DNA from: Candidatus Dormiibacterota bacterium | Lineage (GTDB): Bacteria > Chloroflexota > Dormibacteria > Aeolococcales > Aeolococcaceae | Length of the DNA stretch: 64,000 bases | Assembly (NCBI GenBank): GCA_963754015.1 | Contig: CAVWEG010000004.1 | Span: forward strand, 332,734-396,733 | Direction: 5' to 3' | Notes under the pieces: model-generated | Told to the model about the DNA's origin: nothing | Database searches by the model: none | Seen by the model: the letters and a program-made list of their open reading frames with translations, nothing else | Part shown: positions 1 to 64,000 of the stretch, piece by piece | Layout: every line of letters begins with the position of its first letter | Numbering within the stretch: position 1 is the first letter of the stretch | Program-made: the position numbers and the translations under genes

Positions 1-288
1 TATGGTCGCGTTCGGGTTCGCACAGTGTCGCCTCGGACCGCCCCCGGCAAGCACGCCCTCCACCCTCAGGCTGGGTCAACGGAGGGCGACACCTTCGCGC
101 GGCAGGGATGTCGGCGAAGTTCCTAGCCTCCCCATTTTCCGGACGCTCGCATCGTCGCTCCTGATTCCACAACATTGACCGTCGAGAGGAAGTCACACTT
201 GCTGCGCGCCCGCTTTCTACTCCGCCGAGGGCAGGACGTGACAGTTCGTCGATCGTTCCGAGGCGTCTTTACTTGCTGAGCGGCGCGA

Positions 289-822
289 TCAAAGCACCTC
301 AAACTTCATATACACCTTGCGCTGCTCAGTTGTCGCCCCACCGACATCGGCAAGTAAGGCGAGAAGTTGATTGAAATCGCCCTTCGACAGGTCGCACTCA
401 ACCGCCTCCCAGAGTGCCCGCCCTGTCGGAAGGACGGCCGGCGACTTTCGTAACAACCTCCGGCTGCTCTCCTGAAGGCGTTGCGGCGTTACACCTCCTC
501 GCATAAGCACGTCGCGGAGACTCAGGCTCATCTCCCGAAGGAAGGAGCGTTCATTCCTTGCCGCACGCTCCCCGGAATGCGTGAGCGTACCCTCGTCAGT
601 CAGAAGTCCAAGTCGTCCTGCCATGGCCACAGCACGAAGGACGGCCCGTCGGGATGGCTTGGACACGTAATCGTCGCTATCTGAGTCGTATTGAAGAGTG
701 AGGAATGACGGGTGTCGCCGTGCCAACACAACATCTGCAAGTGGCCCCTCCGCAGGTGACCGTCTGTCGGCGTCATCGAGGACGAGTCGAATCTTCGCGT
801 AAAGGGAGCGCTCGGACGTCAT
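289..822 (-). CDS. Hypothetical protein (177 aa), fourth gene of the SIR2/PRTase cassette
   Basis: ORF track. The start codon overlaps the stop of the upstream 403-aa ORF by 1 nt (TGATG), which suggests translational coupling. No recognisable motif. Confidence 0.45.
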   Translation of the reverse strand: MTSERSLYAKIRLVLDDADRRSPAEGPLADVVLARRHPSFLTLQYDSDSDDYVSKPSRRAVLRAVAMAGRLGLLTDEGTLTHSGERAARNERSFLREMSLSLRDVLMRGGVTPQRLQESSRRLLRKSPAVLPTGRALWEAVECDLSKGDFNQLLALLADVGGATTEQRKVYMKFEVL

Positions 823-2033
823 CAGATCTCGGCTATCCGTCGCACGTCACCTTCGAGCAACCGCAGCGCATCTGGCGGGACCTGCCCGTCGATGACCCAC
901 CAACTCAGGGCACGCGTGGTCCGGTCGAGTCCGAGCCGGTCGCTCGTCCGATCGACCTCCGCGTCCAACGCATGAGCTTCCTCCCCAGCGAGAGTGCCCA
1001 CCGTCTCAGCCTCGCACGCCCGAGTTATCGCAGTGGCCAGCGTAACCGCAGCTTCTCGTACCGGCATCATCTCTCTGGCATGGAGGATGCGCGCATCTGT
1101 CCAGATCTCCCGCTCGTGCACATGCAGGCGGTCGAAGATGAGCCGTTCTCCGCATCCTTCGGTGAGTTGATCGCTTATCGTCAGCCGCGCGCGCGCGTAA
1201 CGTTGCTCGTTATCAATGATCTTGCGCTGCAATTCGCCACGACTTCGATTCATCCGCCTCACGACAGTTAGATCGGGGCACGTGCCCGACTGACAGCCGC
1301 GCAGAAAGACGTTCCAGCAGCGTCGGATGAGCGTTTCGTGGTACTCGACCGCGCGAATCGTGCGCTCGACGTTCCCGTGTGTACCAAGAGCTCTCATGTC
1401 CTCCTCAGCGATGCCGTGCAAGGCATGGGCGAGAGGAACGATAATCCGCCGCGCCGAGGGACAGGCAGATAGAGCAGCCTCAGCATCAACTCTTGGGATG
1501 GTCGGGAGGATTCGCGTACGCGGATCGTTTGGCACCGGACCCTCCGGTTCGCGATGGGGTCTGATATCGAACATGACTCGCTCCGGGATAATCTCCTGGA
1601 TAGCAAAGGCAATATCTAAGACGTATCTGGTCGGCTCATCCCGCCGTCCCACAAGCGCCTGACCTGGCCCATACATGCCCTGTCGTTCTTCGAGCGGCAC
1701 AGGCAGATAGACATCTGCCTGGTCGACAAAGAGCTCGCGAGCAGCTCGTAGGGTGCGAGCGGCGACGTTGGCCAACTTATCGAAGGGAATGGCGGTCCGC
1801 CCTCCTGGGTCGAAGCCGTCCTCGCACCATCCGGCGAACAGAGCCTGCACAGTCGCCAAGAACCGGACGTGCTCCTGACCAACTAACCCCCTATCGCTAG
1901 CGTTGACGGCAAGTCTACGGACTATCCCCGCCACGGCCGGCACCGGAGGCAGATCAATGCCACGTGGATTCCGGCTCCAAGATTCCATGACGGCGCGTGA
2001 AGTCGCGAACCAAGTCGCTCGCGACCTCTCCAT
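822..2033 (-). CDS. Hypothetical protein (403 aa), third gene of the SIR2/PRTase cassette
   Basis: Long ORF co-oriented with and coupled to its neighbours. Its 5' end overlaps the PRTase ORF by about 80 nt, so the true start is probably internal or an indel joins or splits the pair. It has a weak Pol-beta-like stretch (GPGQALVGRRDEPTRYVLDIAF) that is insufficient for a nucleotidyltransferase call. Confidence 0.45.
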   Translation of the reverse strand: MERSRATWFATSRAVMESWSRNPRGIDLPPVPAVAGIVRRLAVNASDRGLVGQEHVRFLATVQALFAGWCEDGFDPGGRTAIPFDKLANVAARTLRAARELFVDQADVYLPVPLEERQGMYGPGQALVGRRDEPTRYVLDIAFAIQEIIPERVMFDIRPHREPEGPVPNDPRTRILPTIPRVDAEAALSACPSARRIIVPLAHALHGIAEEDMRALGTHGNVERTIRAVEYHETLIRRCWNVFLRGCQSGTCPDLTVVRRMNRSRGELQRKIIDNEQRYARARLTISDQLTEGCGERLIFDRLHVHEREIWTDARILHAREMMPVREAAVTLATAITRACEAETVGTLAGEEAHALDAEVDRTSDRLGLDRTTRALSWWVIDGQVPPDALRLLEGDVRRIAEI

Positions 2034-3486
2034 CAGGCAGATATGTCCGGCACACGACCTCAGCCGATTCGATCATCTGCACGCGCTCCACCTTCGTGAC
2101 GAGCATGGCCTCGTCGATGAGGACATCCATGCAAGAGCTCACTACCGCCTTCGGAAGCCCATTCGACCTGCCGATACTGGCGACTTCGCGCATGGTGATG
2201 CCTTGAGGGCTCTTTTCCCCGTACTTCTTGGCCTCAGTCCGCTCAGTAGCTCGTCGATCTGCAAGCCGCTCGATCTCTTGGAGCAGCGCCAAGGCGGCTG
2301 TTTCAAGGGCTTCGCGAGATGGATTATAGATGCGTCCTACCTGCCACCTACGGGCCCTAAGCCGCGTCCCCATAGCCTGAGCTCTCACCCATACATTCGA
2401 TAGTCGGCCGTGAAACGCAGTGAGATCTAAGGTCGGATACACCACGCTGAGGTGATTGAGGTCGTAGCGGCCGGCGTTCGGGATCGCCGGCTCTCCAGAA
2501 ACCTCTGGAAGATGCACCTCGCACACTTGGCCACGGGCGGCGCTGATGTCCCGCAAAGCCAGAAGGAGCGGATCTAAGGAGGCTCGCAAAGCCACTGCGT
2601 GAAAACGCGCCTCATCGTCGAGGCTAGCCCAATTTCCCAGTATCGACGATTCCCCTGGAGCCGGCTCCCACGATGCATCGACCTCACACGGAGTGTCAGG
2701 TAGGCAGATTGGAATGAGCGCAAACTCCCCTGGGAGTCGCTCCACGACGCGACACTTTCTGACCACGCCATCGGCTCGCGTTCCTGGTGGCAGTGCGGCA
2801 AGTTCCTCGTCCGGCATTTGCTTCCCGTAAAAAACCGTAAGATTTTTCCGATCGCCGCCCGAGTTAAACACCACGACTTCTCCAGAGCGGCTCAGTGCTT
2901 CTGCCAACCGACCTATCGGGGCTCTCAATCGCAGTCGCACTTCCACATGCTCCGTGTCGAGCATGAGCGAACCCGCGCGCTGCAGTGCCGTAACAAGGCG
3001 CGCTCGTGTCTGTCGGAACGCCTCCGTGGGAAGATGCTGAAGCCACGCAGCATCTGGAAAATGGGTAGTGTGGAATTCGTAGCCGGTACCCGCGTCTTCG
3101 TGCATGGCGAATGCGGCAACACGAACATTGCCAAGGGCATCGTCAGTTGCACCGACACTCCGAAGCTGTTCGAGAATGGTTCGCAGCGCATTGCCTTTCC
3201 GCACCATGTCATCCACGACGAGTAGCTTTGCCCCAGCAAGGCGATTCAAGGGAACCGAGCTTAGCGAGCTGCTCGAGACGACTTGTTCCCACGATGGAAT
3301 GCGCTGGGCTGGTTCGTTCGCGAGTGATTCCAGGACCGCACGGTAGATTGCAGTGCCCTTCCGCTCCGTGACAATGACAACATCTGGATGGAAGTCCGTG
3401 ACCTGTTGCACGATGAACTGGCGGAGCTGACGCAGCGTCATCTCGGGGGTTTGCTCCACGACGCCGGTCAGCGCGGCGAGAGTCAA
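1954..3486 (-). CDS. PRTase-domain protein (N-terminal type-I phosphoribosyltransferase-like fold plus a ~380-aa C-terminal region of unknown function)
   Basis: The N-terminal ~130 aa has a PRTase layout. HPDVVIVTERKGTAIYRAVL is followed by the hydrophobic-x4-DD signature AKLLVVDDMVRKGNAL (canonical VLLVDDVLTTGGT). The start overlaps the SIR2-like stop by 4 nt (ATGA). Confidence 0.55.
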   Translation of the reverse strand: MTLAALTGVVEQTPEMTLRQLRQFIVQQVTDFHPDVVIVTERKGTAIYRAVLESLANEPAQRIPSWEQVVSSSSLSSVPLNRLAGAKLLVVDDMVRKGNALRTILEQLRSVGATDDALGNVRVAAFAMHEDAGTGYEFHTTHFPDAAWLQHLPTEAFRQTRARLVTALQRAGSLMLDTEHVEVRLRLRAPIGRLAEALSRSGEVVVFNSGGDRKNLTVFYGKQMPDEELAALPPGTRADGVVRKCRVVERLPGEFALIPICLPDTPCEVDASWEPAPGESSILGNWASLDDEARFHAVALRASLDPLLLALRDISAARGQVCEVHLPEVSGEPAIPNAGRYDLNHLSVVYPTLDLTAFHGRLSNVWVRAQAMGTRLRARRWQVGRIYNPSREALETAALALLQEIERLADRRATERTEAKKYGEKSPQGITMREVASIGRSNGLPKAVVSSCMDVLIDEAMLVTKVERVQMIESAEVVCRTYLPDGEVASDLVRDFTRRHGILEPESTWH

Positions 3487-4547
3487 CTCACGACCCCAGA
3501 TCGAACGGGACCGAGCTCACGAAGAAACGCGTACGCGTCAGGGTCCTCTTGAAGATCAAGCACTTCGCGGAGCTTTCTCACCTTTGATGCCAACTCCGTG
3601 GGACTCCACCCATAGTACTGACCCAAGAGCTCAGCATCCTGCTCGTCGCGGACCCTGGGGAGCAACTCGCCGAGCTCGCGGAAGAAGTCATATGCGGTGA
3701 GCGGAATGTATTTGGCCCCGCGCATTTCCCAGATTGCGCGGTGGAGTCGATATTCGGCGCCGCTGCTGACGGGGTATGCAACGTATGTCCATTTGGAGTG
3801 ACCTTGACGTAGCCGTAGCCGCTCCCTGTACCTTGCGAAGAGGTGTCGGAAGTCTGGATCGGACATCGAGTAACCAACAAAACAGAAGACTCGCGAAAAG
3901 TACAGACGATCCATGAGAATCGCCTCGACGCTTCGGAAGGACGTTGAGGCGAGTGTCTCGTCCTCAGTCATCTGGAAGGTCTTGTCCACTAACCCGTGAA
4001 TATGCAACACGGGAATCCGTCCGTCGAGCAAGGCGGATTCGTAGTCGTTGGCGGTTTCCTCGGTGATCGGAAGCGCCGTCTCGCCAACGGCTTCTTCAAT
4101 AAGCAATTCAAGGTTCGTGGTGAAAATGCGTCGGATTACGATGTCGCCATCCCACTGCACAAGCTTGGCTAGTGCGGCGTGCGCCGGACTCTTGACGCCC
4201 GCCGGCGAAGGACGCATCAACACTTTCAGCTCATCTTGTAACGTGGCGCGTTTCGCTGGTAGATGCGCCTGAATCGCACCAATGATCACTTCGAAAGGCG
4301 CGGAGTTGGCTAAACGCGCGAGTTCGTCCTCTGAGATTCGGGCGCTGCCCGTGAACATATGTTTGCGGAGTAGCTCGCGCGCGACCGCACCTCCCGTGGG
4401 GACGCCAGCGTCGGCAGACATACCCGACCCCACGAGAAAATCCCCTTCCCCGCTCAGGATCTCCCTCGCGATCTCGGTGAGTTCCTGCTCGATCTCACCA
4501 ATCAGGACGTCACCCAGCGCAGATTTTAGATCCGCAAACGAAAGCAT
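3483..4547 (-). CDS. SIR2-like (SIR2_2/DUF4020-type) NAD-binding protein
   Basis: N-terminal Rossmann motif FLVGSGMSADAGVPTGG (compare sirtuin GAGIS..GIP). A HIHG motif lies at the expected catalytic His position and a FVGYSMSDPDF motif downstream. First gene of a four-gene coupled operon. Confidence 0.6.
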   Translation of the reverse strand: MLSFADLKSALGDVLIGEIEQELTEIAREILSGEGDFLVGSGMSADAGVPTGGAVARELLRKHMFTGSARISEDELARLANSAPFEVIIGAIQAHLPAKRATLQDELKVLMRPSPAGVKSPAHAALAKLVQWDGDIVIRRIFTTNLELLIEEAVGETALPITEETANDYESALLDGRIPVLHIHGLVDKTFQMTEDETLASTSFRSVEAILMDRLYFSRVFCFVGYSMSDPDFRHLFARYRERLRLRQGHSKWTYVAYPVSSGAEYRLHRAIWEMRGAKYIPLTAYDFFRELGELLPRVRDEQDAELLGQYYGWSPTELASKVRKLREVLDLQEDPDAYAFLRELGPVRSGVVS

Positions 4548-4833
4548 GCGTGACCACCGTCTAATCTCCTAGCGAGTTCCGTAGTGTAGAGGAACCGGGC
4601 ACACCCCATTGGGACGCCAGGCGCGGAGTTGTCGGCTCCTGGGGTCCCTGACCCCACCCTGTCTACCTTGAGCATATTTGATCGCGTACAAGGCGGTGGA
4701 TTCGAAGTCACGACCTACGGGGCCACTACTCGAGACGCTCGTCGGCGATTTCCGGCGCTGTCAGCGGTACACACAGGCGACCGTGCTCCTGCGAATTCCG
4801 TCGCAACAGGCGGGCGAGAACAATAGCGCTTGC

Positions 4834-5556
4834 TTACGAGCTCGCGTCGGCCCCCGCCAAGGGCGCTCCCGCCTCTCCTCGCGAATGCGCGTCCCACTTC
4901 CCATCGCGGATCGCCAGGTGGACGTCGCACCGCGCGTCCACTGCCGGGTCATGCGTCGCCACGAGCAGCGTCGCACCCGTGCGAGCTTGGAGTGCAATCA
5001 GCATGTCGATGATCGCTACCCCCGTCGCCGTGTCGAGATTGCCAGTGGGTTCGTCAGCGAGGAGCAGCGGCGGTTCAACAATCAGCGCGCGCGCGATGGC
5101 CACTCGCTGTTGTTCGCCTCCGGATAACTCTGACGGCAGCGCATCCCCGCGACCGTCGAGGCCAACCTCTTCTAATAACTCGCGAGCCCGACGCTGCAAC
5201 GGCTTCCCAGCCTGATAGGGAAGCAAAGGTGCAGCGACGTTGTCAGCGGCGGTGAGCGCCGGCAACAGGTGAAATCGTTGGAACACGAAGCCGACCCTGC
5301 GACGATACGCGACCAACTTCCGACGTGGCAGTCCGTCGAGTTGCGTCTCCCCAACGAGTAACGTGCCCGAGGTCAGCGTGTCCATGCCGCCGATGACATG
5401 GAGCAGCGTGGATTTGCCTGAGCCAGACGGACCGGTGATCACGACCAGCGAACCTGACACGACGTCCAAGTCAAGGTGATCCAGTGCGGTCTGCGAACGT
5501 TCGCCAGCCGGATACTGACGTGTCAACCCACGCCCGGTGATCGCGACTCCTGGCAT
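4834..5556 (-). CDS. ABC transporter ATP-binding protein (MacB/LolD type)
   Basis: Walker [13 protein letters not shown] signature [15 protein letters not shown], Walker B LLLADEP. Lies immediately downstream of the FtsX-type permease. Confidence 0.85.
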
Positions 5557-5559
5557 CCG

Positions 5560-8398
5560 TTAGTCCTCGGCCAAAGCGGCGGCCGGCGCGACGTGCGATG
5601 CCCGCCAAGCTGGAATCGTAAGCACACCGCCGACCAGCCCCAGTCCAATAGCGGCCGCGAGCGCTGCCGCGGGTACCACCGAAAGCGCCGATCCCGTGAG
5701 GATCGCGGCGAGTCCCAGGCCGACCGCGCCCCCAGCTACAACGCCGACTATCCCGACCACCATCCCCTCGGTGAACGCGAGCCGGAAAAGCGTGGCCGGT
5801 CGCCAGCCCGTCGCGGCCAGCACAGCCTGCTCCCCAACGCGGTCGCGCAGGTTGACCGCCAGCACGTCGCCGACGCTGAACGCGCCGAGTAGCAACGCCA
5901 ACACCGCAGCGATAAGGTCAACGCCCCGAACCTGCACACTCACGACATCGCCAAGAGCCGTCCCCACCACCTCGCCTTGGAAGCCCAACTGGACCGCGAG
6001 CAACACCGCGAAGGCCGCGACTCCAATGAACAAACCGAGTGCGCCGCTGACCAGCCGTGCAGGGCGCCGCAGGAGGTTGGCCATCGCGATTCCAGACACG
6101 CGACGTACCGGCCGGTGACGGTGAACGCTTCCGACGATCGCATAGATCGCATCCAAGGGACGGCCGCGAGTCGCGACGTAAGCCGGCGCAAGGCCGGCGA
6201 CGCATGCGAGCGCAAACGCGATTGGGATGACCAAAAGTGCATGCCACCATGGCAACTCCAGATGCAGCGCCAGTGCGAGGATTTCGGCCAACCCTGCGCC
6301 GACCCCTCCGGCACTCAGACCGACCAAGGCAAGCTCCCCAAGGACGAGTCGGAAGAGTGCGGCTCGACCCCAGCCCAGACATGTCAGCACACCCAATTCA
6401 GTGCGTCGCGAGCGCACGCTCGCATAGGCACCGTTCGCGAGAAACAACACACAGACGACCAGCACCAGTACGAAGAGAACGAGGCTCTTTGCGTCCACCG
6501 CATTCAGCACCACCAGCGCCGCCCCTTTGCGAACCCAACCTTCGGCGACGGTCAGTGCCGGCTGGCCGCAACAGCCGGCGGGAACGTCAACATCCACGGT
6601 GGTTGGAGATGATCCGGCGGTGATATCTACCTGCAGCCCGGTGGCTTTCTTGATGGCCGTTGCGACCGCCAGGATCCGGGCCTGGTCGATAGCTTCGAAG
6701 CCGTGCACGTTGGCAATGCGGACTCGGATCGCACTGATTGGTGCAGCGGCGTCGGTGGGTGAGTATCGGGTGCAAAACGGCAATTGATGGTGCGGGTCGT
6801 TGATGTAGCACTGTTGCGAGAGCATCTGCTCCATCGCGGTCAGGGTCGTTAGAAGGAGTGGCGGTTGCGCCAAGTAGCCACCCAGGTTGGTGGTGGGACC
6901 CAGCGGCTGGTTCTTGAGCGCGTTCCGCGATGCCGGGTTTCCTCCCGTGACAACGGGAGGGTAGTACGTCTCGAGAGGTACGGCGCTCAGAGGATTGAAA
7001 CCGGGGAGCTTCTCCGGGTCGAACTGTCCGATCACCGACAAACGGACCGTCCCCGACGAGCCGAGTGTTGGGTTGTAGACGCCGTTGGCGTGGTGCACGG
7101 CGATCGCTTGGAATTGGGTGTCCTCGTTGCCTGGTGGCGCGGTGATGGGTCCTTCGCCGTCGTCGCGGGCGATCCACTCTGAGGGGGCGTTGACGGTCGT
7201 GGAAGGAGTGAGCATGCCACCACTATCCGTGTACGTGATCCCCGCCCCGGTCCAGTAGGCGTACACAAATCCGGGATCCGTAAACGCCCCAGTCGCGGAC
7301 AGCGTTGGGTGTTGCAGTTCGTCGAGGAGGGCGGTGTAGCCAGCTTGCGCCGAGAGTTGGGTGTGTTCGACGACCGACCCCGAAAGTCCGTGCAGAAAGG
7401 CTTCCACCGTAGCGGAGTTGCGATCCGCAAGCCGATCGACCGCGCTCACTCCTGGCGGAATGGTGAGTTGCTGCACATCGGCGGTGAGCGATTCGTCGAG
7501 ATAGGTGCGCGACGCCGCCATAACCGGCAGACCCGAGCTCTCCTCCACCGGACGCGACAACCCCTGCTGCTCCTGGAGGTAGTCACCAGACACGACCGTG
7601 TCCGGCAGTCCCACCAACTTCGCTTCCTGGACCGGATCGACTGCGGCGAGCAGCATCGGGAAGCTGAAGGTCACCAATGCGCCAGGAGCGGATTGAAGTC
7701 CGGCCGCTGCGGCCGAATTGATCGTGGGGGTGACGGCGGAGAAGCATGCGAGGTCGACCTCTCCCGCTGTGTCCAACCCTCCCGGCGGCCCGAAGGGTTG
7801 GAGCGAGGGACAGGTGATCGTTGGTTTCGCTTGTCCTGGCAGGACTTCTTCCACCAGGGCACCGCCATCCATGGGCACGAGAACGAAGCGGTCGGTAGGG
7901 GTGTAATAGACGTAGTACGTGCCCCCGGGATACGACGACAAGCCGTTGTCCGCCTTCCAGGTTGTGGTCACACGATACAACTGATGCGGGTTAGTGTTGC
8001 TGGCAGGGTTGACCGGAACCACGACCGTGGCTTCGGGGATCACATAACCGATGTTGGCAATCGGAGCTGCGACGGAAACACCGGGAAGAGAGAGGATCTT
8101 CTGCCACTGTGCCTGCGTGATCCCGCCAAAGGTATCGGCGAGGTAGTTGTCCCGGACCAGGTTGTCTTGGGTCTCGATAGCGTTGGCGCTGCCTTTTGGG
8201 CGGACGAGGATGTCATAAGCTGGCCGTGCGGCGGCATCGACCGTGCCGTGGACGGCAAGTTGAACTCGTTGAAGCCGCGGCGGTGAGCAGCGAGAAACTC
8301 ACGGATGCGACGACGATGCCGGCACCCAAGGCCAGGAGGCGGTCAATGCGAGACCGCACCTGTTGAACGATGACCCCTCCTAGGCGAAAGCGAACCAC
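5560..8398 (-). CDS. MacB/FtsX-family ABC permease with a very large (~480 aa) extracytoplasmic domain. An apparent frameshift near 8213-8295 separates TM1 from the remainder.
   Basis: The C-terminal three to four TM helices are FtsX-like. The main frame stays open upstream of 8043 (AYDILVRPKGSANAIETQDNLVRDNYL...). The N-terminal TM1 (VQQVRSRIDRLLALGAGIVVASVSFSLL) sits in a different frame (8213-8398, with a GTG at 8398). Confidence 0.7.
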
Positions 8399-8568
8399 TC
8401 CACCATCATGGACCGCTGCACAGGAGCGGTCTAGGGCCAAACGCCGGGGCCGCCAGATGGACAGGAGCAACGTGGATCGATGGGCCGATCTCCGGTCCGA
8501 CCTGCACTTGACACGCGCCGCGGATGCTGGTATGACGGTCGCGATCAGGAAAAACATCTGGAGGGCAT

Positions 8569-8757
8569 GTGATGTTGGGACGCCTCGCCGATCGGATGGT
8601 GTCAAAGCTCCTACCCCACGCCCACGCGAGCGCCCAATGCACGCCGTTCTGTACCCCAAACGATGCTTGTGGATGCACCTGTGGGGGGACGAACTGTCAT
8701 CGCAACGTGTTCTCGAATTGCCACATCACCTGCTTGTGCCCGGCCGCGTGCCCGTAG
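8569..8757 (+). CDS. Cys-rich small peptide (62 aa, 10 Cys in the C-terminal 39 aa), putative secreted disulfide-rich peptide or RiPP-like precursor
   Basis: GGAGGG lies 6-7 nt upstream of ATG 8572 (GTG at 8569). Sequence MMLGRLADRMVSKLLPHAHA|SAQCTPFCTPNDACGCTCGGTNCHRNVFSNCHITCLCPAACP. Immediately followed by MauE-like, thioredoxin-like, ABC exporter and S26 peptidase genes. Confidence 0.45.
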   Translation: MMLGRLADRMVSKLLPHAHASAQCTPFCTPNDACGCTCGGTNCHRNVFSNCHITCLCPAACP

Positions 8758-8851
8758 TCGGGGCTGACGCACAACTTCACTGACGGGTAGCTTGAGGCTG
8801 GTCGCAAATCACCGCCTCAGGTAAGCGGGCTGCAGATCTGGAGGCGCGGCT

Positions 8852-9382
8852 TTGGCGTACGTCGTACTGTGCTGCCGTTTGCTGCTCGGCGCAACATTCG
8901 TCGCATCGCTGGCAACCAAACTCCGGTCTCGCGCGACGCTGCACGAGTTCTTGGCCGCTGCGGGAGCCCTGCTGCGGAGTGACTCGCCCTTGGTCCGCTT
9001 GCTCGCCGTAACCTCGATTGCCACCGAACTCTTGATTGTGATCACACTGCTGATCCCAGCGTTGGTTACCGCAGGGTTCGCGCTGACCGCTCTGTTGCTG
9101 CTCGTCTATACGCTGGCCATCGCCCGGGCATTGCAGCACGGGGTGACGACGCCGTGCCGCTGCATCGGAACCTCGAGTGATCCGCTCCATTCGTGGTTGA
9201 TCCTCCGCAATGCAGTCCTGTTCACCGTGTCAATCGTCGGTATTGCGACATCCTTGGCAGGCAGCCCGGCAGTCGGGTTCACGACCGCGCTGGCAGTCTC
9301 CGTGGCGATCGCCATCTTCGGCCTCGCCCTCGTGATGTCATTCGACGACCTCGTGTACCTTGCGCGCCGGAACCCGATGTGA
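8852..9382 (+). CDS. MauE/DoxX-family membrane protein (disulfide-bond formation accessory)
   Basis: 176 aa with four predicted TM helices and a CxC (TPCRCIG) in a loop. Sits where mauE sits relative to the mauD-like thioredoxin. Confidence 0.55.
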   Translation: MAYVVLCCRLLLGATFVASLATKLRSRATLHEFLAAAGALLRSDSPLVRLLAVTSIATELLIVITLLIPALVTAGFALTALLLLVYTLAIARALQHGVTTPCRCIGTSSDPLHSWLILRNAVLFTVSIVGIATSLAGSPAVGFTTALAVSVAIAIFGLALVMSFDDLVYLARRNPM

Positions 9383-9535
9383 CCGTCGGGAGTTTCGCGC
9401 TCGCATCCGTGGCGGTGGCGATCAGCCTCGTCAACCTCCTCCTAATCCTCGGGATCGTGCGCCGAATGCGCCAGATGGAACCGATGGTTCCGGCCGCATA
9501 TTTCGAAATCGAGTTCGGGTCCCGCGCCCGGCTCC

Positions 9536-9934
9536 GTGCTCCCGGAGTTCAATGCGCGAACGACCAGCGGGCAGCAGGCACACGGCTCAGCACTCGCAAC
9601 AAACCACGGGCTCATGGCTTTTCTCTCGGTGGGTTGTAGCGCGTGCCATGAGCAGATCCCGCTGCTCAACGCTTACGTAGCCCGCGAGCGCCTCGATCCC
9701 GACCATGCCTTGATTGTGGTGAGCGGTGACCCCGACGGACGGAGCGAATACGCGCAACAGGCCGCGTCATTTGCTCATGTCGTTGTCGAAGCGGCGAACG
9801 GCCCTCTCACCCGAATCTTTGATATCAAGGCGTTCCCGACGGTGCTCGCCCTGCACGACGGCCGAGTCCAAGCGAACGCCCCCAGTGTGAACGCGCTCCA
9901 CCATGAGACGGCGCGCTCGCGCGCGGGGAGCTGA
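9536..9934 (+). CDS. Thioredoxin-fold thiol:disulfide oxidoreductase (MauD/TlpA/redoxin-like)
   Basis: Contains FLSVGCSACHEQIPLL (WCxxC-type active site) and an upstream LPEF...G strand pattern. A TM helix that could serve as the membrane anchor is encoded in another frame just upstream (9380-9530), so an N-terminal frameshift is possible. Confidence 0.55.
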   Translation: MLPEFNARTTSGQQAHGSALATNHGLMAFLSVGCSACHEQIPLLNAYVARERLDPDHALIVVSGDPDGRSEYAQQAASFAHVVVEAANGPLTRIFDIKAFPTVLALHDGRVQANAPSVNALHHETARSRAGS

Positions 9935-9946
9935 ATCGAAGCGGAT

Positions 9947-11785
9947 GTGACCCCGCTGAGGCCGTTGCGGGAGCGGGTGCTGTTTGCCTGTCGCCTGTGT
10001 GCGAAAGCAGGAAAGTTTCGTCTCCTTGCGATGCTGTTGACCAGCATCGCACAGGGCCTTGTTCCCGTCGCGTACGCGTTGCTCACCCGCACGCTCATTG
10101 ACGCGCTCGTCGCCGATCAACGGTCGGCTGCGATTGCCGCGCTGGTCGGAATCGCGATTACCTCAGCAGCGCTCATCGTCCTGCCTTCACTCAGCCACTA
10201 CGTGGGCGCCGACGTGGACCGCCGACTTGAGGTCGACCTCCAAGCTGAACTCTTTGGCGCCGTGGCCGCGCTACCAAGTCTTCGCTTTCTGGAAAGCCCA
10301 CCTTTTCTCGACCGTGTTCGCCTGGCGCAGCAAGCAGCGCTGACAGGCCCAGCTCAATTGATCGGCGGCGGTTTCGCCTTCGTGCAAGGCGCGACTACCC
10401 TGGTCGGGTTCGTTGCTACCCTCCTGGCGCTCGATCCGTGGATCGCTATCCTCCTCGCCGCCAGCGCGCTTCCGATGGTGGTGGCGGAGATGCGGCTTGG
10501 CGCCTCGCGCGCAGCGGCCCGACTTCGGGGTACCCCGTTTCGTCGGCAGAGCCTCGCCTACACGTCCAGCATGATCGACGCCAACGTCGCCCAGGAGATC
10601 CAACTCTTCGGTATCGGCAGCTTCCTGCGCGACAAGCTGGTGCACGCGCTTCGAGGAGCCACTGACATTGAGAGGCGTCAGGATCGCCATGAGCTGTGGG
10701 TCCGTGCCCTGCTCGGCGTCCTCGCCGCGGTCGCCGCCGCAGCCAGTCTGGGCCTGATTGTCGTCGGCGCGCTGCAGCATCGGTTCAACGTTGGTGATGT
10801 GGCAATAGTCCTCGCCGCCATGTCCGCATTGCAGTTGACGTTCACGTCCCTCACGACCCAACTCGGCCAGATGGCCGAGGTGCTGCGCCTCCTTGATCAC
10901 TATCAGACCGTGCTCGAAACGGCTGCGCACCGCGAACCTCAGACGGCCGCAAATCCGACACGTCGTGAGGTTCCGGTTGTGCACCGTGGTATCGAGATGC
11001 GCGACGTCTGGTTCCGCTACGAGGAGGGTCAGCCGTGGGTATTACAGGGGGTCAACCTCACCATCCCCGCCCATGGCGCACTCGCGCTTGTCGGCCCAAA
11101 CGGCGCTGGCAAGACCACGATTGCGAAACTCCTCTGCCGCTTCTACGACCCAACCCATGGCGAGGTGCTCTGGGATGGGATCAACATCCGCGAGTTCCCA
11201 ATGGACGAGCTGCGGCGCCACATTGGCATCGTGCTGCAAGATCCGGTCACGTACGATTTGACGGCCGCCGAGAACATCGGCGTGGGCAGCCTCGGCCGTC
11301 TTCGAAATCAGCCGGCGATCGAAGCGGCGGCCGCCATGACCAGCCTCCATGACATCTTGCGAGCGCTCCCTCGTGGGTACGAGACACTGCTGAGTCGCCT
11401 CTACTTTGACGAGCGCAGCGACGACCCCGGCCTGCTGCTTTCGGTAGGGCAACAGCAACGGCTGGCACTTGCTCGCGCCCTACTCCGCGCAGAGGCTCAG
11501 TTACTCGTCCTTGATGAACCCACTGCGGCGCTCGACCCCCAGGCGGAAGCCGCAATCCATGAGCGCCTCCGCGATCTCCGTCATGGCCGATCGAGCCTGC
11601 TCATCTCGCACCGCCTCAGCACCACCCGCGACGCCGACTGCATCGCGGTGCTCAGTGCAGGTCGCGTCGTCGAGTCAGGCAACCATCAGGAGCTAATGAG
11701 CCTGGGAGGTCTCTACGCGCGGTTATTCACCGTACAGGCCGCGGGTTACGCCGAGCAGCCGGCTCCCCTGACCGCAAACGGGTGA
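9947..11785 (+). CDS. ABC transporter, fused permease/ATP-binding exporter (612 aa)
   Basis: Six-TM N-terminal domain, then Walker A GPNGAGKTT, signature LSVGQQQRLALARALL and Walker B LLVLDEPT. Confidence 0.85.
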   Translation: MTPLRPLRERVLFACRLCAKAGKFRLLAMLLTSIAQGLVPVAYALLTRTLIDALVADQRSAAIAALVGIAITSAALIVLPSLSHYVGADVDRRLEVDLQAELFGAVAALPSLRFLESPPFLDRVRLAQQAALTGPAQLIGGGFAFVQGATTLVGFVATLLALDPWIAILLAASALPMVVAEMRLGASRAAARLRGTPFRRQSLAYTSSMIDANVAQEIQLFGIGSFLRDKLVHALRGATDIERRQDRHELWVRALLGVLAAVAAAASLGLIVVGALQHRFNVGDVAIVLAAMSALQLTFTSLTTQLGQMAEVLRLLDHYQTVLETAAHREPQTAANPTRREVPVVHRGIEMRDVWFRYEEGQPWVLQGVNLTIPAHGALALVGPNGAGKTTIAKLLCRFYDPTHGEVLWDGINIREFPMDELRRHIGIVLQDPVTYDLTAAENIGVGSLGRLRNQPAIEAAAAMTSLHDILRALPRGYETLLSRLYFDERSDDPGLLLSVGQQQRLALARALLRAEAQLLVLDEPTAALDPQAEAAIHERLRDLRHGRSSLLISHRLSTTRDADCIAVLSAGRVVESGNHQELMSLGGLYARLFTVQAAGYAEQPAPLTANG

Positions 11786-12380
11786 TGACCACGCCGACAA
11801 TACGCTCGACCCGAATCGCACCCCACGCTTTCGAATCCAGGCTCAACGGGTTATCGCCGAGCACGATCACCCGCCCAGCAGCGATGCGACGGCCGGAAAG
11901 ATCGGGATGGGCGGCCACAACAACTGGCGGGTACGCGTCACGCGCAAGTGCGACCACCCGTTTCACCATCCATGGAACCCCAGTGCTATGCCCCGTGTCG
12001 GCTCCATCCGTGCGAGGAGGACGGAGCACGACGATTGAGCCGCGTCGGGGATGCACCCAAACACGGCGCACAAGCACCCGATCCCCCGACCGCAACGCTG
12101 GCTCCATGCTCCCGCCGTCAACTTCGACAACGATGAGGGTATGTCGGAGGATCCACACCCCGACGATCGCGCAGCTGACGAGCGAGAAGGCCCGCGTCGG
12201 TACACGCTTTCGGTGTTGGGGCGCCGAGGGTGTGCCATGCAAGAATCCCACTGTTTGGCGCCTCCCGGTGGGATGGATCGCTTGTTGACCGTCAGTGTGT
12301 CTGGTTTCGGGATCAGGAACGAAGGCGTCAAACGCCCCATCGAACCGCTCGCCACGGCCGCTCCTGAGCCGGGCAATCAC
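11727..12380 (-). CDS. Signal peptidase I (S26) homolog, stand-alone
   Basis: TM anchor LVSCAIVGVWIL. Catalytic Ser box GGSMEPAL, Lys box WMVKRVVAL and VLGDNPLSLDSKAWG box. Convergent with the end of the ABC exporter. Confidence 0.6.
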   Translation of the reverse strand: MIARLRSGRGERFDGAFDAFVPDPETRHTDGQQAIHPTGRRQTVGFLHGTPSAPQHRKRVPTRAFSLVSCAIVGVWILRHTLIVVEVDGGSMEPALRSGDRVLVRRVWVHPRRGSIVVLRPPRTDGADTGHSTGVPWMVKRVVALARDAYPPVVVAAHPDLSGRRIAAGRVIVLGDNPLSLDSKAWGAIRVERIVGVVITRLRSGEPAARRNPRPVR

Positions 12381-12533
12381 CCGAGACGACGCCGTAGCCG
12401 GATGATCTGTCGGCCCACGCGATAACTAGCTTCGGGCTGCGCCAGATCGCGATGTCTCGAGCGGTAGAAAAGATCAGGCGAGCGCATCGGACACCTCGCT
12501 GTCGTCGTCCTTCCAACACGCCACACGATCGCG

Positions 12534-13082
12534 TCAGGACGTCGAGTTGCCGCCCTTGATGGTGACGTTCTTGTAGCCCATGACGAGCACAAGGACACCG
12601 ATGACGCACATGCCCGCGCAGACTGCCAGTGACACGTATGCCGCGGTGGGTTGTTTGGAGGAGATCGCGGTGATGACGAAGATGAATACCACACCAAGCG
12701 CAAGCACCGAGGCCAGCGCGATCGTAAAGCAAACTCGCGCCATTGGCCATAACATCACCGGATCGCTGAACTGCACATCACCCCTGAATCCTGTCGAGGA
12801 GATTGCCGCACTAACAGCGTTTGCCTTCTCTTGCGAAGTACCGCTCGCCGGCAGTGCCGCGTTGACGAGCGTTTGAGCTGCCGTTTGCGTCAGCGTGCTA
12901 TTGAGCGCGACGTGCCGCGCCAAATCGACCGGAACGGCCTGGTCATTGGCAGCTCCCTGAATAACCGTTGCGAGCTGAGCCGGCTCGAGCGCCGCAGGGC
13001 GCGCCCCACCCGAGCCGTTTGTCAGAGCGATGACGCTTTGAAAGCGCTTGATGGGGTCGGTGTAGTCTGGATCGAACGCCAT
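12534..13082 (-). CDS. Membrane protein (soluble N-terminal domain plus two C-terminal TM helices)
   Basis: ORF track. C-terminal hydrophobic helices CFTIALASVLALGVVFIFVITAI and AAYVSLAVCAGMCVIGVLVLVMGY. Confidence 0.4.
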   Translation of the reverse strand: MAFDPDYTDPIKRFQSVIALTNGSGGARPAALEPAQLATVIQGAANDQAVPVDLARHVALNSTLTQTAAQTLVNAALPASGTSQEKANAVSAAISSTGFRGDVQFSDPVMLWPMARVCFTIALASVLALGVVFIFVITAISSKQPTAAYVSLAVCAGMCVIGVLVLVMGYKNVTIKGGNSTS

Positions 13083-13858
13083 GATCCCTCCTTCCGTGTG
13101 CTTCCGAGAATCAACGAACTACCTTCAGAAATGGTAACGCGAACACAGTCGCCCTTTCAGTGACTCGTCGCCGCCGGCGCACGGATCCTAGGATCCGTAT
13201 GTCAGACCTTCGGGCGAGGCCTAGCGGTCTTCGCAGGAGCTCGACGTGGGATTGGCACGGAGCGGTAATCGGTGACGCCAGCGAAACCGTCACTTCAGCA
13301 GAAGCGCGCGACCCATCGCATCAGGTCCTCGCCGATGCCTATCGCGAAGCAAAGTTGAATGCAGGATCCGCGACAAGCGCCCGCCCAGACACGTGCCGGT
13401 CGTCAGTGTGAGCAGTTTGGCGGCGTCGCGCCAATGACACGACACGTGTGTGGATAGCCGACGCAAGAAATCAGTCTGTTGGTAGAGGGTAGAGTGCCGC
13501 GGCCCTCTGTATCGCGTCCCGGTGAGTCCACCTTGCCAAGGGTGCCCCGGACGTATGGCACGGTCCGCGTTGGGGCCAACGTTGGCAACATCGGTGGTCC
13601 GCTGCTCGGCGCAGCCGCCGTCACGGCGTCGCTGCCGAGTGTCCTCGCTGTGGTTGCCGCGGTCCTAGGTGCTGCCGTCGTGGTGATCAGCCTCACCGTC
13701 CCGCCAGACCGAAACTTCGCCGAGAGGCCATAGGACTATTAGCCAGATGTGCAGCCACACGCGCTCCACGCGCTGCTATTGGACCGTCGACGTGCCTCCT
13801 CGTCCTCTCGGGCGGCGTCCCGGCGATCACATTCACGTGGCTGTACCGGTGGCCGTGA

Positions 13859-14617
13859 CTAAGCGGCCGCACTCTGCGGTGACCTTGCAACCTGCATCAC
13901 GTCCTCCCTGTTCAGTTCGTAGTCAGCGACAGGGCTCTCACCAACTCTCAGCGTCTTGTCCGGTGGATGCTTCTCAACGAGTCTTCTCATCGCCCGCTCG
14001 ATTGGGTGATCGACCAAACGATCGATCTGGTCATCAGTGAGGCCCTTTTGGCGGTAGTGGTCGCGCAGGCCCTCCGCGGAGTATTCGATGTGGAGGTGGC
14101 GGCGGATCACAAACAGTCTCCCGACCGTCTCAAAGACATCGGGGTGATACACGTCATCCACAATCATTAGCTGGTGCGCGAGTGTTCCGATGCCGTTGAA
14201 ACGTAGCAGCTCGGCGAAGAGTTGATATGAACCCATCACGCGCTTGAGGTCGTGACCGAGATCGTGTAGTGACAGCAGGTCGTCGGCTACTCCGCGCTCG
14301 CGCGCCACAAATCGGATGTACTCACCGAAACTCACCCTTTGGAAATTGGTCAGGTCACGATCGAGATGCTTGGTGAGTTCGCTCTTGCCGATGCCGCCTT
14401 CGCCACTGACGAGGATCACCTCCGCGCCCTTAGCCGCACCGAAGCCTCGCGTCAGGCTGACAGCCCAACTTCCCGCGCCGACGCAGACGGCTGCCCCAAT
14501 GATCCAATACAACGTCCCCAGCGACCAGTTGGCGGCCATCCTGACGATCAGCAACGCAATCACCGTCACGGCGCCGGCGATTACGGGCCAAGCAGCACGT
14601 CGATTCAGGTTCAGCAT
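13859..14617 (-). CDS. Membrane-anchored P-loop NMP-kinase-like protein (CMP-kinase-like)
   Basis: One or two TM helices, then VILVSGEGGIGKSELTKHL (Walker A) and SFGEYIRFVARERG. This is paralogous to the SFGDYVRHVARERG motif of the 15443-16009 protein and resembles the Cmk DTGAMYR region. Start trimmed to Met36, which overlaps the stop of the upstream membrane-protein gene by 1 nt. Confidence 0.5.
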   Translation of the reverse strand: MLNLNRRAAWPVIAGAVTVIALLIVRMAANWSLGTLYWIIGAAVCVGAGSWAVSLTRGFGAAKGAEVILVSGEGGIGKSELTKHLDRDLTNFQRVSFGEYIRFVARERGVADDLLSLHDLGHDLKRVMGSYQLFAELLRFNGIGTLAHQLMIVDDVYHPDVFETVGRLFVIRRHLHIEYSAEGLRDHYRQKGLTDDQIDRLVDHPIERAMRRLVEKHPPDKTLRVGESPVADYELNREDVMQVARSPQSAAA

Positions 14618-15087
14618 CAAGACCCGGTCGCCACTGCCACAAGAAGCGCAGCAAGCAACGTACACGCCGCCCCACGACGAACAGACTGCGCGAACAGGTT
14701 CCTCGGGAGGGGCCTGATCCATCGGTTCACCACGAACCAGACGAATCCGCAGGCAAAGCCAGCAAAGGAACCGATCGCCGTAGCCCCAGTCAGCGCATCG
14801 TAATCGTTCGGGTTAAGGTCGATGACGTTAGTGGATACCTTGAGCGCAACCAGTCCGGCAACTACTCCTACGACACTCAGCCCAACCACGAATCCAGCGA
14901 TGTTTGCGGCTGCTGCCACGAATGCCTCCGTCCAAGGCGTGTCTTTACCTTTGCGCGCGGCAAACCACTCGAGACTTGCTCCGCAAATGAGCCCAGCGGC
15001 GGCACCAACCGCGCCGAATGCCCCGGGCAACCCGATGCCTACACGATGCGGGATAAGGATCACACCCAGTACCTTCACGGTGCTCAC
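14617..15087 (-). CDS. Membrane protein (four predicted TM helices)
   Basis: ORF track. Hydrophobic segments throughout. Translationally coupled to the downstream TM-kinase gene. Confidence 0.4.
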   Translation of the reverse strand: MSTVKVLGVILIPHRVGIGLPGAFGAVGAAAGLICGASLEWFAARKGKDTPWTEAFVAAAANIAGFVVGLSVVGVVAGLVALKVSTNVIDLNPNDYDALTGATAIGSFAGFACGFVWFVVNRWIRPLPRNLFAQSVRRGAACTLLAALLVAVATGS

Positions 15088-15442
15088 GCCGTCATCTTAG
15101 GTTCGGCCCATCTACTTGTGCATACTTTGCTGGCACAACATCCACTCGAGTACCCACATCGTGTGTGCGACCCATCCCACAATCGACTGGGCTCGAACGT
15201 CGACTGAGACACATCGGACTTCCAGGTCGCCATCAAGAGCACGGCGGGCGACAACCAGCGATGGTGTTTAGGCCGAGTGTCGTTCCCGATGCTGCCGGCC
15301 CTCATGAAAGCGATCATTGGGGGGCACCAGCGGAGGGACGAAACTGATGCTGCGATCGCGCGCGCCGCCGCCGGGAGGTTCAGTCTCGATTGAGGCTTGA
15401 TGGAAACCCCATATATCGTCACTGGCTATTGCATCGATCAGG

Positions 15443-16009
15443 CTAGTACTCGATCGCCGGCGCGCTGATCCTCTGCAAATCCCGCCGTAGAAACTGATAT
15501 GCAGTTTCGGCCGCTTCCTCGATCGTTAGGCCCCCTTCGACCGTGTAATCCGCAAGGTCGACAACTGCACCGACTCCTGACTCAGTCGCATGGGCCTCGA
15601 CGGCCTCGGCCAGTTTGACGCCGATCCCCCGCGCTTGCAGGCGCTTACTTCGTAACGCACTATCGACGCTGACCGCGACGAGCCGAAACGGCAACGGGTG
15701 GACTATTCGTGCCAGTGCGTGGATCGCCTCGACATGACGCACACCGTCCACGACCACGGAGCCTCGTGCGTAGCCTGAAAAGTTCAGAACCGCTCGGCAA
15801 AATGACGGCCAGCCGACCGCGATCAACTCATCGCCGATCGCTTGCAGCACCTCGCGCCGGCCGCAATCGATGCCGCGTTCGCGGGCAACGTGTCGAACGT
15901 AATCGCCGAAACTCGCATATGCACAATCCATGCGCGCCGCGAGTTCATGGGCGAGTGTGGTCTTGCCACTCCCGATTCGACCCGCGACCCCGACGGCGAC
16001 TGGCCTCAT
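15443..16009 (-). CDS. P-loop nucleoside-monophosphate kinase-like protein (cytidylate-kinase-like)
   Basis: VAVGVAGRIGSGKTTLAHELAARM followed by SFGDYVRHVARERGID, matching the Cmk layout (G-x-G-x-GKxT ... DTGAMYR). ATGA overlap with the upstream ASCH gene. Confidence 0.55.
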   Translation of the reverse strand: MRPVAVGVAGRIGSGKTTLAHELAARMDCAYASFGDYVRHVARERGIDCGRREVLQAIGDELIAVGWPSFCRAVLNFSGYARGSVVVDGVRHVEAIHALARIVHPLPFRLVAVSVDSALRSKRLQARGIGVKLAEAVEAHATESGVGAVVDLADYTVEGGLTIEEAAETAYQFLRRDLQRISAPAIEY

Positions 16010-16506
16010 AAGAGTCCAGGTGTGGGTTGATCAACAAGGACGACCCACCCCCGTCGGTCTCGCTTTGGGAGTGCTAGTTGCGGGAGCGCGCGTGCCTCGG
16101 TGATCTGCATGAGAGTGGCGAATACCGCATCGCGTCGATCCTCCCAGAACGCTCCTTGGGGGCAAATCGCAGGGCCAAACCGTTCCCGAATCTCCGCCCA
16201 GGTTCTAGGTGTCAAACGGTAATCCCACACAGCACTCACGGTGCACGCCCCCACAAGTGGTCCTGAAGAACGCTTGAGGAGCACGATGTCCCTTGGGGTC
16301 ACTCTGCCGTATGGAACACTCCGTTTCCGGGAGAAGCGCGATTCTACTGTCTTCGAGCGATCCAGCACGAACTGGAGGTACGGTTCAACCAAGATAGCGA
16401 TGTGCAATCCGACCCGTGGCGTGTCCTTGTCCATCGCCTCATCAAACAGATCGGACCAAACCCGCTCACGTCGCACCGCGTTGCGGAGATGCTCAAGGAG
16501 CATCAA
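16006..16506 (-). CDS. ASCH-domain (PUA-like) protein
   Basis: LHIAILVEPYLQFVLDRSKTVESRF fits the ASCH beta-barrel signature (..ik..y...i.sG.KtvExR). ATGA overlaps with both neighbouring genes. Confidence 0.5.
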   Translation of the reverse strand: MMLLEHLRNAVRRERVWSDLFDEAMDKDTPRVGLHIAILVEPYLQFVLDRSKTVESRFSRKRSVPYGRVTPRDIVLLKRSSGPLVGACTVSAVWDYRLTPRTWAEIRERFGPAICPQGAFWEDRRDAVFATLMQITEARALPQLALPKRDRRGWVVLVDQPTPGLL

Positions 16507-17786
16507 CTCGCCATCTGCTCACAACGGCGTGGCGGTTTCCAGCCAAGCTTGGCAAGCTCACGGCTTTCGTCGCGACAGATCCCCCGCAGTTGGGTTGTAG
16601 ACATTGCGACTCGGATTCCTTCCGCTCGGGTCAGTGGTCTGTCGACCCTAGCCGCAACCTGCTGCTCAGGGTCAACGCCAAGGGTCATCGCATCCAGGAT
16701 CACTGGGAGCACGTTGGGCGACGCACAACTGAAGACGCGATTACCTGAGGTCCAGACATCGACTTGGTCGCGAATTGGATGCCGCCGACTCACGTCAGCA
16801 AGGACATCTCCGTCTACAACTCGATGGAGGACCGGATCGATGACAGAGCTCTCATGCTTCCTGATACGGACCCGAACCCAACCAACGGCTCGCTCATCCC
16901 AAAGCGCCTGCGCGCCCATCCAATCGGGCGCGGTTGGCGGTCTGCCGGAGGTGGTGAGTATTTGTAAGTTTCCGCGTCGCCAATCCATCGGCAAGTCGCG
17001 CCACCCCGCGGCGAAGAGCGCATTGATCTCGAACGGCGGTGACAAGTATCGGATGGCCGTCGGTAAGGCTCTGATCGCTCGAAGTCCATGTGCCGCGGCA
17101 CGCTCTCGGAAATGAGCTCGATCACGGCTCCAGGCCGGCCTCGTTCCCGGCGCCGGCAGCGTAATAAACAGAGGCGCGCCCGAACGAGCGCAACTTGCGG
17201 CTGCCCACAGGAATGCGTCTATGTGTTCGGGGTACCAAGGAGGATCAGCAACGACCGCCGCCGCCGATAGATCGGGGATCTTATCGAGAGTCAGATCACA
17301 CACATGAAGTGTGCCAGGTGGTCCCGCCGACGCTAATCGGTCGAGAATTATTGAACTGTAATCTACCAACACGAAGCGACGATTGAGTCGGCGACTGTAA
17401 GCGGCGAGGTAGAGGCTGGGAGTCCCGAGAAGGACGACGGTGTCGCCTGGCTGAGTGGCTGCGAGTGTGCGAGCAAGCAGGTCATCGATGGCCTCGGGCG
17501 CATACCGCCAGTCGAAATCGAGGGGATGAGGAGGTGGGAGCACGCTTCCTAAGGTCTTCGAGGGCAGCGGCCGATGCGTGGCTCTAGATAGAACGGCGCG
17601 ATGAGCGTCTGGCCCGAGTGTCCCCGCGAGCCGTAGCCGATTGAGGCCGTCTTCGACGAGCGACGGGTACACCCCGGGCAGGGCTCGAACCAATTCATCA
17701 AAGTCATGCACGCCCTGTGCTATGGCGTCACCGATCCAGTGATCAACCCGGCGACGGAACGCCGCGGTGTCTCGAGCGTGACTCAC
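16503..17786 (-). CDS. MT-A70-like (DPPW-motif) N6-adenine-type methyltransferase
   Basis: Motif IV AAVVADPPWYPEH (DPPW). Likely GTG start at 17786 forming a GTGA overlap with the stop of the radical-SAM ORF; the ORF-track start at 17867 would overlap by 84 nt. Confidence 0.55.
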   Translation of the reverse strand: MSHARDTAAFRRRVDHWIGDAIAQGVHDFDELVRALPGVYPSLVEDGLNRLRLAGTLGPDAHRAVLSRATHRPLPSKTLGSVLPPPHPLDFDWRYAPEAIDDLLARTLAATQPGDTVVLLGTPSLYLAAYSRRLNRRFVLVDYSSIILDRLASAGPPGTLHVCDLTLDKIPDLSAAAVVADPPWYPEHIDAFLWAAASCARSGAPLFITLPAPGTRPAWSRDRAHFRERAAAHGLRAIRALPTAIRYLSPPFEINALFAAGWRDLPMDWRRGNLQILTTSGRPPTAPDWMGAQALWDERAVGWVRVRIRKHESSVIDPVLHRVVDGDVLADVSRRHPIRDQVDVWTSGNRVFSCASPNVLPVILDAMTLGVDPEQQVAARVDRPLTRAEGIRVAMSTTQLRGICRDESRELAKLGWKPPRRCEQMAS

Positions 17787-18851
17787 GCACGTGCTCCGAG
17801 CGGTACGCTGGAGATGCGCATAGCGCGATCGCGGGATGAAAAGCGGCGTTCCAGTTCGGCTTGCCATGCTTCAACGGCGACGTGTTGCACCTGCATTGAT
17901 TCCCGCCTAACGCTATTCAGCCGAGGCGTAACCGGTCCATACTCGATGATCTCAAGCGGCACCAACCGGAGGGGAAGCGCCTCCGTGATGCTCTGGAGGC
18001 GATCAACGAAGGTGCACATAGCACGCGGGAGACCCTGCGTACTGGGACCGGTGAACGTGGCATATGCATATAGGTCGAGTCCCGTCGAGAGCAGCTTCGC
18101 GAAGAGTTCGAACTGACGGTCGAACAGTGCTGGGGCGGCCTCGGTGTTGAACGCGAAGGAAACTTCGTCGAAACCCTTGAAGCAGCACACGCGTCCATAT
18201 CCTTGATAGTCGGACATGGTCCTGCGCGTGGCGCCATCTAGGAACTTCCAGAAGTAGTCATTGCTCAAATTGTCGTCGGACCAGAGGTACACCGAGTTCC
18301 TGCAGCCGTGCATCAATCAGCGCCTTCATCATCCATGGCACCCACTCGGGCGTCAGGTCAGGCTGACCACCAGTCAGGTCGATCATTGGTGGCCGTGGGT
18401 CGACGCTGGCGTAGCGCTCGACGAGCTCGCGGGGCGTCACCCAGATGCCCTTGGCGGCTCCGAGAAGGTCAAACGGCACGAAGCAATACCAGCATCGCCA
18501 GTTGCAAGCGGCGTTTTGGAACACCTGAGCCTCTAACTCGTCGGATTCACGCAGTCCCAAGAACGTTGCAGCGGGGTCAATAGGCAGCGCATTTTCCGGC
18601 CATCTCTCGCTCGTCGAACGGCGGAAGTGTCGCAGCCGACCAATACCACCGCAGTTTGCAGGCTCCGTGAGGTCCGCCTCTTGGCCGCTTCCACGGAAAT
18701 CCGCGACAAGCACCCTCCCTTCAGCCAAATTGATAGCTCGTGGGCGGAGACGCGCAGAGTAGCTATCCGTGTCAATCATTAGAGGTGATGTGCGCTTGCG
18801 TGCGGTATGGCACGTGGGTTGGACCCTCCGGGAGGTCAGGCCAACGATCAT
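17783..18851 (-). CDS. Radical SAM enzyme, split into two overlapping ORFs (18258-18851 and 17783-18316) by an apparent frameshift
   Basis: CxxxCxxC cluster NAACNWRCWYCFVPF and a glycine-rich SAM motif LTGGQPDL in the N-terminal ORF. The C-terminal ORF continues in another frame with a 58-nt overlap. Combined length is about 355 aa. Confidence 0.55.
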
Positions 18852-19401
18852 CTATGTAGCGCACGACCAGGCCAGCCAGGTACTCTCGCTCTTCAGTTGT
18901 GAGGGCGCGGCCCTTCGGGATATCGTGCCAGTACGCGATGCAGGTGCGGCAACACGACGCGGTCGCATGTTGAGCGTAGTACAGAACATTGCCGTCGAAC
19001 GGTGTCTGGCGACCATCGTTTCGGGGGCTCTCTGCACCCACTGACATCTCGATGCGACGCGAGGCAGCCAGAAACAAGGTCGATCGGCCCTTGCGCAGCG
19101 CGTGATTTCTCGCCCGCTCGTCGAACTCGAGGTGCCAGAAGTGATGGCGAATCAGTTCCTGGCGGAGTTCGGTAAAGGTGTGGTCGACGTCCTCAAGACG
19201 GCGCTCGTGTACGCGAGGCCAATCGACCAGACGGGCATAGCAAACACGGCACGCGCCGCCCAGGCCTGCATCAAGGAGTTTCTTGCTGCTCTTGAAGCAA
19301 TGCAAATCGTTGTCACAGTCGGTGCTCGTGCAACTGATTGCCAGCTTGGGTAGCGACGGAGGGGCCTCTGGAGCTGCCATCACGCTACCATCGCCTGACA
19401 A
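18772..19401 (-). CDS. Hypothetical protein (209 aa) with Cys-containing motifs (CTSTDC...LHC; ATASCCRTC)
   Basis: ORF track. Directly upstream of, and overlapping, the radical-SAM ORF. No confident family assignment. Confidence 0.35.
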   Translation of the reverse strand: MSGDGSVMAAPEAPPSLPKLAISCTSTDCDNDLHCFKSSKKLLDAGLGGACRVCYARLVDWPRVHERRLEDVDHTFTELRQELIRHHFWHLEFDERARNHALRKGRSTLFLAASRRIEMSVGAESPRNDGRQTPFDGNVLYYAQHATASCCRTCIAYWHDIPKGRALTTEEREYLAGLVVRYIDDRWPDLPEGPTHVPYRTQAHITSND

Positions 19402-20796
19402 AGCAGATCGCGGTCCAGTGGATTGAGTGATGCGAGGTCAGCGCGCTCAAGGAGCGCATCGCGACTGGCCTCCCACGGATCCGGTCCCGATGATTGCAGA
19501 TTCGCCGCTGCACCCCACCAATTGATGCCTTGCATCGATAGACGAAATGCAAGGTAATTCGCCACGGCGCCGGTATCAACGCGCTCTGCTGCTGCGATAT
19601 TCGGTACCACACTCTTGAGACGCTCGACGCTTCCTCGGGCTCCGTCGACGCAAAGTTGGACAATGGCTTCGGCACGTCCATCGAGCAAGACATCGCCTGC
19701 AAAGCGATTCGCCATCTGCTCCGAATCGTCAGGGCTCGCCTCGTCTCCGTCAATGATGGAGCCGTCGCGATCTCCGAGGTCCAGTGTTACGTGCCCAATT
19801 TCATGGAGGAGATCGAACATCCAACGCGAGGCACTGCGATGGCCCTGTTTGAGTACGACCACCTCACGAGTATCGACGCGCCATACCGCGGCATGAAAAG
19901 CGCCGGGGTCGGCGAGTGGAAGGACGGGAATACCAAGATCCCACACGAACCGTAGCAAGTCGCCGAAACTGCCGGTCGACCCACGCTGCTGCCACGAAGT
20001 ACGAAAGGCCGACGCATGGGCAGGCACAAGCTGTTTCGGGAGGTCCTGAGTTGCGTGGAGCGTGACCAAGGCAAGGTAGTGAGCGTAGACCGTGTAGGCT
20101 TCGGCTTTCTCCTTGTCGCTGCCCTTAGGCAACTTGAAACTGGTACTTGCAAGCACTCGTCGATCCGGCTCTAAGGGCTCGCCGGAAAGGAGCGAACCAG
20201 TCTCCCATCCAAACACTCTGCCAACGCGTGAAGCGAAGTTGATGAGAGTCCCCGCATCGCCGGCGCCGCCCAGCCCATCTCGAAGTGCAGCAGGGGCAAG
20301 GCGGCGGCGTACGAAGGCTAAGCCCAGTCCCATCTCGCTCAGCCGCTGGGCCACTGCCCTACTCGTGGGCAGGGCATCGGGAAGCTCTAGACCTTGCACG
20401 TCGAGTTCCGCTGCGACCTCACGCAATCGACTCAGGCTCGCTGACGCGTATTGCGTCGCCTCATATCGCTGAATCTGCTGCTCCTTGAGACCAAGACGGT
20501 CTGCGAGCTGTCGCTGACTGAGTTCCTGCCGCGATGCGTGCACGAACAAGAAGCCGAGGGAGATCGTCGACAGTGGATAGGACTCCAACCGGGGCGCGCC
20601 CCTGGCGAAGATCATCGTATTCGCGGAGTTGAGCGCGCAGTTCGTCAACCTGACCCTCGACGGCATCGATCTCGAGTTGACGGCGGAGCTCACCCTCTGC
20701 GGCTTCCAGCGGGCGCTGTTGAACATCCTTGAGCAGCGACGCGAGGCGATCAGCCTGTGCCTTCGCAGTCCGGTACTGGACATCGTTGGTGATCAT
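19380..20796 (-). CDS. Coiled-coil/HTH-XRE/ImmA-IrrE zinc-metallopeptidase fusion, with an apparent 1-bp frameshift near 20523
   Basis: Helix 1 of the HTH (DDLPRLLVRARIAAG) lies in the frame of the 111-aa ORF. It continues as LSQRQLADRLGLKEQQIQRYE in the frame of the 467-aa ORF, with the junction at a ggaactc homopolymer. HEIGH zinc motif (LLHEIGHVTLD). Confidence 0.65.
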
Positions 20797-21381
20797 CTAC
20801 ATCAACTCCTTCAAGCTGATCGCCACGATCCCTTTAGCCCCGCCCGTGGCCTTGTCCTTTTGAAAGAAGTCCACGAGGGGTGCGCCACTCGAGGCCTCGA
20901 TTACGTTCGGCAAGATGTCTCCGCGATACAGCGCCTGCTGGGCGGCCCGCGGCGGGCGAACATCTCGGAGGACAGGGGTGAGCAGTGAAATCGTCACGCC
21001 GCCCATCTCCCAGCACACGTCGTAGTCATTCGGCACCCCTTTGTCTGTGACGAAACTGCCGTCAAGATAGACCCGCTCACATCCAGCCTCCCCGAGGTGC
21101 TCAAGCGCCAAGCGAAGCCCGCGAAGCTGTTCGATCCGGTGCGTGGTACCCCCGAAGCGAGTCGCGACCTCGTCCCACTTTGCGTCGTGGATTCCCGGTG
21201 GTAGCAGGCCTCGGCGGTCGTAGTCGGGAATCATGACCACAACTATAACGTTGTGGTCATGAGAACGCAAGCTCTCGGCCAACTCGACCGATTGACCAAA
21301 TCCGCCGACGTTGAACGGCGGACGACCGACCATCGAGATCCGCTGAGCGTCCTGATGCCGGGGCACGCGCGCAAATGCCAT
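20797..21381 (-). CDS. Nucleotidyltransferase-fold protein (putative)
   Basis: YLDGSFVTDKGVPNDYDVCW resembles the minimal-NTase hG[GS]x9-13Dh[DE]h motif. Immediately upstream of the HTH-ImmA gene. Confidence 0.35.
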   Translation of the reverse strand: MAFARVPRHQDAQRISMVGRPPFNVGGFGQSVELAESLRSHDHNVIVVVMIPDYDRRGLLPPGIHDAKWDEVATRFGGTTHRIEQLRGLRLALEHLGEAGCERVYLDGSFVTDKGVPNDYDVCWEMGGVTISLLTPVLRDVRPPRAAQQALYRGDILPNVIEASSGAPLVDFFQKDKATGGAKGIVAISLKELM

Positions 21382-21575
21382 GCGTCAACCATGGCGAGTT
21401 GCGCGAGGCAAGATGCAACCACGTACTTCGGGCGCGAATACGAGCGGGCGACCAGGCGGTCGAATTACCACCGCCCGCCCGGAAACTCACCTCAGCCGAC
21501 CTTGACGTTCCTCTAGGACTCGGCGTAAAAACGACTCCACTGTCCGTAACAACGGATGCGGGAGGGAGCGCGAGA

Positions 21576-21887
21576 ATGGACTGGAAGCGTGTTCCGTCAG
21601 GCGCATCGGGGCGTGCGGGCGACATGACCGGACAGGTTCAGATTCGGATCACCGCCGCCTGCCTCTGCCAATGCGACCATATGGACGCGGCTATCGACCG
21701 CGCTGCAGATGTCATCTACAGGCGACACCAGCGCGGAGGGCCCTGCATTGCCGGTGACCTCCAAGCCGGGATGATCAGTATCCTCACCTACGTTGACGAC
21801 GAAGATTGCGACGAACGGCTGCCACAGTTACGCGCGCTCTGTCTCGCGATTGAAGGCAGTTCCCATATCCACTTCTCCCAACGGTAG
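21576..21887 (+). CDS. Hypothetical small protein
   Basis: C-terminal part of ORF 21375-21887 from an internal Met (MDWKRVPSG...). No motifs; competing antisense ORFs exist. Confidence 0.2.
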   Translation: MDWKRVPSGASGRAGDMTGQVQIRITAACLCQCDHMDAAIDRAADVIYRRHQRGGPCIAGDLQAGMISILTYVDDEDCDERLPQLRALCLAIEGSSHIHFSQR

Positions 21888-22503
21888 TCTGCCCGAAGGC
21901 TACTTACCGCGCACCGCCTAGTGACTTGTCGGGACCGTACGCTTGCCGAGGCGTAATGTCAAACTGCCGACTCCATCTCTTGAGCGGTGATGGACAGTTG
22001 GCAAATGACGGAGCGGAGGGCGCTGCTATTCCGCCACGTAACCGCAACGACCCGAACAAGTGATGAGGCGACTGCGATTCGTTCGCCGCTCACGGTTAAG
22101 GATGGTGTGTAGCGCAACTTCCGATGCTCTTATCCCGTTTGAGTTAATCCTCCGCCCCCGCGTTCCAACGATGCTGCCACACTTGGCGATAACGGAGTTC
22201 GCCTAGTGTTCCTTTAGGCGTGATCCTGTCCGTCAGCGCTTCCTCGCGCACCGAGCCCGGGTGCCCTCCGTGTTGTAGATCTCCAGCAGCGGGAAAGCCC
22301 AAGGACGTTGATGAGTTCACGCCGGCGTTCCAGCTGAGCCGCGTGCGCTCTCCGTCGCAACCGAACTCCGCACGCGAAGCTGGGTTCGTCTCCGACCGGA
22401 TCATGCGACCTCACACGGAATGGCGGGCTCCTCGGTCGTCCGCGCGGATGGGCGCTTCGCGCGGGATCCGCAACGATAGCCATCAACACGGGTCAGGACG
22501 AAG

Positions 22504-23811
22504 TCACGTTCTTGACCGCTCGTTGATCCAGGACTCATATCGGTCGTAGACATATCGCGGCGAGCTCAGTCCCAGCGCCGAAGAAACCTCCTGAATCCCC
22601 GCTCCACCGCGCAGCATGGTCACAGCCGCCGTGTCGCGAAGGTCTTGAAACGTATAGACAGGGATGTGGACCGATCTGCAGCGTTCGCGCAGCCGTTGGC
22701 TCATCTCGCTGCTCTGATACGGCTTGCCGGAGCGAGCCGCAACCACCAGCTCCAGATCGCCTGGTGCACTCGGCACCTGTCTCCGTATCTGCGCAGCCCG
22801 GCTGCGTTGCAGCGCTTCGAGAACCTCGGTCGTCAGCTGCAGACGCCGCGCCTGGCCGGCTTTGAGCGGCACCGACTGGGTTCCGTAGCGAGTGCTGTCG
22901 TTGTCGCCGGGCTCGAGTGTGCGAATCAACTTACTCCTCACCTCGATAGCCCGCTCCTCGACGAGGACGCGGCTCCAGCGCAGGTCGAGAATTTCACCCA
23001 GATCCATCCCCGTCCGAAGCGCGAGCAGGCAGGCCGCGTTGAGCTGGGGATCGCGGAGCCCAAGGAGGCGTTGTTCGTCCCCGGGCTCGAGAAGGCGAAC
23101 CGCGACCGTCGCCGGGGCCGGCCACGTGTAGTGCCCCGCCGCCGGGTTCCCGGCAAGCAAACCAGCATCCATTGCAGCTTGGAGCGCGGCGTGCAAGGTC
23201 GCGTGACACCGCTTGGCTGTCCCGCCACTCATGCCCTTAGCCAGCAGATGCACGTAGCCCTCCCGCACCCGAGGAGCACGCAGGCCGAGTAGGACCTCAT
23301 CGCCAAACTCGGGGATGAGGTGCAAGCGAACGCTCTCTTCGTAGCGATGCCAGGAGCGCGAATCCAGATCCGGTTTGCGCAGTTCGAGCCACTTCCCGAG
23401 CCAGTGCGCGACGCTCGGGTTTCCACGCCCAGTTGCATCGAGTAAGTGTTGTTCTGCCTCATCGGCTGTTGCCCCCGTGACCGAGACTCGCTTACCTGTC
23501 GCTTGGTCGACGCCTCGGGCGCGCCACGTCCCTCCCTCGATCGCTGGGGGAGTAACCGTGCCCTGGCCTCGAGGTCGGTGCGCGCGGGTCGCCGCGACAA
23601 GAGCGGGAGCCGAATGGTTCTCCGCCGCCATCGCCGCGGCAATCTTCGGCTCCAGCTCCTCCTTCGTCGGGGCATAGATATCCCGGCGGACCTTCCGCCC
23701 AGTACTGTCGACGGCCCAGTAGCGTCCCCGCCAGAGGCCGTCCGGTCGCGGCTTGGTATCCAGCGACGGTGGACGCCGAGGCAAAGCAGACATGGTGGGC
23801 GAGCTTAGCAA
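22504..23811 (-). CDS. Tyrosine-type site-specific recombinase (phage integrase family)
   Basis: C-terminal catalytic region ...TFQDLRDTAAVTMLRGGAGIQEVSSALGLSSPRYVYDRY (R-H/D-R-Y pattern with terminal Tyr). Adjacent to the tRNA 3' end. Confidence 0.85.
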   Translation of the reverse strand: MLSSPTMSALPRRPPSLDTKPRPDGLWRGRYWAVDSTGRKVRRDIYAPTKEELEPKIAAAMAAENHSAPALVAATRAHRPRGQGTVTPPAIEGGTWRARGVDQATGKRVSVTGATADEAEQHLLDATGRGNPSVAHWLGKWLELRKPDLDSRSWHRYEESVRLHLIPEFGDEVLLGLRAPRVREGYVHLLAKGMSGGTAKRCHATLHAALQAAMDAGLLAGNPAAGHYTWPAPATVAVRLLEPGDEQRLLGLRDPQLNAACLLALRTGMDLGEILDLRWSRVLVEERAIEVRSKLIRTLEPGDNDSTRYGTQSVPLKAGQARRLQLTTEVLEALQRSRAAQIRRQVPSAPGDLELVVAARSGKPYQSSEMSQRLRERCRSVHIPVYTFQDLRDTAAVTMLRGGAGIQEVSSALGLSSPRYVYDRYESWINERSRT

Positions 23812-24034
23812 AACTGGGGTAAAAGTGGGGTAAAAAAGGCGTTCAAAACGCTACGGCGAATCCGGAGCATGTATCATCTCGGTAGATATGGACTCGATAT
23901 GGACTCTGAGCTGGGGTACAGACCCCTCCAGCCACTCCTTTGACCCTAATCTGACCCTAATGTGGGGTGGGCGCTACTGGGCACTGGCGGGCACTGGCGT
24001 ATTCGGATTGACCGACACTGAGATCAAAAGACGC
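23812..24034. repeat. AT-rich att-site arm region with four pairs of short tandem direct repeats
   Basis: Seen directly: ggggtaaaaGTggggtaaaa, atatggactcGatatggactc, tgaccctaatCtgaccctaat, gggcactggcgggcactggcg. Lies between the integrase start and the tRNA-Ser 3' end. Confidence 0.45.
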
Positions 24035-24123
24035 GGAGCGAGAGGGATTCGAACCCTCGATACCAGTTTCCCGGTATACCGCATTTCCAATGCGGCGCCC
24101 TCGGCCAACTAGGCGATCGCTCC
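24035..24123 (-). tRNA. tRNA-Ser (anticodon GGA)
   Basis: Hand-folded reverse complement: acceptor GGAGCGA/TCGCTCC; anticodon stem CCGCA/TGCGG with loop TTGGAAA; long variable arm; T-arm GAGGG-TTCGAAT-CCCTC. No encoded CCA. Confidence 0.85.
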
Positions 24124-24248
24124 TCAGCGATTGTATCCGCGCCTACGCGGCCAGCCCCGCGCCGGGACGCCTCAGTGCGTTTCGGCGACAATGACCGCAG
24201 GGTATCTACGTCTCTAGCTACTCATCGCCTCAGGGGGTAACCCACACC

Positions 24249-24404
24249 ATGTGTGTCCTGTTCGCCTTTCTGCTATTCACCGTCCTCCTCTTCGGGCTCG
24301 GCTTCGCCCTGCACGTGCTCTGGTGGATCGCGCTGATTTTCCTGATCTTCTGGCTGATCGGCCTTGCCTTCCGGCCGCGCGGGGGGCGCTGGTACTACTG
24401 GTAG
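24249..24404 (+). CDS. Small hydrophobic membrane protein (51 aa, W/Y-rich C-terminus)
   Basis: AGGGGG lies ~10 nt upstream of the ATG. MCVLFAFLLFTVLLFGLGFALHVLWWIALIFLIFWLIGLAFRPRGGRWYYW. Sits between two tRNA-Ser genes. Confidence 0.4.
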   Translation: MCVLFAFLLFTVLLFGLGFALHVLWWIALIFLIFWLIGLAFRPRGGRWYYW

Positions 24405-24457
24405 GGCTCGGCTGACGCCGGGTCTGCTCCAGGCTCGCCCGTATACTCGACGCTCCC

Positions 24458-24546
<89 letters not shown>

Positions 24547-24566
24547 AATCGGGCGCCGCGCCTAGC

Positions 24567-25310
24567 TCACCCGGATACTCGCCATACCGCCGTCGACCGC
24601 AAGGATCGTTCCCGTCGTCGATCGCGGACAGCGGGACTCGCGAGGTAGGCGATCGCAAAGGCGATCTCATCGGCGGTGACCAGCCGGCCCATCGGCTGGC
24701 GAGCTCGCAAAGCTGCGGCCGCCGCTGCCGGATCGGACGCCTGGTCGAGCAGCCGTCCTACCCACGGCGTGTCTGCCGTGCCGGGAGTGACAGCGTTGAC
24801 CCGGATGCCCTGCTTGACATGGTCCGCGGCCATCGCGAGCGTCAACGCATGTACCGCGCCCTTGCTCGCGGAATAGAGCGCGCGTTGTGGCACGCCGACC
24901 CTGGCGACCGCAGAGCACGTGTTGACGATGGCTGCATGGCTTGACTGCAGCAGCAACGGCAGCGCCGCCCGCGTCATGCGCGCGATCCCGATCACGTTGA
25001 CGTCGAGAACGCGTTGCCACTCCGCGTCGTCGTTCTGCGTCGCGTCGCCGACCGCACCAATACCCGCGTTGTTGACGAGGATGTCGAGGCCTCCGAGTCT
25101 CTCTGCGACGGTCGCGACGGCTGCGTCGACACTGGCCGAATCGGAGACCTCGCAAGGGACTTCGAGCATCGTGGTTTCCGCGACTGCGGTATAGGAGCGA
25201 TCGAGCAGCGCAACTCGCGCGCCGCGGTCGCGAAGCTGCACCGCCGTCGCCGCGCCGATGCCGCTGGCACCACCGGTGACGACTGCGACCAGTCCGTCGA
25301 AGTCATTCAT
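24567..25310 (-). CDS. Short-chain dehydrogenase/reductase (SDR)
   Basis: VAVVTGGASGIGAATA cofactor motif. Start trimmed to MNDFDGL to remove the overlap with the ADH gene. Confidence 0.8.
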   Translation of the reverse strand: MNDFDGLVAVVTGGASGIGAATAVQLRDRGARVALLDRSYTAVAETTMLEVPCEVSDSASVDAAVATVAERLGGLDILVNNAGIGAVGDATQNDDAEWQRVLDVNVIGIARMTRAALPLLLQSSHAAIVNTCSAVARVGVPQRALYSASKGAVHALTLAMAADHVKQGIRVNAVTPGTADTPWVGRLLDQASDPAAAAAALRARQPMGRLVTADEIAFAIAYLASPAVRDRRRERSLRSTAVWRVSG

Positions 25311-25324
25311 GTCGCTGCTCCCGT

Positions 25325-26338
25325 CTACAGACGTGGGTCGATGTGGATCTTCGGGCCACTGGGCTCGGTGTCGGGACGCCATCCGGACAGCACATCGCCA
25401 ACATGATCGAGGCCGACCGTCGCAGCAATCAGCGTCCTGGGATCAACGGACCCGCCGGCATAATGCTCGATCGTTCCAGTGAGCGCCTGCGACGCCCCGA
25501 GAACCCCCACAGCCGTGACGTCCTTCAACGCCATCGTGCGCGTGTCGATGAGGCTCGGGGTTCCGGCAAGTCCGACATACACGACCCGTTTGCCAGGTTC
25601 GACGAGGTCGAGCGCGAGCGCCGGAAGCGCTGCCGCATTGGAGCAGTCGATGACCGCATGCCATGGGAGCGACGGCAGTTCGTCCTGCAGCCAAGTACCC
25701 GCGTAGCCGCGTGCACGAGTGAACTGGAGTGCGTCGACCGAACGGCCCATGAGGTGAACTTCGACACCGGCGGCTCGCGCGAACTCGGCAGCAAGCAGTC
25801 CCATCGTGCCGGTGCCGAGGATCAGCACGCGATCCCCGTCGGACAGCGCGGCGCCCCATACGGCACGCAGCGCGTTCCCGCCGGGCTCGACCATCGCTCC
25901 TGCGGCGTCATCGACACTGTCGGGAAGCGGCACCAGCGCGCTTGCCGGCACCGCGAGTCGTTCCGCCAGTGCACCCGGAAAGGTGCCCCGGACGCCGAGC
26001 TCGCTGCGGGTCTCGCACACGTGATGACGACCGGAGCGGCACCGATCGCAGTGCCCGCACCCGATCATCGTGTCCCCGACCACGCGCCGCCCGAGCCACG
26101 ACGCGTCGACCCCCTCCCCGAGCGCAGCGACGACGCCGCACCATTCGTGCCCGAGACGCATGGGGTAGTGCGATATCCCCTGGTGCAGGTAGGCCATCTC
26201 ACCCGTCCAGAACTCCATGTCCGTCCCGCACACACCGACGCGATGAATCTCGACGACAACCTCGCCCACACGCGCAGCCGCATCGGGGACCTCTTGCACA
26301 CCACCCTCGTGTGGCGCCGTCACGACGTACGCCTTCAT
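25325..26338 (-). CDS. Zinc-dependent alcohol dehydrogenase (MDR family)
   Basis: GVCGTDMEFW zinc-ligand motif and a GxGxxG Rossmann motif (ILGTGTMGLLAAEFA). Start trimmed to MKAYVV. Confidence 0.8.
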   Translation of the reverse strand: MKAYVVTAPHEGGVQEVPDAAARVGEVVVEIHRVGVCGTDMEFWTGEMAYLHQGISHYPMRLGHEWCGVVAALGEGVDASWLGRRVVGDTMIGCGHCDRCRSGRHHVCETRSELGVRGTFPGALAERLAVPASALVPLPDSVDDAAGAMVEPGGNALRAVWGAALSDGDRVLILGTGTMGLLAAEFARAAGVEVHLMGRSVDALQFTRARGYAGTWLQDELPSLPWHAVIDCSNAAALPALALDLVEPGKRVVYVGLAGTPSLIDTRTMALKDVTAVGVLGASQALTGTIEHYAGGSVDPRTLIAATVGLDHVGDVLSGWRPDTEPSGPKIHIDPRL

Positions 26339-26351
26339 GCGACGTCGACGC

Positions 26352-27260
26352 TCACGATCCGGCGCGCAGCGGTTGCGTGCCCGACCACGGCGGCACCGGA
26401 AGGCCACGGACTTCAACGTGCGCGACGAACAACCGACCGGCGTCCCGGTACTCGCGCGGCGGACTCTCACCGCGCTTCTTGGACGATGTGGTTATCAGCA
26501 ATGTGTCGAGATCTGGCCCGACAAACGCCGCACTCGTCGTGTGCGGCGCATCGACGTCGACGACGGCGATCTCCTCACCCGCCGGTGAGTAACAGCGAAC
26601 CTGCCCCGCTCCCCATACAGCGATCCAGAGATTCCCTTCGCTGTCGAGGCACATGCCGTCGGGATCGCCGCCGCTGACGTGCAGAAACTCGCGGCGCGAA
26701 CCGACCGCACCCGACTCGACGTCGTAGTCGCGGATCCAGACGGTCCCGCGCCTGCTGTCGATGCTGTAGAGCTCGGTGCCGCCGGGCGTGAACGCAAGGC
26801 CGTTCGACAGTCCCAGGTCATCGTCGATCACTGTGACTTGGCCATCCGATTCGACTCGAACGAGGACCTCCTGATTGACACGCCCGTCCAATGCGAGGCT
26901 CCCCACGAGAAACCGTCCGGCCGGATCGCACCCTCCGTCATTCAGGCGGCTTGCCGTCCCGTCGGGCACGATCTGCGGACCGTCGCTGACGACACCCTCA
27001 CTGGAGATGTGGTGCAGGCGCCGCTTACCCGCCACGAGGACCTCACCGGCGCGAGAGCTCACCACCGCGCCGGCCGTTTCAGGGAAAGCGGCCAGAGTTT
27101 CGTCACTTACGGAGTCGCCATCGAGTGCCCCCGCGTGCACTGCTCCGGCATCGATATCGACCCACAGCACGCGGTTCCGGGGTGCATCCCAGAAGGGGCC
27201 CTCGCCCAGTTGGTAGCGTCGCTCAGAAGCTGGAGCAGCCCGAAACCGACGCAATGCCAT
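26352..27260 (-). CDS. SMP-30/gluconolactonase/LRE-family lactonase
   Basis: N-terminal YQLGEGPFWD and repeated beta-propeller motifs. Its genomic context with a sugar dehydrogenase and a dehydratase supports the call. Confidence 0.7.
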   Translation of the reverse strand: MALRRFRAAPASERRYQLGEGPFWDAPRNRVLWVDIDAGAVHAGALDGDSVSDETLAAFPETAGAVVSSRAGEVLVAGKRRLHHISSEGVVSDGPQIVPDGTASRLNDGGCDPAGRFLVGSLALDGRVNQEVLVRVESDGQVTVIDDDLGLSNGLAFTPGGTELYSIDSRRGTVWIRDYDVESGAVGSRREFLHVSGGDPDGMCLDSEGNLWIAVWGAGQVRCYSPAGEEIAVVDVDAPHTTSAAFVGPDLDTLLITTSSKKRGESPPREYRDAGRLFVAHVEVRGLPVPPWSGTQPLRAGS

Positions 27261-27323
27261 GTGCGCTCGACAATATAGGGCCTCCTCAGAACGCGTCGTC
27301 CGGGCAGTGCAAGGGGGTCAACC

Positions 27324-29039
27324 GTGGCGGAGCAGAGAAGCCAGCAGTGGTACCGCGGCACCGATCGCAACGCATACATCCATCGGGCATGGATGCGGCG
27401 CGGTCTCCCCGCGCATGCCTTCGACGGCCGGCCGCACATCGCCATCGCCAACACCGCGTCAGACCTCACGCCGTGCAACGCGCATCTCAACGAGGTCGCC
27501 GAAAGCGTCAAACAGGGTGTGTACGAGGCAGGCGGTATCCCGCTGAATCTGCCGGTGGTATCGCTCGGCGAAACTCAGGTGCGGCCAACAGCGATGCTCT
27601 GGCGGAACATGGCGGCGATGGCGATCGAGGAGATGCTCCGCGCCAATCCGATCGATGGCGTGGTCCTCCTCGGCGGCTGCGACAAGACCATCCCGGCGCT
27701 GCTCATGGCGGCGGCGTCCGTCGATCTGCCTGCCGTTGTGGTGCCTGGCGGCCCGATGCTGTCCGGCACGTTCCGCGGTCAGGCGCTTGGATGCGGGACC
27801 GACGTCTGGCGTCTCTCGGAGGAGGTGCGCGCCGGGACGCTGTCGGAGGAGCAGTTCATCGCGTCGGAGTCGTCCATGATCCGCAGCCGCGGCCACTGCA
27901 ACACGATGGGCACGGCGTCGACGATGGGGCTGCTCGCCGAGGCGCTCGGCATGGTGCTCCCCGGCCTGGCGGGGACGCCGGCCGCCGACAGCCGTCTCCT
28001 CGAGAACGCGCACGCGACAGGCCGGCTCGCCGTGGAGATGGTGGCCGCGCACCGCACGCCCTCGAGCGTGATGACGCGCGCATCCTTCCTCAACGCCATC
28101 GTGGCGCTCGCCGCCATCGGCGGTTCGACGAACGCGGTGGTGCACCTGCTGGCGATCGCGGGACGTCTCGGTGTGCCGTTGACACAGGACGACTTCGACA
28201 GCACCGGTGCCCAGGTCCCCCTGCTCGTCGATTTGCAGCCCGCGGGTCGCTTCCTCATGGAGGATTTCTTCCGCGCCGGCGGACTCCACGCCGTGTTGCG
28301 CGAGGTCCAGGACCTGCTCGATCCGAGCGCGCTCACCGTCACCGGGAAACCACTCGTCGACCATCTCGTCGGCGCCGAGATCTTCGATCACGAGGTCATC
28401 CGCAGACGCGCCGAACCGTTGCAGCCACATGCAGGCATCGCGGTGCTGTACGGGAATCTCGCGCCCGATGGAGCGGTGATCAAGCCGGCAGCGGCTTCGG
28501 CGCATCTGACAAAACACCGTGGCCGCGCGGTCGTGTTCGATTCGATCGAGGACATGCATGCGCGCATCGATGACCCCGATCTCGACGTCGATGCGGATTC
28601 GGTGCTCATCCTGCGCGGCTGCGGCCCGAAGGGATATCCCGGCATGCCCGAGGTGGCCAATCTCCCGTTACCGACGAAATTGCTGCAACAGGGTGTCCGC
28701 GACATGGTCCGCATCTGTGACGGCCGGATGAGCGGCACAGCGTATGGCACCGTGGTGTTGCACGTGACACCGGAAGCGGCCGCCGGCGGCCCGCTCGCAC
28801 GAGTGCGCACCGGCGACTACGTCATCCTCGACGTCGACGCCCGGCGACTCGATGTTGACATTCCGGCCGACGAGTTCGCCGCGCGAGCACCGGATGCAGC
28901 GACGGTCGATGCCTACGCGAAACCGCGCCGCGGCTGGGAATGGTTGTACGTCCAGACCGTGCAGCAGGCCAACACCGGTGCCGACCTAGACTTCCTGCTC
29001 GGATCATCCGGCGACGCAGTCTCACGCGAATCCCACTAA
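27324..29039 (+). CDS. IlvD/EDD-family dehydratase (sugar-acid dehydratase, e.g. arabonate/xylonate type)
   Basis: 571 aa with the CDKTIPALLMAAA Fe-S cluster loop and PCNAHL, typical of IlvD/EDD. Confidence 0.85.
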   Translation: MAEQRSQQWYRGTDRNAYIHRAWMRRGLPAHAFDGRPHIAIANTASDLTPCNAHLNEVAESVKQGVYEAGGIPLNLPVVSLGETQVRPTAMLWRNMAAMAIEEMLRANPIDGVVLLGGCDKTIPALLMAAASVDLPAVVVPGGPMLSGTFRGQALGCGTDVWRLSEEVRAGTLSEEQFIASESSMIRSRGHCNTMGTASTMGLLAEALGMVLPGLAGTPAADSRLLENAHATGRLAVEMVAAHRTPSSVMTRASFLNAIVALAAIGGSTNAVVHLLAIAGRLGVPLTQDDFDSTGAQVPLLVDLQPAGRFLMEDFFRAGGLHAVLREVQDLLDPSALTVTGKPLVDHLVGAEIFDHEVIRRRAEPLQPHAGIAVLYGNLAPDGAVIKPAAASAHLTKHRGRAVVFDSIEDMHARIDDPDLDVDADSVLILRGCGPKGYPGMPEVANLPLPTKLLQQGVRDMVRICDGRMSGTAYGTVVLHVTPEAAAGGPLARVRTGDYVILDVDARRLDVDIPADEFAARAPDAATVDAYAKPRRGWEWLYVQTVQQANTGADLDFLLGSSGDAVSRESH

Positions 29040-29055
29040 GAGAAGGACACTTCAC

Positions 29056-30063
29056 ATGCCCGCACCAATCACCGACGGCCGCCCAATCCGCTGGGGCATC
29101 ATCACCGCAGGCGGCATCGCCGACACCGTCAGCAACGACATCAACCTCACCGCCGGTAACGTTGTGACCGCAGTGGCAGCGCGCCACGCCGATCGAGCCG
29201 CGCGATTCGCCGCCAAGCATGGCGCCAGCCGGAGCTACGGTAACTATCAGGAGCTCGTCAACGACGCGGACGTCGATGTCGTCTACGTCGCGAGCACGCA
29301 CCCGCACCATCGTGCGCAGGCGCTCATGGCAATCGCAGCAGGCAAGGCCGTCCTTATCGAGAAGCCGGTGTGCCTCAACGCCGCCGACACCCGCGAGGTC
29401 TTCGCAGCAGCCGTGGCGGCAGACGTCTTCTCGATGGAGGCCATGTGGATGCGCCTCAACCCGTTGATCCGTCAGGCGCAACAATTGATCGCGGATGGCA
29501 CGATCGGCGACGTCGTCGGTGTGCGCATGGAGTTCGGACTCGGACGCCCGTTCGATCCGAAGAATCGCCTCTACGAGCTCGCCAACGGTGGCGGCGCGCT
29601 GCTCGACCTTGGCGTCTACCCGGTCACGTTCGCGTACCTCTTCCTCGGACAACCGGACGAGGTGCACACGGTGGGCACGCTCTCGCCGACCGGATCCGAT
29701 GAGACCGTGGCGATGCAGTGGCTCTATGGCGGAGTCCCGCGAGCACAGCTCTTCACGTCGGCGTCGGTGTCGGCGCCCAACTCGGCTGCGATCTACGGGA
29801 CCAAGGGATGGATCACCGTGCTGCCGGTTGCCTATCGCCCGAGCGGGCTCATCGTCCACAACGACGACGGCGAATACACCGTGCCGGATCCGCTCGCGGG
29901 CAACGGCAACGGCTACCAGCCGGAGATCGAAGAGGTCGAGCGCTGTCTGCGCGCCGGACTGATTGAGAGCCCGCTCGTCACGCACGCCGACACGGTGGCC
30001 ATCCTCGAACTCCTCGACGCGGCGCGCGCGGTGGTCGGCGTCGTCTACCCGGACGAGCAGTGA
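29056..30063 (+). CDS. Gfo/Idh/MocA-family oxidoreductase
   Basis: N-terminal Rossmann motif IRWGIITAGGIA and a family-typical length of 335 aa. Confidence 0.75.
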   Translation: MPAPITDGRPIRWGIITAGGIADTVSNDINLTAGNVVTAVAARHADRAARFAAKHGASRSYGNYQELVNDADVDVVYVASTHPHHRAQALMAIAAGKAVLIEKPVCLNAADTREVFAAAVAADVFSMEAMWMRLNPLIRQAQQLIADGTIGDVVGVRMEFGLGRPFDPKNRLYELANGGGALLDLGVYPVTFAYLFLGQPDEVHTVGTLSPTGSDETVAMQWLYGGVPRAQLFTSASVSAPNSAAIYGTKGWITVLPVAYRPSGLIVHNDDGEYTVPDPLAGNGNGYQPEIEEVERCLRAGLIESPLVTHADTVAILELLDAARAVVGVVYPDEQ

Positions 30064-31106
30064 GCGACGAGGCAGGCGTGCCCGTCCGGTTCGGCGTTGT
30101 CGGCTACGGCTTCGGCGCGCGCTACTTCCACACACCGCTCATCAGGTCGTCGCCCGAGTGCGAGCTGGTCGGTGTCGTCACCACCTCGGCCGAACGCAAA
30201 GCGCTTGTCGAGCACGACAAGCCGGGCACGCCGACCTTCGAGTCCATGACATCGCTGCTCGATGCCGGCGTTGAGGCAGTCGCCGTCTCGACGCCGACTC
30301 CGACCCACACCGAGGTGACCGAGCAGGCGTTGCGCCTCGGGCTCGCGGTCGTCTGCGACAAGGCGTTCGCGCTCACTGCCGGCGCCGCACGGCACACCGT
30401 CGACCTGGCTGACGAGCGCGGCCTCGTCCTGAGCCCGTACCAGAACCGGCGCTGGGACTCCGACTTCCGCACGGTCCAGAAGCTGGTCGCCGACGGAGCG
30501 CTGGGGACGGTCACGCGCGTCGAGTTGCGATTCGAGCGCTTCGCCCCTCAGGCAGGACCCGGCAAATCCGGCGCCGGTTCGCTGCTCGACTTCGGCAGTC
30601 ATCTCGTGGATCAAGCACTCGTCCTCCTCGGCCCCGCAAAGGCCGTCTATGCAGAGTTCCGCCTGCGCGAGAACGGGCTCGACGACGACGTCTTCGTCGC
30701 ACTCACGCACGCAAACGGCGCGCGCTCGCAGCTCTGGGGCAGCTGGAGCCAGTCCGCTCCCGGTCCTCGCTTCCGGGTCACCGGCACCGAGGCGACATAC
30801 GTGCTGCAGCCGAGCGACTCGCAGGAGGACGCGCTCCTTGCCGGCGAGACGCCCGCCACCCTCGGCGACCGATGGGGTGTTGAGCCGCCCGACAGCCATG
30901 GCACGCTGTACCGCGGCCTCACGTCAGCGCCGTATCCGACCGAGCGAGGGCGGTGGGACACGTTCTATCCGGCGTTCGCGCGAGCCGTCCGCGGCGTGAA
31001 CCCGCCGCCCGTCAACATGCACGATGCCGTCGCCATCGCGACCGTGCTCGACGCCGCGCGCCTGAGCGCCACAAGCGGCATGGTCGTCCCGGTGCCGCCG
31101 GAATGA
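30060..31106 (+). CDS. Gfo/Idh/MocA-family oxidoreductase
   Basis: VRFGVVGYGFGARYFHTPLI and the EKP-type motif region. Coupled to the upstream gene by an ATGA overlap. Confidence 0.75.
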   Translation: MSDEAGVPVRFGVVGYGFGARYFHTPLIRSSPECELVGVVTTSAERKALVEHDKPGTPTFESMTSLLDAGVEAVAVSTPTPTHTEVTEQALRLGLAVVCDKAFALTAGAARHTVDLADERGLVLSPYQNRRWDSDFRTVQKLVADGALGTVTRVELRFERFAPQAGPGKSGAGSLLDFGSHLVDQALVLLGPAKAVYAEFRLRENGLDDDVFVALTHANGARSQLWGSWSQSAPGPRFRVTGTEATYVLQPSDSQEDALLAGETPATLGDRWGVEPPDSHGTLYRGLTSAPYPTERGRWDTFYPAFARAVRGVNPPPVNMHDAVAIATVLDAARLSATSGMVVPVPPE

Positions 31107-31576
31107 CGGCGACGGAGGCGCAAGAGCTTGCCGCACTTCTCGCCGACGAGGAGCGCCTCGTCTTCCAGCACTTCGATGCGAAGACGGCCTGGGAGCTCGG
31201 CTCCGCCATGCGCGCCGAGGCGGATGCTGCTCGACTCCCGATCGCGATCTCGATCCGTCGCAACGGGCAGTGTCTCTTCCACGCAGCACTCCCCGGCTCG
31301 TCCGCGGACAACGACGCGTGGCTGCTGCGCAAAGCTGCGGTGGTCGAGCGCTACGGGCACTCCTCGTACTACGTCGGCTGTCAGTTCCGCGCGGACGGAC
31401 GCAACTTCGATACCGATTCCCGCCTGGACGTCGGCACGTTCGCCGCGCACGGCGGCGCGTTCCCGCTCATGCTCGGCACGAGCGGCTGCGTCGGGACGGT
31501 CGCGGTATCAGGCCTGCCGCAGCTCGAGGATCACCGCTTCGTCGTGACCCAGCTCGAACGGTTCCTCAGCCGTTAG
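31103..31576 (+). CDS. GlcG/DUF336 (haem-degrading HbpS-like) family protein
   Basis: 157 aa from the ATG at 31103, which overlaps the upstream stop. Family-like layout MTATEAQELAALLADEE...GCVGTVAVSGL. Confidence 0.55.
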   Translation: MTATEAQELAALLADEERLVFQHFDAKTAWELGSAMRAEADAARLPIAISIRRNGQCLFHAALPGSSADNDAWLLRKAAVVERYGHSSYYVGCQFRADGRNFDTDSRLDVGTFAAHGGAFPLMLGTSGCVGTVAVSGLPQLEDHRFVVTQLERFLSR

Positions 31577-32172
31577 AGCTTGCCCGCCGCCGACTGCGCC
31601 GCCGCGTTCACCTGCGGGTCCATCGCGGAGCCAGAGTTGACGGACGACGTGACGCTGATCACCACGAAGTAGTTGTCCTTCGAGAACGCGTACGTCGCGG
31701 AGTCCGTGTCGATGTCCTTGAGCGCGGCAGAACCGAGTCCCGAGACCGGCGTGACCGTGCCGCCGCTCGAGCTGGAGCCGCTGGAGCTCAAGGCGCCGGC
31801 GAGCGCGGCCTGGAGTGCCACCTGGCTCAGTCCACCCGGAATCGGCTCGACAACGATGATGCCGCCACCGCCGCCGTCGCTCGACGACGTGTCCGCGTAG
31901 ACGCACGTCGTCGCGCTGCATGTCCCGGTCACGACGGTGACATTCGGATCGCCGCTGATGCTCGCGACGTCAGAGACGCTCAGGATCGTGTTGGCGCCCG
32001 CGCCCCCACTGCTCCCGGTGGAACCAGATCCAGGCGTGGTTAGTCCTGGAATTCCGGGAATACTGATGCCTGACGGCGTCGGCGTCGTCGTGCCCGATGA
32101 ACCACCGCAGCCCGCGAGCGCGGCGACAGCAGCAATGGAGACAGCTCCCAGAATGACCGGCTTTGCAGACAT
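31573..32172 (-). CDS. Secreted Ser/Gly/Thr-rich lipoprotein
   Basis: Signal peptide with a lipobox (AALAGC), then a low-complexity S/G/T-rich region. Confidence 0.5.
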   Translation of the reverse strand: MSAKPVILGAVSIAAVAALAGCGGSSGTTTPTPSGISIPGIPGLTTPGSGSTGSSGGAGANTILSVSDVASISGDPNVTVVTGTCSATTCVYADTSSSDGGGGGIIVVEPIPGGLSQVALQAALAGALSSSGSSSSGGTVTPVSGLGSAALKDIDTDSATYAFSKDNYFVVISVTSSVNSGSAMDPQVNAAAQSAAGKL

Positions 32173-32339
32173 GAACGTCCTCGGTGTAGTTCGTCAGCGC
32201 TCCCTCCGCGCCGAATCGCCGCAGATGATAACTGGCCGAATGCCCATTCCCATCGTGGTACCAGATCGGAAAACCGACTTCGGCTTGGTACAGTCGATTT
32301 GATGATGCTCAGCGCCGACGCACGTCTCGGAGAACGCCT

Positions 32340-34379
32340 GTGATGCACGGCGGCGGCATGCTCGGCGGCCGCAAACGGGAGAAGCCATCGGGACGGGTCC
32401 CGAACCGCAAGCTCGTCCGGCAGACCGCGAGCCTGTTCAGCGCGCATCGCGGCGGGGTCGCAGCGATCGCCGGACTGGTGGTCATCACAGCGGGGGCCGG
32501 CGTCATCAATCCGATCCTCATCAAGGTCGTCTTCGACACCGCCCTGTTCCCCACGCGAACCGTCGGCGGGCACATCGTGAACCTCCCGGTCAACGTCCCA
32601 CGGCTCGAGATCCTCGTCGCGATCATGATCGGCATCACGATCGTCACCGGGGCGATCGGGGTCCTCCAGACCTACATCACGAACCGCGTCGGCCAGCGTG
32701 TCATGGAGGAGTTGCGCAACCGCCTCTACGAGCACCTCCAGGGGATGTCGCTGCGCTTCTTCACGGGGACCCGCACCGGCGAGATCCAGTCGCGGCTCAC
32801 CAACGACGTCGGCGGCATCCAGTCGGTGGTCACGGACACCGCGACGTCGCTGCTCTCCAACATCGTCACGCTGCTGAGCACGCTCATCGCGATGCTGGTG
32901 CTGTCCTGGCAGCTGACCGTTCTCTCGCTCGGTATCACGCCGCTCTTCGTCTTCTACACGTACCGCGCAGGCAAGGTGCGCCGCCAGATCACGATGCAGG
33001 CGCAGGAGTCGAAAGCGGAGATCAGCGCCATCACCGAGGAGACGCTCTCGGTGTCGGGGATGTTGCTCGCCAAGGTGTTCGGTCGCGGCCCCGAGGAGAT
33101 CCTCCGCTTCCGCAAGGAGAACCATCGCCTCGCGAATCTCGCGATCCGGCAGGAGATGATCGGGCGGGCGCTCTTCGCCGTCATCGGCGCCTTCTTCAGC
33201 AGCGCACCCGCACTCGTCTATCTCATCGGCGGCTACGTGCTCGCGAGCGGCCATGGGGCCGGGTCGATCACCCCGGGCACGATCATCGCGTTTACGACGC
33301 TGCAGAGCCGCCTCTTCTTCCCGATCGGCAGCATGCTCTCGGTCTCGATCGAGATCCAGGCGAGCCTGGCGCTCTTCGAACGCATCTTCGACTACTTGAA
33401 GATGCCCCACGACATCGTCGACAAGCCCGACGCGCGGGTGGTCATTGCGGCCGATATCAAGGGCGCCGTCGAGCTCGACCATGTCTCGTTCCGCTACGAC
33501 CGCGGCAGCTTTGGACCGATGCTCGATTCGCAGCCCCAGGTCGCGACACCGGGTCCGAACGGCCACGGGCCCGATGGCACCGACGTCCCCGACGGGGACG
33601 ATCCCGTGCCGAATGAGATCCGCCGCCCGTGGGCGATCGAGGACGTGAGCTTGAAGGTGCGTCCCGGCCAACTGGCCGCGATCGTCGGCCCCAGCGGCGC
33701 CGGCAAGACCACGATCTCGTATCTCATTCCGCGCCTGTACGACGTCACCGAGGGCCGCGTGCTCCTCGACGGCATGGACGTGCGCGACCTCACGCTCAAC
33801 TCCCTCGCCGGGGCAATCAGCATGGTGACCCAGGAGACGTACCTGTTCCATGCATCCGTGCGACGCAACCTCATGTACGCGAAGCCGGACGCGACCCAGG
33901 AGGAGCTGGAGGCTGCCGCCAAGGCGGCGTTCATCCACGACCGGATCATGGCGCTCGACGACGGCTACGACACTCTGGTCGGCGAGCGTGGCTACCGGAT
34001 GTCCGGCGGCGAGAAACAACGTCTCGCGATCGCCCGAGTCGTCCTCAAGGCGCCGCGCGTGCTCATCCTCGACGAGGCGACATCAGCGCTTGACACCACG
34101 AGCGAGCGGCTCGTCCAGGCCGCCCTGGAGCCGCTCCTGTCCGGGCGCACGACGATCGCCATCGCCCACCGCCTCTCCACCATCCTGGCCGCCGACGTCA
34201 TCTTCGTCATCGACCGTGGACAGCTGATCGAACAGGGCACGCACGCCGAGCTCCTGCAGCGCGGCGGGGCGTACGCCAAGGTGTACGAGCAGCAGTTCCA
34301 GGGCGGGCGAGTCGAGGCTGTGTGCGAGGACGGGATGGTGCTCGCCAGCGGCGAGGTGGTTGCCGGCAGCAAGGCATAG
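32340..34379 (+). CDS. ABC transporter, fused permease/ATP-binding exporter with an insertion in the NBD
   Basis: Six-TM domain, then Walker A GPSGAGKTT, signature LSGGEKQRLAIARVVL and Walker B ILILDEATS. A ~40-aa G/P/D-rich insert precedes Walker A. Confidence 0.85.
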   Translation: MMHGGGMLGGRKREKPSGRVPNRKLVRQTASLFSAHRGGVAAIAGLVVITAGAGVINPILIKVVFDTALFPTRTVGGHIVNLPVNVPRLEILVAIMIGITIVTGAIGVLQTYITNRVGQRVMEELRNRLYEHLQGMSLRFFTGTRTGEIQSRLTNDVGGIQSVVTDTATSLLSNIVTLLSTLIAMLVLSWQLTVLSLGITPLFVFYTYRAGKVRRQITMQAQESKAEISAITEETLSVSGMLLAKVFGRGPEEILRFRKENHRLANLAIRQEMIGRALFAVIGAFFSSAPALVYLIGGYVLASGHGAGSITPGTIIAFTTLQSRLFFPIGSMLSVSIEIQASLALFERIFDYLKMPHDIVDKPDARVVIAADIKGAVELDHVSFRYDRGSFGPMLDSQPQVATPGPNGHGPDGTDVPDGDDPVPNEIRRPWAIEDVSLKVRPGQLAAIVGPSGAGKTTISYLIPRLYDVTEGRVLLDGMDVRDLTLNSLAGAISMVTQETYLFHASVRRNLMYAKPDATQEELEAAAKAAFIHDRIMALDDGYDTLVGERGYRMSGGEKQRLAIARVVLKAPRVLILDEATSALDTTSERLVQAALEPLLSGRTTIAIAHRLSTILAADVIFVIDRGQLIEQGTHAELLQRGGAYAKVYEQQFQGGRVEAVCEDGMVLASGEVVAGSKA

Positions 34380-35814
34380 CGTGGCCGGCCCGCTCGACGC
34401 CGTGGTCATCGGGAGCGGGCCGAACGGGCTGTCGGCTGCAGTCGAGCTCGCTCGCAACGGCGCGTCGGTCCTCGTGCTCGAAGGCGCTGAGACGCTCGGC
34501 GGCGGCACGCGCACCTCGGATCTCACACTGCCGGGCTTTCACCACGACGTCTGCTCGTCGGCCCACCCGCTCGGGATCCTGTCCCCGTTCTTCTCGACGC
34601 TTCCGCTCGCCGAATACGGGCTGACCTGGCTGCAGAGCCCTGCATCCGTTGCCCATCCGCTGGATGACGAACCAGCGGTGATGCTGGGACCTTCACCGCG
34701 CGCGACGGCCGAGGGCCTCGGGAACGACGCCCCCGCGTACCGTCGCCTCCTGTCGCCGCTGCTGCGGCATCCAGACGAGCTCCTTGCGGAGGTGCTCGGC
34801 CCGGCCCACCTCCCGAGGCACCCGCTCCTGCTCGCTCGGTTCGGGGTACCTGCCTTGCTCCCGGCCACCACGCTGGGACGCACGCTCTTCCGCGGAGAGC
34901 GGGCTCGAGCACTCCTCGCGGGATGCGCAGCGCACACCGCCATCCCGCTCACGCGCCCCGTCAGTGCGGCGGCGGGGCTCCTCTTCCTGCTGTCGGCACA
35001 CGTCGAGACCTGGCCCGTGGCGCAGGGCGGCTCGGCGGCGATCACCACCGCGCTCGCCGGGTACCTGCAATCGCTCGGCGGGCGGATCGAGACCGGCCGG
35101 ATGGTCCGGTCCGCCGGGGAGCTGCCCACAGCCCGCGTCCATCTCTTCGACACGAGCCCGGCGCAGGTCGCGGACATCGCAGCGTCAATGCTCCCCGGCC
35201 GCTACGTGAACCACCTCCGCGGATTCCGGTACGGCCCCGGTGTCTTCAAGGTCGACTGGGCTCTCGACGGACCGATCCCGTGGCGCGACCCGGCCTGCCT
35301 CGACGCGTCGACCGTCCACCTCGGCGGCACGCTTGATGAGATCGCCGCGTCCGAGGCCGCTGTGTGGCGCGGCGACCATCCGGACCGTCCGTACGTGATC
35401 GTCGTGCAGCCCACCCTCGTCGATCCTTCACGCGCGCCGGCGGGCAGGCACACCGCATGGGCGTACTGCCACGTGCCATCCGGTTCGAGTGTCGATCGCA
35501 CCGACGTCATCGAGCGGCAGATGGAGCGCTTCGCGCCGGGTTTCCGCGACCGCGTCCTCGGCAGACACGTCATGGGCACCGCCGACCTCGAGCGCTACAA
35601 CCCGAACAACATCGGGGGAGCGATCACCGGCGGTGTCACCGACCTCGGTCAGCTGTTCACGCGACCCGTGGCCCGCATCAATCCGTACACGACGCCGAAC
35701 CCGCGGCTCTTCATCTGCTCGGCGTCGACACCTCCCGGCGGAGGGGTGCACGGGATGTGCGGATACCACGCTGCGCGAGCCGCGCTGCGCCATCTGCCGG
35801 GCGTCGCTGTGTGA
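34360..35814 (+). CDS. FAD-dependent oxidoreductase (phytoene desaturase/amine oxidase superfamily)
   Basis: N-terminal dinucleotide-binding motif VVIGSGPNGLSAAVELARNGASVLVLE. 484 aa. Confidence 0.75.
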   Translation: MPAARHSVAGPLDAVVIGSGPNGLSAAVELARNGASVLVLEGAETLGGGTRTSDLTLPGFHHDVCSSAHPLGILSPFFSTLPLAEYGLTWLQSPASVAHPLDDEPAVMLGPSPRATAEGLGNDAPAYRRLLSPLLRHPDELLAEVLGPAHLPRHPLLLARFGVPALLPATTLGRTLFRGERARALLAGCAAHTAIPLTRPVSAAAGLLFLLSAHVETWPVAQGGSAAITTALAGYLQSLGGRIETGRMVRSAGELPTARVHLFDTSPAQVADIAASMLPGRYVNHLRGFRYGPGVFKVDWALDGPIPWRDPACLDASTVHLGGTLDEIAASEAAVWRGDHPDRPYVIVVQPTLVDPSRAPAGRHTAWAYCHVPSGSSVDRTDVIERQMERFAPGFRDRVLGRHVMGTADLERYNPNNIGGAITGGVTDLGQLFTRPVARINPYTTPNPRLFICSASTPPGGGVHGMCGYHAARAALRHLPGVAV

Positions 35815-35824
35815 AGATGCAGCG

Positions 35825-36151
35825 ATGATCATGGTCGTCTTCCGCTCCCGCAACCGGCCCGGCGCCGACCTCGCCGAGTACGAGAAACGCAGCAAGCGCA
35901 TGCGCGAATTGGTCGAGCAGCACCCGGGGTTCATCTCCATCGAGAACTTCGAAGGCCCCGACGGCGAGGAACTCTCGCTCGAGATCTTCGAGAACGACAA
36001 GTCGGTCAAGGCATGGCGGGCCAACCCTGAGCATCGCGAGACGCAACGTTGGGCGCGCGAGGAGTTGTACTCCTGGTACTCGGTCACCGTCGGCGAGGTC
36101 ATCCGCAGTCACGCGACGGACTTGATGGCCGCCAAGGCGTCGACGGTCTAG
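35825..36151 (+). CDS. Antibiotic-biosynthesis-monooxygenase (ABM)-like small protein
   Basis: 108 aa from the internal ATG. Ferredoxin-like ABM pattern (MIMVVFRSRNRPG...WRANPEHRETQ). Confidence 0.5.
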   Translation: MIMVVFRSRNRPGADLAEYEKRSKRMRELVEQHPGFISIENFEGPDGEELSLEIFENDKSVKAWRANPEHRETQRWAREELYSWYSVTVGEVIRSHATDLMAAKASTV

Positions 36152-36582
36152 CGGCGTCGCCGCGCGCGAAAGAAGCCCTGCAGCAGCGCCGCAGACTCGT
36201 CCGCGCAGATACCCATCGTGACGTCGATCCGATGGTTGTTCTTCGCATGCCGGAGCACGTCGTACACGCTGCCGTCCGCGCCTTTCTTCGGGTCGCGAGC
36301 GGCGTAGACGCAGCGCGCGATGCGTGCCTGGACCATCGCACCGGCGCACATCGGGCACGGTTCGAGCGTTGCGTAGACGGTGATGCCGTCGAGGCGCCAC
36401 CCGCCGTGCAGATGCGCAACGCGACGCAGCACGATCATCTCCGCGTGCGCCGTGGCGTCGCCACGACGCTCGATCGCGTTGCCCGCCGTGGCGATCACGA
36501 CGCCGTCGCGAACCGCAACGGCGCCGACCGGTACCTCACCGCGATTTCCGGCCGCTCGCGCCACGCCAAGCGCGCGACGCAT
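36148..36582 (-). CDS. tadA: tRNA-specific adenosine deaminase
   Basis: Zinc-binding HAEMIVLR and LEPCPMCAGAM motifs. 144 aa. Confidence 0.8.
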   Translation of the reverse strand: MRRALGVARAAGNRGEVPVGAVAVRDGVVIATAGNAIERRGDATAHAEMIVLRRVAHLHGGWRLDGITVYATLEPCPMCAGAMVQARIARCVYAARDPKKGADGSVYDVLRHAKNNHRIDVTMGICADESAALLQGFFRARRRR

Positions 36583-36611
36583 GCAGCGCTCGTCGGCGTC
36601 GATCGGAAGCC

Positions 36612-38663
36612 CTAGCCGACTGCGACGAGCGGGAGGTCGACCTTCAGATCCGGCCGCTCGACGACGCGCATCGTGTCGTCGACGAAGCGCACGCGCTCGA
36701 ACGTGATGCAGTTCACCGGACAGTGGTCCTCGCAGATCCTGCAGTTGGTGCAGCGGTCGTAGTTGATGAAGATCTCGCCTTCGTAGCCACCGGCTTCGGG
36801 ATCGCCACCGGACGTCACGCAGACAAGCGTGTCCCCTCCTGACGAACGTTCGCGATCCTCACCGAACACGACGACGTCGATCGCCTTCTCGGGACAGACG
36901 TCGTCGCATGCCCCGCACAGAACGCACACCGTCTGGTCGTAGTGGTGCACCGAGTCGCACTGGAAGCAGCGGATCGACTGGACGATCGCGGTCTGATCAC
37001 TCCAGGACTGCTCAACCTCGGTCATGTCGTACCGCTTCGCGGCCTCGAGGATGCCCGGCTCGACGCGAGCGAAGACCTCAGACTGACGGTGGTCGTCGGT
37101 CCGCTCCACCACGGTCTGGTAGATACGGTCGCCGGCCTCCTGCATGTCCTCGCCGAGGAATTCGCGGATCGAGCGGGCGACACGGTGGCCCCAGCCGGCG
37201 GCATCGACGATGAACGACGGGCCCTGCACACAGTCACCGCCGCAGAAGAGCTTCGGCACACCCGTGTGGCCGCCGCGATCGGCGGAGAGCAGCCCGCGCT
37301 GCGTCACGGGGACGAGCTCGTCGGGACGCTCCATGATCTGGCCCGAAGCGAAGATGCAGTAGTCGGCGGGGACCGTCCAGAACGGGGCGCCCTCGACCTC
37401 CTTGACCGACGAGAAGATGAGCTTGCCGCTGAGTGGATCGAACTCCAGGTCCTTGAGCGGCGCGAAGGACACCGCTTTCACGTTGCCGTGCTCGTCCGCC
37501 TCGACCTGCTTGACGATGACACCGCACTTGATGTGGAGGCCGATCTCCTTGGCCTCGTGGAGCTCGTTGCCGAACGCCGGGAGGCGATCCTCGGGCTCGA
37601 TGGCCACCATCCACACGTCCTTGGCGCCGAGCTTGATCGACGACTGGCACGCGTCGGTCGCGACGGCACCACCACCGACGACCACGACGCTCCCACCGAT
37701 CGGGAAGTGCTCGGGAATCTTGTCGTACGAGACAGTGCGGAGGAAGGTCATCGCATCGGTGACCTGGGGCAGATCACTGCCCGGGATCGGCAGAATCCGC
37801 CCCTTCATCATGCCGATCGAGAAGAACACAGCGTCGTACTCGTCGAGCAGGTCCTTGGTCTTGATGTCGTTGTCCCCGGGTCCGATGTTGCTGTTGAGGC
37901 GAACGTCGATGCCGGTGGACATGATCATGTCGAGCTCCCACTGGAGCTGACGATGATCGAAGCGGAACGGCGGGATCGACGTGCTCAGCAGACCGCCGAC
38001 CTTGGCCTCGCGCTCGTAGAGCACCACGTCATATCCCTGCACGCGCAGGTCGAGCGCGCAGGTGAGCCCCGCAGGTCCGGCGCCGACGACGGCGACGCGC
38101 TTTCCCTTCGCCGGGGCGATCTTGTAGTTGATCCAGAGCCCCTGCTGAAAGGCGAAGTCGGTGGAGAAACGCTTGATGGAGCGGATCGTCACCGGCTCCT
38201 CGCCGGGATCCCAGCCGCGCTTGCAGTCGGTCTCGCAGGGGTGGTTGCACAGGCGCCCGAGCATGCTCGGGAAAGGATTCGTCTCGTGGATCACCGACCA
38301 CGAGTCCACATAGCGGCCCTGGCTCACGTAGTCGATGTAGGTGGCAATGTCCTGGCGGATCGGGCAGTTGCGCTGGCAGGGCGTGATCGGGACGTTGAAG
38401 CCCAGGTCGCGGTGCCCGCTCATGATCTTCATCGGCGCCTTGTCGACGACGTTCTTCGCGATGGCACCGAGCACGTGCGCGGCACTGATCATGCCGACCG
38501 GCGCACTGCGCTTCGAGAAGATGCCGCCTTCGGCCGCGGTCACGATCGCCGCCTCCGCGGACGAGTCGCGCATCGCCTCCGCACCGGCCTCGATACGCTC
38601 GCCAAGGTCGATGCGCGGCGCAGGCCGCATGACATCGCGAACGCTCATCTCGTCGAGCATGTC
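36612..38663 (-). CDS. NAD(P)H-dependent glutamate-synthase-beta-like Fe-S flavoprotein with C-terminal 4Fe-4S ferredoxin domains and an N-terminal CBS-like motif
   Basis: VAVVGAGPAGLTCALDL and VVVVGGGAVATD nucleotide-binding motifs. CxxCxxCxxxCP ferredoxin motifs (CVLCGACDDVCP, CTNCRICEDHCP). Start trimmed to MLDEMSVRDVM. Confidence 0.7.
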   Translation of the reverse strand, partial: DMLDEMSVRDVMRPAPRIDLGERIEAGAEAMRDSSAEAAIVTAAEGGIFSKRSAPVGMISAAHVLGAIAKNVVDKAPMKIMSGHRDLGFNVPITPCQRNCPIRQDIATYIDYVSQGRYVDSWSVIHETNPFPSMLGRLCNHPCETDCKRGWDPGEEPVTIRSIKRFSTDFAFQQGLWINYKIAPAKGKRVAVVGAGPAGLTCALDLRVQGYDVVLYEREAKVGGLLSTSIPPFRFDHRQLQWELDMIMSTGIDVRLNSNIGPGDNDIKTKDLLDEYDAVFFSIGMMKGRILPIPGSDLPQVTDAMTFLRTVSYDKIPEHFPIGGSVVVVGGGAVATDACQSSIKLGAKDVWMVAIEPEDRLPAFGNELHEAKEIGLHIKCGVIVKQVEADEHGNVKAVSFAPLKDLEFDPLSGKLIFSSVKEVEGAPFWTVPADYCIFASGQIMERPDELVPVTQRGLLSADRGGHTGVPKLFCGGDCVQGPSFIVDAAGWGHRVARSIREFLGEDMQEAGDRIYQTVVERTDDHRQSEVFARVEPGILEAAKRYDMTEVEQSWSDQTAIVQSIRCFQCDSVHHYDQTVCVLCGACDDVCPEKAIDVVVFGEDRERSSGGDTLVCVTSGGDPEAGGYEGEIFINYDRCTNCRICEDHCPVNCITFERVRFVDDTMRVVERPDLKVDLPLVAVG

Positions 38664-38827
38664 GAACGAGGACACGATCGAACTCGAGACCCACGGTGCC
38701 GAGCACCTCGTCGCCGCGGACGACGAGCAATGGCACCGGATCCTGAATTCGCAACACCTGCAGGATGTCGGCAAGCGTGTCGTCAGGATCGCACTCTGCG
38801 CCGAGCGGAGAGGCGATCGTCGCCAGC

Positions 38828-39238
38828 TCAGGCATGGACCACCTCACGGCGCGCAAGCGCGAAATCCGCGAGCTCTCGCGGCGTGATCATCCCGACGACC
38901 GTCTCGTCCTCATGCGTCACGACAGCGAGCCGGCGGCCGTCTTGGGCCATGAGCGCGACGACCTCGCTGAGTCGCTGGTGCTCGTCGACGAGCAGCGGCG
39001 ACTGCCGCAGCATGTCGCGCGCCTGCACCGCCGTGGAAGGAGGTCGCACCGCGAAGTCGCTGCCGGCGACGACGATGTCGCCTTTGACGAGGCGGTCGAT
39101 GACGTCCTCTTTGGCGACGTAGCCGACCGGCCGGCGATCGACGAGAACAACGAGCTCACTGAGGATGTTGTCGTTGAGCAACTTGGCGATTGCGTCCGCC
39201 GGGGTGCTCGGGAGGCAGAAGACAACCTCATCGCGCAT
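38828..39238 (-). CDS. CBS-domain pair protein
   Basis: Two CBS-like repeats (VMRDEVVF...; DMLRQSPLLVDEHQRLSEVV...). Start trimmed to Met46. Confidence 0.55.
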   Translation of the reverse strand: MRDEVVFCLPSTPADAIAKLLNDNILSELVVLVDRRPVGYVAKEDVIDRLVKGDIVVAGSDFAVRPPSTAVQARDMLRQSPLLVDEHQRLSEVVALMAQDGRRLAVVTHEDETVVGMITPRELADFALARREVVHA

Positions 39239-39315
39239 GACCGTTCCGACCTCCGGGTCACCCGCCTCCGGCGCGAGCCGGTCGGGATCCAGGGAGGCCG
39301 CGACCGGCGTCGAGG

Positions 39316-39867
39316 TCACGCGCCGGCCTCTTGGGCCATCTGCTCCTGCAATCGACGCAGGACGTCCTGCCACGTCTCAGTGGTCTCCATCGGCCGGGAC
39401 TGCGCACGCGGAGCGGCGCGTTGGATCTTGGTGCGTGTTTTCGTGATCTCGCGATCACGCTTGCGGTCCTGCACCGAGCGTGCCAACTCGACAGCCTGGC
39501 GAATCTCGGTCTCGACTTCCGTGATCTCTTCGGCCGTCGTCGCGGCGCGCAGCGCTCTGCCAAGACGCGACGTCGCATCCGGAGCGAGTTGCGGGCCGGC
39601 ATCGCGGAGCAGATCGCTGCCCTTGCGACGGAGCAGGTCCAGCGCATGTGCCGCGCGAGCGCGTTCTGCGCTCGATGCGCGTTGCTGTGTGTACAGCTCC
39701 ATGCCGGTCGCAATCAATTGCGGGTACTGGAATGCCTGACTGAACTTCCCGGTGTTGATGCGCTCGGTGATGTCATCGACCGCCTGCTGCAGTTCCTCGC
39801 GCGGCGCACCCTCGAGCGAACCCAACAAGTCGGCCAGAATCGGGCGCGCCTGGGCATACGCTCGTTT
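39316..39867 (-). CDS. Hypothetical alpha-helical protein
   Basis: ORF-track frame; the N-terminal boundary is uncertain (low-complexity upstream region). Confidence 0.25.
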   Translation of the reverse strand, partial: KRAYAQARPILADLLGSLEGAPREELQQAVDDITERINTGKFSQAFQYPQLIATGMELYTQQRASSAERARAAHALDLLRRKGSDLLRDAGPQLAPDATSRLGRALRAATTAEEITEVETEIRQAVELARSVQDRKRDREITKTRTKIQRAAPRAQSRPMETTETWQDVLRRLQEQMAQEAGA

Positions 39868-40105
39868 CACCCACGCGGGGAGGTGATGGTGCGATGGCTC
39901 CGGCACCGGCGCCGGATTCGTCGCGCGCGGCGCGCCGACTGGGCGGACGATGGCCGGGAATGCGGTCGTGAGGGGCGCCTGGTGCTGGCTGCGAGCCCTC
40001 GTCTGGATCACTGCGATACCAGCATCGTACCCGGCTGCACGGGTGTCGCGACTTCCCCGTGTATCGATTAACTCATCACGCCGACCCTGGCCATCCCCCG
40101 TGAGT

Positions 40106-40813
40106 CTAACGACCGGCCTTGGCTGGGCGTCGTCTCCCGCTCGGCGCCGCCTTGAGACCGATGTTGGCGGAAGGACAGATGTTTGCGAGGACACACGCGT
40201 GGCATCGCGGATTGCGGGCCACGCAGACGCGCCGACCATGCAGGATGAGCCGGAGCCCGAAGCTCGTCCACTCAGACGCCGGCACGATGCTGCAGACGTC
40301 CTCCTCGATCTTCACCGGGTCCGTCGCGGACGTGAGGCGGAGCAGGCCGGTGAGCCGTGCAACGTGAGTGTCGACCGCCAGGCCGGGAACCCCAAAGGCC
40401 ACGCCGAGCACGACATTCGCCGTCTTGCGTCCGACTCCGCGGAGCGTGACCAGGTCCTCCATGCGAGGCGGTACCTCGCCGCCGTGGCGGAGGATCAGGT
40501 CCTGACTCATCTCGATGATCGCGCGTGCCTTCGAGTGGAAGAACCCGGTCCGGTGGATGATCTCCTCGACCTCTTCCTGTGGAGCCGCTGCGAGCGCCTC
40601 GGGTGTCGCAAAACGTGCGAACAGGACCGGGGTGACCGCATTAACCGTGACGTCCGTGGTCTGGGCGCTGAGGATCACGGACACGAGCAACTGCCACGGC
40701 GAGGCATAGGTGAGCTCCGTGCGCGCCTCGGGATATTCGAGGCGCAGGAGCTCGACAACCTTCGGCGCGCGCTCACGTGCACCCGCCGGCAGCCGGCGCT
40801 TCCGAACCTTCAT
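40106..40813 (-). CDS. nth: Endonuclease III
   Basis: HhH-GPD motifs [16 protein letters not shown] and the C-terminal Fe-S cluster [17 protein letters not shown]. Start at MKVRK. Confidence 0.85.
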
Positions 40814-40985
40814 CGCACCGCGGATCCTACGCAGATGCCCGCTCACGCGGAGTCGATCTGAGCGCGAGTGGGTGGCGACGCGGGGAGAAGCGCCGATCTG
40901 CAGCTCGGCCGCGGAGCGGCGAGGAGTAGCCGCGTCGACAGGAGCCGCGTCCAAGCGCACGGAGCGCTGCGTAGAATCCGGCGAA

Positions 40986-41970
40986 ATGAGGACAAAAATT
41001 ACCGTCGTCGGCGCAGGGAATGTGGGAGCGACACTCGCTCAGCGTGTCGCGGAGCGCGACTACGCGGATGTCGTGCTCGTGGACATCGTCGAAGGGCTGC
41101 CGCAAGGGAAAGCGCTCGACATGCTCGAGTCCGGGCCGATCGTCGGCTACAACTCGCTGGTCACCGGTACCAACTCCTACGAGGAGACGGCCGGCTCGCA
41201 GATCGTCGTCATCACGAGTGGCGTCCCCCGCAAGCCGGGAATGTCCCGCGACGACCTGGTGATGACCAATGCCAAGATCGTGTCCGGCGTGGTCCGGCAG
41301 GTGGTCGCGCAGTCGCCGGAATGCATCCTCATCGTCGTTGCCAATCCGGTCGACGGCATGACCCAGCTGTCGATGGCCGTATCGCGTTTCCCGCGCTCAC
41401 GGGTCATCGGCATGGCGGGCGTGCTCGACACCGCCCGCTATCGCACCTTCATCGCACAGGAGCTCGACGCGTCGGTGCGCGACGTGCAGGCGTACGTGCT
41501 CGGCGGTCACGGCGACACGATGGTGCCGCTCGCGAGAACTCACCACGGTTGCCGGCATTCCCGCGGCGGATCTCATCCCCGCCGAGCGTCTCGAGACCAT
41601 CGTGCAACGCGCGCGTGATGGCGGCGCGGAGATCGTCAACCTGCTCAAGACGGGGAGCGCGTACTACGCACCGAGCGCGGCGGTGGCGCAGATGATCGAC
41701 GCCATCGTGCTCGACACGCGACAGGTGCTGCCCTGCACCGTGCACCTCGAGGGGGAGTACGGGATCACCGGTCTCTTCACCGGCGTGCCGTGCCGGCTTG
41801 GCGCGGGCGGCCTCATCGAGGTCATCGACGTCTCACTCACCGATGACGAGCGCGCGTCGCTGCATCGCAGCGCCGAGGCGGTGCATCAGGTCGTTCAGGT
41901 GATGGACGCGCGCCGCGAAGAGATCGACGCGAGCCTCGGCTCACTCACGGATGGGATCAGCATCGGCTGA
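40986..41970 (+). CDS. mdh: Malate dehydrogenase (LDH-like type), apparent frameshift near 41536
   Basis: [15 protein letters not shown] Rossmann motif. The frame breaks after [12 protein letters not shown] and resumes as [15 protein letters not shown] in the adjacent frame (ORF 41602-41970). Confidence 0.8.
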
Positions 41971-42621
41971 GAGCAGCATCTCGGGGGTGATCTCGGCCAG
42001 CAAGTCGATCACCAGGTTCGCGTGGTCGATGTTGCCGCTGAGATCGCCGTGCGAGACGACGCCGATGCAGCGCATCCCCGCGGCGACGGCGGCGGTGACA
42101 CCCACAGGCGAGTCCTCGATCGCGACGCACTGCGGCGGCATGACGTCGAGCGCCTGCGCTGCGCTGAGATAGACACCGGGATCGGGTTTACCCCGCTCCT
42201 CATCGTCCGCCGTGCACACCGCATCGATGAGCGACCCGATACCAAGGCGTTCGACGACCGCGTCGATGAGCTCGCGGCTCGACGACGACGCGATGGCAAT
42301 CCGAAAGCCGATGGAGTGCGCGATGTTGACGGCATCGAGAGCGCCTTCCATCGGCTCGCCGTGCTCACGGACGTACTCGACCATCTCGCGAACGATCTCG
42401 CGCTGCACCGCATGCGGCCGGATCCCGTTCCACGGCCGCTCCTGGTACCAGTGATCCACCACTTCCTCGATGCGCATCCCCCAGGTATCGCGCAGTTGCG
42501 CGTCGGTGAGTTGCACGCCGACGCGCGCGAACACGTCGCGCTCGACCTGACGCCATACCGGCTCCGTGTCGATGAGCACGCCGTCCATATCGAAGACAAC
42601 GGCCTTGAACTTCCTCCCCAT
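41941..42621 (-). CDS. HAD-superfamily hydrolase (subfamily IA, beta-phosphoglucomutase-like)
   Basis: Motif I AVVFDMDGVLIDTE and a C-terminal GVEDSPVG motif. Confidence 0.75.
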   Translation of the reverse strand: MGRKFKAVVFDMDGVLIDTEPVWRQVERDVFARVGVQLTDAQLRDTWGMRIEEVVDHWYQERPWNGIRPHAVQREIVREMVEYVREHGEPMEGALDAVNIAHSIGFRIAIASSSSRELIDAVVERLGIGSLIDAVCTADDEERGKPDPGVYLSAAQALDVMPPQCVAIEDSPVGVTAAVAAGMRCIGVVSHGDLSGNIDHANLVIDLLAEITPEMLLSADADPIRE

Positions 42622-42631
42622 GGGGGTGATG

Positions 42632-42892
42632 CTACTCGCTCTCGCTCGGCGGAAGGATCACGGCCGGTTTGTCCTCGTCGTCATCCTGCGCTGGGGCCGA
42701 GATGCTCGTTGGCTCGGGCGGTTCCTTCTTGTAGTGCATCCCGAAGATCGGCCCCACCACGATCATCATGTTGAGCATCGCCTTGCGCGTATCGGACTGG
42801 CCCCAGGCCGGAGTCCGCGAGTAGAGGTAGAACCAGAAGAACACCACGAGCATCACCACCACGACGGCGCTCAGAACGATGACGCCGATCAA
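42632..42892 (-). CDS. Small two-TM membrane protein downstream of sdhB
   Basis: ORF track. ATGA-type overlap with the sdhB stop. Hydrophobic N-terminal helix and an acidic C-terminus. Confidence 0.4.
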   Translation of the reverse strand: MIGVIVLSAVVVVMLVVFFWFYLYSRTPAWGQSDTRKAMLNMMIVVGPIFGMHYKKEPPEPTSISAPAQDDDEDKPAVILPPSESE

Positions 42893-43710
42893 TCTTTCCG
42901 CTGGCCGAAGAGCATGCGCCCGACAAAGCGCACCGGATCCCAGTGCACGTCAGCCACCCGTTCCTTGAGGGGGATGATGGCGTTGTCGGTGATGTGGATG
43001 TGCTCGGGGCACACCTCGGTGCAGCACTTCGTGATGTTGCAGTAGCCAAGACCACCGTCGGTGCGCGTCTGCTCGCGACGATCGAGCACATCCTTGGGGT
43101 GCATCTCGAGTGAGGCGACGCGGACGAAGAATCGCGGACCGTAGAACTGATCGGCGTAATCGTGCGAGCGGATGATGTGGCACACGTCCTGACAGAGGAA
43201 GCACTCGATGCATTTGCGGAACTCGTAGATGCGGTCGATGTCCTGCTGCTGGATGCGCCATGGCGCGCCGTCATCGGGCGCAGCGGTGAAAGGCGGAATC
43301 GCCTTGTTCACCTCGTAGTTGTGCGACACGTCGGTGACGAGATCCTTGATGAGCGGGAACGACTTCATGGGATGGACTTTCACCGGACCGGGCGGCAGGT
43401 CGTCGACGCGCGTCTTGCAGAGCAGGACCGGGCGACCGTTGACCTCCGCGCTGCACGACCCGCACTTGGCAGCCTTGCAGTTCCATCGACAGGCGAGGTC
43501 GGTATCGAGGTTGTGCTGGACATAGTGCACCGCGTCGAGCACGACCATCCCGGTCACGATCGGGACCTCGTACGTGACCTCCGCCTGCTCGCCACCAGGC
43601 ACCCCCTTGAGCACCTGCATCGTAAGCGTCTCACCGGTGAGACCACTTGCGGTGAGCGCTGCTTCGGGTGTCGTGGAGACCGCGACGCCGGAATGATCCA
43701 CGACCGTCAT
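42889..43710 (-). CDS. sdhB: Succinate dehydrogenase/fumarate reductase iron-sulfur subunit
   Basis: 2Fe-2S motif CRWNCKAAKCGSCS and 4Fe-4S/3Fe-4S motifs CIECFLCQDVC and CTEVCP. Confidence 0.9.
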   Translation of the reverse strand: MTVVDHSGVAVSTTPEAALTASGLTGETLTMQVLKGVPGGEQAEVTYEVPIVTGMVVLDAVHYVQHNLDTDLACRWNCKAAKCGSCSAEVNGRPVLLCKTRVDDLPPGPVKVHPMKSFPLIKDLVTDVSHNYEVNKAIPPFTAAPDDGAPWRIQQQDIDRIYEFRKCIECFLCQDVCHIIRSHDYADQFYGPRFFVRVASLEMHPKDVLDRREQTRTDGGLGYCNITKCCTEVCPEHIHITDNAIIPLKERVADVHWDPVRFVGRMLFGQRKD

Positions 43711-45575
43711 GACTTCCCCTTCCTGGGTTTGCGCGCCGCAGCAGGTTGCTTCGCGACCGCGGTGGCGGCGGCGGTAGCGGGAGTCGGATCGGTGAGATAT
43801 CCCTTGGGCAACTTTGCCGCGTCGTAGAAGCGGCTACGCTCGAGCAACGGACGCAGCCGTTCCGGCAACGGGTCGAGCGGCACGCTCAGCACCTGCATCC
43901 CATCAGCGCCACGCCGAGTCACGAAATTCACCTTGCCGTACTCGACCTCCTGATCGAGGTGGTCGAACCGCCACTGCGATCCGCGACTCTCGCGCCGCTC
44001 GATGGCGCCGCGCACGATCGCCTCGGACAGGATGAGCATGTTGGTCACGTCGCGGCACGTGTGCCAGCCCGGGTTCAGCGCGCGTCCTCCGGCGACGCGG
44101 ATATGGGTGCTGCGCTCACGCAACTCGAGCACGTTGGCGAGCGCCCGCTGCAGCAACTCCTCGCTGCGCCCGATGCCCGCGTCATCCTGCATCGCGAGCT
44201 GCAGATCCTCGTGGAGCTTGTACGGGTTCTCACCGGCGGAGGCGCCGTTCGCTCCGTCTCCGAGCGGCTGGAGCAGGTCGGCTTGCTCTGCGGCGACCTG
44301 CGCCTCGTCGATGGTGCGCGTCGTGCCGCCGGCTCTCGAGAACTCGGCGGCAGCCTCGCCGGCGCGCCGGCCGAAGACGAGGATGTCGCCGAGGGAGTTG
44401 CCGCCAAGGCGGTTGGCACCGTGCAGACCGCCCGCCACCTCTCCCGCTGCGTACAACCCCGCGACCGTGGTGGCCGCGGTCTCGGGATCGACGCGCACAC
44501 CACCCATCGTGTAGTGGATCGTCGGGCCGACCTCCATGGGCTGGCTGGTGATGTCGATCGATGCCAGCGCGTGGAACTGCTCGTACATCGACGGCAACTT
44601 GCGTTTGACGTAATCCGCGCCGAGGTGACGCACGTCCAGGTATGCGCCGCCGTGCGGCGTCCCCCGTCCGGCCTGCACCTCTTTGTAGATGGAGCGCGCG
44701 ACGACGTCTCGCGATGACAGCTCCTTCTTCACGGGGTCGTAATCGAGCATGAAGCGCGAGCCCTCGGCGTTGTAGAGCAGGCCGCCCTCGCCGCGCACCG
44801 CCTCCGTGACGAGGATGCCGCGAGCGCCGGGCGGCCAGATCATCCCCGTGGGATGGAACTGCACGAACTCCATGTCGAGCAGGTCGGCGCCCGCCTGGTA
44901 CGCCATCGCCGCACCGTCGCCGGAGCACTCCCAGGAGTTGGACGTGAACCGGTACATCCGCCCCCATCCCCCACTTGCGAGGACGACCGCACCCGCTTTG
45001 AAGACGACGAAGCGCCCGGTGTTGCGGTTGTAGCCGAAGGCACCGCACACGCGGTCGCCGGACTTCAGCAGCGACGACAGCGTGTACTCCATGCAGACGT
45101 CGACGCCTGCGGTGTGGACCATCTTGTCCTGGCACGTGCGGATGAGCTCGAGCCCGGTGCGGTCACCGACGTGAGCGAGTCGCTTCCACGAATGCGCGCC
45201 GAACGCGCGCTGCATGATGAGACCCTCAGGAGTGCGATCGAAGATGCCGCCCCATCGCTCGAGCTCGAGCACACGGTCGATGACCTCGTGCGCGTACAGC
45301 TCCACCATGCGCCAGTTGTTGAGGAGCTGGCCGCCGAGCATCGTGTCGGCGAAGTGCACCTCCCAGCTGTCCTGAGCGTCGACGTTGCCCATCCCGGCCG
45401 CAATGCCGCCCTCGGCCATCACCGTGTGTGCCTTGCCGAGCAGCGACTTCGTCACGACCGTGACCGTGCATCCGGCATCCGCGGCAGCGATGGCAGCACG
45501 CATCCCGGCGCCGCCCGCGCCGACGACGAGCACGTCGCATTCGATGGTGTCGTACGGCTCGGGTGTGCTTGCCAT
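43707..45575 (-). CDS. sdhA: Succinate dehydrogenase flavoprotein subunit
   Basis: FAD-binding motif DVLVVGAGGAGMRAA, the covalent-FAD His region and HYTMGG. Confidence 0.9.
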   Translation of the reverse strand: MASTPEPYDTIECDVLVVGAGGAGMRAAIAAADAGCTVTVVTKSLLGKAHTVMAEGGIAAGMGNVDAQDSWEVHFADTMLGGQLLNNWRMVELYAHEVIDRVLELERWGGIFDRTPEGLIMQRAFGAHSWKRLAHVGDRTGLELIRTCQDKMVHTAGVDVCMEYTLSSLLKSGDRVCGAFGYNRNTGRFVVFKAGAVVLASGGWGRMYRFTSNSWECSGDGAAMAYQAGADLLDMEFVQFHPTGMIWPPGARGILVTEAVRGEGGLLYNAEGSRFMLDYDPVKKELSSRDVVARSIYKEVQAGRGTPHGGAYLDVRHLGADYVKRKLPSMYEQFHALASIDITSQPMEVGPTIHYTMGGVRVDPETAATTVAGLYAAGEVAGGLHGANRLGGNSLGDILVFGRRAGEAAAEFSRAGGTTRTIDEAQVAAEQADLLQPLGDGANGASAGENPYKLHEDLQLAMQDDAGIGRSEELLQRALANVLELRERSTHIRVAGGRALNPGWHTCRDVTNMLILSEAIVRGAIERRESRGSQWRFDHLDQEVEYGKVNFVTRRGADGMQVLSVPLDPLPERLRPLLERSRFYDAAKLPKGYLTDPTPATAAATAVAKQPAAARKPRKGKS

Positions 45576-45576
45576 G

Positions 45577-46368
45577 TCAGAAAACGATGTGCGGATCGAC
45601 GATGATCCCGGCCCGCAGGAGGTGGATGTACACGTCGGTGATGACGACGCTGAACATGCTGCACCACGCCCAGACGGGGTGGCGCTGATTGAGCACGGTC
45701 ACCCATTGCCATGCGCGATAGCGCGCTTGACCGAGCTTCGATTTCGAGTAGCAGTCGAGTCCGCCGCCGACGAGGTGCCGCCAGGAGTGGCAGCCGAACG
45801 TGTACCCGCTGAGCAGAATGACGTTGGCGAGCATGATCCCGGTGCCGAGGCCGAGCTGGACGTGGCCGTTCGGTGCCCAGAACGCGAGGTAGACGTCGTA
45901 CCAGAGGAATCCCGTGACGATGAGCACCAGGTAGAAGAGAAAACGGTGCAGGTTGTTGAGGAAGAGCGGGAACGCGGTCTCACCGCGGTACTTGCGGTGG
46001 CGCATCTCACCGACCGCGCAGGACGGCGGATCCCAGAAGAAGGAGCGGTAGTACGCCTTGCGGTAGTAGTAGCACGTGGCGCGGAAGAGCAACGGGGACC
46101 CCAGCACCCACAGCGCGGGACTGACCGGGCCGGTCTTCCAGATGGTCGGCGAGTAGAACGGTGAGAGATACGGGCCGCTCTGATTGATGCCACCGGACAG
46201 GAACGCGGTCCATATCGAGTAGAGACCGAAGAGACCCAGGACGGTGACCACGGTGGCCGGGAGCGCCCACCACGGCAGCCCATTGAGGATGCGTTCCAGC
46301 GGCCCGGGGCCGCCGTGCGGGGCGGATGCGAGCGATGCGGGTGATACCTGCGTTACCTGGGTGGACAA
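45577..46368 (-). CDS. sdhC: Succinate dehydrogenase cytochrome b membrane subunit (single five-TM anchor, type-B-like)
   Basis: Five hydrophobic helices with conserved His residues. Immediately upstream of sdhA. Confidence 0.75.
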   Translation of the reverse strand: MSTQVTQVSPASLASAPHGGPGPLERILNGLPWWALPATVVTVLGLFGLYSIWTAFLSGGINQSGPYLSPFYSPTIWKTGPVSPALWVLGSPLLFRATCYYYRKAYYRSFFWDPPSCAVGEMRHRKYRGETAFPLFLNNLHRFLFYLVLIVTGFLWYDVYLAFWAPNGHVQLGLGTGIMLANVILLSGYTFGCHSWRHLVGGGLDCYSKSKLGQARYRAWQWVTVLNQRHPVWAWCSMFSVVITDVYIHLLRAGIIVDPHIVF

Positions 46369-46489
46369 GCGTTGACCATCCTAGCGTTGCGGCTTGAGGA
46401 GACGGCCCGGGCCACTCGCGCGCGGGAGTGCGCTAGGGTTGTCCCGCATCGGAGAGTCTCTCAGCGCATCGCTCCCGCAAGCGTGGCTG

Positions 46490-49400
46490 ATGGACCCTGC
46501 GTTGGAGCACGACGCCTGCGGGGTCGCGTTCGTCGCCCGCATCGCCGGCGGCCCGACACATGGGGTGGTCGAGTCGGGCGTCGAGGCCCTGGTCAATCTC
46601 GGTCATCGAGGCGCGTCCGGGGCCGAGCCCGACAGCGGTGACGGCGCGGGCATCCTCATCCAGGTCCCGGACGATTTCCTCCGCGACGCCGCCGGTCTGT
46701 CATTGCCGGCGCCGGGCGCGTATGGCGTCGGCATGGTGATGCTTCCCCGGGAGGTGTCGGAGCGGGAGCGCTGCGAGGCAATCACGCAGCTGGCGTGCCG
46801 TGCCGAGGGACTGCGCATCCTGGGGTGGCGCGACGTGCCGGTGGTCCCCGACGCGCTCGGACAGAGTGCACGAGCCGGCTTGCCCGTCATCCGCCAGCTG
46901 TTCGTGGCCGCGATCGGGCTCGACGGAGCAGCGCTGGAAACTCGGTTGCTCGTCCTCCGCCGGGTCATCGAGCGCGACGCCCTGGCCGCAGGAATCGGCC
47001 GCGACCGGTTCCATTTCGCGAGCCTCTCGAGCCGCACGCTCATCTACAAAGGAATGCTCACCGCGGCGCAGTTGGCGGGGTTCTATCCGGACCTCGTTGA
47101 CGGACGTGTGACGTCGGCGCTGGCACTCGTGCACGCGCGCTTCTCCACCAACGTCTTGCCGCGTTGGGACCTTGCGCAGCCCTTCCGCATGTCGGCGCAC
47201 AACGGCGAGATCAACACGCTGCGCGGCAACGTCAACTGGATGCGCGCGCGCCAGTCCAAGTTCCGCAGCCCGCATTTCGGCGACGACATCGCCAAGCTCG
47301 TCCCGGTGCTCGACGAGAGCGGGTCGGACTCATCGCAGTTCGACAACGCGCTCGAGCTGCTCGCGATGACCGGCCGCTCCATCGAGCACGCGGTGATGAT
47401 GATGATCCCCGAGGCGTGGCATCAGAACGCGCTCATGGACGAGGAGCGTCGCGCCTTCTACGAGTTCCACAGCGCGCTACTCGAGCCGTGGGACGGTCCT
47501 GCAGCGATCGCCTTCACCGACGGCCGTGTCATCGGCGCGACGCTCGATCGCAACGGACTTCGCCCTGCTCGCTATCTCATCACCGATGACGGCCTCGTCG
47601 TCATGGCATCCGAGGCCGGTGTGCTCGACCTTCCTGAGGAACGAATCGTCCGCAAGTGGCGCCTGGAGCCGGGCCGTCTCCTCCTCGTCGACACCGCGGC
47701 GGGACGCGTGCTCGACGACAGCACCGTCAAGACGAAACTCGCGGCGACGCATCCGTACCGCGAGTGGATCCGCTCCGGGACCGTCCATCTCGATGAGCTC
47801 GATCCGCCCGACCACGTCCCGGCGCCCGATCCGGGGACGCTGCTCGTGCGCCAGCAGGCGTTCGGCTACAGCGTCGAGGACATCGCCGTGCTCCTGAGCC
47901 CCATGGGCCAGACCGGCGAGGAGGCCGTCGGCTCGATGGGCAACGACACCCCATTGGCGGTGCTGAGCGAGCGTCCGCTCCCCCTTTTCAACTACTTCAA
48001 GCAGCTGTTCGCGCAGGTCACCAACCCGCCGATCGATCCGATTCGCGAGCAGGCGGTCATGTCGCTTGTCACGTCGCTCGGCGCCGGCGGCAACCTCCTC
48101 GAGCAAGGCCCCGCACAGGCGATGCGCCTCGAGATGGCGCACCCGGTGCTCACCAACCACGACCTCGAAAAGCTGCGCCACGTCACGCAGCGCCAGTTCC
48201 CGGCCGAAACGATCTCGATGGTCTTCCATCGTGAGTCCGGTGCGGCCGGACTCCTCGAAGGGATCGAGCGCATCTGCCGGCTCGCGTCAGAGCAGATCGC
48301 CGCCGGTGCCACCGTGCTCATCCTCAGCGACCGGCACATCGACGCATCGCACGTGCCGATTCCCTCGTTGCTTGCCACAGCGGCTGTGCATCACCACCTC
48401 GTGCGCGAACAGACGCGAACCGGCGTCGGGCTCGTCATCGAGACCGGCGAAGCGCGCGAGGTCATGCACCTCGCGCTGCTCATCGGCTATGGCGCTGAAG
48501 CCGTCAACCCGTATCTCGCATTCGAAACGATTGCCGACATGGCCCGGCGCGGGCTCATGCCCGCTCCAGTCGAGCCCGCGCGCGCCGAGGAGCTGTACAT
48601 CCAGGCGCTCACGAAGGGGTTGCGCAAGACCATCGCCCGCATGGGCATCTCGACGATCCAGTCGTACTGCGGTGCGCAGATCTTCGAATGCCTCGGCATC
48701 GACCGCAGCGTCATCGATCGCTTCTTCCCGAACACCGCGTCGCGCATCGGCGGGATCGGTATCGATGTCATCGCGGCGGAGGCGCTCGCGCGCCACGAGC
48801 GCGCTTTCCCCGACGTGCGCATCACGCCGCCAACCCTCGAGGAGCGCGGGGAGTATCGATGGCGTCGCGAGGGCGAGCTGCATCAGTGGAATCCCGCGGT
48901 CATCGGTGCACTGCAGCACGCAGTGAAATCGGGTGACGAGTTCGGCATTCCGTGAGTACGTCGCGCTCGCGGACGACGAGTCGTGCCAGTTGAAGAACCT
49001 CCGCGGCCTGTTCGAGCTTCGTCCGGCCGCCGCGCCGGTGCCGCTCGACGAGGTCGAGCCCGCGCGGGACATCGTCCGCCGCTTCTCGACCGGCGGTATG
49101 TCGTACGGGTCGCTGAGCAAGGAGGTGCACGAGCTGCTCGCGATCGCGATGAACCGGATCGGCGGGCGCTCGAACACCGGTGAGGGCGGCGAAGACCCGT
49201 CGCGATACATCCTCGATGACAACGGCGATTCCCGGCGTAGCGCCATCAAACAGGTCGCGTCAGCGCGCTTCGGTGTCACCGCGCACTACCTCGTCAACGC
49301 CGATGAGCTGCAGATCAAGATCGCGCAGGGTGCGAAGCCCGGCGAGGGCGGCCAGATCCCCGGATTCAAGGTCGACGAGTCCATCGCGCGTCTGCGCCAC

Positions 49401-50954
49401 TCGACGCCCGGCGTCGGTCTCATCTCACCGCCGCCGCACCACGACATCTACTCGATCGAGGACCTTGCGCAGCTCATCTGGGATCTGCGCAGCGTGAATC
49501 CCAGCGCGCGCATCAGCGTCAAACTCGTTGCGGAAGCCGGCGTTGGCACGGTCGCCGCGGGTGTCGCCAAAGCACGCGCGGACCACATCGTCATCGCCGG
49601 CTACGAGGGCGGCACCGGCGCGTCACCGCTGACGGCCATCAAGCACGCCGGCGTGCCGTGGGAGCTGGGCCTTGCCGAGACGCAACAGGTGCTCATCCGC
49701 CAACGCCTGCGCAGCCGCGTGACCCTCCAGGCCGACGGGCAGATGAAGACGGGACGCGACGTCATCGTCGGCGCGCTGCTAGGAGCGGACGAGTTCGCGT
49801 TTGCGACCGCGCCGCTCATCGCGGCGGGGTGCGTGATGATGCGCGTCTGCCATCTCAACACCTGTCCCGTCGGCATCGCGACCCAGGACCCGGTGCTGCG
49901 CAGCAGATTCACCGGTCGAGCCGAGCACGTCGTCAGGTTCATGCTGTTGCTCGCCGAAGACGTGCGCCGCTGGATGGCGCATCTCGGTTTCCGGCGTTTC
50001 GAGGACATGATCGGGCGCGTCGACGTCATCGAGGCGCGACCCGCAGCCGAGCACTGGAAGGCGCGCGGCCTCGACTTTGGGAGTTTGCTGGCCGTCTCAG
50101 CAGTGACGTCAGAGGACGAGCGGCGGCAGAGCCGCGCGCAGGTTGCGGACCTCAGCGACATGCTCGACGTCACGCTGATGGAGGAATGCGCGCCGGCGCT
50201 CGACGGCACACGTCCTGTGCGCATCCGCACGCCGGTGCGCAACGTGCATCGCAGTGTCGGCGCGATGCTCAGCGGTGAAGTGGCGCGCCGTCATGGCGCG
50301 CCCGGTCTCCCCGACGGCAGCATCGAGATCGACCTTGACGGTGCGGCCGGCCAGTCGTTCGGCGCATGGCTCGCCGCGGGGATCACCCTCACGCTGCGCG
50401 GTGAGGCCAACGATTACGTGGGCAAGGGGTTGTCGGGCGGCAGGGTCGTCATCCGTCCGCCGCGTGCGGCACGTCGCCGCGCCGAGGACAACATCATCGT
50501 CGGCAACGTCGCGCTGTACGGTGCCACCAGCGGCGAGGCATTCATCCGTGGTGTTGCGGGTGAGCGGTTCGCCGTGCGCAACTCCGGAGCGGTTGCGGTG
50601 GTCGAAGGCGTCGGCGACCACGGCTGCGAGTACATGACCGGCGGCACGGTGCTCGTCATCGGGACCACCGGACGCAACTTCGCGGCTGGGATGAGCGGCG
50701 GGATCGCATTCGTGCTCGACGAGCAGGCGGACTTCGCGCAACGCTGCAATCTCGCGTCGGTCGCGCTCGAGGTGCCGCAACTCGACGATCTCGTCATCGT
50801 CCGAACTCTGCTCGAGCGCCATGCGTTGCTCACCGGCAGTGAGGTCGCGAAGCGGTTGCTGCGCAACTGGCGACAGGCGCGCGAGCGTTTCGTCAAGGTG
50901 CTCCCCGAGGAATATCGCCGCGCGCTGCGCTCCCATCTCGAGCTGGTCGGCTGA
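46490..50954 (+). CDS. gltB: Glutamate synthase large subunit, apparent frameshift near 48940
   Basis: N-terminal amidotransferase motif [14 protein letters not shown] and GXGXG domains. Two ORFs (46394-48955 and 48933-50954) overlap by 23 nt in different frames and together give ~1500 aa. Confidence 0.85.
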
Positions 50955-52388
50955 TGGTGGCGCGGACCGGCTTCCTCGAGCACACGCGACACACCGCGCA
51001 CAAACGGCCGGTCGAGGAACGCGTCGGCGACTACCGCGAGGTGTACGTTCTCGCTCTCCGTACAGACCCTTCGTGAGCAGGGATCGCGCTGCATGGACTG
51101 CGGCGTCGCGTTCTGTCATCAGGGATGTCCCCTCGGGAATCTCATCCCCGAATGGAATGACCTCGTTTCACACGATGACTGGCGCGCCGCCGTCGACCGG
51201 CTGCACGCAACGAACAACTTCCCTGAGTTCACCGGCAGGCTGTGCCCCGCACCGTGCGAGCCGGCATGCGTCCTCGCCATCAACGATGACCCCGTCGCCA
51301 TCAAGCAGATCGAGCAGTCGATCATCGATCGCGCGTTCGATGAGGGATGGATACGTGCCGAGCCCCCCGCGCATCGCACCAACAAGCGCGTCGCAATCGT
51401 CGGCTCGGGTCCTGCAGGGCTGGCCGCCGCGCAACAGTTGAACCGTGCCGGCCATCACGTCACGGTCTTCGAGCGCTCGGACCGTGTCGGCGGCCTCCTG
51501 CGGTACGGCATCCCGGATTTCAAGATGGAGAAATGGGTCGTCGATCGCCGTGTCGGTATCCTCGAAGCCGAGGGGATCACGTTCGAGACGGGATACGACA
51601 TCGGCGTCGACATCACCGCCGAGCAACTCCGTGAACGCTTCGACGCCGTCGTCCTCGGCGTCGGCGCCGACCGGCCGCGCGAAATCGATGTCCCCGGCCG
51701 GGAGCTTCGCGGCATCCATGTCGCGATGGACTACCTCGTGCAGCAGAATCGGCGCGTTGCCGGGGAGCGGGTGCTCGCGGTTCCTGAGATCACCGCAAGC
51801 GGAAGAGCCGTGGTCATCATCGGAGGCGGTGACACGGGCGCCGACTGCCTCGGCAACGTGATCCGCGAGGGGTGCTCGGGCGTGCAGCAGCTCTACCTCT
51901 ACCCGCAACCGCCGGACACCCGACCGGACGGGAACCCCTGGCCGCAGTGGCCGCTCATCCTGCGGACGTATCCCGCGCATGACGAGGGCGGGTCGCGCGA
52001 GTTCGGCCTCATGGTCACGGGTTTCGAAGGCGACGGTGGCGACGTCAAGCGGGTGCGGGCGATGCGCGTTGAGGCGCGCCGGGAGAACGGCGTGCGCAGC
52101 TTCACCGCGGTCGCCGACGGTGAGGTCAGCCTCGACGCCGACCTCGTGCTCATCGCGATCGGCTACGACGGTCCACATCGCTCGACACTCCTCGACGGGC
52201 TCTCCATCGATCGCGACAACGCCGGCAATCTCGCCGTCGACGGGTCGTTCGCATGCGCGACGCCGGGAGTCTTCGCGGCGGGCGACGCGGTGCGCGGTGC
52301 ATCACTCATCGTCTGGGCCATTGCCGACGGCCGGGCGGCCGCACGCAGCTGTGATGCGTACCTCATGGGGACTGTCCGGCTACCCTGA
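50954..52388 (+). CDS. gltD: Glutamate synthase small subunit, apparent frameshift near 51040
   Basis: The conserved N-terminus [13 protein letters not shown]...YREVY is encoded from an ATG overlapping the gltB stop. It continues in another frame as VQTLREQGSRCMDCGVAFC. VAIVGSGPAGLAAA motif. Confidence 0.85.
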
Positions 52389-52396
52389 CCCGACCC

Positions 52397-53188
52397 ATGG
52401 TCCAGCGATCCTTCCTCGGAACGTCAACGCTCGCGTTTGCCCACCGCGGCGGTGGCGGCGACGCGCCGGAAAACACATGGCCGGCATTCGAGGCCGCGGT
52501 CGCGCTTGGATATCGCTATCTCGAGACGGACGTCCAGCTCACCCGCGACGGCATGCTGCTCACCTTCCACGACAACACGCTCGATCGCCTCACCGACCGG
52601 ACGGGCGCGATTGCGGATCTCACCCATGCCGAGATCCGCGAGGCGGATGCCGGCTATGCGTTCAGCCCCGACGGCGGCCTGACCTTCCCCTTTCGTGGGA
52701 AGGGCGTGACGATGCCGACGCTCGAGGAGCTCCTCACGCGATGGGACGACGTCTACGTGAACATCGACGCGAAGACCGACGAGACGGTTGCCCCGCTCGT
52801 CGAGCTCATCAGCCGGCTCGATGCGTTCGGACGCGTGTGCATCGGGTCGTTCTCGGATCGCCGCGTCGCACGCATCCGCGCGCTCGCATGCGGGCGCATC
52901 TGCTCATCGATGGGGCAGGTCGCGACCGGCACTGCCTTCCTCGTGTCTCGTTCGGGCCGCATGCCGGCGTTTCACGCCGACTGCCTGCAGGTCCCAAAGC
53001 GCTGGGGCATCCTCCGTATCGATCGACGCTTCGTGCGGGCGGCGCATCGGGCGGGGCTGCGGGTCCACGTGTGGACGATCGACGACGAGGCGGACATGGA
53101 CTACCTCCTCGATCTCGACGTCGACGGGATCATGACCGACCGACCGCGCGTGCTCAAGGCGGTGTTCGAGCGCCGCGGCCTCTGGTAG
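52397..53188 (+). CDS. Glycerophosphodiester phosphodiesterase family protein
   Basis: HRGGGGDAPENTWPAFEAAVALGYRYLETDVQLTRDGMLLTFHD, the GDPD catalytic signature. Confidence 0.8.
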   Translation: MVQRSFLGTSTLAFAHRGGGGDAPENTWPAFEAAVALGYRYLETDVQLTRDGMLLTFHDNTLDRLTDRTGAIADLTHAEIREADAGYAFSPDGGLTFPFRGKGVTMPTLEELLTRWDDVYVNIDAKTDETVAPLVELISRLDAFGRVCIGSFSDRRVARIRALACGRICSSMGQVATGTAFLVSRSGRMPAFHADCLQVPKRWGILRIDRRFVRAAHRAGLRVHVWTIDDEADMDYLLDLDVDGIMTDRPRVLKAVFERRGLW

Positions 53189-53199
53189 CTAACGGCTGA

Positions 53200-53862
53200 T
53201 CAGCCGACAACCAGCGCGAACGCGTACCCGTCCCAGTCCTTGACGCCCACGGTCTGAATGACCGCCGGGATGATGCGCCTGTCCGCCGCCATCTGCTCGA
53301 GGAGCTGGCGCATGCCGGCTGAATCCGGATCGTCACGCTCGAAATCGATGAGCCTGCCCTGACGCACGACGTTGTCCACGATGATCAAGCTCCCGACGTG
53401 GGCGAGATCAACGGCGGCAGCGAAGTACGCGGGCGTGTTGCGTTTGTCGGCGTCGATGAAGACGAGGTCGAACGGTTCCTCGTGATCAGCCTTCAGTTGC
53501 GTGAGGGTGTCGAGCGCGGGGGCGACGCGCACCTCGACCTTGCTGTCGAGTCCGGCGCGCGCAATGTTGCCGCGAGCAACTGCGGCGTGCTCCTCGCTGA
53601 TCTCGAGGCTGATCAGGCGCCCGCCGTCCGGGAGCGCGCGCCCGAGCCAGATCGCGCTGTAGCCCCCGAGTGTGCCGATCTCGAGGATGCGCTTGGCATT
53701 GATGGCGCGAGCGAGGAGGTGCAGGAACTGTCCCTGCGCGGGTGCCACCGCGATGTTGGGCAGCGCCGCGCTATCCCGAATCGCTGCCTCGAGCACAGGG
53801 TCAGCCGGCTGCAACAGGCCCGTCGTGTACTCGTCGACGGAATCCCAACGTTCGTCACTCAT
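53200..53862 (-). CDS. Class I SAM-dependent O-methyltransferase (caffeoyl-CoA OMT-like)
   Basis: SAM motif ILEIGTLGGYSAIWL, and the acidic DLVFIDADK. Confidence 0.8.
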   Translation of the reverse strand: MSDERWDSVDEYTTGLLQPADPVLEAAIRDSAALPNIAVAPAQGQFLHLLARAINAKRILEIGTLGGYSAIWLGRALPDGGRLISLEISEEHAAVARGNIARAGLDSKVEVRVAPALDTLTQLKADHEEPFDLVFIDADKRNTPAYFAAAVDLAHVGSLIIVDNVVRQGRLIDFERDDPDSAGMRQLLEQMAADRRIIPAVIQTVGVKDWDGYAFALVVG

Positions 53863-54640
53863 CGCTCGCGAGTCTAGTCCGGCGGGCCACCCAGACCTCC
53901 TCGCACGGCCAGCGGCGGGCCCATTCCAGGGTCACGAACGGATAGCGAGTGGTGGCGCCGACAGGTGGCTGCAGCTCGATGAGGTTCTCGATCGCAAAGC
54001 CGGTGCGCCGGAGCAGGCGGATCCAGTCCCCATGGGTGAGGTGGAACTCGACGCTGTCATCGTCGGGCCACTCGAACCGATGCATGCCGAAGTAGTCGCG
54101 GCGAAGGGTTGCGGTCGCTGGTCCGTCAGCGTCTGACTCCGGCACGGTGAGAACCAGCAGTGGCGCATTGCCGAGGAAGATGAGGCGGCCGCCGGGCCGC
54201 AGCAATCGTGCCGCCTCCGGGATCCATCGATACGGGTCGCACCAGATGGCAGCGCCGTATTCGCTGATCGCCAGGTCGAAGCTGGCGTCCGCGAGTGGGA
54301 CCGCCTCCGCGTTGCCCTGGATCAGCGGAAAGTGCAGATCGTGCTCGTCCTGCAGCGCCCGCGCTGTGGCGAGCTGGTTCTCGGACATGTCGATACCGAC
54401 CGGCCGCGCGCCGCGCCGCGCGAGCCACGCCGACACGTATGCGGTGCCGCATCCGAGCTCGATGACGTCCAGCCCGTCGACGTCGGGCAGGAGGTGCACG
54501 TCGGTCTCGGGAATGCTCCAGATGCCCCACGACGGCTCGTGCGCCCAGTTCTGCCGTCCCGGCTCGGCGTACTCAGCCGCGGACACGTTCCAGGCGGCGC
54601 GGTTTCGAGCGACGTGATCGGAGGGTTGATCAGCAGCCAT
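53855..54640 (-). CDS. Class I SAM-dependent methyltransferase (type 11-like)
   Basis: [28 protein letters not shown] motif I/II. Start trimmed to Met25 because the ORF-track start at 54712 overlaps tRNA-His. Confidence 0.7.
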
Positions 54641-54669
54641 CGCGGGCGACTGTACCCGCCTGGCGGGAT

Positions 54670-54747
54670 TGGGGTGGCCAGCGGGGGTCGAACCCGCGAC
54701 CTCCAGGGCCACAACCTGGCACTCTAACCAACTGAGCTATGGCCACC
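54670..54747 (-). tRNA. tRNA-His (anticodon GTG) with a 5' G-1 and encoded CCA
   Basis: Reverse complement GGTGGCCATAGCTCAGTTGGTTAGAGTGCCAGGTTGTGGCCCTGGAGGTCGCGGGTTCGACCCCCGCTGGCCACCCCA. Anticodon stem CCAGG/CCTGG with loop TTGTGGC. Confidence 0.85.
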
Positions 54748-54832
54748 ATGAGACGCCGAATGGGAGGCCTCGCGATTATATGGCCCGCCGCCTGGCGGTC
54801 CGGACGAATTCCCGAAGGTAAACTCGCGACTG

Positions 54833-54908
54833 GCCCCCGTAGCTCAGCGGATAGAGCGGCGAGCTTCTAACTCGATGGTCGTGGGTTCAACTCCTACCGG
54901 GGGCGCCA
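54833..54908 (+). tRNA. tRNA-Arg (anticodon TCT)
   Basis: Acceptor GCCCCCG/CGGGGGC; D-arm GCTC-AGCGGATA-GAGC; anticodon loop CTTCTAA; T-arm GTGGG-TTCAACT-CCTAC; encoded CCA. First anticodon-stem pair is a mismatch. Confidence 0.8.
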
Positions 54909-54917
54909 ACTCGCGTG

Positions 54918-55268
54918 TCAACCGGTCATCACCGAACGGACGGCGAACAGCAGTGTCGCCACCGCGCCGGCAGTGAGCCACAACCGCTTGTCGCGGTCCT
55001 TGAGCGGCGCACCCATCCACCTCGAGAGCGGGAGTGCGAGCAGGGTTGCCGCGCCGTACAACCAGTGCAGCGCATCGTGCGGCCGGTGACCGGTCGCGAC
55101 AAGGACGAGCCCAATGAGCACCTGAACGCCGATCACCGCCGCCGCAATCCGAGTGTAGATGCGGAGAGCCGCCACTATTTGCGGGCGGAACAGGCTGATC
55201 ACGGCAACGATTGCGCCCGCCGTCGCACCAACGACGATGGCGAGACCGAACCAGTCGTGGATCACCAT
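54918..55268 (-). CDS. Membrane protein (three to four TM helices)
   Basis: ORF track; hydrophobic throughout. Confidence 0.4.
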   Translation of the reverse strand: MVIHDWFGLAIVVGATAGAIVAVISLFRPQIVAALRIYTRIAAAVIGVQVLIGLVLVATGHRPHDALHWLYGAATLLALPLSRWMGAPLKDRDKRLWLTAGAVATLLFAVRSVMTG

Positions 55269-55885
55269 GGCTGGGGAAGCCTAGGCCCTCCAGGCCTCAC
55301 GTGGGCACGGCATGGCGACCGCTCAGGGCCTTTCCGACGCCTGCACCAGAGCGGCAAGCACGCACCAGCGTTGCCAGTGATGGTCATTGATTGCCGTACG
55401 ACGCAGGGATCGGCACGCTTCCGCACCGGGAAACGCGCTGTGGGCGGAAACCGGCTCGTATCGGCGACAGCCCTCGACGGAATCGGAGCCATAGGGACAC
55501 GGGTGTCCGGCCAATGCGACTTCCGAGATCCGAATCCCGTCCACGTTTCCCACAGGCTGAGCATGGTCTGAGCGTTCCCGGCCCGACAAGTGGCTTTTGT
55601 CACACCGTGTGAGGTCCGAAGACCGGTCGTGTTGACGACCGCCGGCACTTGGCGAAGGCAACGCCCGGTGGCAGTCTCCTCGGCGAGAAAGAATCGTCGA
55701 ACGGAGACCGAACGCCGCATGACCATCGCCAACCGAACGTCATCACCGCTCTGTACGCGAGCGGACCGACGTGCGACACGTAAGACGCCCACTCTCGCCG
55801 TGCAGGCGGGATTCGCGCGACGGCACATGCGTGCAGCGCCGATCGCCGGAGTGGCGCCCGCGATTCGGGTTGCAGGAGCGGTCAT

Positions 55886-56041
55886 ATGAATGAGCCGGCC
55901 CCCTACTTCCACTGGGGTTTCATCCTCATCTCGCTGCCGAATCTCGTGCTCATCGGCGTGATGGTGCTGCTGTTCGTTGCTGCGCTCATCGCTCCTTTCC
56001 CGGGGCACGCGGTGAACAAGGAGGAGCGCGATGACCACTGA
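55886..56041 (+). CDS. Small single-TM protein (51 aa) coupled to the cytochrome b gene
   Basis: Absent from the ORF track (<60 aa). AGGAG lies ~9 nt upstream of the ATG. MNEPAPYFHWGFILISLPNLVLIGVMVLLFVAALIAPFPGHAVNKEERDDH. Its stop overlaps the cytochrome b start region. Confidence 0.35.
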   Translation: MNEPAPYFHWGFILISLPNLVLIGVMVLLFVAALIAPFPGHAVNKEERDDH

Positions 56042-56714
56042 GTCAGTGAATCCTCCCGTTGACGCGAACACCGAAGCATCGACGTCCGCATCCGAACCGG
56101 GTTGGACGGCGGCGATCCGCAGTCGTGTGTCAAAGACGATCCCCTTGACCGAGCTCCTGCCGACACGGCAACCCGCGTACGTCGGCTCGTGGGTGTATGC
56201 ATTCGGCGTCGTGACGATCGCGGCCCTGTTCTGGGTGGTCCTCAGCGGCGTGGTCCTGGCGTTCTTCGGCTCCGAGTGGTGGCACATCTCTGCGGTTGGA
56301 AAGTTCTTCAACAGCGTTCACTTCTGGTCGGTCCAGATGTTCTTCATCTTCATGGTGCTGCACTTGTGGGGACAGTTCTGGGGCGCCGGCTGGCGTGACG
56401 GCCGCGCTGCGACATGGATGGTGGGCGTTGTCATCTTCCTCGTGAGCGTCGTGACGGCGTTCACGGGCTACCTCATCCAGCAGAACTTCAACTCGCAGTG
56501 GATCGCGCTGAACGCCAAGGACGGCATCAACTCCACCGGCGTCGGTGGGCTGTTCAACGTGCTGAACTTCGGACAGCAGTACGGCTTGCATGTGATGTTG
56601 TTCCCGATCGGCGTCACCGTGCTCGTCGCGCTCCATGTCATCCAGGTGCGAAGCCGAGGGGTCGTCCGTCCAATTGGCGATCCGGTCCCCGATGACGCGA
56701 GTAGCGGAGCATGA
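56031..56714 (+). CDS. Cytochrome b (N-terminal, b6-like domain) of a bc-type complex
   Basis: 227 aa with four TM helices and conserved His-containing helices (HISAVGKFFNSVHFWSVQMFFIFMVLHLWGQFW). Confidence 0.75.
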   Translation: MTTESVNPPVDANTEASTSASEPGWTAAIRSRVSKTIPLTELLPTRQPAYVGSWVYAFGVVTIAALFWVVLSGVVLAFFGSEWWHISAVGKFFNSVHFWSVQMFFIFMVLHLWGQFWGAGWRDGRAATWMVGVVIFLVSVVTAFTGYLIQQNFNSQWIALNAKDGINSTGVGGLFNVLNFGQQYGLHVMLFPIGVTVLVALHVIQVRSRGVVRPIGDPVPDDASSGA

Positions 56715-57757
56715 GCAACGCAACGCGACATCCGAAGATGGACAAGGCGACGTACTACCGCGGCGTCAGGATGATGCCGTACGACCTCATCAAGGAACTC
56801 GCCATCGCCATGGTCGGCGTCCTCGTCCTCGTGTTGGTCCTCTCCGTGACGCTGTCGTCGCCCGACGTTCCCTCGGTCACGATCCAGAGCTGGGCCAAGG
56901 CGGACCCCGTCGACTTCGTCACCACAGCGACGTCCGAGCTTGCAGGAACGTCCGGCATCGCGACCTACGGACCGCCGTACAACACCCAGAACGGCGCCGT
57001 CCAAACGCTCTGGTTTCTTGACCCGCAGGAATGGGCCGGCGTACATGTCCCAACCAACGCCGCCAACGATTTCGTGTTGTCGCCACTCCAGCAGACAACG
57101 CTCGGTGACAGCGAGCTGACTGATGCGCTGTCTACGTACAACGGTGCGGGGAATGACCAGCAGACGAAGTGGTTGACCAACTACAACAACGCGCTGGCAA
57201 AGGCGACGGTCAACAGCAACGGCATGATCGTTGTCCCCAGCGGTGACTACGGGCCTGTCCAGGTGATGATGACCCGGATGCTCACGCTGGCGCGGTCCGG
57301 CGGCCTGGACGCGCTGCTGCTCTCGAGCAACCACTTCTATCAGACCGACTTCAGCAAGGCCCTCCTGTTTCTCGGTGACAGCGGATACCTCGGGAACCTC
57401 GCGGTGACGCAGAACCTTGACGGTAGCCAGTGGGGAATGATGAATGAGACCGGGCGCTACCCCGGCCAGGCATGGCTTTGGCTTTACACGATGTGGTACC
57501 AGATCCCGCCGTTCAACTCGGACACCGGCTTCCTCGGCGTCAGCGGCGCGAACGCGGACCTCGCCGTCGTCGCCGTGATGCTCGTGTTGAGCGTCCTGCT
57601 CATCCTGGTTCCGTTCATCCCAGGGCTCCGCGACATCCCACGGTGGATCCCCATCCATCAACTCATCTGGCGCCGCCACTACGCGGAGATGCGTACATCA
57701 CCGCGCAGCGGGACGGTGAAACCCTTACCGGTGATAAAACCCGAGGCGACCTTTTAG
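56711..57757 (+). CDS. Membrane protein, possibly a cytochrome b C-terminal/subunit-IV-like partner with a large N/S/T-rich extracytoplasmic insert
   Basis: ATGA-coupled to the cytochrome b6-like gene. N-terminal TM, a ~220-aa polar insert, then C-terminal TM helices with a PEWY-like stretch (LWLYTMWYQIPPF...LILVPFIPG). No Cys, so not a cytochrome c. Confidence 0.4.
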   Translation: MSNATRHPKMDKATYYRGVRMMPYDLIKELAIAMVGVLVLVLVLSVTLSSPDVPSVTIQSWAKADPVDFVTTATSELAGTSGIATYGPPYNTQNGAVQTLWFLDPQEWAGVHVPTNAANDFVLSPLQQTTLGDSELTDALSTYNGAGNDQQTKWLTNYNNALAKATVNSNGMIVVPSGDYGPVQVMMTRMLTLARSGGLDALLLSSNHFYQTDFSKALLFLGDSGYLGNLAVTQNLDGSQWGMMNETGRYPGQAWLWLYTMWYQIPPFNSDTGFLGVSGANADLAVVAVMLVLSVLLILVPFIPGLRDIPRWIPIHQLIWRRHYAEMRTSPRSGTVKPLPVIKPEATF

Positions 57758-57767
57758 CAGACGCCGC

Positions 57768-58493
57768 TTAGGACCAGTCGTTGCGCTCGCGGTTCTTGTA
57801 GTTGCGCCGCGCCATGAACGCGGCGGCTTCGGCGCGTCGTGACAGCCCGAGCTTCAGCAGGATGTTCGAGACGTAGTTCTTCACCGTCTTCTCGGCGAGG
57901 AACACTTTCTCGGCAATCTGCCGGTTCGTCATCCCCTCGGCAACAAGGTCGAGGATCTTTCGCTCCTGCGGGGTCAGCTCGCTGATTCCGTCGTTTGCCT
58001 CCGTCCCCTCGCCGCGGAGCCGGGCGAGCACTCGCGCGGTCACCGTCGGGTCGAGCAGCGAATCCCCCCGGGCGACCTGCTGGATCGCTCCGACGAGATC
58101 GCCACCCCGCACCTGCTTGAGGACGAACCCGGCCGCCCCGGCCATGATCGAGCTGAACAGCGCTTCGTCGTCCGAGTGCGCTGTGAGCATGAGCACCTTC
58201 GTGTCCGGGAACGCCGATCGGATCTCGCGACACGCTTCGATGCCGGATCGGCCGGGAAGACGGACATCCATGATCACGACGTCGGGAGGATCCGCATGAG
58301 CCGCCTTGAGCGCGGCATCGGCATCGCCAGCCTCGGCGATGATCTTGATCCCACCGACTCCGTCAAGGATGCTGATGAGTCCGCGACGCACCAGCTCGTG
58401 GTCATCGCAGAGCAGCACCCGGATCACAGGCTCATCGGGCACGCCTTGCACTCTAGCAGTGCCCACCCTTTGACTCGGACCATCGGCGTCCAA
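57768..58493 (-). CDS. Two-component response regulator, NarL/LuxR family
   Basis: Receiver-domain Asp pocket (VVIMDVRLPGRSGIEA) and a C-terminal LuxR HTH (LTPQERKILDLVAEGMTNRQIAEKVFLAEKTVKNYV). Confidence 0.85.
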   Translation of the reverse strand: MDADGPSQRVGTARVQGVPDEPVIRVLLCDDHELVRRGLISILDGVGGIKIIAEAGDADAALKAAHADPPDVVIMDVRLPGRSGIEACREIRSAFPDTKVLMLTAHSDDEALFSSIMAGAAGFVLKQVRGGDLVGAIQQVARGDSLLDPTVTARVLARLRGEGTEANDGISELTPQERKILDLVAEGMTNRQIAEKVFLAEKTVKNYVSNILLKLGLSRRAEAAAFMARRNYKNRERNDWS

Positions 58494-58513
58494 CGTCGTG
58501 ACCTATTGCTCTA

Positions 58514-59050
58514 GTGCGACTCCGTCTGGAGCCTGATGATCGATACAGGCCCACCATGAGCACCATGCTTCTCCACGACTTCGCATATGTTCCGATTCCG
58601 TCGGCGCGAGTTTGTGAACACATTCTCGCCGGCGACGGAGCGTGGCTCGCTCCGCTCGCGGGCGCAGCAGCCGGCGAGGGCGAGGCGCTCCGCCTGCGGG
58701 TTGGGCCACTCGAGGCGCTCCCGATGCTCGGCAAGTCAGTCACGGTGTCCGTGGGATTGCCGATCTCGCGGAGCGACGTCATCGTCGTGCCGCTCGAATG
58801 GCAGGCGACGACCGCGCCCGGGCTCTTTCCTGTCCTCAGCGCGGATCTCGAGATTGCGAGCCTCGGCGAGCACATGACTCAGTTGACGCTGCACGGACGC
58901 TACGACCCGCCACTCGGCGCGGTCGGCCGGCGAATGGACCGGCTCCTCATGCATCGCATCGCGGAAGCCACGGTTCGAGGCTTCCTCAGCCGGCTCGCGG
59001 ACGGGCTCGCGGGGTTGGAGCATGTCGACGCAGGTCTGGCGGCTCGCTGA
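58514..59050 (+). CDS. Hypothetical protein
   Basis: ORF track. Lies between the regulator and kinase genes. No motifs recognised. Confidence 0.3.
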   Translation: MRLRLEPDDRYRPTMSTMLLHDFAYVPIPSARVCEHILAGDGAWLAPLAGAAAGEGEALRLRVGPLEALPMLGKSVTVSVGLPISRSDVIVVPLEWQATTAPGLFPVLSADLEIASLGEHMTQLTLHGRYDPPLGAVGRRMDRLLMHRIAEATVRGFLSRLADGLAGLEHVDAGLAAR

Positions 59051-59104
59051 GCAATCAAGCTCGCCGACGGTCCACAGCAGCCGACCCGACTATGATCGCG
59101 AGGC

Positions 59105-60715
59105 ATGGACGTGATCGGGAGCCGGGCAGAACGGCTGCTGGACACGGGCCTGGCGCTTGCGGCCGAACTTTCGCTGCCGGCACTCCTGCAACGCATCGTC
59201 GAACTCGCTGTTGAGCTGACGGAAGCGCGCTACGGGGCCCTTGGCGTGCTCTCGGGAGACGGAACACAGCTCGACGACTTCATCACCGCCGGCATGACGG
59301 AGGCACAGCGTTCCGCCATTGGTGCCTTGCCGCGTGGAGCCGGTCTCCTCGGCGAGCTCATCCGAGAGCCCGAGCTGCTCCGCCTCTCCTCCATCCAGTC
59401 ACATCCCCGTTCGTATGGCTTTCCCCCAAACCATCCGCCGATGCAGTCCTTGCTCGGAGCGCCGATCCGTGCCCACGGCCGGGTGTTCGGCAACATCTAT
59501 CTCACCGACAAGCAGGGCGCGCCGGAGTTCACCGACGACGATGAGGCGGCGGTGCTCGTGCTCGCCACGCAGGCAGGCGTCGCCATCGCGAACGCGCAGC
59601 TCTATGCCGCCGTACAGTTGCGCGAGCGCTGGTTGGAGGCGGTGCGCGCAGTCGCCACCACACTGCTCTCCGGCGACGCCGCGCATACGGCGTTGCAGCT
59701 CGTCGCGAAGAACGCGCGCGAGCTTGTCAGCGCCGACATGGCGACGATCAGCATCCCCGAGGCCGGCGGCTTGCGCATCATGGTTGCGGACGGCGCCGGC
59801 GCGACGGAGTTGATCGATGTCGAGGTGCAACTGGCAGGGAGCCTCTCCGAAGAGGTGATCCGCACCGAACGCACGCTGGTGGTTGAGGACGCGAGGACAT
59901 CCACACTCATGCAGCCGATGGTGAGCATCGCCGGCGTCGGCCCGATGATTCTCGTTCCGCTCGCACTCCGCACCAGCTCACCCGGGGTGCTCGCGGTCGG
60001 GCGCCTCGCCGGCCGTCAGAGGTTCACTGCGGCCGATATCCCTTTGCTGGAAAGCTTTTCCGAGCAGGCGAGTCTCGCACTCGAGTACGCACGCGCGCTG
60101 TCGGAAGTCTCTCGGCTCGGGATGGTCGAGGATCGCGAACGCATTGCCCGCGACCTGCACGACGGCGTGATTCAGTCGCTCTTCGCAGTCGGCATCGGTC
60201 TGCAGGGCATGGCCGGCCTGGTCGCCGACACGCGCCTTGCAGATCGCATCCAGCAATACGTCGGCGAGATCGATCGGGTGATCGGCGACGTTCGCAGCTA
60301 CATCTTCGGATTGCGGCCGAGTGTCTTGACTGCCGGCAATCTGACGAACACGCTCGAGCAACTTGCTCACGAGACACAGGAACGTACCGGTGTCACGGCA
60401 ATCGTTGACGTCGACCTCTCACTCGAGACGGCGCTCACCGATGCGTCCATGCAGATCGTTCACATCGTCCGTGAAGCTCTCTCGAACGTCGAGCGTCATG
60501 CAGGCGCTGCGACGTGCCGCATCAGCGTCCGCCGCGACGGCGACTCAGCAATCGTCGAGATCGACGACGATGGCCGCGGGTTCGAGCAAGCCGGCGCACA
60601 CCGAGGGATGGGCATGGGGAATCTCGCCGAACGCGCCGACGCCATCCACGGCACTCTCGACGTCGAGTCGAACCCCGGGCGCGGGACCCTCATCCGGCTC
60701 ACCGTTCCGCTCTGA
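59105..60715 (+). CDS. Sensor histidine kinase with tandem GAF domains (DosS/DevS-like, HisKA_3 type)
   Basis: Two GAF-like regions, an H-box ERERIARDLHDGVIQSLF, and HATPase motifs (N box EALSNVERHA; G boxes DDGRGF and GMGMGNL). Confidence 0.8.
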   Translation: MDVIGSRAERLLDTGLALAAELSLPALLQRIVELAVELTEARYGALGVLSGDGTQLDDFITAGMTEAQRSAIGALPRGAGLLGELIREPELLRLSSIQSHPRSYGFPPNHPPMQSLLGAPIRAHGRVFGNIYLTDKQGAPEFTDDDEAAVLVLATQAGVAIANAQLYAAVQLRERWLEAVRAVATTLLSGDAAHTALQLVAKNARELVSADMATISIPEAGGLRIMVADGAGATELIDVEVQLAGSLSEEVIRTERTLVVEDARTSTLMQPMVSIAGVGPMILVPLALRTSSPGVLAVGRLAGRQRFTAADIPLLESFSEQASLALEYARALSEVSRLGMVEDRERIARDLHDGVIQSLFAVGIGLQGMAGLVADTRLADRIQQYVGEIDRVIGDVRSYIFGLRPSVLTAGNLTNTLEQLAHETQERTGVTAIVDVDLSLETALTDASMQIVHIVREALSNVERHAGAATCRISVRRDGDSAIVEIDDDGRGFEQAGAHRGMGMGNLAERADAIHGTLDVESNPGRGTLIRLTVPL

Positions 60716-60725
60716 GCGCCCCGCC

Positions 60726-61280
60726 GTGCCCGACTATCCGTCCGGCTGGGAGTTCGACGTAGTCCTCGCCGACGGCGGCGCCGCGCAGGTTCGGCCCATT
60801 CGCCCCGACGATGCGGCTGCACATCGAGCCTTCTTCAACCATCAGTCCCGCGAGAGCCGGCACTCTCGCTTCTTCGGCACGAAGGTCGCAATCAGCGCCG
60901 CCGAAGTGGCGCGTTTCACGAACGTCGACTATCACGACCGCATGGCGTTCGTCGCCTTCGTTGGCGAGGAGATGATCGCGGTGGGCCGCTACGAACGACT
61001 CGAGAACAGCAGCGAAGCTGAGGTCGCTTTCGCCGTCGCGGACGACCAGCAGCGCCGGGGCTTGGCGACACTCGTGCTCGCGTACCTCGCCTCCTATGCG
61101 CGCGGCCACGGCATCACCCGATTGTCAGCAGACACGCTGTCCGGGAACGGCCCGATGCTGGCTGTCTTCGGAGCGGCCGGCTTCCGTCGCGACGGACCGT
61201 CGATGGAATTCGGCGTCGTACATCTCGCCTGCGACATCGATGCGGCCGGAGAGACGCGACCTTCACCGCACGAGGACTAG
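60726..61280 (+). CDS. GNAT-family N-acetyltransferase
   Basis: GTG start just after the kinase stop. Acetyl-CoA-binding motif QQRRGLATLVLAYLASYARGHG. Confidence 0.65.
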   Translation: MPDYPSGWEFDVVLADGGAAQVRPIRPDDAAAHRAFFNHQSRESRHSRFFGTKVAISAAEVARFTNVDYHDRMAFVAFVGEEMIAVGRYERLENSSEAEVAFAVADDQQRRGLATLVLAYLASYARGHGITRLSADTLSGNGPMLAVFGAAGFRRDGPSMEFGVVHLACDIDAAGETRPSPHED

Positions 61281-61438
61281 GGCCGAAGGTCCCGCGTCCT
61301 ATGGGGCGCAAGGCCCGTTCCGGCACGGCGGCGCATGCAGAAAGTCATGCCTTCCTGCTCTGTTGGCGAAGGGTGGTCGGGCATGACGATGGGTGCACGG
61401 TCAGATGGCCGCACAACCAACACTAAAGGAGCTACACC

Positions 61439-62032
61439 ATGACCACAGGAATGCGCTGGCGGATCTTCGTCCTCCAGATCGGCCTCATCGGCATCTTCGC
61501 GTTCGTCGCCGGATTTGCCTTCTGGGGCAGCAACTTCGCGACGAGCCAGGTTTCGAGCCAGCTCGCCGCTCAGAAGATCTCCTTCCCCGCGGCCAACGAC
61601 GCCGCCCTCGCCTCGCTGCCCGCGGCCGATGCCGCAGCCATGAGGGTCTACGCGGGCCAGGAACTGACCACTGGTGCGCAGGCTGAGACCTACGCGGATC
61701 ACTTCATCGCCGTTCACCTCAAGGAGATCGGTGGTGGCCAGACCTATTCGCAGCTGAGCGCAGCTTCGCAGGCGGATCCCACGAACACCAAGCTCTCGGG
61801 TGAAGTGGCGACCATCTTCAAAGGCACCACGCTTCGGGGCATGTTGCTGAACGCCTACGGCTGGGGCGAGATCGGGACGATCGCCGGTTACGCGGCAATC
61901 GGTATCGCCATCGCCACGCTCGCAGTGTTCGGAGCCTTCCTCTTCGAGATCGTCAGCTGGCGCCGCTCTGTCAGCAAGGAGCGGACGACCCATCTGACCG
62001 TTCCCTCCATGCGCAGCGCAAACGTCGCCTGA
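61439..62032 (+). CDS. Two-TM membrane protein
   Basis: N-terminal TM WRIFVLQIGLIGIFAFVAGFAFW and C-terminal TM IAGYAAIGIAIATLAVFGAFLF. Confidence 0.45.
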   Translation: MTTGMRWRIFVLQIGLIGIFAFVAGFAFWGSNFATSQVSSQLAAQKISFPAANDAALASLPAADAAAMRVYAGQELTTGAQAETYADHFIAVHLKEIGGGQTYSQLSAASQADPTNTKLSGEVATIFKGTTLRGMLLNAYGWGEIGTIAGYAAIGIAIATLAVFGAFLFEIVSWRRSVSKERTTHLTVPSMRSANVA

Positions 62033-62044
62033 CGCATCGGGGCC

Positions 62045-62840
62045 TTGCCCCGGCGACCCATCGGCCACTCGGTCGGTGGGTCGTTTTCGTGTCTGGCGAG
62101 CCGCACAATCGCTCCTATGCCGACGACGTCAGACCTCTTGCATGACGGGGAGCTGTTCGCCTTCTTTCAGACGATCGCAGCCGGCGACGTCATACAAGTC
62201 TCTCGGGCTCTCGACTCAGATGAGGAGCGGTTCGCGCTCCAGGCGATGCGCGTCGGATCGAGCCGCCAGGAACTCGACGACGTACTTCCTCGATGCTGTC
62301 CAGCACCACATCTACGCTGGTGATACGGGACTGCACATCGCCGCTGCCGCTTACGCCCGACGCCTGGCGCAACTGCTTGTCGACAAGGGGTCCCCGGTGC
62401 GTGCGCGAAATCGACGTGGAGCCGAGCCGTTGCACTACGCCGTCGACGGGAACCCCGACGGACCGCGTTGGGCGCCGGATGCGCAGCGAGACGTCATCGC
62501 CTGCCTCATCGCGATGGGTGCCGACCCAAATGCATGCGACAACAGCGGCGTCGCGCCGCTGCACCGAGCTGCTCGCACCCGCTGCTTCGCCGCGGTGCAG
62601 GCGCTCCTCGAGAATGGCGCCGACCCGCGGATAACGAACAAGAGTGGCTCAACACCGCTGCACCTCGCGGTGCAGAACACCGGGAGGGGCGGGTCGGGAA
62701 CAGCAGCGGCGCAGATGCAGCAGGCACGGATCATCGAGCTCCTTCTGCAGCACGGCGCGCGGCCGACGGACATCGGCGCGAGCGGCAAGACCGTGACCAC
62801 ATCGGCAACCAGCAGATGGGTCCGGGACCTGCTCACGTGA
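62045..62840 (+). CDS. Ankyrin-repeat protein, apparent frameshift near 62285
   Basis: At least three ankyrin repeats (GDTGLHIAAAAYARRLAQLLVDKG; GAEPLHYAV; GVAPLHRAARTRCFAAVQALLENGADP; GSTPLHLAV). The N-terminal ~80 aa is encoded in an overlapping frame (ORF 62045-62323) that joins at a cttcctc run. Confidence 0.6.
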
Positions 62841-62931
62841 GCATGTCGCTCACGATCTGCTCCCCGCCGCGCGTTCCCAAGGCTCGCTCGGTACACCGCC
62901 GCGATCGCACCTTCCCGTAGCATCGTCAGGA

Positions 62932-63618
62932 GTGAACCAGGCTGCGGCAGCGACCTCGACCCGCCTCCACCTGGTTCGGCATTGCGACGTCCGCAATCCC
63001 GACGGCGTCCTGTACGGGCATCTCCCCGACTTCCCGCTCAGTGAGAAAGGCGTCAAGCAGGCGCACGCCCTCGGCAGGTATTTCGCCGGGAAGTCGATCC
63101 CACAGATCTATTCGAGCCCGCTGGAACGGGCACGCCAGACCGCCGAGATCATCGCCTCGTACCTCGACTCGGTGCCGATCACGTACACGGACGATCTCAT
63201 CGAGACGAGGTTCGGTCTCTACCTCCAGGGCATCCCGCCGAAGCAGGTGCCCTGGCGCCGGCCGCTCTGGCTGATCCACATGATCTGGCCCGGTGTGCTG
63301 CCGAACGACGAGTCGGTCGCCGACCTCGCCGCACGCGTGCAACGGCCGCTCATGCAGCTGCTCGCTGACCACCCGGGTCAGGGCGGCATCTGCGTGAGCC
63401 ACGGCGATCCGATCCAGGGATTCTGGGTCACCGCCGACAAGCGGCCCCGCTACGCACTGCATCGCCTGCAGTGCGCCAAAGGCGGCGTTCTCGAGCTCGA
63501 CTACCTGGGCACAGCGCTCGAGAAGCTCACATACCTCTCCCCCGCCAGAATCGCCGAGCTCGCGCCCGAGGCCGATCAGACGGCCGCGGGTTCTCGATCC
63601 GGGTCCGGATCCGGCTGA
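62932..63618 (+). CDS. Histidine phosphatase family protein (phosphoglycerate-mutase-like)
   Basis: N-terminal RHG-type motif LHLVRHCDV and a downstream SSPLERARQTAE. Confidence 0.75.
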   Translation: MNQAAAATSTRLHLVRHCDVRNPDGVLYGHLPDFPLSEKGVKQAHALGRYFAGKSIPQIYSSPLERARQTAEIIASYLDSVPITYTDDLIETRFGLYLQGIPPKQVPWRRPLWLIHMIWPGVLPNDESVADLAARVQRPLMQLLADHPGQGGICVSHGDPIQGFWVTADKRPRYALHRLQCAKGGVLELDYLGTALEKLTYLSPARIAELAPEADQTAAGSRSGSGSG

Positions 63619-64000
63619 GGCTCGCCGCTCGACTCCGACGACCAGCGGCGGTCGAGGGTGATGGGGTTGCGTCGCTTGCGCTGGCGGCGCTCGAGGAACG
63701 GTCTGAGGTAGAGCTTCGTGAGCAGGCCGGTCATGATCAGGATGAACGAGGTGTAGACGAGCAGCACGCCCTGGTCGTCGTTGACCTGGAACAGTGAGTA
63801 CTGGTGGACCGACGGGAACGAGATCGTGAAGTCCACTGGCTTGCCGTTCACAGTGTCGATCGGCAGCTGTACCGACTGCCCGAGCAGGATCGGGATGACG
63901 TGGCCGTCGCTGAAATACGCCTGCATGTTGGACGTGTCGAGCTGGTTGACGTTCTGCGGCCCACCGCTGTTGAGACCGAGGTTGCCGACGTAGAGCTGCA
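63576..64000 (-). CDS. Membrane protein, C-terminal part (the gene probably continues beyond the window end)
   Basis: The ORF frame is open to the window edge. A hydrophobic helix VLLVYTSFILIMTGLLTKLYL precedes a basic and then acidic tail. Confidence 0.3.
   Translation of the reverse strand, partial: QLYVGNLGLNSGGPQNVNQLDTSNMQAYFSDGHVIPILLGQSVQLPIDTVNGKPVDFTISFPSVHQYSLFQVNDDQGVLLVYTSFILIMTGLLTKLYLRPFLERRQRKRRNPITLDRRWSSESSGEPQPDPDPDREPAAV

Follow-up and report, generated by a model that had tools for sequence, protein, structure and literature searches.

The effectors of type III retrons pair a phosphoribosyltransferase (PRTase) with a winged-helix protein that is either fused to it or encoded next to it (PMC7736814). 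In Retron-Eco11, the PRTase effector needs its PRPP motif, lowers PRPP, and brings about abortive infection (PMC12746101). PRTase-fold defence components that act on nucleotide or PRPP metabolism also occur in ShosTA and PsyrTA (PMC11961720), as well as in Ophion OpnC and DefensePredictor DS-32A (bioRxiv 10.1101/2025.09.30.679545; 10.1101/2025.01.08.631726). Another set of systems uses SIR2 effectors and includes Thoeris ThsA, DSR1/DSR2, SIR2-HerA, SIR2-pAgo, Kongming KomC, and PDC-S65. The locus described here, which lies in a stretch of 64,000 nucleotides (the window), encodes a SIR2 protein and a PRTase-fold protein side by side. It is read as an undescribed, rare, and horizontally mobile conflict system in a reduced four-gene form, most likely an abortive-infection-type anti-phage defence (probability about 0.55), a role suggested by the domains of its proteins and by their context.

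A preliminary description of this DNA reported four co-directional open reading frames at 289-4547. These were found as described, all on the minus strand, intact, and tightly packed:

3483..4547, minus strand: gene 1, SIR2_2 protein, ORF of 354 aa
1954..3486, minus strand: gene 2, called PRTL, ORF of 510 aa
822..2033, minus strand: gene 3, called g3, 373-403 aa, likely start GTG at 1943
289..822, minus strand: gene 4, called g4, 177 aa, start overlapping the g3 stop (TGATG)
4548..4833, minus strand: gap of 286 nt that separates the SIR2 gene from an ABC-transporter ATPase gene upstream, non-coding according to the ORF list

The motifs quoted for these proteins (GSGMSADAGVPTGG, HIHG, FVGYSMSDPDF, and LLVVDDMVRKGNAL) are all present, and the TGATG overlap at 822 is correct. 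The ATGA overlap given for 3483-3486 has to be amended to TTGA, with a TTG start codon for PRTL (junction GTG AGT TGA CTC). This start agrees with the N-terminus of a homologue that is 54% identical (P0002); the same frame also offers GTG at 3459 and ATG at 3441. The length of 403 aa given for g3 holds if the first ATG (2033) is used, and only with that start does the gene overlap PRTL, by 80 nt; however, alignments with homologues begin near residue 30. A start at the in-frame GTG 1943, which lies 10 nt past the PRTL stop, yields a protein of 373 aa, and the nearest relative (P0057) is 374 aa long. The 4548..4833 gap showed neither a sigma-70-like promoter nor a terminator consensus, and promoter/terminator and Rfam scans of the cassette returned nothing useful.

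Gene 1 had been called a SIR2_2-type protein, and its match to Pfam PF13289 bears this out at 53.9 bits against a cut-off of 24.5 (E=2.7e-14). The NAD loop of the form GxGxS reads GSGMS (G40, G42, and S44), and when the protein is aligned with ThsA and further SIR2 NADases of solved structure, the catalytic residues are seen to be kept as N145 in TTN and H184 in HIHG, with the Asn and His in register with ThsA in PDB sequence alignments. Among 16 members of the SIR2 family, G40, G42, S44, T143, T144, and N145 are invariant, while the catalytic His is kept in 14, including the window copy. In the remaining two (L002 and L014), the His is replaced by Arg, which suggests that NAD+ hydrolysis may not be family-wide. 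Judged by its sequence, gene 1 is a SIR2_2 enzyme with the intact NAD-binding loop and Asn/His pair of antiphage NADases, and its output is likely NAD+ depletion.

The PADLOC and PDB sequence matches of this protein are to defence SIR2 proteins throughout, the best in PADLOC being PDC-S65 (1.4e-12), ThsA (9e-8), and Dsr1 (1e-7), all covering the SIR2 domain only. The GxGxS loop, the Asn, and the His are shared with the SIR2-effector systems listed above. In contrast to those systems, the protein is a bare SIR2 of 354 aa with no SLOG/STALD domain and no large sensor region, ending in a helical C-terminal tail of ~70 aa that contains no sensor domain, and the operon does not encode a HerA, TIR, Argonaute, or KomA/KomB partner. 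Thoeris is set aside since none of the four proteins has a TIR match and the ThsA models cover residues 23-246, equivalent to model positions 10-214 of 478. DSR1/DSR2 would be expected as a single protein of >1000 aa rather than 354 aa, and the NF041818 score is 29.2 bits against a cut-off of 1400. The partner domains of SIR2-HerA (Nezha) and Kongming are absent from genes 2-4 in Pfam and PADLOC searches, and the KomC match of the SIR2 protein is weak (E=0.26). The PDC-S65 models are ~500-590 aa long, and SIR2 residues 25-197 match only positions 21-202 of a profile of 592 (E=1.4e-12).

PRTL consists of a divergent type-I PRTase domain (residues ~14-171), a middle domain with an invariant GSLxLDTEH motif (residues ~172-420), and a winged helix (residues ~430-500). 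The PRTase domain proposed in the preliminary description scores 27.7 bits against the Pfam Pribosyltran cut-off of 26.3 (E=1.9e-6), and the predicted structure (pLDDT 92) shows the PRTase fold and the winged helix; no fold assignment was found for the middle domain. The protein has both the PPi loop (ERKGTA) and the PRPP loop (LLVVDDMVRKG) by which a type I phosphoribosyltransferase is recognized, and these loops are nearly invariant in the family and line up with those of a purine PRTase of solved structure. The PRPP loop is without the usual Thr around the Gly (MVRKGNA as opposed to canonical xxTGxT), and given the absent Thr, the domain could be a ligand sensor instead of an enzyme. Structurally, the domain is like PyrR and the purine PRTases, and from the model it is conceivable that PRTL senses PRPP or UMP. 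PRTL-type proteins form a distinct family of ~500 aa with a single fixed architecture, and family members match Pfam PRTase-CE weakly. Full-length homologues of PRTL number 56 among 5.8 billion protein clusters.

The possibility that PRTL is an ordinary purine or pyrimidine salvage PRTase is contradicted by its 510 aa and three domains, compared with a single domain of ~150-230 aa, and by the NCBIfam salvage and pyrimidine PRTase models, which give 12-14 bits against cut-offs of 115-200. An earlier idea that the PRTase acts on nicotinamide/ADPR products gained no support. PRTL is like the type III retron effectors in that a winged helix follows its divergent type-I PRTase domain towards the C-terminus, and as in type III retron modules a further small winged-helix protein (probably g4) is encoded downstream. 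Unlike in type III retrons, PRTL has an extra middle domain of ~250 aa with GSLxLDTEH, and the SIR2 protein and g3 are obligate partners. No RT-like ORF lies in or beside the cassette, no Rfam family is found in positions 1-9000 of the window, and msr/msd is absent; the combination of PRTase and winged helix is a resemblance to the type III retron module type, not membership in it. A PRTase-fold protein is also shared with ShosTA, PsyrTA, Ophion OpnC, and DS-32A, whereas the architecture of the cassette differs from the PRTase toxin systems and includes no radical-SAM, PHP, or NADAR partner. In the case of ShosTA and PsyrTA, there is no PADLOC ShosT or PsyrA match and no DprA-like or RecQ-like partner. 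PADLOC gives no match of any kind for PRTL (E<=1) or g4. That the arrangement is not a named system agrees with searches of PADLOC-DB 2.0, NCBIfam, and PHROGs, which hold no match for proteins 2-4, the defence models being those of PADLOC-DB 2.0.0 (2023); a literature search likewise found no description of the SIR2 + PRTase + g3 + g4 combination.

The two remaining proteins had been described as having no recognizable family. This is the case for g3, which has no match in Pfam, PADLOC, NCBIfam, PHROG, or PDB sequences, and Pfam scans across its family members return scattered single matches only. It does not fully apply to g4, given that relatives weakly match Pfam PF24409 (wHTH-PRTase_assc): 8 of 18 family members do so over residues ~53-93, with a best E value of 4.8e-5, which is under the gathering score. 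The window copy of g4 has no Pfam match, and comparison with PDB sequences yielded nothing meaningful. These family matches suggest that g4 is probably a winged-helix protein of the PRTase-accompanying type. A word-indexed protein search with g3, whether by single sequence or by an eight-sequence profile, retrieved 1-2 relatives only, and the g3 and g4 families were rebuilt from the fetched loci with purpose-built HMMs. In a 19-sequence alignment, g3 shows invariant K56, G92, G187, H189, E237, K241, Y249, and I280 and nearly invariant H91 and W281 (numbering of the protein encoded at window positions 825-1943). The C-terminal half of g3 is helical, and a motif that reads RALGTH in most members and GRH in one subclade may be a HEPN-like R-x4-H motif. 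The AlphaFold2 model of g3, built from three sequences, is poor (pLDDT 52) and was left out of the fold search. No relationship between g4 and PRTL or between g3 and PRTL was found with hhalign, and one homologue of 883 aa (P0101) is a PRTL-g3 fusion.

Conservation of the four genes as a unit, which the preliminary description had made a test of its proposal, is evident from the SIR2-PRTL-g3-g4 order that forms the core of 84 fetched loci. The order is kept wherever the contig permits, with the exception of one locus without SIR2 (L015) and three divergent loci, and g4 follows g3 wherever the downstream DNA suffices, except in L076. The pairwise-identity matrices of the four proteins are correlated (rho 0.82-0.90), and the four genes are one co-inherited, tightly packed operon. 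With this, the three points on which the proposal had been staked beforehand, namely SIR2 identity, conservation of the unit, and the absence of salvage homology, all came out on its side. The family is found in 14 of 185,579 species genomes and is spread patchily over at least six bacterial phyla and one archaeal MAG, its carriers being uncultured environmental bacteria with no member from a cultured organism. Collections of plasmids, phages, and viral contigs contained no relatives, a result that counts against the defence reading. Comparison of the four-gene loci shows that their flanks have nothing in common, so the unit moves independently.

At 45 loci, two additional genes lie upstream, one PyrF-like and one PyrE-like, making six genes the commonest form of the cassette and the window copy a reduced four-gene form. 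In the six-gene relatives, the pair sits where the window has the 4548..4833 gap. HMMs of these genes found nothing at E<=1 in a six-frame translation of the whole window, and there is no remnant in the gap. The two genes make up a module of their own, lost on at least eight occasions from cassettes that retained the remaining four. Its members are clear paralogues of housekeeping PyrE and PyrF, although they score under the equivalog cut-offs and are absent from the window: the PyrE-like genes reach 179-200 bits against PyrE models (NF001729 cut-off, 245) and carry the flexible-loop motif RK..K.HG and the motif EDLITDxGS, while the PyrF-like genes reach 71-80 bits against the PyrF model (cut-off, 208). 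The OMPdc-like protein keeps D19, K43, D72, and D79-I-P, with its catalytic motif altered to DHQKAGTD. In one subclade, a PyrF of canonical type (DGKFKDIP) occupies the same position, which suggests that decarboxylase activity itself matters. With a mean identity of 0.51-0.55, the pair is the slowest-diverging of the six genes, whereas g3, at a mean pairwise identity of 0.26, is the lowest and fastest-evolving, as would be expected of a component that encounters phage proteins. No defence system is known to include a dedicated PyrE/PyrF-like pair.

The PyrE/PyrF-like pair suits a metabolic reading at least as naturally as a defensive one. According to this alternative, the cassette is a specialized nucleotide- or NAD-linked biosynthetic or salvage operon in which the PyrE/PyrF-like proteins and PRTL build an unusual pyrimidine or pyridine ribonucleotide, for example a modified nucleotide, a cofactor, or a nucleoside natural product; SIR2 supplies or transfers ADP-ribose, the winged helices regulate, and the window holds a partial pathway that relies on housekeeping PyrE/PyrF. 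The close similarity of the additional pair to genuine OPRTase and OMP decarboxylase, their standing as the most conserved of the six, the canonical-type PyrF of one subclade, and the position of some loci among housekeeping genes (L005 and L004, for example, among several) all speak for such an operon. However, the repeated loss of the metabolic pair shows that the core needs no private pathway, and gene 1 is of the SIR2_2 type, whose characterized members are antiphage NADases, rather than of a biosynthetic or deacylase type. In addition, the loci share no conserved transporter, tailoring enzyme, or resistance gene, and a metabolic operon would not typically be so rare, so patchily distributed over the phylogeny, set in unrelated flanks, or accompanied by mobile-element or defence genes. 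This alternative is considered unlikely.

The preliminary description placed the cassette on an integrase/tRNA-linked island next to other defence-like modules. There is an integrase beside a tRNA-Ser gene ~18 kb away, at the end of a lower-GC stretch (0.58-0.65) that contains the cassette, and from about 25 kb on, the GC content of the window is 0.64-0.71, except for a dip to 0.61-0.63 at 56-58 kb. The defence-like neighbours are only weakly backed, as the immediate neighbours in the window are ABC transporters and not defence genes. At other loci, the neighbours include TIR_2, CHAT with a QueC-like gene, a type ISP restriction enzyme, DUF4238, PLD, Fic, PemK/ParE toxins, integrases, and transposases, and PADLOC run on 91 neighbours from 13 further loci identified type II/III methyltransferases, PDC-S05, PsyrT, and mad2. 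The integrase/tRNA-linked island, together with the integrases, transposases, and toxin-antitoxin genes beside other loci, also fits a toxin-antitoxin-like module that serves a mobile island in addiction or competition, in which SIR2 and/or PRTL would be toxic and neutralized by g3 and g4, stabilizing the island or opposing mobile elements instead of phages. There are known examples of PRTase toxins that have a partner antitoxin, such as ShosTA (PMC11961720), and the gene overlaps resemble those of toxin-antitoxin operons. Nevertheless, four to six large genes far exceed what such a module needs, no plasmid or phage relatives were found, and the idea differs from abortive infection largely by its trigger, with many such modules also serving in defence; it is considered rather improbable. 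Finally, that the genes are a chance juxtaposition or spurious ORFs, as might arise in high-GC DNA rich in long spurious ORFs (the first 9 kb contains 53 ORFs of 60 aa or longer), is already refuted and practically negligible, since each ORF has homologues in the same order and orientation at dozens of loci in different phyla, with invariant motifs in the family alignments.

In the favoured abortive-infection reading, the four proteins would form a complex, as suggested by the overlapping stop and start codons, the co-divergence, and the PRTL-g3 fusion. The fast-evolving g3, possibly with winged-helix parts, would detect an infection cue, and the PRTase-like domain of PRTL would bind or consume PRPP or a 5-phosphoribosyl nucleotide, as the Retron-Eco11 effector lowers PRPP. 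SIR2 would then be released to hydrolyse NAD+, and the infected cell would lose NAD+ as well as the PRPP needed for rebuilding nucleotides and NAD+. Phages are known to rebuild NAD+ through PRPP-dependent routes (bioRxiv 10.1101/2024.02.11.579819), so an attack on NAD+ and PRPP together would make sense as a countermeasure. In most relatives, the upstream PyrF/PyrE-like pair may carry out an orotate-to-UMP-type step that feeds or drains the PRPP/pyrimidine node, and its repeated loss would be no surprise if the housekeeping PyrE and PyrF are able to take its place. A more speculative and rather doubtful proposal is that, in the six-gene form, a private PyrE/PyrF pathway makes or monitors an orotate- or UMP-derived ribonucleotide, which PRTL reads and thereby gates the SIR2 NADase, while the four-gene form uses host PyrE/PyrF flux and g3 and the PRTL middle domain represent new folds or activities. 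If true, this would be an immune signalling or guard logic unseen in described defence systems.

The extreme rarity of the cassette and its uncultured environmental hosts limit its immediate reach. If it is defensive, it would give the NAD+-depleting systems a further, new architecture made of several genes and would join the SIR2 NADases with the PRTase-plus-winged-helix effectors of retrons, two themes that have so far been separate. With g3 and the GSLxLDTEH middle domain, the family holds two conserved components without a known fold or family. Its unprecedented link to dedicated OPRTase-like and OMP decarboxylase-like genes would mark out PRPP and pyrimidine metabolism as a node of immunity.

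The four minus-strand genes that open the window are a co-inherited operon. It encodes, as judged from sequence, a SIR2_2 enzyme with intact catalytic residues (SIR2), a protein of the phosphoribosyltransferase (PRTase) fold with conserved PRPP-site motifs and a joined winged helix (PRTL), a fast-evolving protein without an assigned family (g3), and a small fourth protein (g4):

3483..4547, minus strand: SIR2, an ORF of 354 aa
1954..3486, minus strand: PRTL, an ORF of 510 aa
822..2033, minus strand: g3, an ORF of 403 aa at its longest
289..822, minus strand: g4, an ORF of 177 aa

All motifs quoted in the preliminary description were found in these ORFs, and the TGATG junction at 822 agrees with that description. 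The overlap of SIR2 and PRTL had been given as ATGA; because the junction reads ...GTG AGT TGA CTC..., the overlap is instead TTGA with a TTG start, which is consistent with the N-terminus of P0002, a homologue of 54% identity. The 403-aa ORF reported for g3 is present, although homologues align only from about residue 30 and a shorter start is available. This in-frame GTG at 1943, 10 nt beyond the PRTL stop, yields 373 aa, compared with 374 aa in the closest relative, and an 80-nt overlap of g3 with PRTL arises only with the first ATG of g3.

Full-length relatives of PRTL number 56 among 5.8 billion protein clusters. Searching 1.84 billion representatives exhaustively by HMM gave 349 entries at E≤1e-3, of which 121 reach E≤1e-30. 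Full-length entries measure about 450-540 aa and cover nearly the whole profile, and many other entries are fragments. In the 883-aa homologue P0101, PRTL (residues 5-463) is joined to a g3-like half carrying the ADK, KHG, SLGRHE, E..KK, and IW motifs; this is either a Rosetta-stone fusion, which would speak for physical coupling, or the product of a single-base sequencing error where stop and start overlap. A total of 84 loci were fetched (6 through exact look-up, 14 out of 185,579 species genomes, and 64 of metagenomic origin), and six HMMs of our own were mapped onto all of them. The genome-derived loci all belong to MAGs (14/14), from Acidobacteriota, Verrucomicrobiota, Desulfobacterales, Planctomycetota, Latescibacterota, and Nitrospinota, plus one archaeal bin. 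Wherever the contig permits, the order SIR2-PRTL-g3-g4 is kept across the 84 loci, with four exceptions. Three are divergent loci in which g3 or g4 was undetected, and the other, L015, is the sole locus to lack SIR2 despite ample upstream DNA, encoding PRTL-g3-g4 alone (7965-11120) with a RhuM-family gene upstream on the opposite strand (6242-7309, minus strand).

At 45 of the 84 loci, genes for a PyrF-like OMP decarboxylase (OMPdc-like) and a PyrE-like orotate phosphoribosyltransferase lie immediately upstream of SIR2 (L002-L009, L012-L014, L019, and about 30 more; e.g., L002:5518-6907), and 32 of these 45 carry complete six-gene operons. Among 19 non-redundant six-gene loci, the extra pair is the operon's most conserved, with mean pairwise identities of 0.55 (OMPdc-like) and 0.51 (PyrE-like), followed by PRTL (0.37), g4 (0.36), SIR2 (0.34), and g3 (0.26). 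The identity matrices of SIR2, PRTL, g3, and g4 correlate with one another at rho 0.82-0.90 and those of the pair at 0.82, whereas correlations between the two groups reach only 0.11-0.39. Therefore, SIR2-PRTL-g3-g4 is a genuine evolutionary unit, for which chance juxtaposition is excluded; the PyrF/PyrE-like pair constitutes another module, which is detachable and evolves separately.

Both genes of the pair score below the cut-offs of the housekeeping equivalogs while retaining catalytic signatures, the divergent OMPdc-like motif reading YDHQKAGTDIP instead of DxKxxDIP. The PyrE-like protein is marked by SGNYSPIYxNCR. In one subclade, a canonical-type PyrF (YDGKFKDIPNT) overlapping the PyrE-like gene occupies the OMPdc-like position (L060:3067-3819, L063:411-1172, L067:797-1549), which looks like non-orthologous replacement with the decarboxylase function kept. 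Decay is visible in L008, where the OMPdc-like gene has shrunk to 75 aa (5921-6145). The pair is absent from 13 fetched loci and from the window, each with at least 1.5 kb upstream, and no PyrE- or PyrF-like sequence occurs in the whole 64 kb. Since these four-gene forms are dispersed over the PRTL tree, the pair has been lost repeatedly; their flanks are mutually unrelated.

The assignment of the first gene to SIR2_2 stands, at 53.9 bits against a Pfam cut-off of 24.5. Its PADLOC matches are exclusively defence sirtuins, through the SIR2 domain only (PDC-S65, 1.4e-12; ThsA, 9e-8; Dsr1, 1e-7; also SIR2-Argonaute and LmuA). In alignments with PDB sequences, the Asn of TTN and the His of HIHG line up with the catalytic residues of ThsA. 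The GxGxS loop and TTN do not vary among 16 family members, and 14 of these, the window copy among them, have the catalytic His. Arg replaces it in L002 (6922-8001, HLRG) and L014 (6844-7887, YLRG), where the remaining operon is intact. In L013, the SIR2 gene is visibly decaying, broken into two ORFs (6933-7996).

PRTL, for which a PRTase fold had been proposed, passes the Pfam Pribosyltran cut-off narrowly (27.7 vs. 26.3). It is not an ordinary purine or pyrimidine salvage enzyme, because all NCBIfam models for salvage or pyrimidine PRTases give it about 14 bits, where the cut-offs lie at 115-200. An AlphaFold2 model built with 52 homologues is confident (pLDDT 92, pTM 0.92), and Foldseek matched it to PRTases only. 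Two motifs, the PPi loop (ERKGTA) and a PRPP loop composed of a hydrophobic strand followed by DD and then Gly, are nearly invariant and align with the purine PRTase 1vdm. The PRTase domain is separated from the winged helix by a middle region of about 250 residues that has no match anywhere and contains an invariant GSLxLDTEH together with N215, K244, R246, and H345. Weak matches to the Pfam family PF24390 (PRTase-CE) occur in 8 of 52 PRTL relatives.

The last two proteins had been described as belonging to no recognisable family. This holds for g3, which has no match in Pfam, PADLOC, NCBIfam, PHROGs, or PDB sequences, and whose structure model was unusable (pLDDT 52). In an alignment of 19 sequences, K56, G92, G187, H189, E237, K241, Y249, and I280 are invariant and H91 and W281 nearly so. 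Most g3 proteins carry R-x4-H around the invariant His (RALGTH, residues ~183-189 of the window copy at 822-1943), directly preceding a long helical region, and one subclade has GRH in its place; the motif recalls that of HEPN RNases, a candidate likeness. For g4, the description applies to the window copy, which has no match of its own, but 8 of 18 relatives weakly match the Pfam family PF24409 (wHTH-PRTase associated), and g4 is probably a PRTase-associated winged-helix protein.

The cassette had also been placed on an island linked to an integrase and a tRNA, with defence-like modules adjoining. The relevant features are:

4834..5556, same strand as the cassette, directly upstream: ATPase with Walker A and LSGGQ motifs
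5560..8043, same strand as the cassette, upstream: 827-aa permease-like protein
9947..11785: 612-aa fused ABC transporter
22504..23811: tyrosine integrase of 435 aa, adjoining tRNA-Ser
24033-24123: tRNA-Ser(GGA)
24458-24546: second tRNA-Ser(CGA)

The island is plausible, given the integrase beside tRNA-Ser and the lower GC of the first ~24 kb (0.58-0.65), compared with 0.64-0.71 from about 25 kb, except for a dip to 0.61-0.63 at 56-58 kb. Just past the tRNA-Ser region, GC climbs from about 0.60-0.62 to 0.65-0.70, and 22504-24546 is probably the right-hand end of an island extending beyond the window's left edge. A divergent tRNA-His(GTG)/tRNA-Arg(TCT) pair lies far from the cassette (54670-54908). 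The immediate neighbours are ABC-transporter genes rather than defence modules, although suggestive genes occur further off, the nearest encoding an HTH_3 and Peptidase_M78 protein, a DUF6932 protein, and an AAA_18 protein. The interval 15443-21381 holds these three, the first of them ImmA/IrrE-like and 467 aa long, along with one short ORF that matches radical SAM in part, and a number of ORFs (166-454 aa) without a Pfam match.

Neighbours at other loci include TIR_2, CHAT with a QueC-like gene, a type ISP restriction enzyme, DUF4238, PLD-HTH, Fic, PemK and ParE toxins, integrases, and transposases. In 13 further loci, with 91 neighbours in all, PADLOC gave matches to type II and type III methyltransferases, PDC-S05, PsyrT, and mad2. 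Housekeeping genes flank some loci, and no relatives of the cassette were found in phage, plasmid, or viral-contig collections.

The cassette shares a module type with SIR2 systems and another with retron-III effectors. It lacks the defining features of Thoeris, DSR1/2, SIR2-HerA, and Kongming, as well as those of type III retrons, ShosTA/PsyrTA, and salvage PRTases, and the systems in recent discovery papers that mention PRTases differ from it. The suspicion that it was undescribed is borne out in the collections covered: three of its four proteins have no counterpart in PADLOC-DB 2.0, NCBIfam 20, or PHROGs, and full-text literature searches turned up no description. It is classified as a probable SIR2-based defence with a PRTase/winged-helix module; two of its parts are without an assigned fold, and the link to PyrE/PyrF-like genes is unprecedented.

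A defence system is the favored reading, with a probability of roughly 0.55, and each mechanistic step that follows is held less firmly. In Thoeris, DSR, and related systems, the SIR2_2 proteins act by depleting NAD+. In type III retron effectors, a PRTase-like protein occurs with a winged-helix protein fused or adjacent (PMC7736814), and the Retron-Eco11 effector, which depends on its PRPP motif, reduces PRPP and brings about abortive infection (PMC12746101). In the proposed mechanism, SIR2, PRTL, g3, and g4 may work as a complex in which g3, perhaps also the winged helices, would sense infection, the PRTase domain of PRTL would bind or consume PRPP or a phosphoribosyl nucleotide, and SIR2 would then destroy NAD+. 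The optional PyrE/PyrF-like pair might also act on this PRPP and pyrimidine node, and it would be expected to be lost repeatedly if housekeeping PyrE and PyrF could stand in for it. That same enzyme-like pair could instead mark a specialised nucleotide-biosynthetic operon, which is unlikely given the dispensability of the pair, the rarity of the cassette, and its context. A toxin-antitoxin-type island module is somewhat more doubtful still. The cassette, very rare and restricted to uncultured bacteria, is predicted to have a role in defence; it is genuine and conserved, has no earlier description, and points to new biochemistry.

Follow-up and report, generated by a model that had tools for sequence, protein, structure and literature searches.

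The gene cluster and its setting

The window, by which we mean the whole 64,000-nucleotide stretch of DNA that was analyzed, contains a small open reading frame (ORF) at positions 8569 to 8757 of the forward strand, followed by genes for a MauE-like membrane protein, a thioredoxin-fold protein, an ABC exporter, and a signal peptidase I homolog (S26). Direct reading of the sequence gives an alternative GTG start at 8569, and the preliminary description had counted 62 residues. A Shine-Dalgarno sequence (GGAGGG, 8560 to 8565, forward strand) is separated by 6 nt from an ATG at 8572, which is the likelier start and yields a precursor of 61 aa (8572 to 8757). The earlier report of a small Cys-rich ORF with a good ribosome-binding site and 10 Cys in its last 39 residues was confirmed from the sequence; only its length changes. 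The precursor divides into a 21-aa amphipathic leader (MLGRLADRMVSKLLPHAHASA; 8572 to 8634, forward strand), with a conserved Pro and an A-x-A motif at Pro+4/Pro+6, and a predicted 40-aa core with 10 Cys (QCTPFCTPNDACGCTCGGTNCHRNVFSNCHITCLCPAACP; 8635 to 8757 with the stop codon, forward strand). With five disulfides, the core has a predicted monoisotopic mass of 4151.53 Da, or 4134.50 Da with a cyclized N-terminal Gln. When every ORF segment in the six frames of the window is compared, the precursor is the top Cys outlier (10 Cys in 40 aa), the runner-up being an Arg-rich, off-frame segment with 8 Cys. GC content by codon position is coding-like for the precursor (0.51/0.59/0.76) and not for the overlapping ORF at 8370 to 8783 (0.67/0.57/0.62), such that coding-type GC3 is found only in the peptide frame. 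No consensus promoter, terminator, or significant RNA structure was found near the precursor in the window.

The MauE-like protein (8852 to 9382, forward strand; 176 aa) matches PF07291 with an E value of 5e-22 and 78.9 bits, above the cutoff of 27, as expected from its earlier designation as a MauE-family membrane protein next to the precursor. K23, E59, and C102-R-C104 are invariant in a 55-sequence alignment. In the AF2 model (pLDDT of 93.4), the CXC motif lies in a loop (residues 96 to 114) between helices 69-95 and 115-135; no solved structure was similar to the model. We regard this protein as a candidate DsbB-like, quinone-coupled thiol oxidase. The K/R bias predicts a cytoplasmic location for both its CXC loop and the thioredoxin domain, which conflicts with a simple extracytoplasmic scheme of the DsbA/DsbB type.

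The gene for the thioredoxin-fold protein (9379 to 9934, forward strand) starts with a GTG at 9379 that overlaps the mauE stop codon (ATGTGA) and is translationally coupled to it. A +1 frameshift near 9511-9513 interrupts it, with the transmembrane (TM) anchor in one frame and the GCSAC domain (to 9934) in the next. An intact 184-aa ortholog from a related locus (L001) aligns with frame +1 at 9388 to 9561 (residues 4 to 56) and with frame +2 at 9512 to 9925 (residues 45 to 182), the two matches sharing residues at the junction; a single additional base near 9511-9513 accounts for the two frames. Matches to profile libraries were weak (Thioredoxin_4, E = 0.05), and assignment as a MauD equivalog was rejected at 12 bits against a TIGR02661 cutoff of 189. 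Thus, the CxxC thioredoxin-fold protein described previously is present in the form of a TM-anchored GCSAC domain but not as a single intact ORF.

The fused ABC exporter that was said to follow is indeed present (9947 to 11785, forward strand; 612 aa; ABC_tran, E = 5e-28). It is an MsbA/HlyB-like half-transporter, MsbA-like over its full length, and a Pfam-type domain search gave no C39 peptidase domain, so that a separate leader peptidase is needed. The opposite strand encodes a stand-alone signal peptidase I homolog of the bacterial (Ser/Lys) type (11727 to 12380; PF10502, E = 1.5e-16; TIGR02227, 61.5 bits against a cutoff of 47). The three boxes listed for it in the preliminary description (GGSMEP, VKRVVAL, and GDNPLSLDSK) were recovered and line up with solved SPase I structures, boxes B and E among them, and an N-terminal TM anchor precedes the catalytic domain. 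This enzyme is the candidate leader peptidase. Its gene is convergent in the window and shares the operon's strand in most related loci. A 182-aa membrane protein (12534 to 13082), previously counted as part of the system, has no counterpart among the related loci. On the other side, a MacB-type ATPase (4834 to 5556) and an FtsX permease (5560 to 8043), both on the reverse strand and assigned by Pfam (ABC_tran and FtsX), are divergent from the cluster. They may have a role in immunity or as an accessory transporter, but are not conserved members of the family: tblastn gave no counterpart of the FtsX protein in any related locus.

GC content is 59 to 64% over the first 24 kb of the window versus 65 to 70% beyond. 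A tyrosine integrase (22504 to 23811, reverse strand; Phage_integrase, E = 4e-11) and a tRNA-Ser (24033 to 24123, reverse strand; detected with ARAGORN) mark the end of a low-GC integrative island that carries the cluster, which was acquired on this island.

Conservation among related loci

About 120 related MauE loci (119 to 121) from more than 20 actinomycete genera were sampled in 8-kb blocks, and the order precursor-MauE-Trx-ABC-S26 recurs across these genera (Trx, thioredoxin-fold gene). A precursor with the family leader lies directly upstream of MauE, on the same strand, in 74 of 121 loci; in the remaining 47, none was seen within the block sampled. The neighborhood search proposed earlier for Cys-rich ORFs beside mauE pairs thus returned a recurrent precursor, and the small ORF, rather than the overlapping 8370-8783 frame, is the one conserved beside MauE genes in relatives. 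Co-occurrence was counted in 24 precursor-positive loci with enough flank and in 17 precursor-negative loci. The exporter was present in 23/24 versus 8/17 (Fisher P = 5e-4), S26 in 20/24 versus 5/17 (P = 9e-4), and Trx in 18/24 versus 6/17 (P = 0.02). The concern that MauE and Trx form a housekeeping pair is therefore not borne out here. Overall, Trx partners were found in 70 of the ~120 loci, each with a single CxxC, and the Ser box is intact in all 56 cluster-linked S26 enzymes. Many related loci have a SARP/AfsR-type pathway regulator directly upstream, a class typical of specialized-metabolite clusters; the window has no SARP regulator. Some genomes hold two such loci with a different precursor in each.

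Family precursors share the leader motif L..LGDRLL.RLVP...A.A and have hypervariable cores. In 59 nonidentical leaders, the Pro is conserved in 56, Ala+4 in 53, and Ala+6 in all 59. An HMM of the leader alone, with the window sequence excluded from its construction, was run on 1,244 window segments, and its sole match was the precursor ORF (E = 4.8e-5; next best, E = 0.2). A metagenomic relative (L002) and the three precursors of the decRiPPter MauE families (Kloosterman et al. 2020, PLoS Biol, PMC7794033) carry this leader as well. Charged residues (D, R, K, and E) are spread throughout the family leaders, which show no n-region/h-region architecture. The longest uncharged run averages only 6.8 residues (9 in the window leader, whose maximum 9-residue hydropathy is 0.67), so the leader has no Sec h-region. 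The earlier view of the leader as something other than a canonical Sec signal thus extends to the whole family, as does its A-x-A site of the kind cleaved by S26 peptidases. The position of the cut has moved: the family-conserved A-x-A is ASA rather than AHA, with cleavage predicted between ASA and QC, 7 residues after the conserved Pro. Both the missing h-region and the A-x-A after a conserved Pro are consistent with leader removal by S26, as proposed.

An even number of Cys was counted in 77 of 78 HMM-detected cores, compared with 61% of control ORF segments, and in all 61 trimmed precursors (4, 6, 8, or 10 Cys); full disulfide pairing predicts such parity. The window core itself is a singleton. 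It had no similarity to any other sampled family core and no homolog in a word search of 5.8 billion proteins.

Comparison with known systems

The idea of MauE-associated, Cys-rich RiPP families is not new. In the available part of the decRiPPter account (PMC7794033), three Streptomyces candidate families named MauE were predicted computationally, in Streptomyces only, each with a mauE homolog beside a short precursor that contains 8 or more Cys, as in the window. The three decRiPPter precursors have even Cys counts and a window-like leader (...L..R[LF][LV]P.[VEH][DEA]A.A..C), and that part of the account does not describe a conserved leader, an A-x-A site, an S26 peptidase, or Cys parity. The window differs from these families in its lower-GC, non-Streptomyces-like genome, orphan 10-Cys core, integrative island, missing SARP regulator, and frameshifted Trx. 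No product of any family member was reported in the literature searched.

In a preprint (10.64898/2026.03.05.709764), MauE is shown to be a DsbB-like oxidase whose active site is a CXC motif. Two MauE homologs complemented an Escherichia coli dsbB deletion, their CXC was required, and the quinone was predicted to be held by a conserved Lys and a conserved Glu. The window protein shares with those proteins PF07291, the CXC between TM helices 3 and 4, the Lys (TM1) and Glu (TM2), and a proposed thioredoxin-fold partner. Four TM helices and a C-G-C-F-G motif characterize the preprint proteins, which are called generalist oxidases, widespread without mau genes; the window subfamily, in contrast, has C-R-C-[FI]-G, a fifth C-terminal helix, a dedicated operon that includes the peptide substrate, and an orientation that K/R bias predicts to be opposite. 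Actinomycetes and peptides are outside the discussion of the preprint. In the mau system itself, as cited in PMC7794033 and the preprint (van der Palen et al. 1997), mauE and mauD are needed for the light chain of methylamine dehydrogenase, a small, very Cys-rich protein with multiple disulfides, and MauE is likewise encoded together with a TM-anchored CxxC thioredoxin-fold protein. In the window, by contrast, the putative substrate is a free peptide of 40 aa, accompanied by an ABC exporter and S26, the redoxin scores far below the MauD cutoff, and no mauA, mauB, or mauG was found among the neighbors examined.

The sublancin 168 operon of Bacillus subtilis SPbeta (sunA-sunT-bdbA-sunS-bdbB; PMC4336743) also groups a ribosomal disulfide peptide with a dedicated ABC exporter and two redox proteins, the Trx-like oxidoreductase BdbA and the membrane thiol oxidase BdbB, and both clusters lie on mobile elements. 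BdbB is a DsbB homolog, whereas the window has MauE; SunT has its own C39 peptidase and a double-glycine leader, whereas the window has a separate S26 and an A-x-A site; and sublancin is S-glycosylated with 2 disulfides, whereas 2 to 5 are predicted in the window family. In LPP RiPPs (Nat Commun 2026, PMC13381572), a cluster-encoded, SipW-like homolog of type I signal peptidases removes a non-Sec leader, as proposed here. The LPP enzyme is of the archaeal/ER-type SipW class, RRE dependent, and from Bacillota; the window S26 is of the bacterial Ser/Lys type, in an actinomycete family, with no RRE seen and a different peptide chemistry. As a matter of naming, a peptide of the window type would be labeled RiPP-like, or bacteriocin-like if disulfides are its sole modification.

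Interpretation of the cluster

We consider it probable (about 0.7) that the locus is a biosynthesis and export cluster for a leader-bearing, multiply disulfide-bridged, ribosomally made secreted peptide. Synteny, leader, and Cys parity largely support the dedicated folding, export, and processing functions proposed in the preliminary description. It is possible, though clearly less likely, that the window holds a decaying, nonfunctional copy, acquired horizontally on the integrative island, and that no mature peptide is made here, which would be compatible with the same explanation for the family. The frameshift separating the Trx anchor from its CxxC domain, the missing SARP regulator, the location in a low-GC island with an integrase and tRNA-Ser at its boundary, the convergent rather than codirectional S26, and the precedent of one decayed related locus (L036) all point this way. 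Yet the other four ORFs (precursor, MauE, ABC, and S26) are unbroken and keep their catalytic motifs; Trx is missing in any case from 6 of 24 precursor-positive loci, with mauD in only one of the three decRiPPter families; and the frameshift could be an assembly error, since the source contig is a 940-kb assembly.

Other readings concern the chemistry and the route of export. Metal binding of a metallothionein- or chalkophore-like kind, or thioether or other cross-links as in lanthipeptides, sactipeptides, and ranthipeptides, would suit a core type common in several RiPP classes; one family UniRef entry is automatically labeled "Metallothionein," and Trx could act reductively, keeping thiols free. 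We think this improbable, as neither chemistry requires even Cys counts, the conserved neighbor families contain no dehydratase, cyclase, or radical-SAM enzyme and offer only the thiol-disulfide pair and the peptidase, and the leader and exporter indicate an extracellular product. Slightly less probable still is a small protein secreted in the ordinary way through Sec, with a paralogous signal peptidase cutting its signal peptide and the exporter unrelated or serving immunity: an A-x-A after a helix-breaking Pro and an S26 enzyme are classic Sec/SPase I features, but the leader is charged throughout, has the short uncharged runs and low hydropathy given above, and travels with the exporter as the most tightly linked gene. 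We give the least credence to MauE and Trx as a general oxidative-folding pair for secreted proteins, beside an incidental or noncoding ORF. MauE homologs do have a general ability to replace dsbB and are widely distributed apart from mau genes, and some sampled MauE loci lack a visible precursor; against this stand the leader-conserved precursor directly upstream in most loci, the linkage to a dedicated exporter, S26, and SARP regulator, the paired loci with different precursors, the accessory island, and the coding-type GC3 of the peptide frame.

Under the favored reading of a disulfide-peptide cluster, the 61-aa precursor would be translated with its amphipathic, non-Sec leader, and a dedicated redox relay would join its ten core Cys in five disulfides. 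In this relay, the TM-anchored Trx would act on the peptide, MauE would reoxidize Trx through its invariant C-x-C, and a membrane quinone, bound by the invariant Lys and Glu, would accept the electrons. Residue conservation, family-wide even Cys counts, and the two distant MauE homologs that replace DsbB suggest this relay. Before or after oxidation, the MsbA-like exporter would move the peptide out, as its conserved linkage suggests. The membrane-anchored Ser/Lys S26, with its active site outside, would then cut between ASA and Q and release a peptide of ~4.15 kDa, a role to which the A-x-A, the Pro 7 residues upstream, and the conserved linkage point.

The window precursor adds a new member to a widespread actinomycete family flagged computationally in 2020. 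Given the Trx frameshift, the cluster may be impaired in the window genome. Across the family, hypervariable cores behind a constant leader suggest a diversifying extracellular function, either antagonism or signaling.

A leader-defined family of Cys-rich precursors

The small Cys-rich ORF and its GGAGGG ribosome-binding site are present in the sequence as the preliminary description had them. By direct reading, GGAGGG occupies 8560-8565, and of the two start candidates downstream, GTG at 8569 and ATG at 8572, the latter is better placed (6-nt spacing); the stop codon lies at 8755-8757. Translation from the ATG yields a 61-aa precursor, MLGRLADRMVSKLLPHAHASA followed by QCTPFCTPNDACGCTCGGTNCHRNVFSNCHITCLCPAACP, with 10 Cys within 40 residues; no other six-frame ORF segment in the 64-kb window is as strong a Cys outlier. 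Its GC content by codon position (0.51/0.59/0.76) is coding-like, and it ends 95 nt before the mauE gene on the same strand. An overlapping ORF at 8370-8783 was rejected as a real gene on the basis of a noncoding pattern of GC by codon position (0.67/0.57/0.62). Promoter and terminator scans near the precursor were negative, as was RNA folding of the precursor-mauE spacer. Upstream of the precursor, a direct repeat, TG[CG]ACAGGAGC, occurs at 8417-8427 and 8458-8468 (41 nt apart, ∼100 to 150 nt 5′ of the precursor start), as does a 13-nt inverted repeat (8351-8363/8420-8432); these repeats may be operator sites or may reflect chance.

Related loci from other genomes and metagenomes are designated L001 to L121. 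One genome per species was scanned with a pattern written at the codon level for MauE's invariant P-C-R-C-[IF]-G-x12-R-N core. The pattern returned at least 119 loci, almost all from actinomycetes; at least 4 of these matches are from nonactinomycete metagenome-assembled genomes (MAGs; L006, L069, L084, and L118), two of which (L006 and L069) proved on checking to be chance matches rather than MauE. Among the matches listed, 58 of the 107 loci with enough upstream sequence had, by a strict regular expression, a leader-bearing, Cys-rich ORF that lies on the strand of MauE and ends 0 to 300 nt upstream of it, and a leader HMM raised the number of precursor-positive loci to 74 of 121; the small ORF is conserved in relatives of the window cluster. 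At least 24 genera bear precursors, including Nonomuraea, Streptomyces, Microbispora, Amycolatopsis, Micromonospora, Actinoplanes, Kribbella, Kitasatospora, and Lentzea.

To define the leader, 59 nonidentical sequences were aligned on a conserved Pro (position 0; 56/59). Met lies at −17, hydrophobic residues at −13, −10, −6, −5, −2, and −1, and G-D-R at −9 to −7 (Arg in 48/59), while Ala occupies +4 in 53/59 and +6 in 59/59, and the first Cys follows at +7 to +14. The shared leader is thus an amphipathic L..LGDRLL.RLV segment, a Pro, and an A-x-A at +4/+6. A leader-only HMM built from 57 other members, with the window sequence excluded, gave the window ORF 19.7 bits (E = 4.8e-5) as the sole significant match of 1,244 six-frame segments, the next best having E = 0.2. 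Because this model singles out the window ORF and a leader-bearing ORF recurs upstream of MauE, we consider the window ORF a genuine family member. An A-x-A seven residues past a helix breaker is a classic signal peptidase I (SPase I) recognition element. The preliminary description had favored cleavage at AHA-S; the family register moves the predicted site in the window to the bond between ASA and QC.

Downstream of the leader, the cores are hypervariable. In L002, a relative of the window MauE, the 62-aa gene directly upstream reads MMKAVQRLGDRVLGRLVPQEDAGA-C... and contains 6 Cys; its leader is the same as that of the window precursor, and its core is unrelated. A word-indexed search among 5.8 billion proteins gave no match to the window precursor alone, the exact precursor, ABC exporter, S26, and short thioredoxin-fold sequences of the window are absent from the public protein collection, and a metagenome scan returned no close orthologue of the core, only two distant relatives. 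By these searches, the window core is an orphan within its family. Elsewhere, some loci carry two or three tandem precursors with a common leader and differing cores (L116, L066, and L070), and some genomes hold two separate MauE loci (L010 and L093, L022 and L107, L005 and L112, L060 and L116, L027 and L121, and L004 and L009); both arrangements look like diversification through duplication. The L036 precursor (258-482; uncultured Actinomycetota MAG) belongs to a “CxGxYFCNAxGHPGYWYRFCC” core class, with 4 rather than 6 Cys and a divergent, extended C terminus; no thioredoxin-fold, ABC, or S26 gene was detected nearby, and the copy appears decayed.

The genes linked to the precursor

The identity of the MauE protein (8852-9382, forward strand) was confirmed by PF07291, which covers the full domain at 78.9 bits (cutoff, 27; E = 5.4e-22). 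Across an alignment of 55 sequences, K23, E59, and C102-R-C104 are invariant, and in an AF2 model of the window protein (pLDDT 93.4), the CXC motif sits in a loop (96-114) between helices 69-95 and 115-135. A March 2026 preprint reported that two MauE homologues, from D. aliphaticivorans and C. abyssi only, replace DsbB in Escherichia coli, that a CXC lying between transmembrane (TM) helices three and four is essential, and that quinone is probably held in place by a conserved Lys and a conserved Glu (10.64898/2026.03.05.709764). Judged by its alignment and predicted structure, the window MauE has these residues and this CXC placement. The actinomycete subfamily differs from the preprint proteins, which have four helices and usually C-G-C-F-G, in reading C-R-C-[FI]-G (9155-9169 in the window) and in having a fifth, C-terminal helix that ends in a conserved acidic FDDLV tail; the residue right after CXC, which most of the family has as Phe, is Ile in the window. 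A Foldseek comparison of the model with the PDB gave no significant match and hence no fold support for likeness to DsbB or VKOR. Only two word-sharing relatives of the window MauE were detectable, and an exhaustive HMMER search placed 2,051 clusters at 50% identity in the subfamily at E ≤ 1e-10.

The next gene (9379-9934, forward strand) had been described as a thioredoxin-fold CxxC protein paired with MauE in the manner of MauD. The GCSAC domain and a TM anchor are both present; the gene is not one intact ORF, and a score of 12.2 bits against TIGR02661 (cutoff, 188.6) ruled it out as a MauD equivalog. The anchor, VTVGSFALASVAVAISLVNLLLILGIVRRMR..., starts at GTG 9379, which overlaps the stop codon of mauE (ATGTGA); the GCSAC domain is read in the following frame and runs to 9934. 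The metagenomic orthologue in L001 is intact (184 aa), its residues 4-56 aligning to frame +1 and its residues 45-182 to frame +2. One extra base near 9511-9513 (junction, ∼9505-9515) would explain the split: the window has GAG TTC GGG, against GAG TCG GGT as implied by the orthologue. The frameshift may be a mutation, leaving a pseudogene, or an assembly error; a heuristic search of the window for further frameshifts was nonspecific. Thioredoxin-fold partners in related loci carry a single CxxC.

The remaining neighbors, an ABC exporter and a convergent stand-alone S26 peptidase, are as first described. The exporter (9947-11785, forward strand; 612 aa) is MsbA/HlyB-like. The S26 protein (11727-12380, reverse strand) scored 61.5 bits against TIGR02227 (cutoff, 47) and 61.3 bits against PF10502 (cutoff, 22.9; E = 1.5e-16). 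It contains GGSMEP (Ser box), VKRVVAL (Lys box), and GDNPLSLDSK (box E), of which the Ser box (box B) and box E align to the solved SPase I structures 4me8 and 4wvh, and a hydrophobic segment, AFSLVSCAIVGVWIL, precedes the Ser box as an N-terminal TM anchor. By model scores, catalytic boxes, and anchor, it is a bacterial-type signal peptidase I (S26A). The 182-aa membrane protein (12534-13082) that had been counted as part of the cluster has no counterpart in any related locus, and a divergent MacB/FtsX pair (4834-8043), considered as a conserved member, likewise has none.

Linkage was gauged in the 41 loci, among the matches listed, whose flanks reach at least 300 nt upstream of MauE and 4 kb downstream of it, in which the order precursor-MauE-Trx-ABC-S26 recurs (Trx, the anchored thioredoxin-fold protein). 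The ABC gene was present in 23/24 precursor-positive and 8/17 precursor-negative loci (Fisher P = 5e-4), S26 in 20/24 and 5/17 (P = 9e-4), and Trx in 18/24 and 6/17 (P = 0.02). All 56 linked S26 proteins retain the Ser box, with the Lys box in 41/56 and box E in 47/56, and in every one of them a TM segment directly precedes the catalytic domain. From this linkage and the invariant A-x-A, we infer that S26 would cleave the window precursor after A-x-A. In many loci, a SARP/AfsR-type regulator (Trans_reg_C plus BTAD plus NB-ARC/TPR) lies directly upstream of the precursor; none is present in the window. Stop-to-stop ORF clustering across the 58 precursor-positive loci, which in high-GC DNA also produces many spurious antisense families, left MauE, Trx, ABC, S26, and SARP-type regulators as the only conserved gene families.

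Predicted cysteine pairing and a proposed order of maturation

The number of Cys residues is even in 61/61 trimmed precursors (4 Cys, n = 4; 6 Cys, n = 26; 8 Cys, n = 24; 10 Cys, n = 7) and in 77/78 HMM-detected cores, two artifactual secondary matches having been discounted; among control ORF segments drawn from these loci and comparable in size and Cys content, it is even in 61%. This parity is what complete disulfide pairing predicts. The lone true exception is a 7-Cys precursor, AAVAGCEVITYCQPCGSKYKRCFAQYCDGKYRSGFCNESGSC, encoded on the reverse strand of L098 at 1306-1734 (uncultured Saccharothrix MAG), whose odd Cys could indicate a free thiol, an intermolecular disulfide, or a sequencing error.

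Other chemistries and export routes account for these loci less well. An even number of Cys is not required by metal binding or by thioether chemistry, and a lanthipeptide, sactipeptide, or other thioether class was rejected because no such maturase is conserved in the cluster, neither a dehydratase/cyclase nor a radical-SAM maturase being among the gene families conserved across the 58 precursor-positive loci. A Sec-type signal peptide would consist of a positive n-region, an unbroken h-region of ∼10 to 15 residues, and then an A-x-A. The A-x-A is present and the h-region is not, because charged residues break the leader, its longest uncharged run averaging 6.8 residues in the family (9 residues in the window, with a maximal 9-residue Kyte-Doolittle mean of 0.67). 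A double-glycine bacteriocin system with a peptidase-containing exporter (PCAT) was also rejected: the window leader lacks a GG/GA cleavage motif, no Peptidase_C39 domain was found on the 612-aa exporter, and its alignment to bacteriocin and NHLP exporters starts only at their transporter core. A canonical methylamine utilization (mau) cluster would place mauA, mauB, and mauG beside mauE and mauD; no such domains were found among the neighbors scanned (289-23811), and these genes are absent from the conserved neighbor families of related loci.

The best-supported model, founded on sequence features and gene linkage, has four steps, the catalytic ones all inferred. The leader-bearing precursor would be made, a Trx-MauE-quinone relay would pair its Cys residues, the ABC transporter would export the peptide, and the S26 peptidase would trim it at A-x-A. 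Functionally, the sublancin operon (PMC4336743) is an analogue, comprising a peptide, an ABC transporter, the Trx-like BdbA, and the membrane oxidase BdbB.

The side of the membrane on which pairing would occur is a puzzle. Mean K+R counts in MauE are 3.4 for loop 1, 0 for loop 2, 3.0 for the CXC loop, and 0.35 for loop 4. The Trx partners among L003 to L121 (e.g., L014, L033, L049, and L057) begin with Met and 1 to 3 uncharged residues (Met-Pro-[YF]-L), pass straight into the TM segment, and carry a near-invariant [IV][RK]RLR[ED]H motif after it. By the positive-inside rule, both the CXC loop and the Trx domain would face the cytoplasm, so that oxidation would precede export. Modification before export is a typical order in RiPP maturation. 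Such Lys- and Arg-rich loops do not fit a simple periplasmic DsbA/DsbB-like picture; the conserved basic residues of MauE and Trx may instead be just functional. Cytoplasmic redox sites would contradict both the complementation data for distant MauE homologues and the TOPCONS prediction for the homologues tested, which gives the CXC loop the opposite orientation (10.64898/2026.03.05.709764).

Taken jointly, these features admit a bolder reading, to which we assign a probability of only about one in five. An inverted-topology MauE-Trx pair would act at the cytoplasmic face, the leader would recruit the precursor to this membrane-bound oxidase, two to five disulfides would form before export, the ABC transporter would export a knotted peptide, and S26 would serve outside as a dedicated RiPP leader peptidase.

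Genomic setting and place among known systems

GC content is 59 to 64% over the first ∼24 kb of the window (1-24550) and 65 to 70% beyond. At the end of the low-GC region lies a tyrosine integrase gene (22504-23811, reverse strand), adjoined by tRNA-Ser(GGA) (24033-24123, reverse strand), with tRNA-Ser(CGA) nearby (24458-24546, forward strand). This combination is the signature of an integrative genomic island, whose left end falls outside the window. Because it lies on this island, the cluster was probably acquired horizontally, and it may be inactive in this host given the Trx frameshift and the lack of a pathway regulator.

The island also carries SIR2_2, phosphoribosyltransferase, HTH-M78 regulator, DUF4186, and DUF6932 genes and a radical-SAM fragment. 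Three reverse-strand genes, one for a SIR2_2-domain protein (3483-4547), one for a phosphoribosyltransferase-domain protein of 510 aa (1954-3486), and one for a protein of 403 aa without a Pfam match (822-2033), look like a candidate antiphage defense module. Between 17783 and 19401 on the reverse strand, DUF4186 (18772-19401), a radical-SAM fragment (CNWRCWYC; 18258-18851), and a further, unassigned ORF (17783-18316) overlap in different frames and could be a second frameshifted gene or genuine overlapping genes; Pfam did not confirm a split radical-SAM gene at 17783-18851. Two paralogous P-loop (AAA_18-like) proteins (13859-14722 and 15443-16009, reverse strand) have a common SFG[ED]Y[IV]R[FH]VARERG motif, the former with an extra N-terminal, Cys-rich, TM-containing extension. 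Close to the integrase, an HTH_3 plus Peptidase_M78 (ImmA/IrrE-like) regulator (19380-20783, reverse strand) adjoins a DUF6932 protein (20797-21381, reverse strand), a pairing typical of mobile-element control modules.

The 2020 decRiPPter study lists three candidate RiPP families from Streptomyces that contain mauE, accompanied in one of them by mauD, and whose precursors have at least 8 Cys each; it proposes a role in precursor modification (PMC7794033). All three published precursors fit the leader profile defined here, and the window precursor (61 aa, 10 Cys) falls within the same Cys range. The window locus is a new, orphan-core member of a computationally predicted family, not a new kind of system, and the preliminary interpretation of a secreted, Cys-rich peptide with its own redox machinery was essentially right. 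Full-text literature searches found no later paper on MauE-linked Cys-rich peptide clusters and no reported product of the family, nor did the literature searched yield the leader and A-x-A site common to the family, its link to S26, the even Cys numbers as a rule, its spread across actinomycetes, or the topology puzzle. No NCBIfam model matches the 11 precursors scanned (that of the window and ten others), Pfam does not match the window precursor, and no database match has a precomputed Pfam domain. The precursor profile has 29 database matches, all of which either lack a name or are called “hypothetical protein,” and one UniRef entry is autolabeled “Metallothionein.”

The window's own value is more modest: its 10-Cys member is an orphan, sits on a mobile island, and may be crippled by a frameshift. 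More broadly, a one-paragraph computational hint from 2020 has become a defined, testable family, delimited by its recognizable leader and predicted cleavage site, by five core genes (precursor, MauE, Trx, ABC, and S26), and by a Cys parity rule, that spans dozens of antibiotic-producing actinomycete genera with every precursor annotated as hypothetical. It would supply MauE, not shown to act as an oxidase until 2026, with a dedicated natural substrate, and would probably add a second RiPP leader peptidase of the signal-peptidase type, the first, SipW-like and from Bacillota, having been reported in May 2026 (PMC13381572). If the bolder reading is true, these clusters would exemplify leader-guided, quinone-coupled disulfide formation at the cytoplasmic face and would show type I signal peptidases recruited a second time, independently, into RiPP maturation, and the hypervariable cores would amount to a library of knotted peptides made by nature. 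Should the products be stable, multiply disulfide bridged, and hypervariable, the family would constitute an untapped class of natural products and scaffolds, conceptually like conotoxins or defensins.

Follow-up and report, generated by a model that had tools for sequence, protein, structure and literature searches.

The window, a 64,000-nt stretch of DNA, was found to carry a tightly packed, self-regulated cassette of seven genes on its minus strand (15443-21262). In 5'-to-3' order, these encode a DUF6932 protein, a fusion of an XRE helix-turn-helix domain with an M78 Zn-peptidase (HTH-M78), a DUF4186 protein, a radical SAM enzyme, a DPPW transferase, an ASCH protein and an NMP-kinase-like protein. 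A previous sequence-only reading had described the last five as co-oriented ORFs, at coordinates reproduced here, and had taken them for the whole operon; DUF6932 and HTH-M78 are two further translationally coupled genes upstream of these five. Neither a nuclease nor a membrane effector is encoded in the cassette. Downstream on the same strand lies a lineage-specific gene pair (13859-15087), otherwise confined to the nearest relatives, L088 and L090: one gene encodes a small membrane protein (14617-15087), the other a kinase paralogue that is membrane-anchored and weakly matches AAA_18 (13859-14617).

At the gene junctions, the ATGA overlap at 16006-16009 and the GTGA overlap at 17783-17786 were present as previously described, whereas the supposed ATGA at 16503-16506 is actually TTGA, with a TTG start and an ATG one codon later. 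An 80-nt overlap proposed between the Cys-motif ORF, i.e., DUF4186, and the radical SAM gene turned out to be a longest-ORF artefact; homologues support a start at ATG 18779, giving an overlap of 8 nt (ATGATTGA). The HTH-M78/DUF4186 junction in the window reads TGATG. Across the recurrent loci, median gaps between cassette genes ranged from -8 to +5.5 nt.

Two genes of the window copy are split. The radical SAM gene carries one extra A at 18297-18298, a site across which its homologues, single ORFs of 331-337 aa, read LQD-SVYLW. The HTH-M78 gene, with homologues that are single ORFs of 471-484 aa, carries one extra A at 20523-20524, as mapped by tblastn. The former split had been recognised earlier and taken as real, and the latter had been overlooked. 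Since both frameshifts are an identical +A within an identical 10-mer, and the regulator frameshift is missing from an independent assembly (contig L089), the two are probably assembly errors; if they were real, the window copy would be inactive.

Conservation of the gene order elsewhere, on which the earlier proposal hinged, was evident from its recurrence in about 80 independent loci, which is far beyond chance. The loci are patchily scattered over many bacterial phyla and at least one archaeal lineage (a thaumarchaeon), at 50-59% radical SAM identity. Among 85 loci, HTH-M78 and DUF4186 were each present in 82, followed by the kinase (78), ASCH (75), the transferase (73) and DUF6932 (66). 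No further flanking gene family was conserved around the cassette loci. No description of the seven-gene cassette was found, in agreement with the initial impression that the five-gene combination was not a described system.

The cassette is carried on seven plasmids, six of them conjugative, and also on integrase islands; in Tolypothrix, it lies within a strain-specific 18.4-kb insertion (PMC9679502). The integrase-island setting proposed for the operon was borne out by a minus-strand tyrosine integrase gene at the island edge (22504-23811; Phage_integrase, 4e-11), adjoined by a minus-strand tRNA-Ser gene (24033-24123; ARAGORN), and the composition profile revealed GC to climb from about 0.60 to 0.65-0.70 at this edge (22504-24123). 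Neighbours at the loci include type I RM, TIR, pAgo and PD-(D/E)XK genes as well as transposases, and a SIR2 gene is located within the window itself; this association with defence islands is anecdotal and uncontrolled. Relatives of the cassette were absent from 50,697 phage records, IMG/VR and PHROGs.

These data bear on the idea that the cassette serves damage-inducible repair or maintenance of nucleic acids on mobile elements rather than defence. An IrrE/ImmA-type switch would then turn on a lyase-like radical SAM enzyme (cf. spore photoproduct lyase), together with a methyltransferase, a nucleotidyltransferase, a kinase acting on polynucleotides and an ASCH protein that binds lesions. We regard this as quite unlikely, given that ligase, nuclease and glycosylase are all absent, that the distribution over islands and plasmids is patchy rather than vertically inherited, and that the neighbours are defence genes and transposases.

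The operon is preceded by an operator-like perfect palindrome (21231-21262), which overlaps the start codon of gene 1 and has the form TCATGACCACAAC-N6-GTTGTGGTCATGA, with 13-nt arms of 100% complementarity and the core ACAAC-N6-GTTGT. In 1.23 Mb from 79 loci, this core occurred 43 times versus 1.2 expected, a 35-fold over-representation, and 40 of the 43 cores sit at a fixed position, 386-544 nt upstream of the HTH-M78 start (36 loci). The DUF6932 gene (20797-21234, minus strand) begins at ATG 21234 as judged from homologues, with the longest ORF reaching 21381. Its small product (PF22014, 110.5 bits vs. a gathering score of 27) is nucleotidyltransferase-like, with the minimal pol-beta motif DGSFVTxKxxPxDYD; it weakly matches the PADLOC candidate PDC-M63A (1.6e-6) and gave no sequence match in the PDB. 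The HTH-M78 regulator (19380-20796, minus strand) combines HTH_3 (2.6e-6) with Peptidase_M78 (9.1e-6) and the Zn-peptidase motif HEIGH. PADLOC RmrA models match its peptidase segment (E = 4.8e-10), and RmrT toxin models matched none of the cassette proteins.

An XRE HTH and an M78 Zn-peptidase likewise head defence or mobile-element operons in RosmerTA, with its RmrA antitoxin (bioRxiv 10.1101/2022.05.11.491447), and in CapH/CapP and ImmR/ImmA. The cassette differs from these in fusing both functions into one protein of about 475 aa, and in having DUF6932 before the regulator and five enzymes, instead of a single toxin, after it. Taken singly, DUF6932 and HTH-M78 look like free-standing defence or TA components, and DUF6932 is missing from 19 of the 85 loci, as would be expected if a Rosmer-like TA pair merely co-travelled with an unrelated metabolic or natural-product operon of five genes. 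This we consider most improbable in view of the retention of HTH-M78 in nearly all loci, its translational coupling to DUF4186 (median gap of 3 nt in the recurrent loci) and the single conserved palindrome, which precedes gene 1. A possible nucleotidyltransferase-radical SAM fusion (P0381; Polbeta E of about 1e-3, under the curated cut-off) also speaks, weakly, against separate modules.

Other fusions were found between DUF4186 and radical SAM (L006), ASCH and DUF4186 (L039, L085), ASCH and kinase (L042, L037) and radical SAM and ASCH (P0468). At the sequence level, the fusions appear to tie the parts of the cassette together. Most are single examples, for which an assembly artefact is possible.

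The Cys-motif protein of the sequence-only reading is indeed Cys-rich and was identified as DUF4186 (18772-19380, minus strand; PF13811, 102 bits vs. a gathering score of 25). This basic, Cys/His-rich protein has an N-terminal ribbon-like CxxxxC..H..CxxC motif and an AQHATAxCCRxCxxxWH motif. Median pI values are 8.8 for DUF4186 and 8.9 for ASCH vs. 5.2 for the radical SAM enzyme; charge and motifs suggest that DUF4186 and ASCH may bind nucleic acids.

The radical SAM enzyme (17783-18779, minus strand), with the previously noted CNWRCWYCF motif, has the CX3CX2C cluster motif and partial TIM-barrel fold of its superfamily. Also conserved are an N-terminal extension (about 85 aa) and additional cysteines (Cys43 and the VCCFKG motif). 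No NCBIfam model scored above 15 bits and no housekeeping family could be assigned; when its profile was searched against 1.84 billion representative proteins, only 516 matches were obtained. By these profile comparisons, the enzyme is an orphan outside the housekeeping families, as the earlier proposal presupposed. From the PFL activase/QueE group, it is set apart by an identity of 11-12%, the N-terminal extension and extra cysteines, and a cassette devoid of a glycyl-radical partner and queuosine genes; Foldseek did not confirm a relationship. The cognate glycyl-radical enzyme that would mark a glycyl-radical activase was not found nearby: the cassette contains no PFL-like or glycyl-radical domain and no other flanking family is conserved.

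With the N-terminal fragment (window 18258-18851) as the query, the viperin model NF038283 gave 14.9 bits vs. a cut-off of 180, and PADLOC pVip gave 18.4 bits over residues 114-173 only, around the CX3CX2C loop. Viperin/pVip membership was not supported: the fragment missed the HMM thresholds, and viperin is not the closest solved fold. The cassette resembles pVip loci in the placement of a radical SAM gene beside an NMP-type kinase, the occurrence in defence islands and the lack of a nuclease effector; apart from its radical SAM enzyme, it differs in a core that also needs DUF4186 and in the addition of the DPPW transferase, ASCH and the regulator pair.

Three parts make up the SAM-dependent transferase (16503-17786, minus strand): a winged-helix-like domain at the N-terminus, a Rossmann domain with LGxPS and the expected DPPWY, and, at the C-terminus, a conserved beta/alpha domain. 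Motif I is retained in the family-specific form LGxPS, along with an acidic residue after strand 2, so that the earlier expectation of an intact motif I was correct. The assignment to MT-A70 did not hold: PF05063 matched neither the window protein nor any of 39 homologues (E<=0.1), the permuted order with DPPW before motif I is absent, and only the DPPW tetrapeptide is shared with MT-A70/METTL3. PF10237 (N6-adenineMlase; N6AMT2/EEF1AKMT1-type) was matched by 28 of the 39 homologues (best 5.7e-7), whereas the window protein remained under the Pfam cut-off (14.6 vs. 23.2 bits) and has about 160 additional conserved C-terminal residues. Structural neighbours include METTL5, Trm14/TrmN and M.BseCI, which, like the winged-helix-like domain, hint at nucleic acid as the substrate; the aminopropyltransferase BpsA (5xnc) differs in lacking DPPW.

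In a protein-directed alternative, the radical SAM enzyme would be activase-like and the transferase a Lys/Gln methyltransferase of the EEF1AKMT1 kind; by modifying some conserved protein of host or phage, e.g., a translation factor, they would cause TA-style growth arrest. We deem this very unlikely: the cassette encodes no glycyl-radical enzyme or RVxG-type motif, PFL-AE was not recovered by Foldseek, and ASCH and the NMP kinase would have no obvious role.

The ASCH/PUA-like identity of gene 6 (16006-16506, minus strand), already suggested in the sequence-only reading, is supported at the family level by the profile searches, in which PF04266 matched 27 of 34 homologues (best 3e-6), with the window copy alone at 16.2 bits vs. 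a cut-off of 21.2. The basic protein contains GxKTxESR, conforming to the canonical GxKxxExR motif, with K52, E55 and R57 invariant, and KRDRRGW; a weak PDB match was obtained to 2z0t. For the P-loop kinase (15443-16009, minus strand; AAA_18, 1.5e-10), the NMP-kinase fold proposed earlier was corroborated by end-to-end profile alignment (positions 5-172) with AdkA-like 3lw7 (6e-12) and with AK1 (1e-7), and the motifs GxxxSGKT (P-loop), SFGDYVR, DGVRH, RxxR and HxTE, which include the NMP-binding GDxxR and DGxR signatures and the LID arginines, define an NMP kinase over the full length. The likeness to Cmk went no further, as a genuine cmk was rejected by TIGR00017 (12.7 vs. 135.6 bits) and TIGR02173 (23.4 vs. 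102.1 bits).

The kinase motifs are those of free-nucleotide NMP kinases, which favours a small-molecule substrate. In the viperin-like scheme put forward in the sequence-only reading, the kinase could supply or activate a nucleotide from which the radical SAM enzyme makes a toxic or chain-terminating analogue, assisted by DUF4186 in an Fe-S or electron-transfer capacity, and the transferase and ASCH would tailor or detoxify the product. This reading, which we hold to be unlikely, draws on the near-constant presence of the kinase, its weak matches to a phage dNMP kinase and the kinase domain of an anti-phage dCTP deaminase, the lack of a nuclease, and dGTPase or dCTP-deaminase-like genes as immediate neighbours of the cassette in 13 loci. 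Further in its favour, the radical SAM enzyme is conserved better than any other component (median identity of 54% to the window copy), as expected for a universal small substrate, and its highest Foldseek TM-score was to a fungal viperin-like enzyme (0.47/0.54).

Among other known systems, the validated defence system Ophion (radical SAM + PHP + PRTase) also contains a radical SAM enzyme, and its partner genes differ from those of the cassette. MADS membership was rejected: the mad1-8 set is absent, mad2 (2e-4) and mad8 (4e-4) only weakly match the transferase and the kinase, respectively, and the PADLOC models mad3, mad8 and AriA cross-match ordinary ABC ATPases. In phage thymidine hypermodification, a P-loop 5-hmdU DNA kinase and radical SAM tailoring enzymes act sequentially on a base of the polymer; these pathways are phage-encoded and dependent on aGPT-pyrophosphorylase. 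The cassette likewise pairs a P-loop kinase with a radical SAM enzyme and differs in having neither relatives in the phage collections searched nor aGPT-pyrophosphorylase.

We tentatively read the cassette as a self-contained, horizontally mobile conflict system, probably anti-phage, with a regulatory half and an effector half that modifies nucleic acid; its role in defence, the signal that induces it, its substrate and every chemical step are all inferred. The regulatory half would be a minimal nucleotidyltransferase plus a regulator of the RmrA, ImmA/IrrE/CapP type. Its HTH domain would bind ACAAC-N6-GTTGT at the operon start and hold the operon silent, until an infection or DNA-damage cue triggers the M78 peptidase and repression is relieved. 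The effector half, genes 3-7, would modify nucleic acid chemically: the basic Zn-ribbon protein DUF4186 may recruit the acidic radical SAM enzyme onto DNA or RNA, where the latter would perform radical chemistry on a target that is universally conserved, basic ASCH may recognise a base or RNA and cooperate with the P-loop kinase, and the winged-helix DPPW transferase may place a methyl (less likely an aminoalkyl) group onto an exocyclic amine. DUF4186, the radical SAM enzyme and the kinase would form the core, with the transferase and ASCH as a dispensable tailoring pair. Given the lack of a nuclease and of a membrane effector, replication would be halted either by the modification as such or by ASCH cleaving RNA.

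In a more specific form, possible though held with low confidence, DUF4186 and the radical SAM enzyme would introduce a new radical base or sugar mark into DNA or RNA, followed by ASCH-guided phosphorylation by the kinase and N-alkylation by the DPPW transferase, the whole acting as a host-encoded weapon induced by infection. We see in the cassette a promising candidate for a new defence system that is inducible and has nucleic acids or nucleotides as its targets. If hypermodification does serve as a weapon and not as a self-mark, both the radical SAM chemistry and the class of defence, shared by many bacterial phyla and by archaea, would be new.

All ORFs listed in the sequence-only reading were found on the minus strand where that reading had placed them, and two of its start/stop overlaps were read directly, namely ATGA at 16006-16009, which forms the ASCH/kinase junction, and GTGA at 17783-17786, where the radical SAM gene meets the transferase gene. 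The ATGA claimed for the transferase/ASCH junction is actually TTGA, followed by ATG one codon on. The 80-nt overlap described for the radical SAM gene with the Cys-rich ORF vanishes with the homologue-supported start ATG at 18779, with which the overlap is 8 nt (ATGATTGA). Coupling of the five genes recognised earlier was confirmed, but the unit is larger, with two more genes upstream, coding for an XRE-type HTH regulator fused to an M78 peptidase (HTH-M78) and for a DUF6932 protein. The HTH-M78 stop codon overlaps the DUF4186 start in TGATG, and the DUF6932 gene directly abuts the HTH-M78 gene; the translationally coupled unit therefore comprises seven genes (15443-21234, approximately 6 kb).

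As had been noticed from the sequence, the radical SAM gene is split by a frameshift in the window, caused by a single A inserted at 18297-18298. At this site the closest relative (90% identity) has GCAGGACTC, the two spellings being GCAGGACTC without and GCAGGAACTC with the extra A. A second extra A was found in the regulator gene at 20523-20524, and both insertions lie in one identical 10-mer, GCAGGA[A]CTC (18294-18303 and 20520-20529), of which a third copy, at 4479-4488, is in frame within a SIR2 gene. The window was compared at the frameshift sites with an independent Logan assembly of run ERR11523676, in which contig L089 spans the regulator site without the extra A, leaving the regulator gene intact, contig L086 matches the window at 100% identity and breaks off precisely at the radical SAM frameshift site, and contig L090 shows 99.85% identity to the window. 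Most simply, this is read as an assembly or base-calling error tied to the sequence context rather than pseudogenisation, and the organism itself would then probably carry an intact cassette.

Searching with the frameshift-corrected radical SAM sequence revealed more than 3,400 database clusters at 90% identity, all of about 333 aa and 57-90% identical. More than 12 database fragments (within P0433-P0515) start at a conserved Met-Met near residue 153; these are most likely gene calls on truncated contigs rather than recurrent frameshifts. The identical seven-gene order was found on the contigs of three homologues, and a scan of one genome per species yielded 80 further loci from Cyanobacteriota, Actinomycetota, Planctomycetota, Chloroflexota, Acidobacteriota, Bacteroidota, Verrucomicrobiota, Gemmatimonadota, Pseudomonadota, Myxococcota, Bacillota, Nitrospirota and one thaumarchaeon. 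Cultured carriers are Tolypothrix PCC 7712 and Kribbella sindirgiensis DSM 27082, both with all seven genes, Paenibacillus sp. HW567, with a minimal form of five genes, and Roseovarius THAF8.

Synteny was thus found elsewhere, with the seven-gene order recurring among 85 loci analysed by tblastn. HTH-M78 and DUF4186 were each detected in 82 of these, the kinase in 78, ASCH in 75, the transferase in 73 and DUF6932 in 66. Transferase and ASCH are both absent from four loci and the transferase alone from another four; the core is therefore formed by the regulator, DUF4186, the radical SAM enzyme and the kinase. Conservation is highest in the radical SAM enzyme (median 54% identity to the window) and lowest in the transferase (34%) and the kinase (36%). 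Clustering of every flanking ORF gave no further conserved family. Median gaps at the six junctions range from -8 to +5.5 nt, and it is most improbable that the cassette consists of two unrelated modules that travel together.

At the DUF6932 start codon, and overlapping it, is a perfect inverted repeat with 13-nt arms (21231-21262). In 1.23 Mb of related loci, its core (ACAAC-N6-GTTGT, the spacer being AT-rich) was counted 43 times, against 1.2 copies expected, and 40 of the 43 copies, in 36 loci of several phyla, are placed directly before gene 1, 386-544 nt ahead of the HTH-M78 start. The arrangement matches that expected of an operator for the XRE-type HTH which the cassette itself encodes, and, with binding of the regulator predicted from the repeat, the cassette is apparently autoregulated. 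Neither sigma-70 promoters nor terminators were found above chance. That the cassette is a damage-inducible repair unit is considered quite unlikely.

In the window, the cassette lies within a low-GC island whose edge is marked by a tyrosine integrase and tRNA-Ser. At this boundary (24033-24546), two divergent tRNA-Ser genes with GGA and CGA anticodons are present, and the GC content climbs from about 0.60 to 0.65-0.70. No att direct repeat above chance was found within the window, and the far end of the island is therefore probably beyond position 1. In PLSDB, the cassette was found on seven plasmids, six of them conjugative, and one Roseovarius plasmid carries transfer genes on both sides of it. 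In Tolypothrix PCC 7712, it resides in an 18.4-kb insertion that the near-identical PCC 7601 does not have (PMC9679502).

Across the loci, neighbours of the cassette include type I RM, a TIR protein, pAgo with its nuclease, PD-(D/E)XK, HsdM, AbiLi, SoFic, transposases and recombinases, a neighbourhood that is compatible with a defence island. Immediately adjoining the cassette are dGTPase-type HD genes in six loci (cyanobacteria; locus L010, 11395-12819, and relatives) and dCTP-deaminase-like genes in seven (Dehalococcoidia; locus L051, 4173-4994, and relatives), which may reflect plain defence-island clustering or a functional tie to nucleotide pools.

Further gene sets were observed on the window's island. 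In the minus-strand region 822-4547, translational coupling links a PRTase-domain gene (1954-3486) with a SIR2_2 gene (3483-4547) that matches PADLOC PDC-S65, ThsA and Dsr1-like models, with a 403-aa ORF without family match downstream; the region is probably a separate defence module. The gene set between this module and the cassette (4834-12380) looks like an export or immunity system, with an ABC ATPase, an FtsX-type permease of 827 aa, a fused ABC transporter and a signal-peptidase-like gene (S26/S24). Just downstream of the cassette (13859-15087, minus strand) are genes for a small membrane protein and for a paralogue of the cassette kinase that is anchored in the membrane (GEGGIGKS...SFGEYIRFV); this pair, conserved in the closest relatives L088 and L090 alone, may be a lineage-specific add-on.

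The PADLOC mad3, mad8 and AriA models score down to 1e-32 on ordinary ABC-transporter ATPases (4834-5556 and 9947-11785 in the window; 12752-13621 in locus L006), and such matches therefore cannot be counted as defence genes. MADS was excluded, its matches being weak and its models prone to match ABC ATPases, and Ophion was excluded by its different gene set. No relatives of the radical SAM enzyme were found in 50,697 GenBank phage records or in IMG/VR, and DUF4186, radical SAM, transferase and ASCH matched no PHROG family; a phage origin or a phage DNA-hypermodification pathway was rejected on this basis. The cassette is a mobile, self-contained seven-gene unit located among defence genes and absent from the phage collections searched.

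Pfam assigned gene 1 to DUF6932 (110 bits), gene 2 to HTH_3 plus Peptidase_M78 and the Cys-motif protein to DUF4186 (102 bits), the last with a ribbon-like N-terminus (CxxxxC..H..CxxC), an AQHATAxCCRxCxxxWH motif and K/R-rich tails. The DUF6932 protein contains a minimal pol-beta nucleotidyltransferase motif, from which alone its putative assignment derives, since no PDB sequence match was obtained. The peptidase part of the regulator is matched at 5e-10 by PADLOC models of RmrA, the Zn-peptidase antitoxin of RosmerTA (bioRxiv 10.1101/2022.05.11.491447). ASCH was upheld, with 27 of 34 homologues matching PF04266 and an invariant GxKTxESR motif. The assignment of gene 5 to MT-A70 methyltransferases had to be abandoned, given no Pfam match, a wrong motif order and no structural match. 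PDB sequence-profile searches were uninformative for DUF4186, DUF6932, the transferase's C-terminal domain and the radical SAM enzyme, the last of which had no match below E = 0.02.

In an alignment of 55 radical SAM sequences, 71 of 331 positions are invariant, as is the CX3CX2C motif. A scan of the N-terminal fragment gave no NCBIfam model above 15 bits; the viperin model reached 14.9 bits with this fragment versus a cut-off of 180, and viperin membership was rejected. No glycyl-radical partner was found among cassette proteins or flanking families. The kinase, with its P-loop, GDxxR, DGxR and LID arginines, can be aligned over its full length to adenylate kinase 1 and to an archaeal AdkA-like protein (6e-12), so that its reading as an NMP kinase held, but a genuine cmk was excluded. 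These kinase motifs and the adjoining nucleotide-pool genes favour the viperin-like small-molecule scheme originally suggested, which is judged unlikely.

Median pI values are basic for DUF4186 (8.8) and ASCH (8.9) and acidic for the radical SAM enzyme (5.2) and the kinase (5.9). Occasional apparent fusions, mostly single cases, join DUF4186 to radical SAM (L006) and radical SAM to ASCH (homologue P0468); ASCH is also joined to the kinase (L042, L037) and to a second DUF4186 (L039, L085). Homologue P0381 is a possible Pol-beta domain-radical SAM fusion (Polbeta E ~1e-3, below the cut-off) and not a DUF4186 fusion; another fusion candidate, P0379, has an unrelated tail. Taken together, the fusions suggest one pathway in which both basic proteins may act as adaptors. 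We tentatively propose, at somewhat less than even confidence, an inducible nucleic-acid-modifying system in which DUF4186 and ASCH would serve the radical SAM enzyme and the kinase as adaptors; a protein-directed system is very unlikely.

The five-gene combination had been thought undescribed, and indeed no description of the cassette was found in full-text literature searches (DUF4186, DUF6932, and radical SAM combined with ASCH, COG2856, XRE, kinase or defence). Its genes are listed in one paper only, as unexplained strain-specific cargo (PMC9679502), RefSeq names them hypothetical protein, HTH regulator, DUF4186, radical SAM and AAA ATPase, and PADLOC 2023 holds no models for the five effector proteins. 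In kind, the cassette is placed with regulated multi-enzyme conflict systems on genomic islands in which a radical SAM enzyme is paired with a nucleotide kinase; there is a real, if minor, chance that its chemistry is categorically new. Should it carry out a novel radical SAM reaction on nucleotides or nucleic acids, this would be of interest to enzymologists and could give new antiviral nucleotide analogues or nucleic-acid modification tools. With its size of ~6 kb, self-regulation, putative operator and cultured carriers, the cassette is experimentally accessible. If it is a defence system, it would be an abundant and widely distributed addition, with an orphan radical SAM clade and DUF4186, neither of known function, at its core, and would provide the first biological roles for DUF4186, DUF6932 and the BpsA-like DPPW transferase.

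Follow-up and report, generated by a model that had tools for sequence, protein, structure and literature searches.

The DNA analysed here is a 64-kb window, the term denoting the whole stretch at its full length, from a metagenome-assembled genome of Candidatus Dormibacterota. About 24 kb into it, an intact tRNA-Ser(GGA) gene is adjoined at its 3' end by the gene of a tyrosine recombinase, called the integrase below. The features around this point, from right to left, are as follows:

24033–24123, minus strand: intact tRNA-Ser(GGA) gene (ARAGORN; Rfam tRNA model, 56.9 bits), the putative integration target, derived from attB
24032–24033: junction of chromosome and island, the outer limit of island DNA in the alignment with two related loci, L002 and L001
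23794–24032: AT-rich stretch separating the tRNA from the integrase gene, resembling the int-proximal P' arm of an attL
23979–23998: tandem pair R4, GGGCACTGGC twice, period 10, perfect; candidate arm-type site
23941–23962: tandem pair R3, TGACCCTAATC and TGACCCTAATG, period 11; candidate arm-type site
23885–23906: tandem pair R2, GATATGGACTC twice, period 11, perfect; candidate arm-type site
23839–23851, minus strand: terminator-like hairpin GCGTTTTGAACGC with a T tract behind it, in the spacer that separates tRNA and integrase gene; a consensus match only
23810–23831: tandem pair R1, AAAACTGGGGT and AAAAGTGGGGT; candidate arm-type site and/or integrase operator
22504–23793, minus strand: full-length tyrosine-recombinase ORF of 429 residues with an ATG start (Pfam, PHROGs)
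1–22503: mosaic island cargo (Pfam, PADLOC, composition, no match to the L002 flank)

ARAGORN and Rfam placed the tRNA gene at 24033/24034–24123 on the minus strand, and its 3' segment reads ...GGGTTCGAATCCCTCTCGCTCCG on the tRNA strand. The integrase ORF lies downstream of this end on the same strand; its ATG-start product is identical to a database protein (P0001), and an alternative TTG start would extend the ORF to 22504–23811. The original prediction had placed an integrase gene against the 3' end of tRNA-Ser(GGA), on the same strand, with a spacer of 223 bp. ARAGORN, Rfam, Pfam and PHROGs bear out the adjacency, whereas the spacer measures 221 bp from the TTG or 239 bp from the ATG. An Rfam search of the spacer returned no RNA family besides the tRNAs, and a family HMM run on the six-frame ORFs found no second recombinase in the 64-kb window.

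By sequence and by fold, the protein belongs to the tyrosine recombinase or phage integrase family. It matched PF00589 with an E value of 4e-11 (43.4 bits, curated cut-off 27.1) and the 'integrase' family phrog_1 with 2e-37, whereas the PF14659 match (21.6 bits, E 2.6e-4) fell slightly below the curated cut-off of 22.6. The core-binding region matched the solved N-terminal domain of an integrase, 2kkp, with an E value of 1.5e-12. The AlphaFold2 model (pLDDT 87.6) had the Tn1549 and lambda integrases as its top Foldseek matches, with a probability of 1.0, and the fold and the DNA-binding domains look intact in it. The predicted domains are:

residues ~17–60 (23614–23745): arm-binding domain 1
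residues ~79–121 (23431–23559): arm-binding domain 2
residues 128–209: core-binding domain
residues 237–428: catalytic domain

The modelled protein carries the N-terminal arm-binding domain, a three-stranded sheet with a helix, of the 'complex' integrases known from phages and integrative conjugative elements, and apparently carries it twice. The model contains two beta-beta(-beta)-alpha modules, at residues 21–60 and 79–121, and the family HMM matched the N-terminal region twice; BLASTP between the two domains found no internal similarity, so the predicted duplication is supported by the model and the HMM. Tandem arm-binding domains occurred in only one of the 150 matches listed (P0013). The order of an arm-binding, a core-binding and then a catalytic domain is shared with the integrases of lambda, mycobacteriophage L5 and Tn916/Tn1549. 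The protein differs from these in having two arm-binding domains in tandem, in the substitution of Arg I, His I and His II, and in its distance from any known integrase, the closest homologue among the matches listed being 34% identical.

The substitutions affect the active site. At the position of Arg I stands D264 (codon 23002–23004), at that of His I Q383 (22645–22647) and at that of His II L409 (22567–22569), whereas the 91 nearest homologues have R, H and H in these columns without exception. The Arg I column of the family aligns with R225 of the Tn1549 integrase, and the PDB chain labelled R225K carries K there. R386 (22636–22638) and Y419 (22537–22539) are retained, and the Lys is shifted by one residue (L310/K311). 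Three of the six catalytic residues, the pentad R-K-H-R-H/W plus the Tyr, are therefore gone. Further conserved neighbours in the active site have also changed (H387D, T415V and H421S); altogether the protein departs from the family at seven of 35 highly conserved columns, all seven of them in catalytic motifs, against a mean of 1.5 among the homologues.

Recombinases with non-canonical pentads can be active. Arg I is absent from the IntCTnDOT subgroup, where another Arg functionally takes its place, and in the IntDes subgroup Arg I is shifted and His I is replaced by Tyr; otherwise, the RKHRH pentad of tyrosine recombinases is strictly preserved (PMC8138268). Our integrase resembles these subgroups in departing from the pentad at Arg I and His I. 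However, in IntCTnDOT and IntDes the change is a trait of a whole subgroup, whereas here one protein stands apart from all 91 nearest homologues, with an acidic residue at Arg I and with His II lost as well. Judged from the alignment, the departure looks more like decay than like a trait of the family. The integrase is probably catalytically dead, and an island whose integrase lacks three of six catalytic residues is probably stuck in place. Because active non-canonical recombinases exist and the ORF is intact, the inactivity is something that we infer. The original prediction would have counted a degenerate integrase fragment without catalytic residues against an island. Three such residues have indeed disappeared, but from a protein with a full-length ORF, and their loss counts against mobility at present rather than against an integrative origin.

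The original prediction described the spacer between the integrase and the tRNA as AT-rich relative to its flanks and as holding four pairs of tandem repeats, and both features were found. Its GC content is 53–54% (53.4% as measured against its surroundings), compared with 65.5% in the integrase gene and 66.6% in the right flank, and only 0.06% of all 230-bp windows across the 64 kb reach so low a value. When tandem pairs with a period of 10–12 and at most one mismatch were counted over the 64-kb window, four of the five fell within 190 bp of this spacer, which is far beyond chance. R1 reads ACCCCAnTTTT twice on the integrase strand and stops 16 nt short of the integrase ATG; R4 lies 35–54 nt from the end of the tRNA. 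The hexamer TGGGGT stands behind R2 (23912–23917) and directly behind R3 (23963–23968), and occurs four times on one strand of the spacer, where the window-wide frequency would give about 0.1.

Tandem direct-repeat sites in the int-proximal arm are familiar from the P'1–P'3 sites of lambda and the paired arm sites of mycobacteriophage L5, and the spacer described here has tandem direct repeats in the same arm. By this plausible analogy, the pairs are candidate sites, and probably arm-type sites, for the N-terminal domains of the integrase. Other loci show related layouts. L001 likewise has an integrase gene at the tRNA 3' end with a repeat-rich arm, including an 11-bp tandem pair containing ACCCCA that separates tRNA-Ser(GGA) from the integrase gene. 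Comparable tandem pairs lie behind the tRNA and ahead of the integrase gene in both L001 and L004, and in L003 and L012 the integrase gene is preceded by direct repeats.

The four pairs are four different sequences, unlike the arms of the lambda, L5 and Tn916 type, and this is unusual for the arm sites of one integrase. We looked by eye for a consensus common to all four and discarded the idea, as there was only a weak likeness (ACCCnAnT, CCAGT) and the fourfold TGGGGT was the one clear shared element.

The junction itself was located with an unoccupied relative. L002, from a Candidatus Dormibacteraeota metagenome-assembled genome, is 92.7–96.3% identical in nucleotide sequence to the window over 24033–25501. 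The similarity covers the whole tRNA and stops one base past the discriminator, 24033 being the last base common to both: in the window ...CTCGCTCCGC is followed by GTCTTTT, whereas in L002 ...CTCGCTCCGC is followed by CATGTGATG. In a three-way alignment, L002, L001 and the window are identical up to the discriminator and different beyond it. Past the tRNA 3' end, L002 has aldo-keto reductase, dioxygenase, GntR and ABC genes and no integrase. An empty tRNA-Ser site in a relative, which the original prediction proposed to look for, therefore exists. The 3' CCA is encoded by the tRNA-Ser(GGA) of L002 and by the other three tRNA genes of the window, but is absent from the tRNA-Ser(GGA) genes of the window and L001, which both have an integrase adjoining the tRNA. 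Because the encoded CCA is absent, the extreme 3' end of the tRNA gene in the window appears to be derived from the element.

The L002 flank was also considered as the universal neighbour of this tRNA, which was rejected: in five further loci (L006–L010) the reductase/dioxygenase cluster has no tRNA nearby. The L002 reductase had only one homologue on a contig as long as the one that carries the integrase (939,566 bp, presumably the contig of the window), and the two are 72% identical. Since, moreover, these genes are not beside the tRNA in L006–L010, it is not demonstrated that the element was simply inserted between the tRNA and an L002-type flank. When metagenomes were scanned with L002's own flank, which would have the hairpin TGTGATGTCTCAAGACATC behind the CCA, the single match was the same hairpin behind another tRNA and not a distal junction.

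To the left of the junction the composition changes. GC content is 61.6% over 1–24 kb and 66.6% over the remainder of the window, and the tetranucleotide correlation is lower in all six left 4-kb blocks (r 0.88–0.93) than on the right (0.95–0.985). Both measures switch at about 24 kb, and the shift persists back to position 1. The first 24 kb thus differ from the rest in the kind of comparison that the original prediction proposed, and its claim that an island of 24 kb or more has its right boundary here is supported by the unoccupied site in L002, the lost CCA and the compositional switch. The cargo comprises:

289–4547: four-gene SIR2/PRTase-like cassette
about 4.8–13 kb: ABC/FtsX transporters, a MauE-like protein and small ORFs
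about 13.8–19.4 kb: P-loop kinase-like genes, a radical-SAM fragment and DUF4186
19380–20783: HTH-ImmA/IrrE protein (RmrA-like)
20797–21381: DUF6932

These genes are accessory or rare, among them the SIR2/ThsA-like, ImmA/IrrE-HTH, DUF6932 and ABC/FtsX genes. The leftmost gene had one homologue, 56% identical, among 5.8 billion proteins, and the leftmost cassette is found elsewhere in a defence-like context. The region at 21.4–22.5 kb gave no Pfam or PHROGs match to an excisionase or other genes. Across the visible 24 kb of the element, about 35 ORFs, Pfam, PHROGs and PADLOC detected no genes for phage structure or lysis, conjugation or replication, and none of 50,697 phage or 72,556 plasmid records matched in nucleotide sequence. 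With phage, conjugation and excisionase genes absent from these ORFs, the suggestion of a prophage remnant found no support.

A second attachment site was sought in the window with a 30-mer allowing up to three mismatches, with short-word BLAST of the spacer and the tRNA, and with the native flank of L002. There was no repeat of the tRNA 3' end in the window, where matches stayed at chance level (at most 13 nt), and no copy of the displaced native flank in the 64 kb; the tRNA 3' 30-mer had no match in viral contigs. The left end of the island would accordingly lie beyond position 1 or be eroded, and with the distal repeat outside the window the size is a lower bound only.

We consider it likely that the locus is an island integrated at tRNA-Ser(GGA) by an arm-binding tyrosine integrase that has since decayed. 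A mobile element encoding an integrase of the lambda/Tn916 type, with arm-binding domains, would have carried a copy of the tRNA 3' segment, and site-specific recombination of this copy with the chromosomal tRNA-Ser(GGA) gene would have inserted the element at the 3' end of that gene. The event would have restored a functional tRNA whose extreme 3' end came from the element, with the encoded CCA lost, and would have left the integrase gene and the int-proximal arm directly downstream. The four tandem 10–11-bp pairs of this AT-rich arm would be probable arm-type sites for the N-terminal domains, and the island DNA would run from 24032 leftwards to at least position 1, with accessory and defence-type cargo. 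Later, the integrase would have changed Arg I to Asp, His I to Gln and His II to Leu, retaining its fold, DNA-binding domains, Arg II, hairpin Lys and Tyr nucleophile. DNA cleavage by this protein is most likely gone, and the island would be fixed unless a related integrase acts in trans.

It is unlikely, in our judgement, that the same island still has an active integrase, and would still be mobile, through a remodelled active site in which another basic residue, such as R260 or R272, stands in for Arg I, as in recombinases of the CTnDOT or IntDes type. The reading frame is intact, the fold is confidently predicted, the Tyr nucleophile, Arg II and hairpin Lys are retained, and there are precedents for recombinases in which Arg I is missing or shifted and His I is substituted (PMC8138268); repeat pairs that are perfect or differ by one base also suggest continuing constraint. 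Yet three pentad positions are altered together, with an acidic Asp where an Arg binds phosphate, H387, T415 and H421 are lost besides, and no excisionase was found in the visible part of the element. R260 also occurs in six of the 91 homologues that keep Arg I and is thus not a specific compensation. More improbable to us is that the integrase was exapted as a non-catalytic, DNA-binding pseudo-recombinase acting on the tandem repeats through its two arm-binding domains and its core-binding domain, where it might repress its own promoter, organise the tRNA-proximal region, lock the defence island in place, or block the integration of related elements at this tRNA-Ser hotspot or excision by them. 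Its losses at conserved positions are confined to catalytic motifs with the 28 other conserved positions kept, its reading frame is open throughout, both arm-binding domains are confidently modelled, and the ACCCCA pair just upstream of the start codon, behind the terminator-like hairpin, lies where an operator would. However, the clustering of losses in the catalytic hexad reaches only modest significance and was judged post hoc, the nearest homologue, at 34% identity, is not close enough for a test of purifying selection, and recent inactivation without a new function fits the same data.

That there is no island at all seems highly improbable. The contig could be an assembly chimera joined at the identical 91-nt tRNA, or the left genes could be ancestral and L002 rearranged. 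The source is metagenome-assembled, at least three populations share the tRNA at 100% identity, two single-base indels that set a neighbouring gene apart from its L002 counterpart hint at imperfect assembly, and the L002 flank is not conserved beside the tRNA in other relatives. But an integrase exactly at the tRNA 3' end with a repeat-rich arm is the expected biological junction, and L001 has it too. An assembly that yielded a contig of 939,566 bp is also unlikely to have been confused by a 91-nt repeat, and the left part of a chimera would still be an integrase-bounded element at this tRNA in its source genome.

The decayed island that we favour is a new member of a known, textbook kind of feature, the integrase-bounded island at a tRNA. 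Islands with P4-like integrases in enterobacteria are tRNA-gene islands. With such islands of lambda-type integrases, the locus shares the integrase downstream of the tRNA 3' end, the break of synteny at the tRNA, the atypical composition and the accessory or defence cargo. It differs in its uncultured Candidatus Dormibacterota host, in an integrase without three pentad residues, and in that neither an excisionase nor another recombination directionality factor was found in it. A tRNA-Ser is also the site described for Vibrio pathogenicity island-2 (PMC3014918).

The integration junction of this locus is cleanly mapped, in an uncultured and little-studied soil phylum, Candidatus Dormibacterota, and it bounds 24 kb or more of compositionally foreign DNA with candidate defence and peptide-export genes. 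Both genes of the divergent tRNA-Ser pair are insertion hotspots in this lineage. The missing catalytic residues are also a caution for practice: a pipeline that takes a PF00589 match as the sign of a 'mobile' island would misjudge this one. If the protein has indeed been maintained as a DNA binder, it would exemplify a domesticated tyrosine recombinase in bacteria; otherwise, the island is a textbook feature.

The integrase gene directly follows the 3' end of tRNA-Ser(GGA) and is co-oriented with it, as originally predicted; ARAGORN called the tRNA genes and Rfam confirmed them.

22504-23811, minus strand: integrase ORF (TTG start; ATG at 23793)
24033-24123, minus strand: tRNA-Ser(GGA)
24458-24546: tRNA-Ser(CGA), divergent from tRNA-Ser(GGA)

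Read from the ATG, the integrase comprises 429 aa and is 100% identical to a database protein (P0001) carried on a 939,566-bp contig. It exceeds the cut-off for Pfam Phage_integrase (E 4e-11), matches PHROG 1 'integrase' (E 2e-37) and scores marginally below the cut-off for the N-terminal SAM-like domain family (21.6 against 22.6 bits).

Scanning a genome collection with the exact 89-nt tRNA sequence retrieved two Candidatus Dormibacterota MAG contigs: L002, which has no integrase after this tRNA, and L001, which is 84% identical and continues after the same tRNA into a different integrase N-terminus. The 150-kb contig L002 shares 92.7% identity with the window over 24509-25501 and 96.3% over 24033-24546, whereas no similarity was found past the tRNA 3' end, where an aldo-keto reductase, protocatechuate-dioxygenase subunits, a GntR regulator and an ABC binding protein follow after about 100 bp. 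In the three-way alignment, the whole tRNA is identical up to the discriminator base and the sequences diverge at once thereafter, into CCA-TGTGATG in L002, CGT-CTTTT in the window and GAT-TTCC in L001. The CCA is thus encoded by the unoccupied L002 gene and absent from both integrase-associated genes. All three remaining tRNA genes of the window also encode CCA. Its loss here provides direct evidence for an element-derived extreme 3' end of tRNA-Ser(GGA), as would be expected from integration into the tRNA 3' segment.

The comparison with an empty site, which the original prediction had proposed, held in that L002 diverges at the tRNA and lacks the integrase, but the L002 flank is not a universal neighbour of this tRNA. 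Its gene cluster occurs in five other relatives with no tRNA nearby, and the sole homologue of its reductase on the contig taken as the window's is 72% identical. What follows the tRNA 3' end thus varies within this lineage, and a clean insertion between the tRNA and an L002-type flank is at most a possible scenario. We also observed a hairpin, TGTGATGTCTCAAGACATCGTG, at two different tRNA genes, immediately behind the encoded CCA, on separate Dormibacterota-like contigs (L002 2920-2945 and L005 1554-1577); it may be a terminator or processing element that follows tRNA genes specifically in this lineage.

At the second tRNA-Ser gene, L002 has a 1.4-kb segment that contains an MFS transporter gene and is bracketed by the true tRNA-Ser(CGA) (2404-2492) and a degenerate 38-nt copy of its 3' end (966-1004); the window lacks this segment (24546-24567). 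The segment resembles the remnant of an insertion for which the window shows the empty site, making both genes of the divergent tRNA-Ser pair insertion hotspots. Beside it lies a further gene.

24567-25382, minus strand: short-chain dehydrogenase gene, 3' end (24567-24700) altered relative to L002

Compared with L002, two single-base insertions frameshift its C-terminus and remove the conserved TGTILAVDGGM motif, reflecting either a real pseudogene or assembly indel errors.

The spacer was correctly described as AT-rich: its GC content is 53.4%, against 65.5% in the integrase gene and 66.6% in the right flank, and only 0.06% of 230-bp windows are equally AT-rich. All four predicted tandem pairs are present.

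23979-23998: R4, 35-54 nt from the tRNA end
23941-23962: R3, 71-92 nt from the tRNA end
23885-23906: R2, 127-148 nt from the tRNA end
23810-23831: R1, 202-223 nt from the tRNA end, ending 16 nt before the integrase ATG, just downstream of a terminator-like hairpin

Their number is beyond chance, since only five adjacent duplications (period 10-12, at most one mismatch) were found when all 64 kb were scanned, four of them inside one 190-bp stretch of the spacer. TGGGGT occurs there four times on one strand, against about 0.1 expected from its window-wide frequency. Repeats stand in the same position at other loci: TACCCCAACGn twice between tRNA-Ser(GGA) and the integrase gene in L001 (sharing ACCCCA with R1), GCCCAAATGTT twice after tRNA-Glu in L004, TCGTACCGCCA twice upstream of the integrase gene in L003, and five GTAC-containing repeats of about 8 bp in that position in L012; across these loci, such pairs have a background frequency of about one per 7-8 kb. 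By analogy with the lambda P' arm and with the arm sites of L5, which are also paired, the spacer pairs are probable arm-type binding sites, and R1 may in addition serve the integrase gene as an operator. That the four pairs differ in sequence is unusual for arm sites and may be tied to the doubling of the arm-binding domain or to the action of other DNA-binding proteins.

In a set of 1.84 billion representative proteins, the closest relative of the integrase other than itself is 34% identical (E 1e-33). Aligned with 91 homologues, it compares with them at the catalytic positions as follows.

Arg I: R in 91 of 91 homologues; D264 in the window (TGMDLGE for TGMRxGE)
His I: H in 91 of 91; Q383 (FQDLRD for FHDLRH)
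His II: H in 91 of 91; L409 (LGLSS for LGHSS)
Arg II: R in 90 of 91; R386, retained
Tyr nucleophile: Y in 90 of 91; Y419, retained
Hairpin Lys: K in 90 of 91; L310, with K311 beside it (shift of one residue)

The substituted codons were read in the raw sequence (D264, GAT, 23002-23004; Q383, CAA, 22645-22647; L409, CTG, 22567-22569), and D264 and L409 each require more than one nucleotide change from the consensus. The family-profile Arg column corresponds to R225 of the Tn1549 integrase, and a PDB chain labelled R225K has K at the same spot. R260, a possible substitute for Arg I, is present in six homologues that retain Arg I. The window integrase misses seven of 35 highly conserved columns, all seven in catalytic motifs, against a homologue mean of 1.5. 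In the literature the pentad is called 'otherwise strictly preserved', with IntCTnDOT and IntDes as exceptions that span whole subgroups (PMC8138268).

The AlphaFold2 model is confident (pLDDT 87.6). In it, two beta-beta(-beta)-alpha modules (residues 21-60 and 79-121) make up the N-terminus, alongside core-binding and catalytic domains, and the structures that match it best are the integrases of Tn1549 and lambda. The family HMM matches the N-terminus twice, and two tandem arm-binding domains are assigned there (residues 17-60 and 79-121). Among the 150 best matches listed, P0013 alone covers both, with the same layout and a canonical active site. The protein is a tyrosine recombinase with an intact structure; judged from the established roles of the substituted residues, it has very probably lost catalysis. 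Domestication as a non-catalytic DNA-binding protein acting on the repeat pairs seems to us improbable. The original prediction would have been undermined by a degenerate fragment lacking the catalytic residues; only half of that description applies, because the residues are missing yet the protein is not a fragment. Their loss argues against the island being mobile now, but does not count against its having arisen by integration.

The content of 1-24 kb is accessory.

289-4547, minus strand: four-gene cassette encoding SIR2_2 (354 aa), PRTase-like (510 aa), 403-aa unknown and 177-aa unknown proteins
left cargo: ABC/FtsX transporters and a MauE-like protein
left cargo: P-loop kinase-like proteins, a radical-SAM fragment and DUF4186
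19380-21381, minus strand: integrase-neighbouring module of DUF6932 (194 aa), a 111-aa ORF and an HTH-ImmA/IrrE metallopeptidase

The cassette is a candidate defence system: SIR2_2 has ThsA/Dsr1-like matches in PADLOC, which returned no system-level match, and the cassette recurs with gene order and sizes kept on an unrelated JGI soil contig (L011 7409-11679), adjoining a TIR/metallophosphatase gene. The module beside the integrase resembles a regulatory or abortive-infection type, with a weak PDC-M63A match for DUF6932 in PADLOC and RmrA-like matches for the metallopeptidase. Among 5.8 billion proteins, the leftmost long ORF has one homologue, at 56% identity; on the contig that encodes it, the same SIR2 cassette of four genes adjoins a TIR-domain gene. 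Two TGGGGTA motifs stand 40 nt apart (8612-8658, minus strand) in the gap of roughly 800 bp that separates the FtsX permease gene from the MauE-like gene; for one, the match to the spacer extends to 11 nt (TGGGGTACAGA), probably by chance.

The k-mer comparison proposed for the first 24 kb revealed a difference from the rest. GC content is 61.6% over 1-22503 and 66.6% over 24124-64000, and all six left 4-kb blocks correlate with the right-part tetranucleotide profile at 0.88-0.93, against 0.95-0.985 for right-hand blocks, a slightly circular comparison as the profile contains the latter. Composition agrees with an island boundary, the interpretation that the divergence of L002 at the tRNA 3' end and the lost CCA also support. 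Neither a repeat of the tRNA 3' end, sought as a second att site, nor a copy of the displaced native flank was found in the window, so the island either continues to the left of position 1 or has an eroded left end, and its size of at least 24 kb is a minimum based on composition. Among about 35 ORFs tested, none was found to be a gene for phage structure, conjugation or an excisionase, and the 24 kb had no nucleotide matches to phage or plasmid records.

Taken together, the feature is a textbook case of the junction of a genomic island integrated at a tRNA gene, in a phylum that has received little study. What is new, besides the organism, is the exactly mapped junction with its loss of the encoded CCA, and a probably dead yet intact integrase bearing two arm-binding domains.
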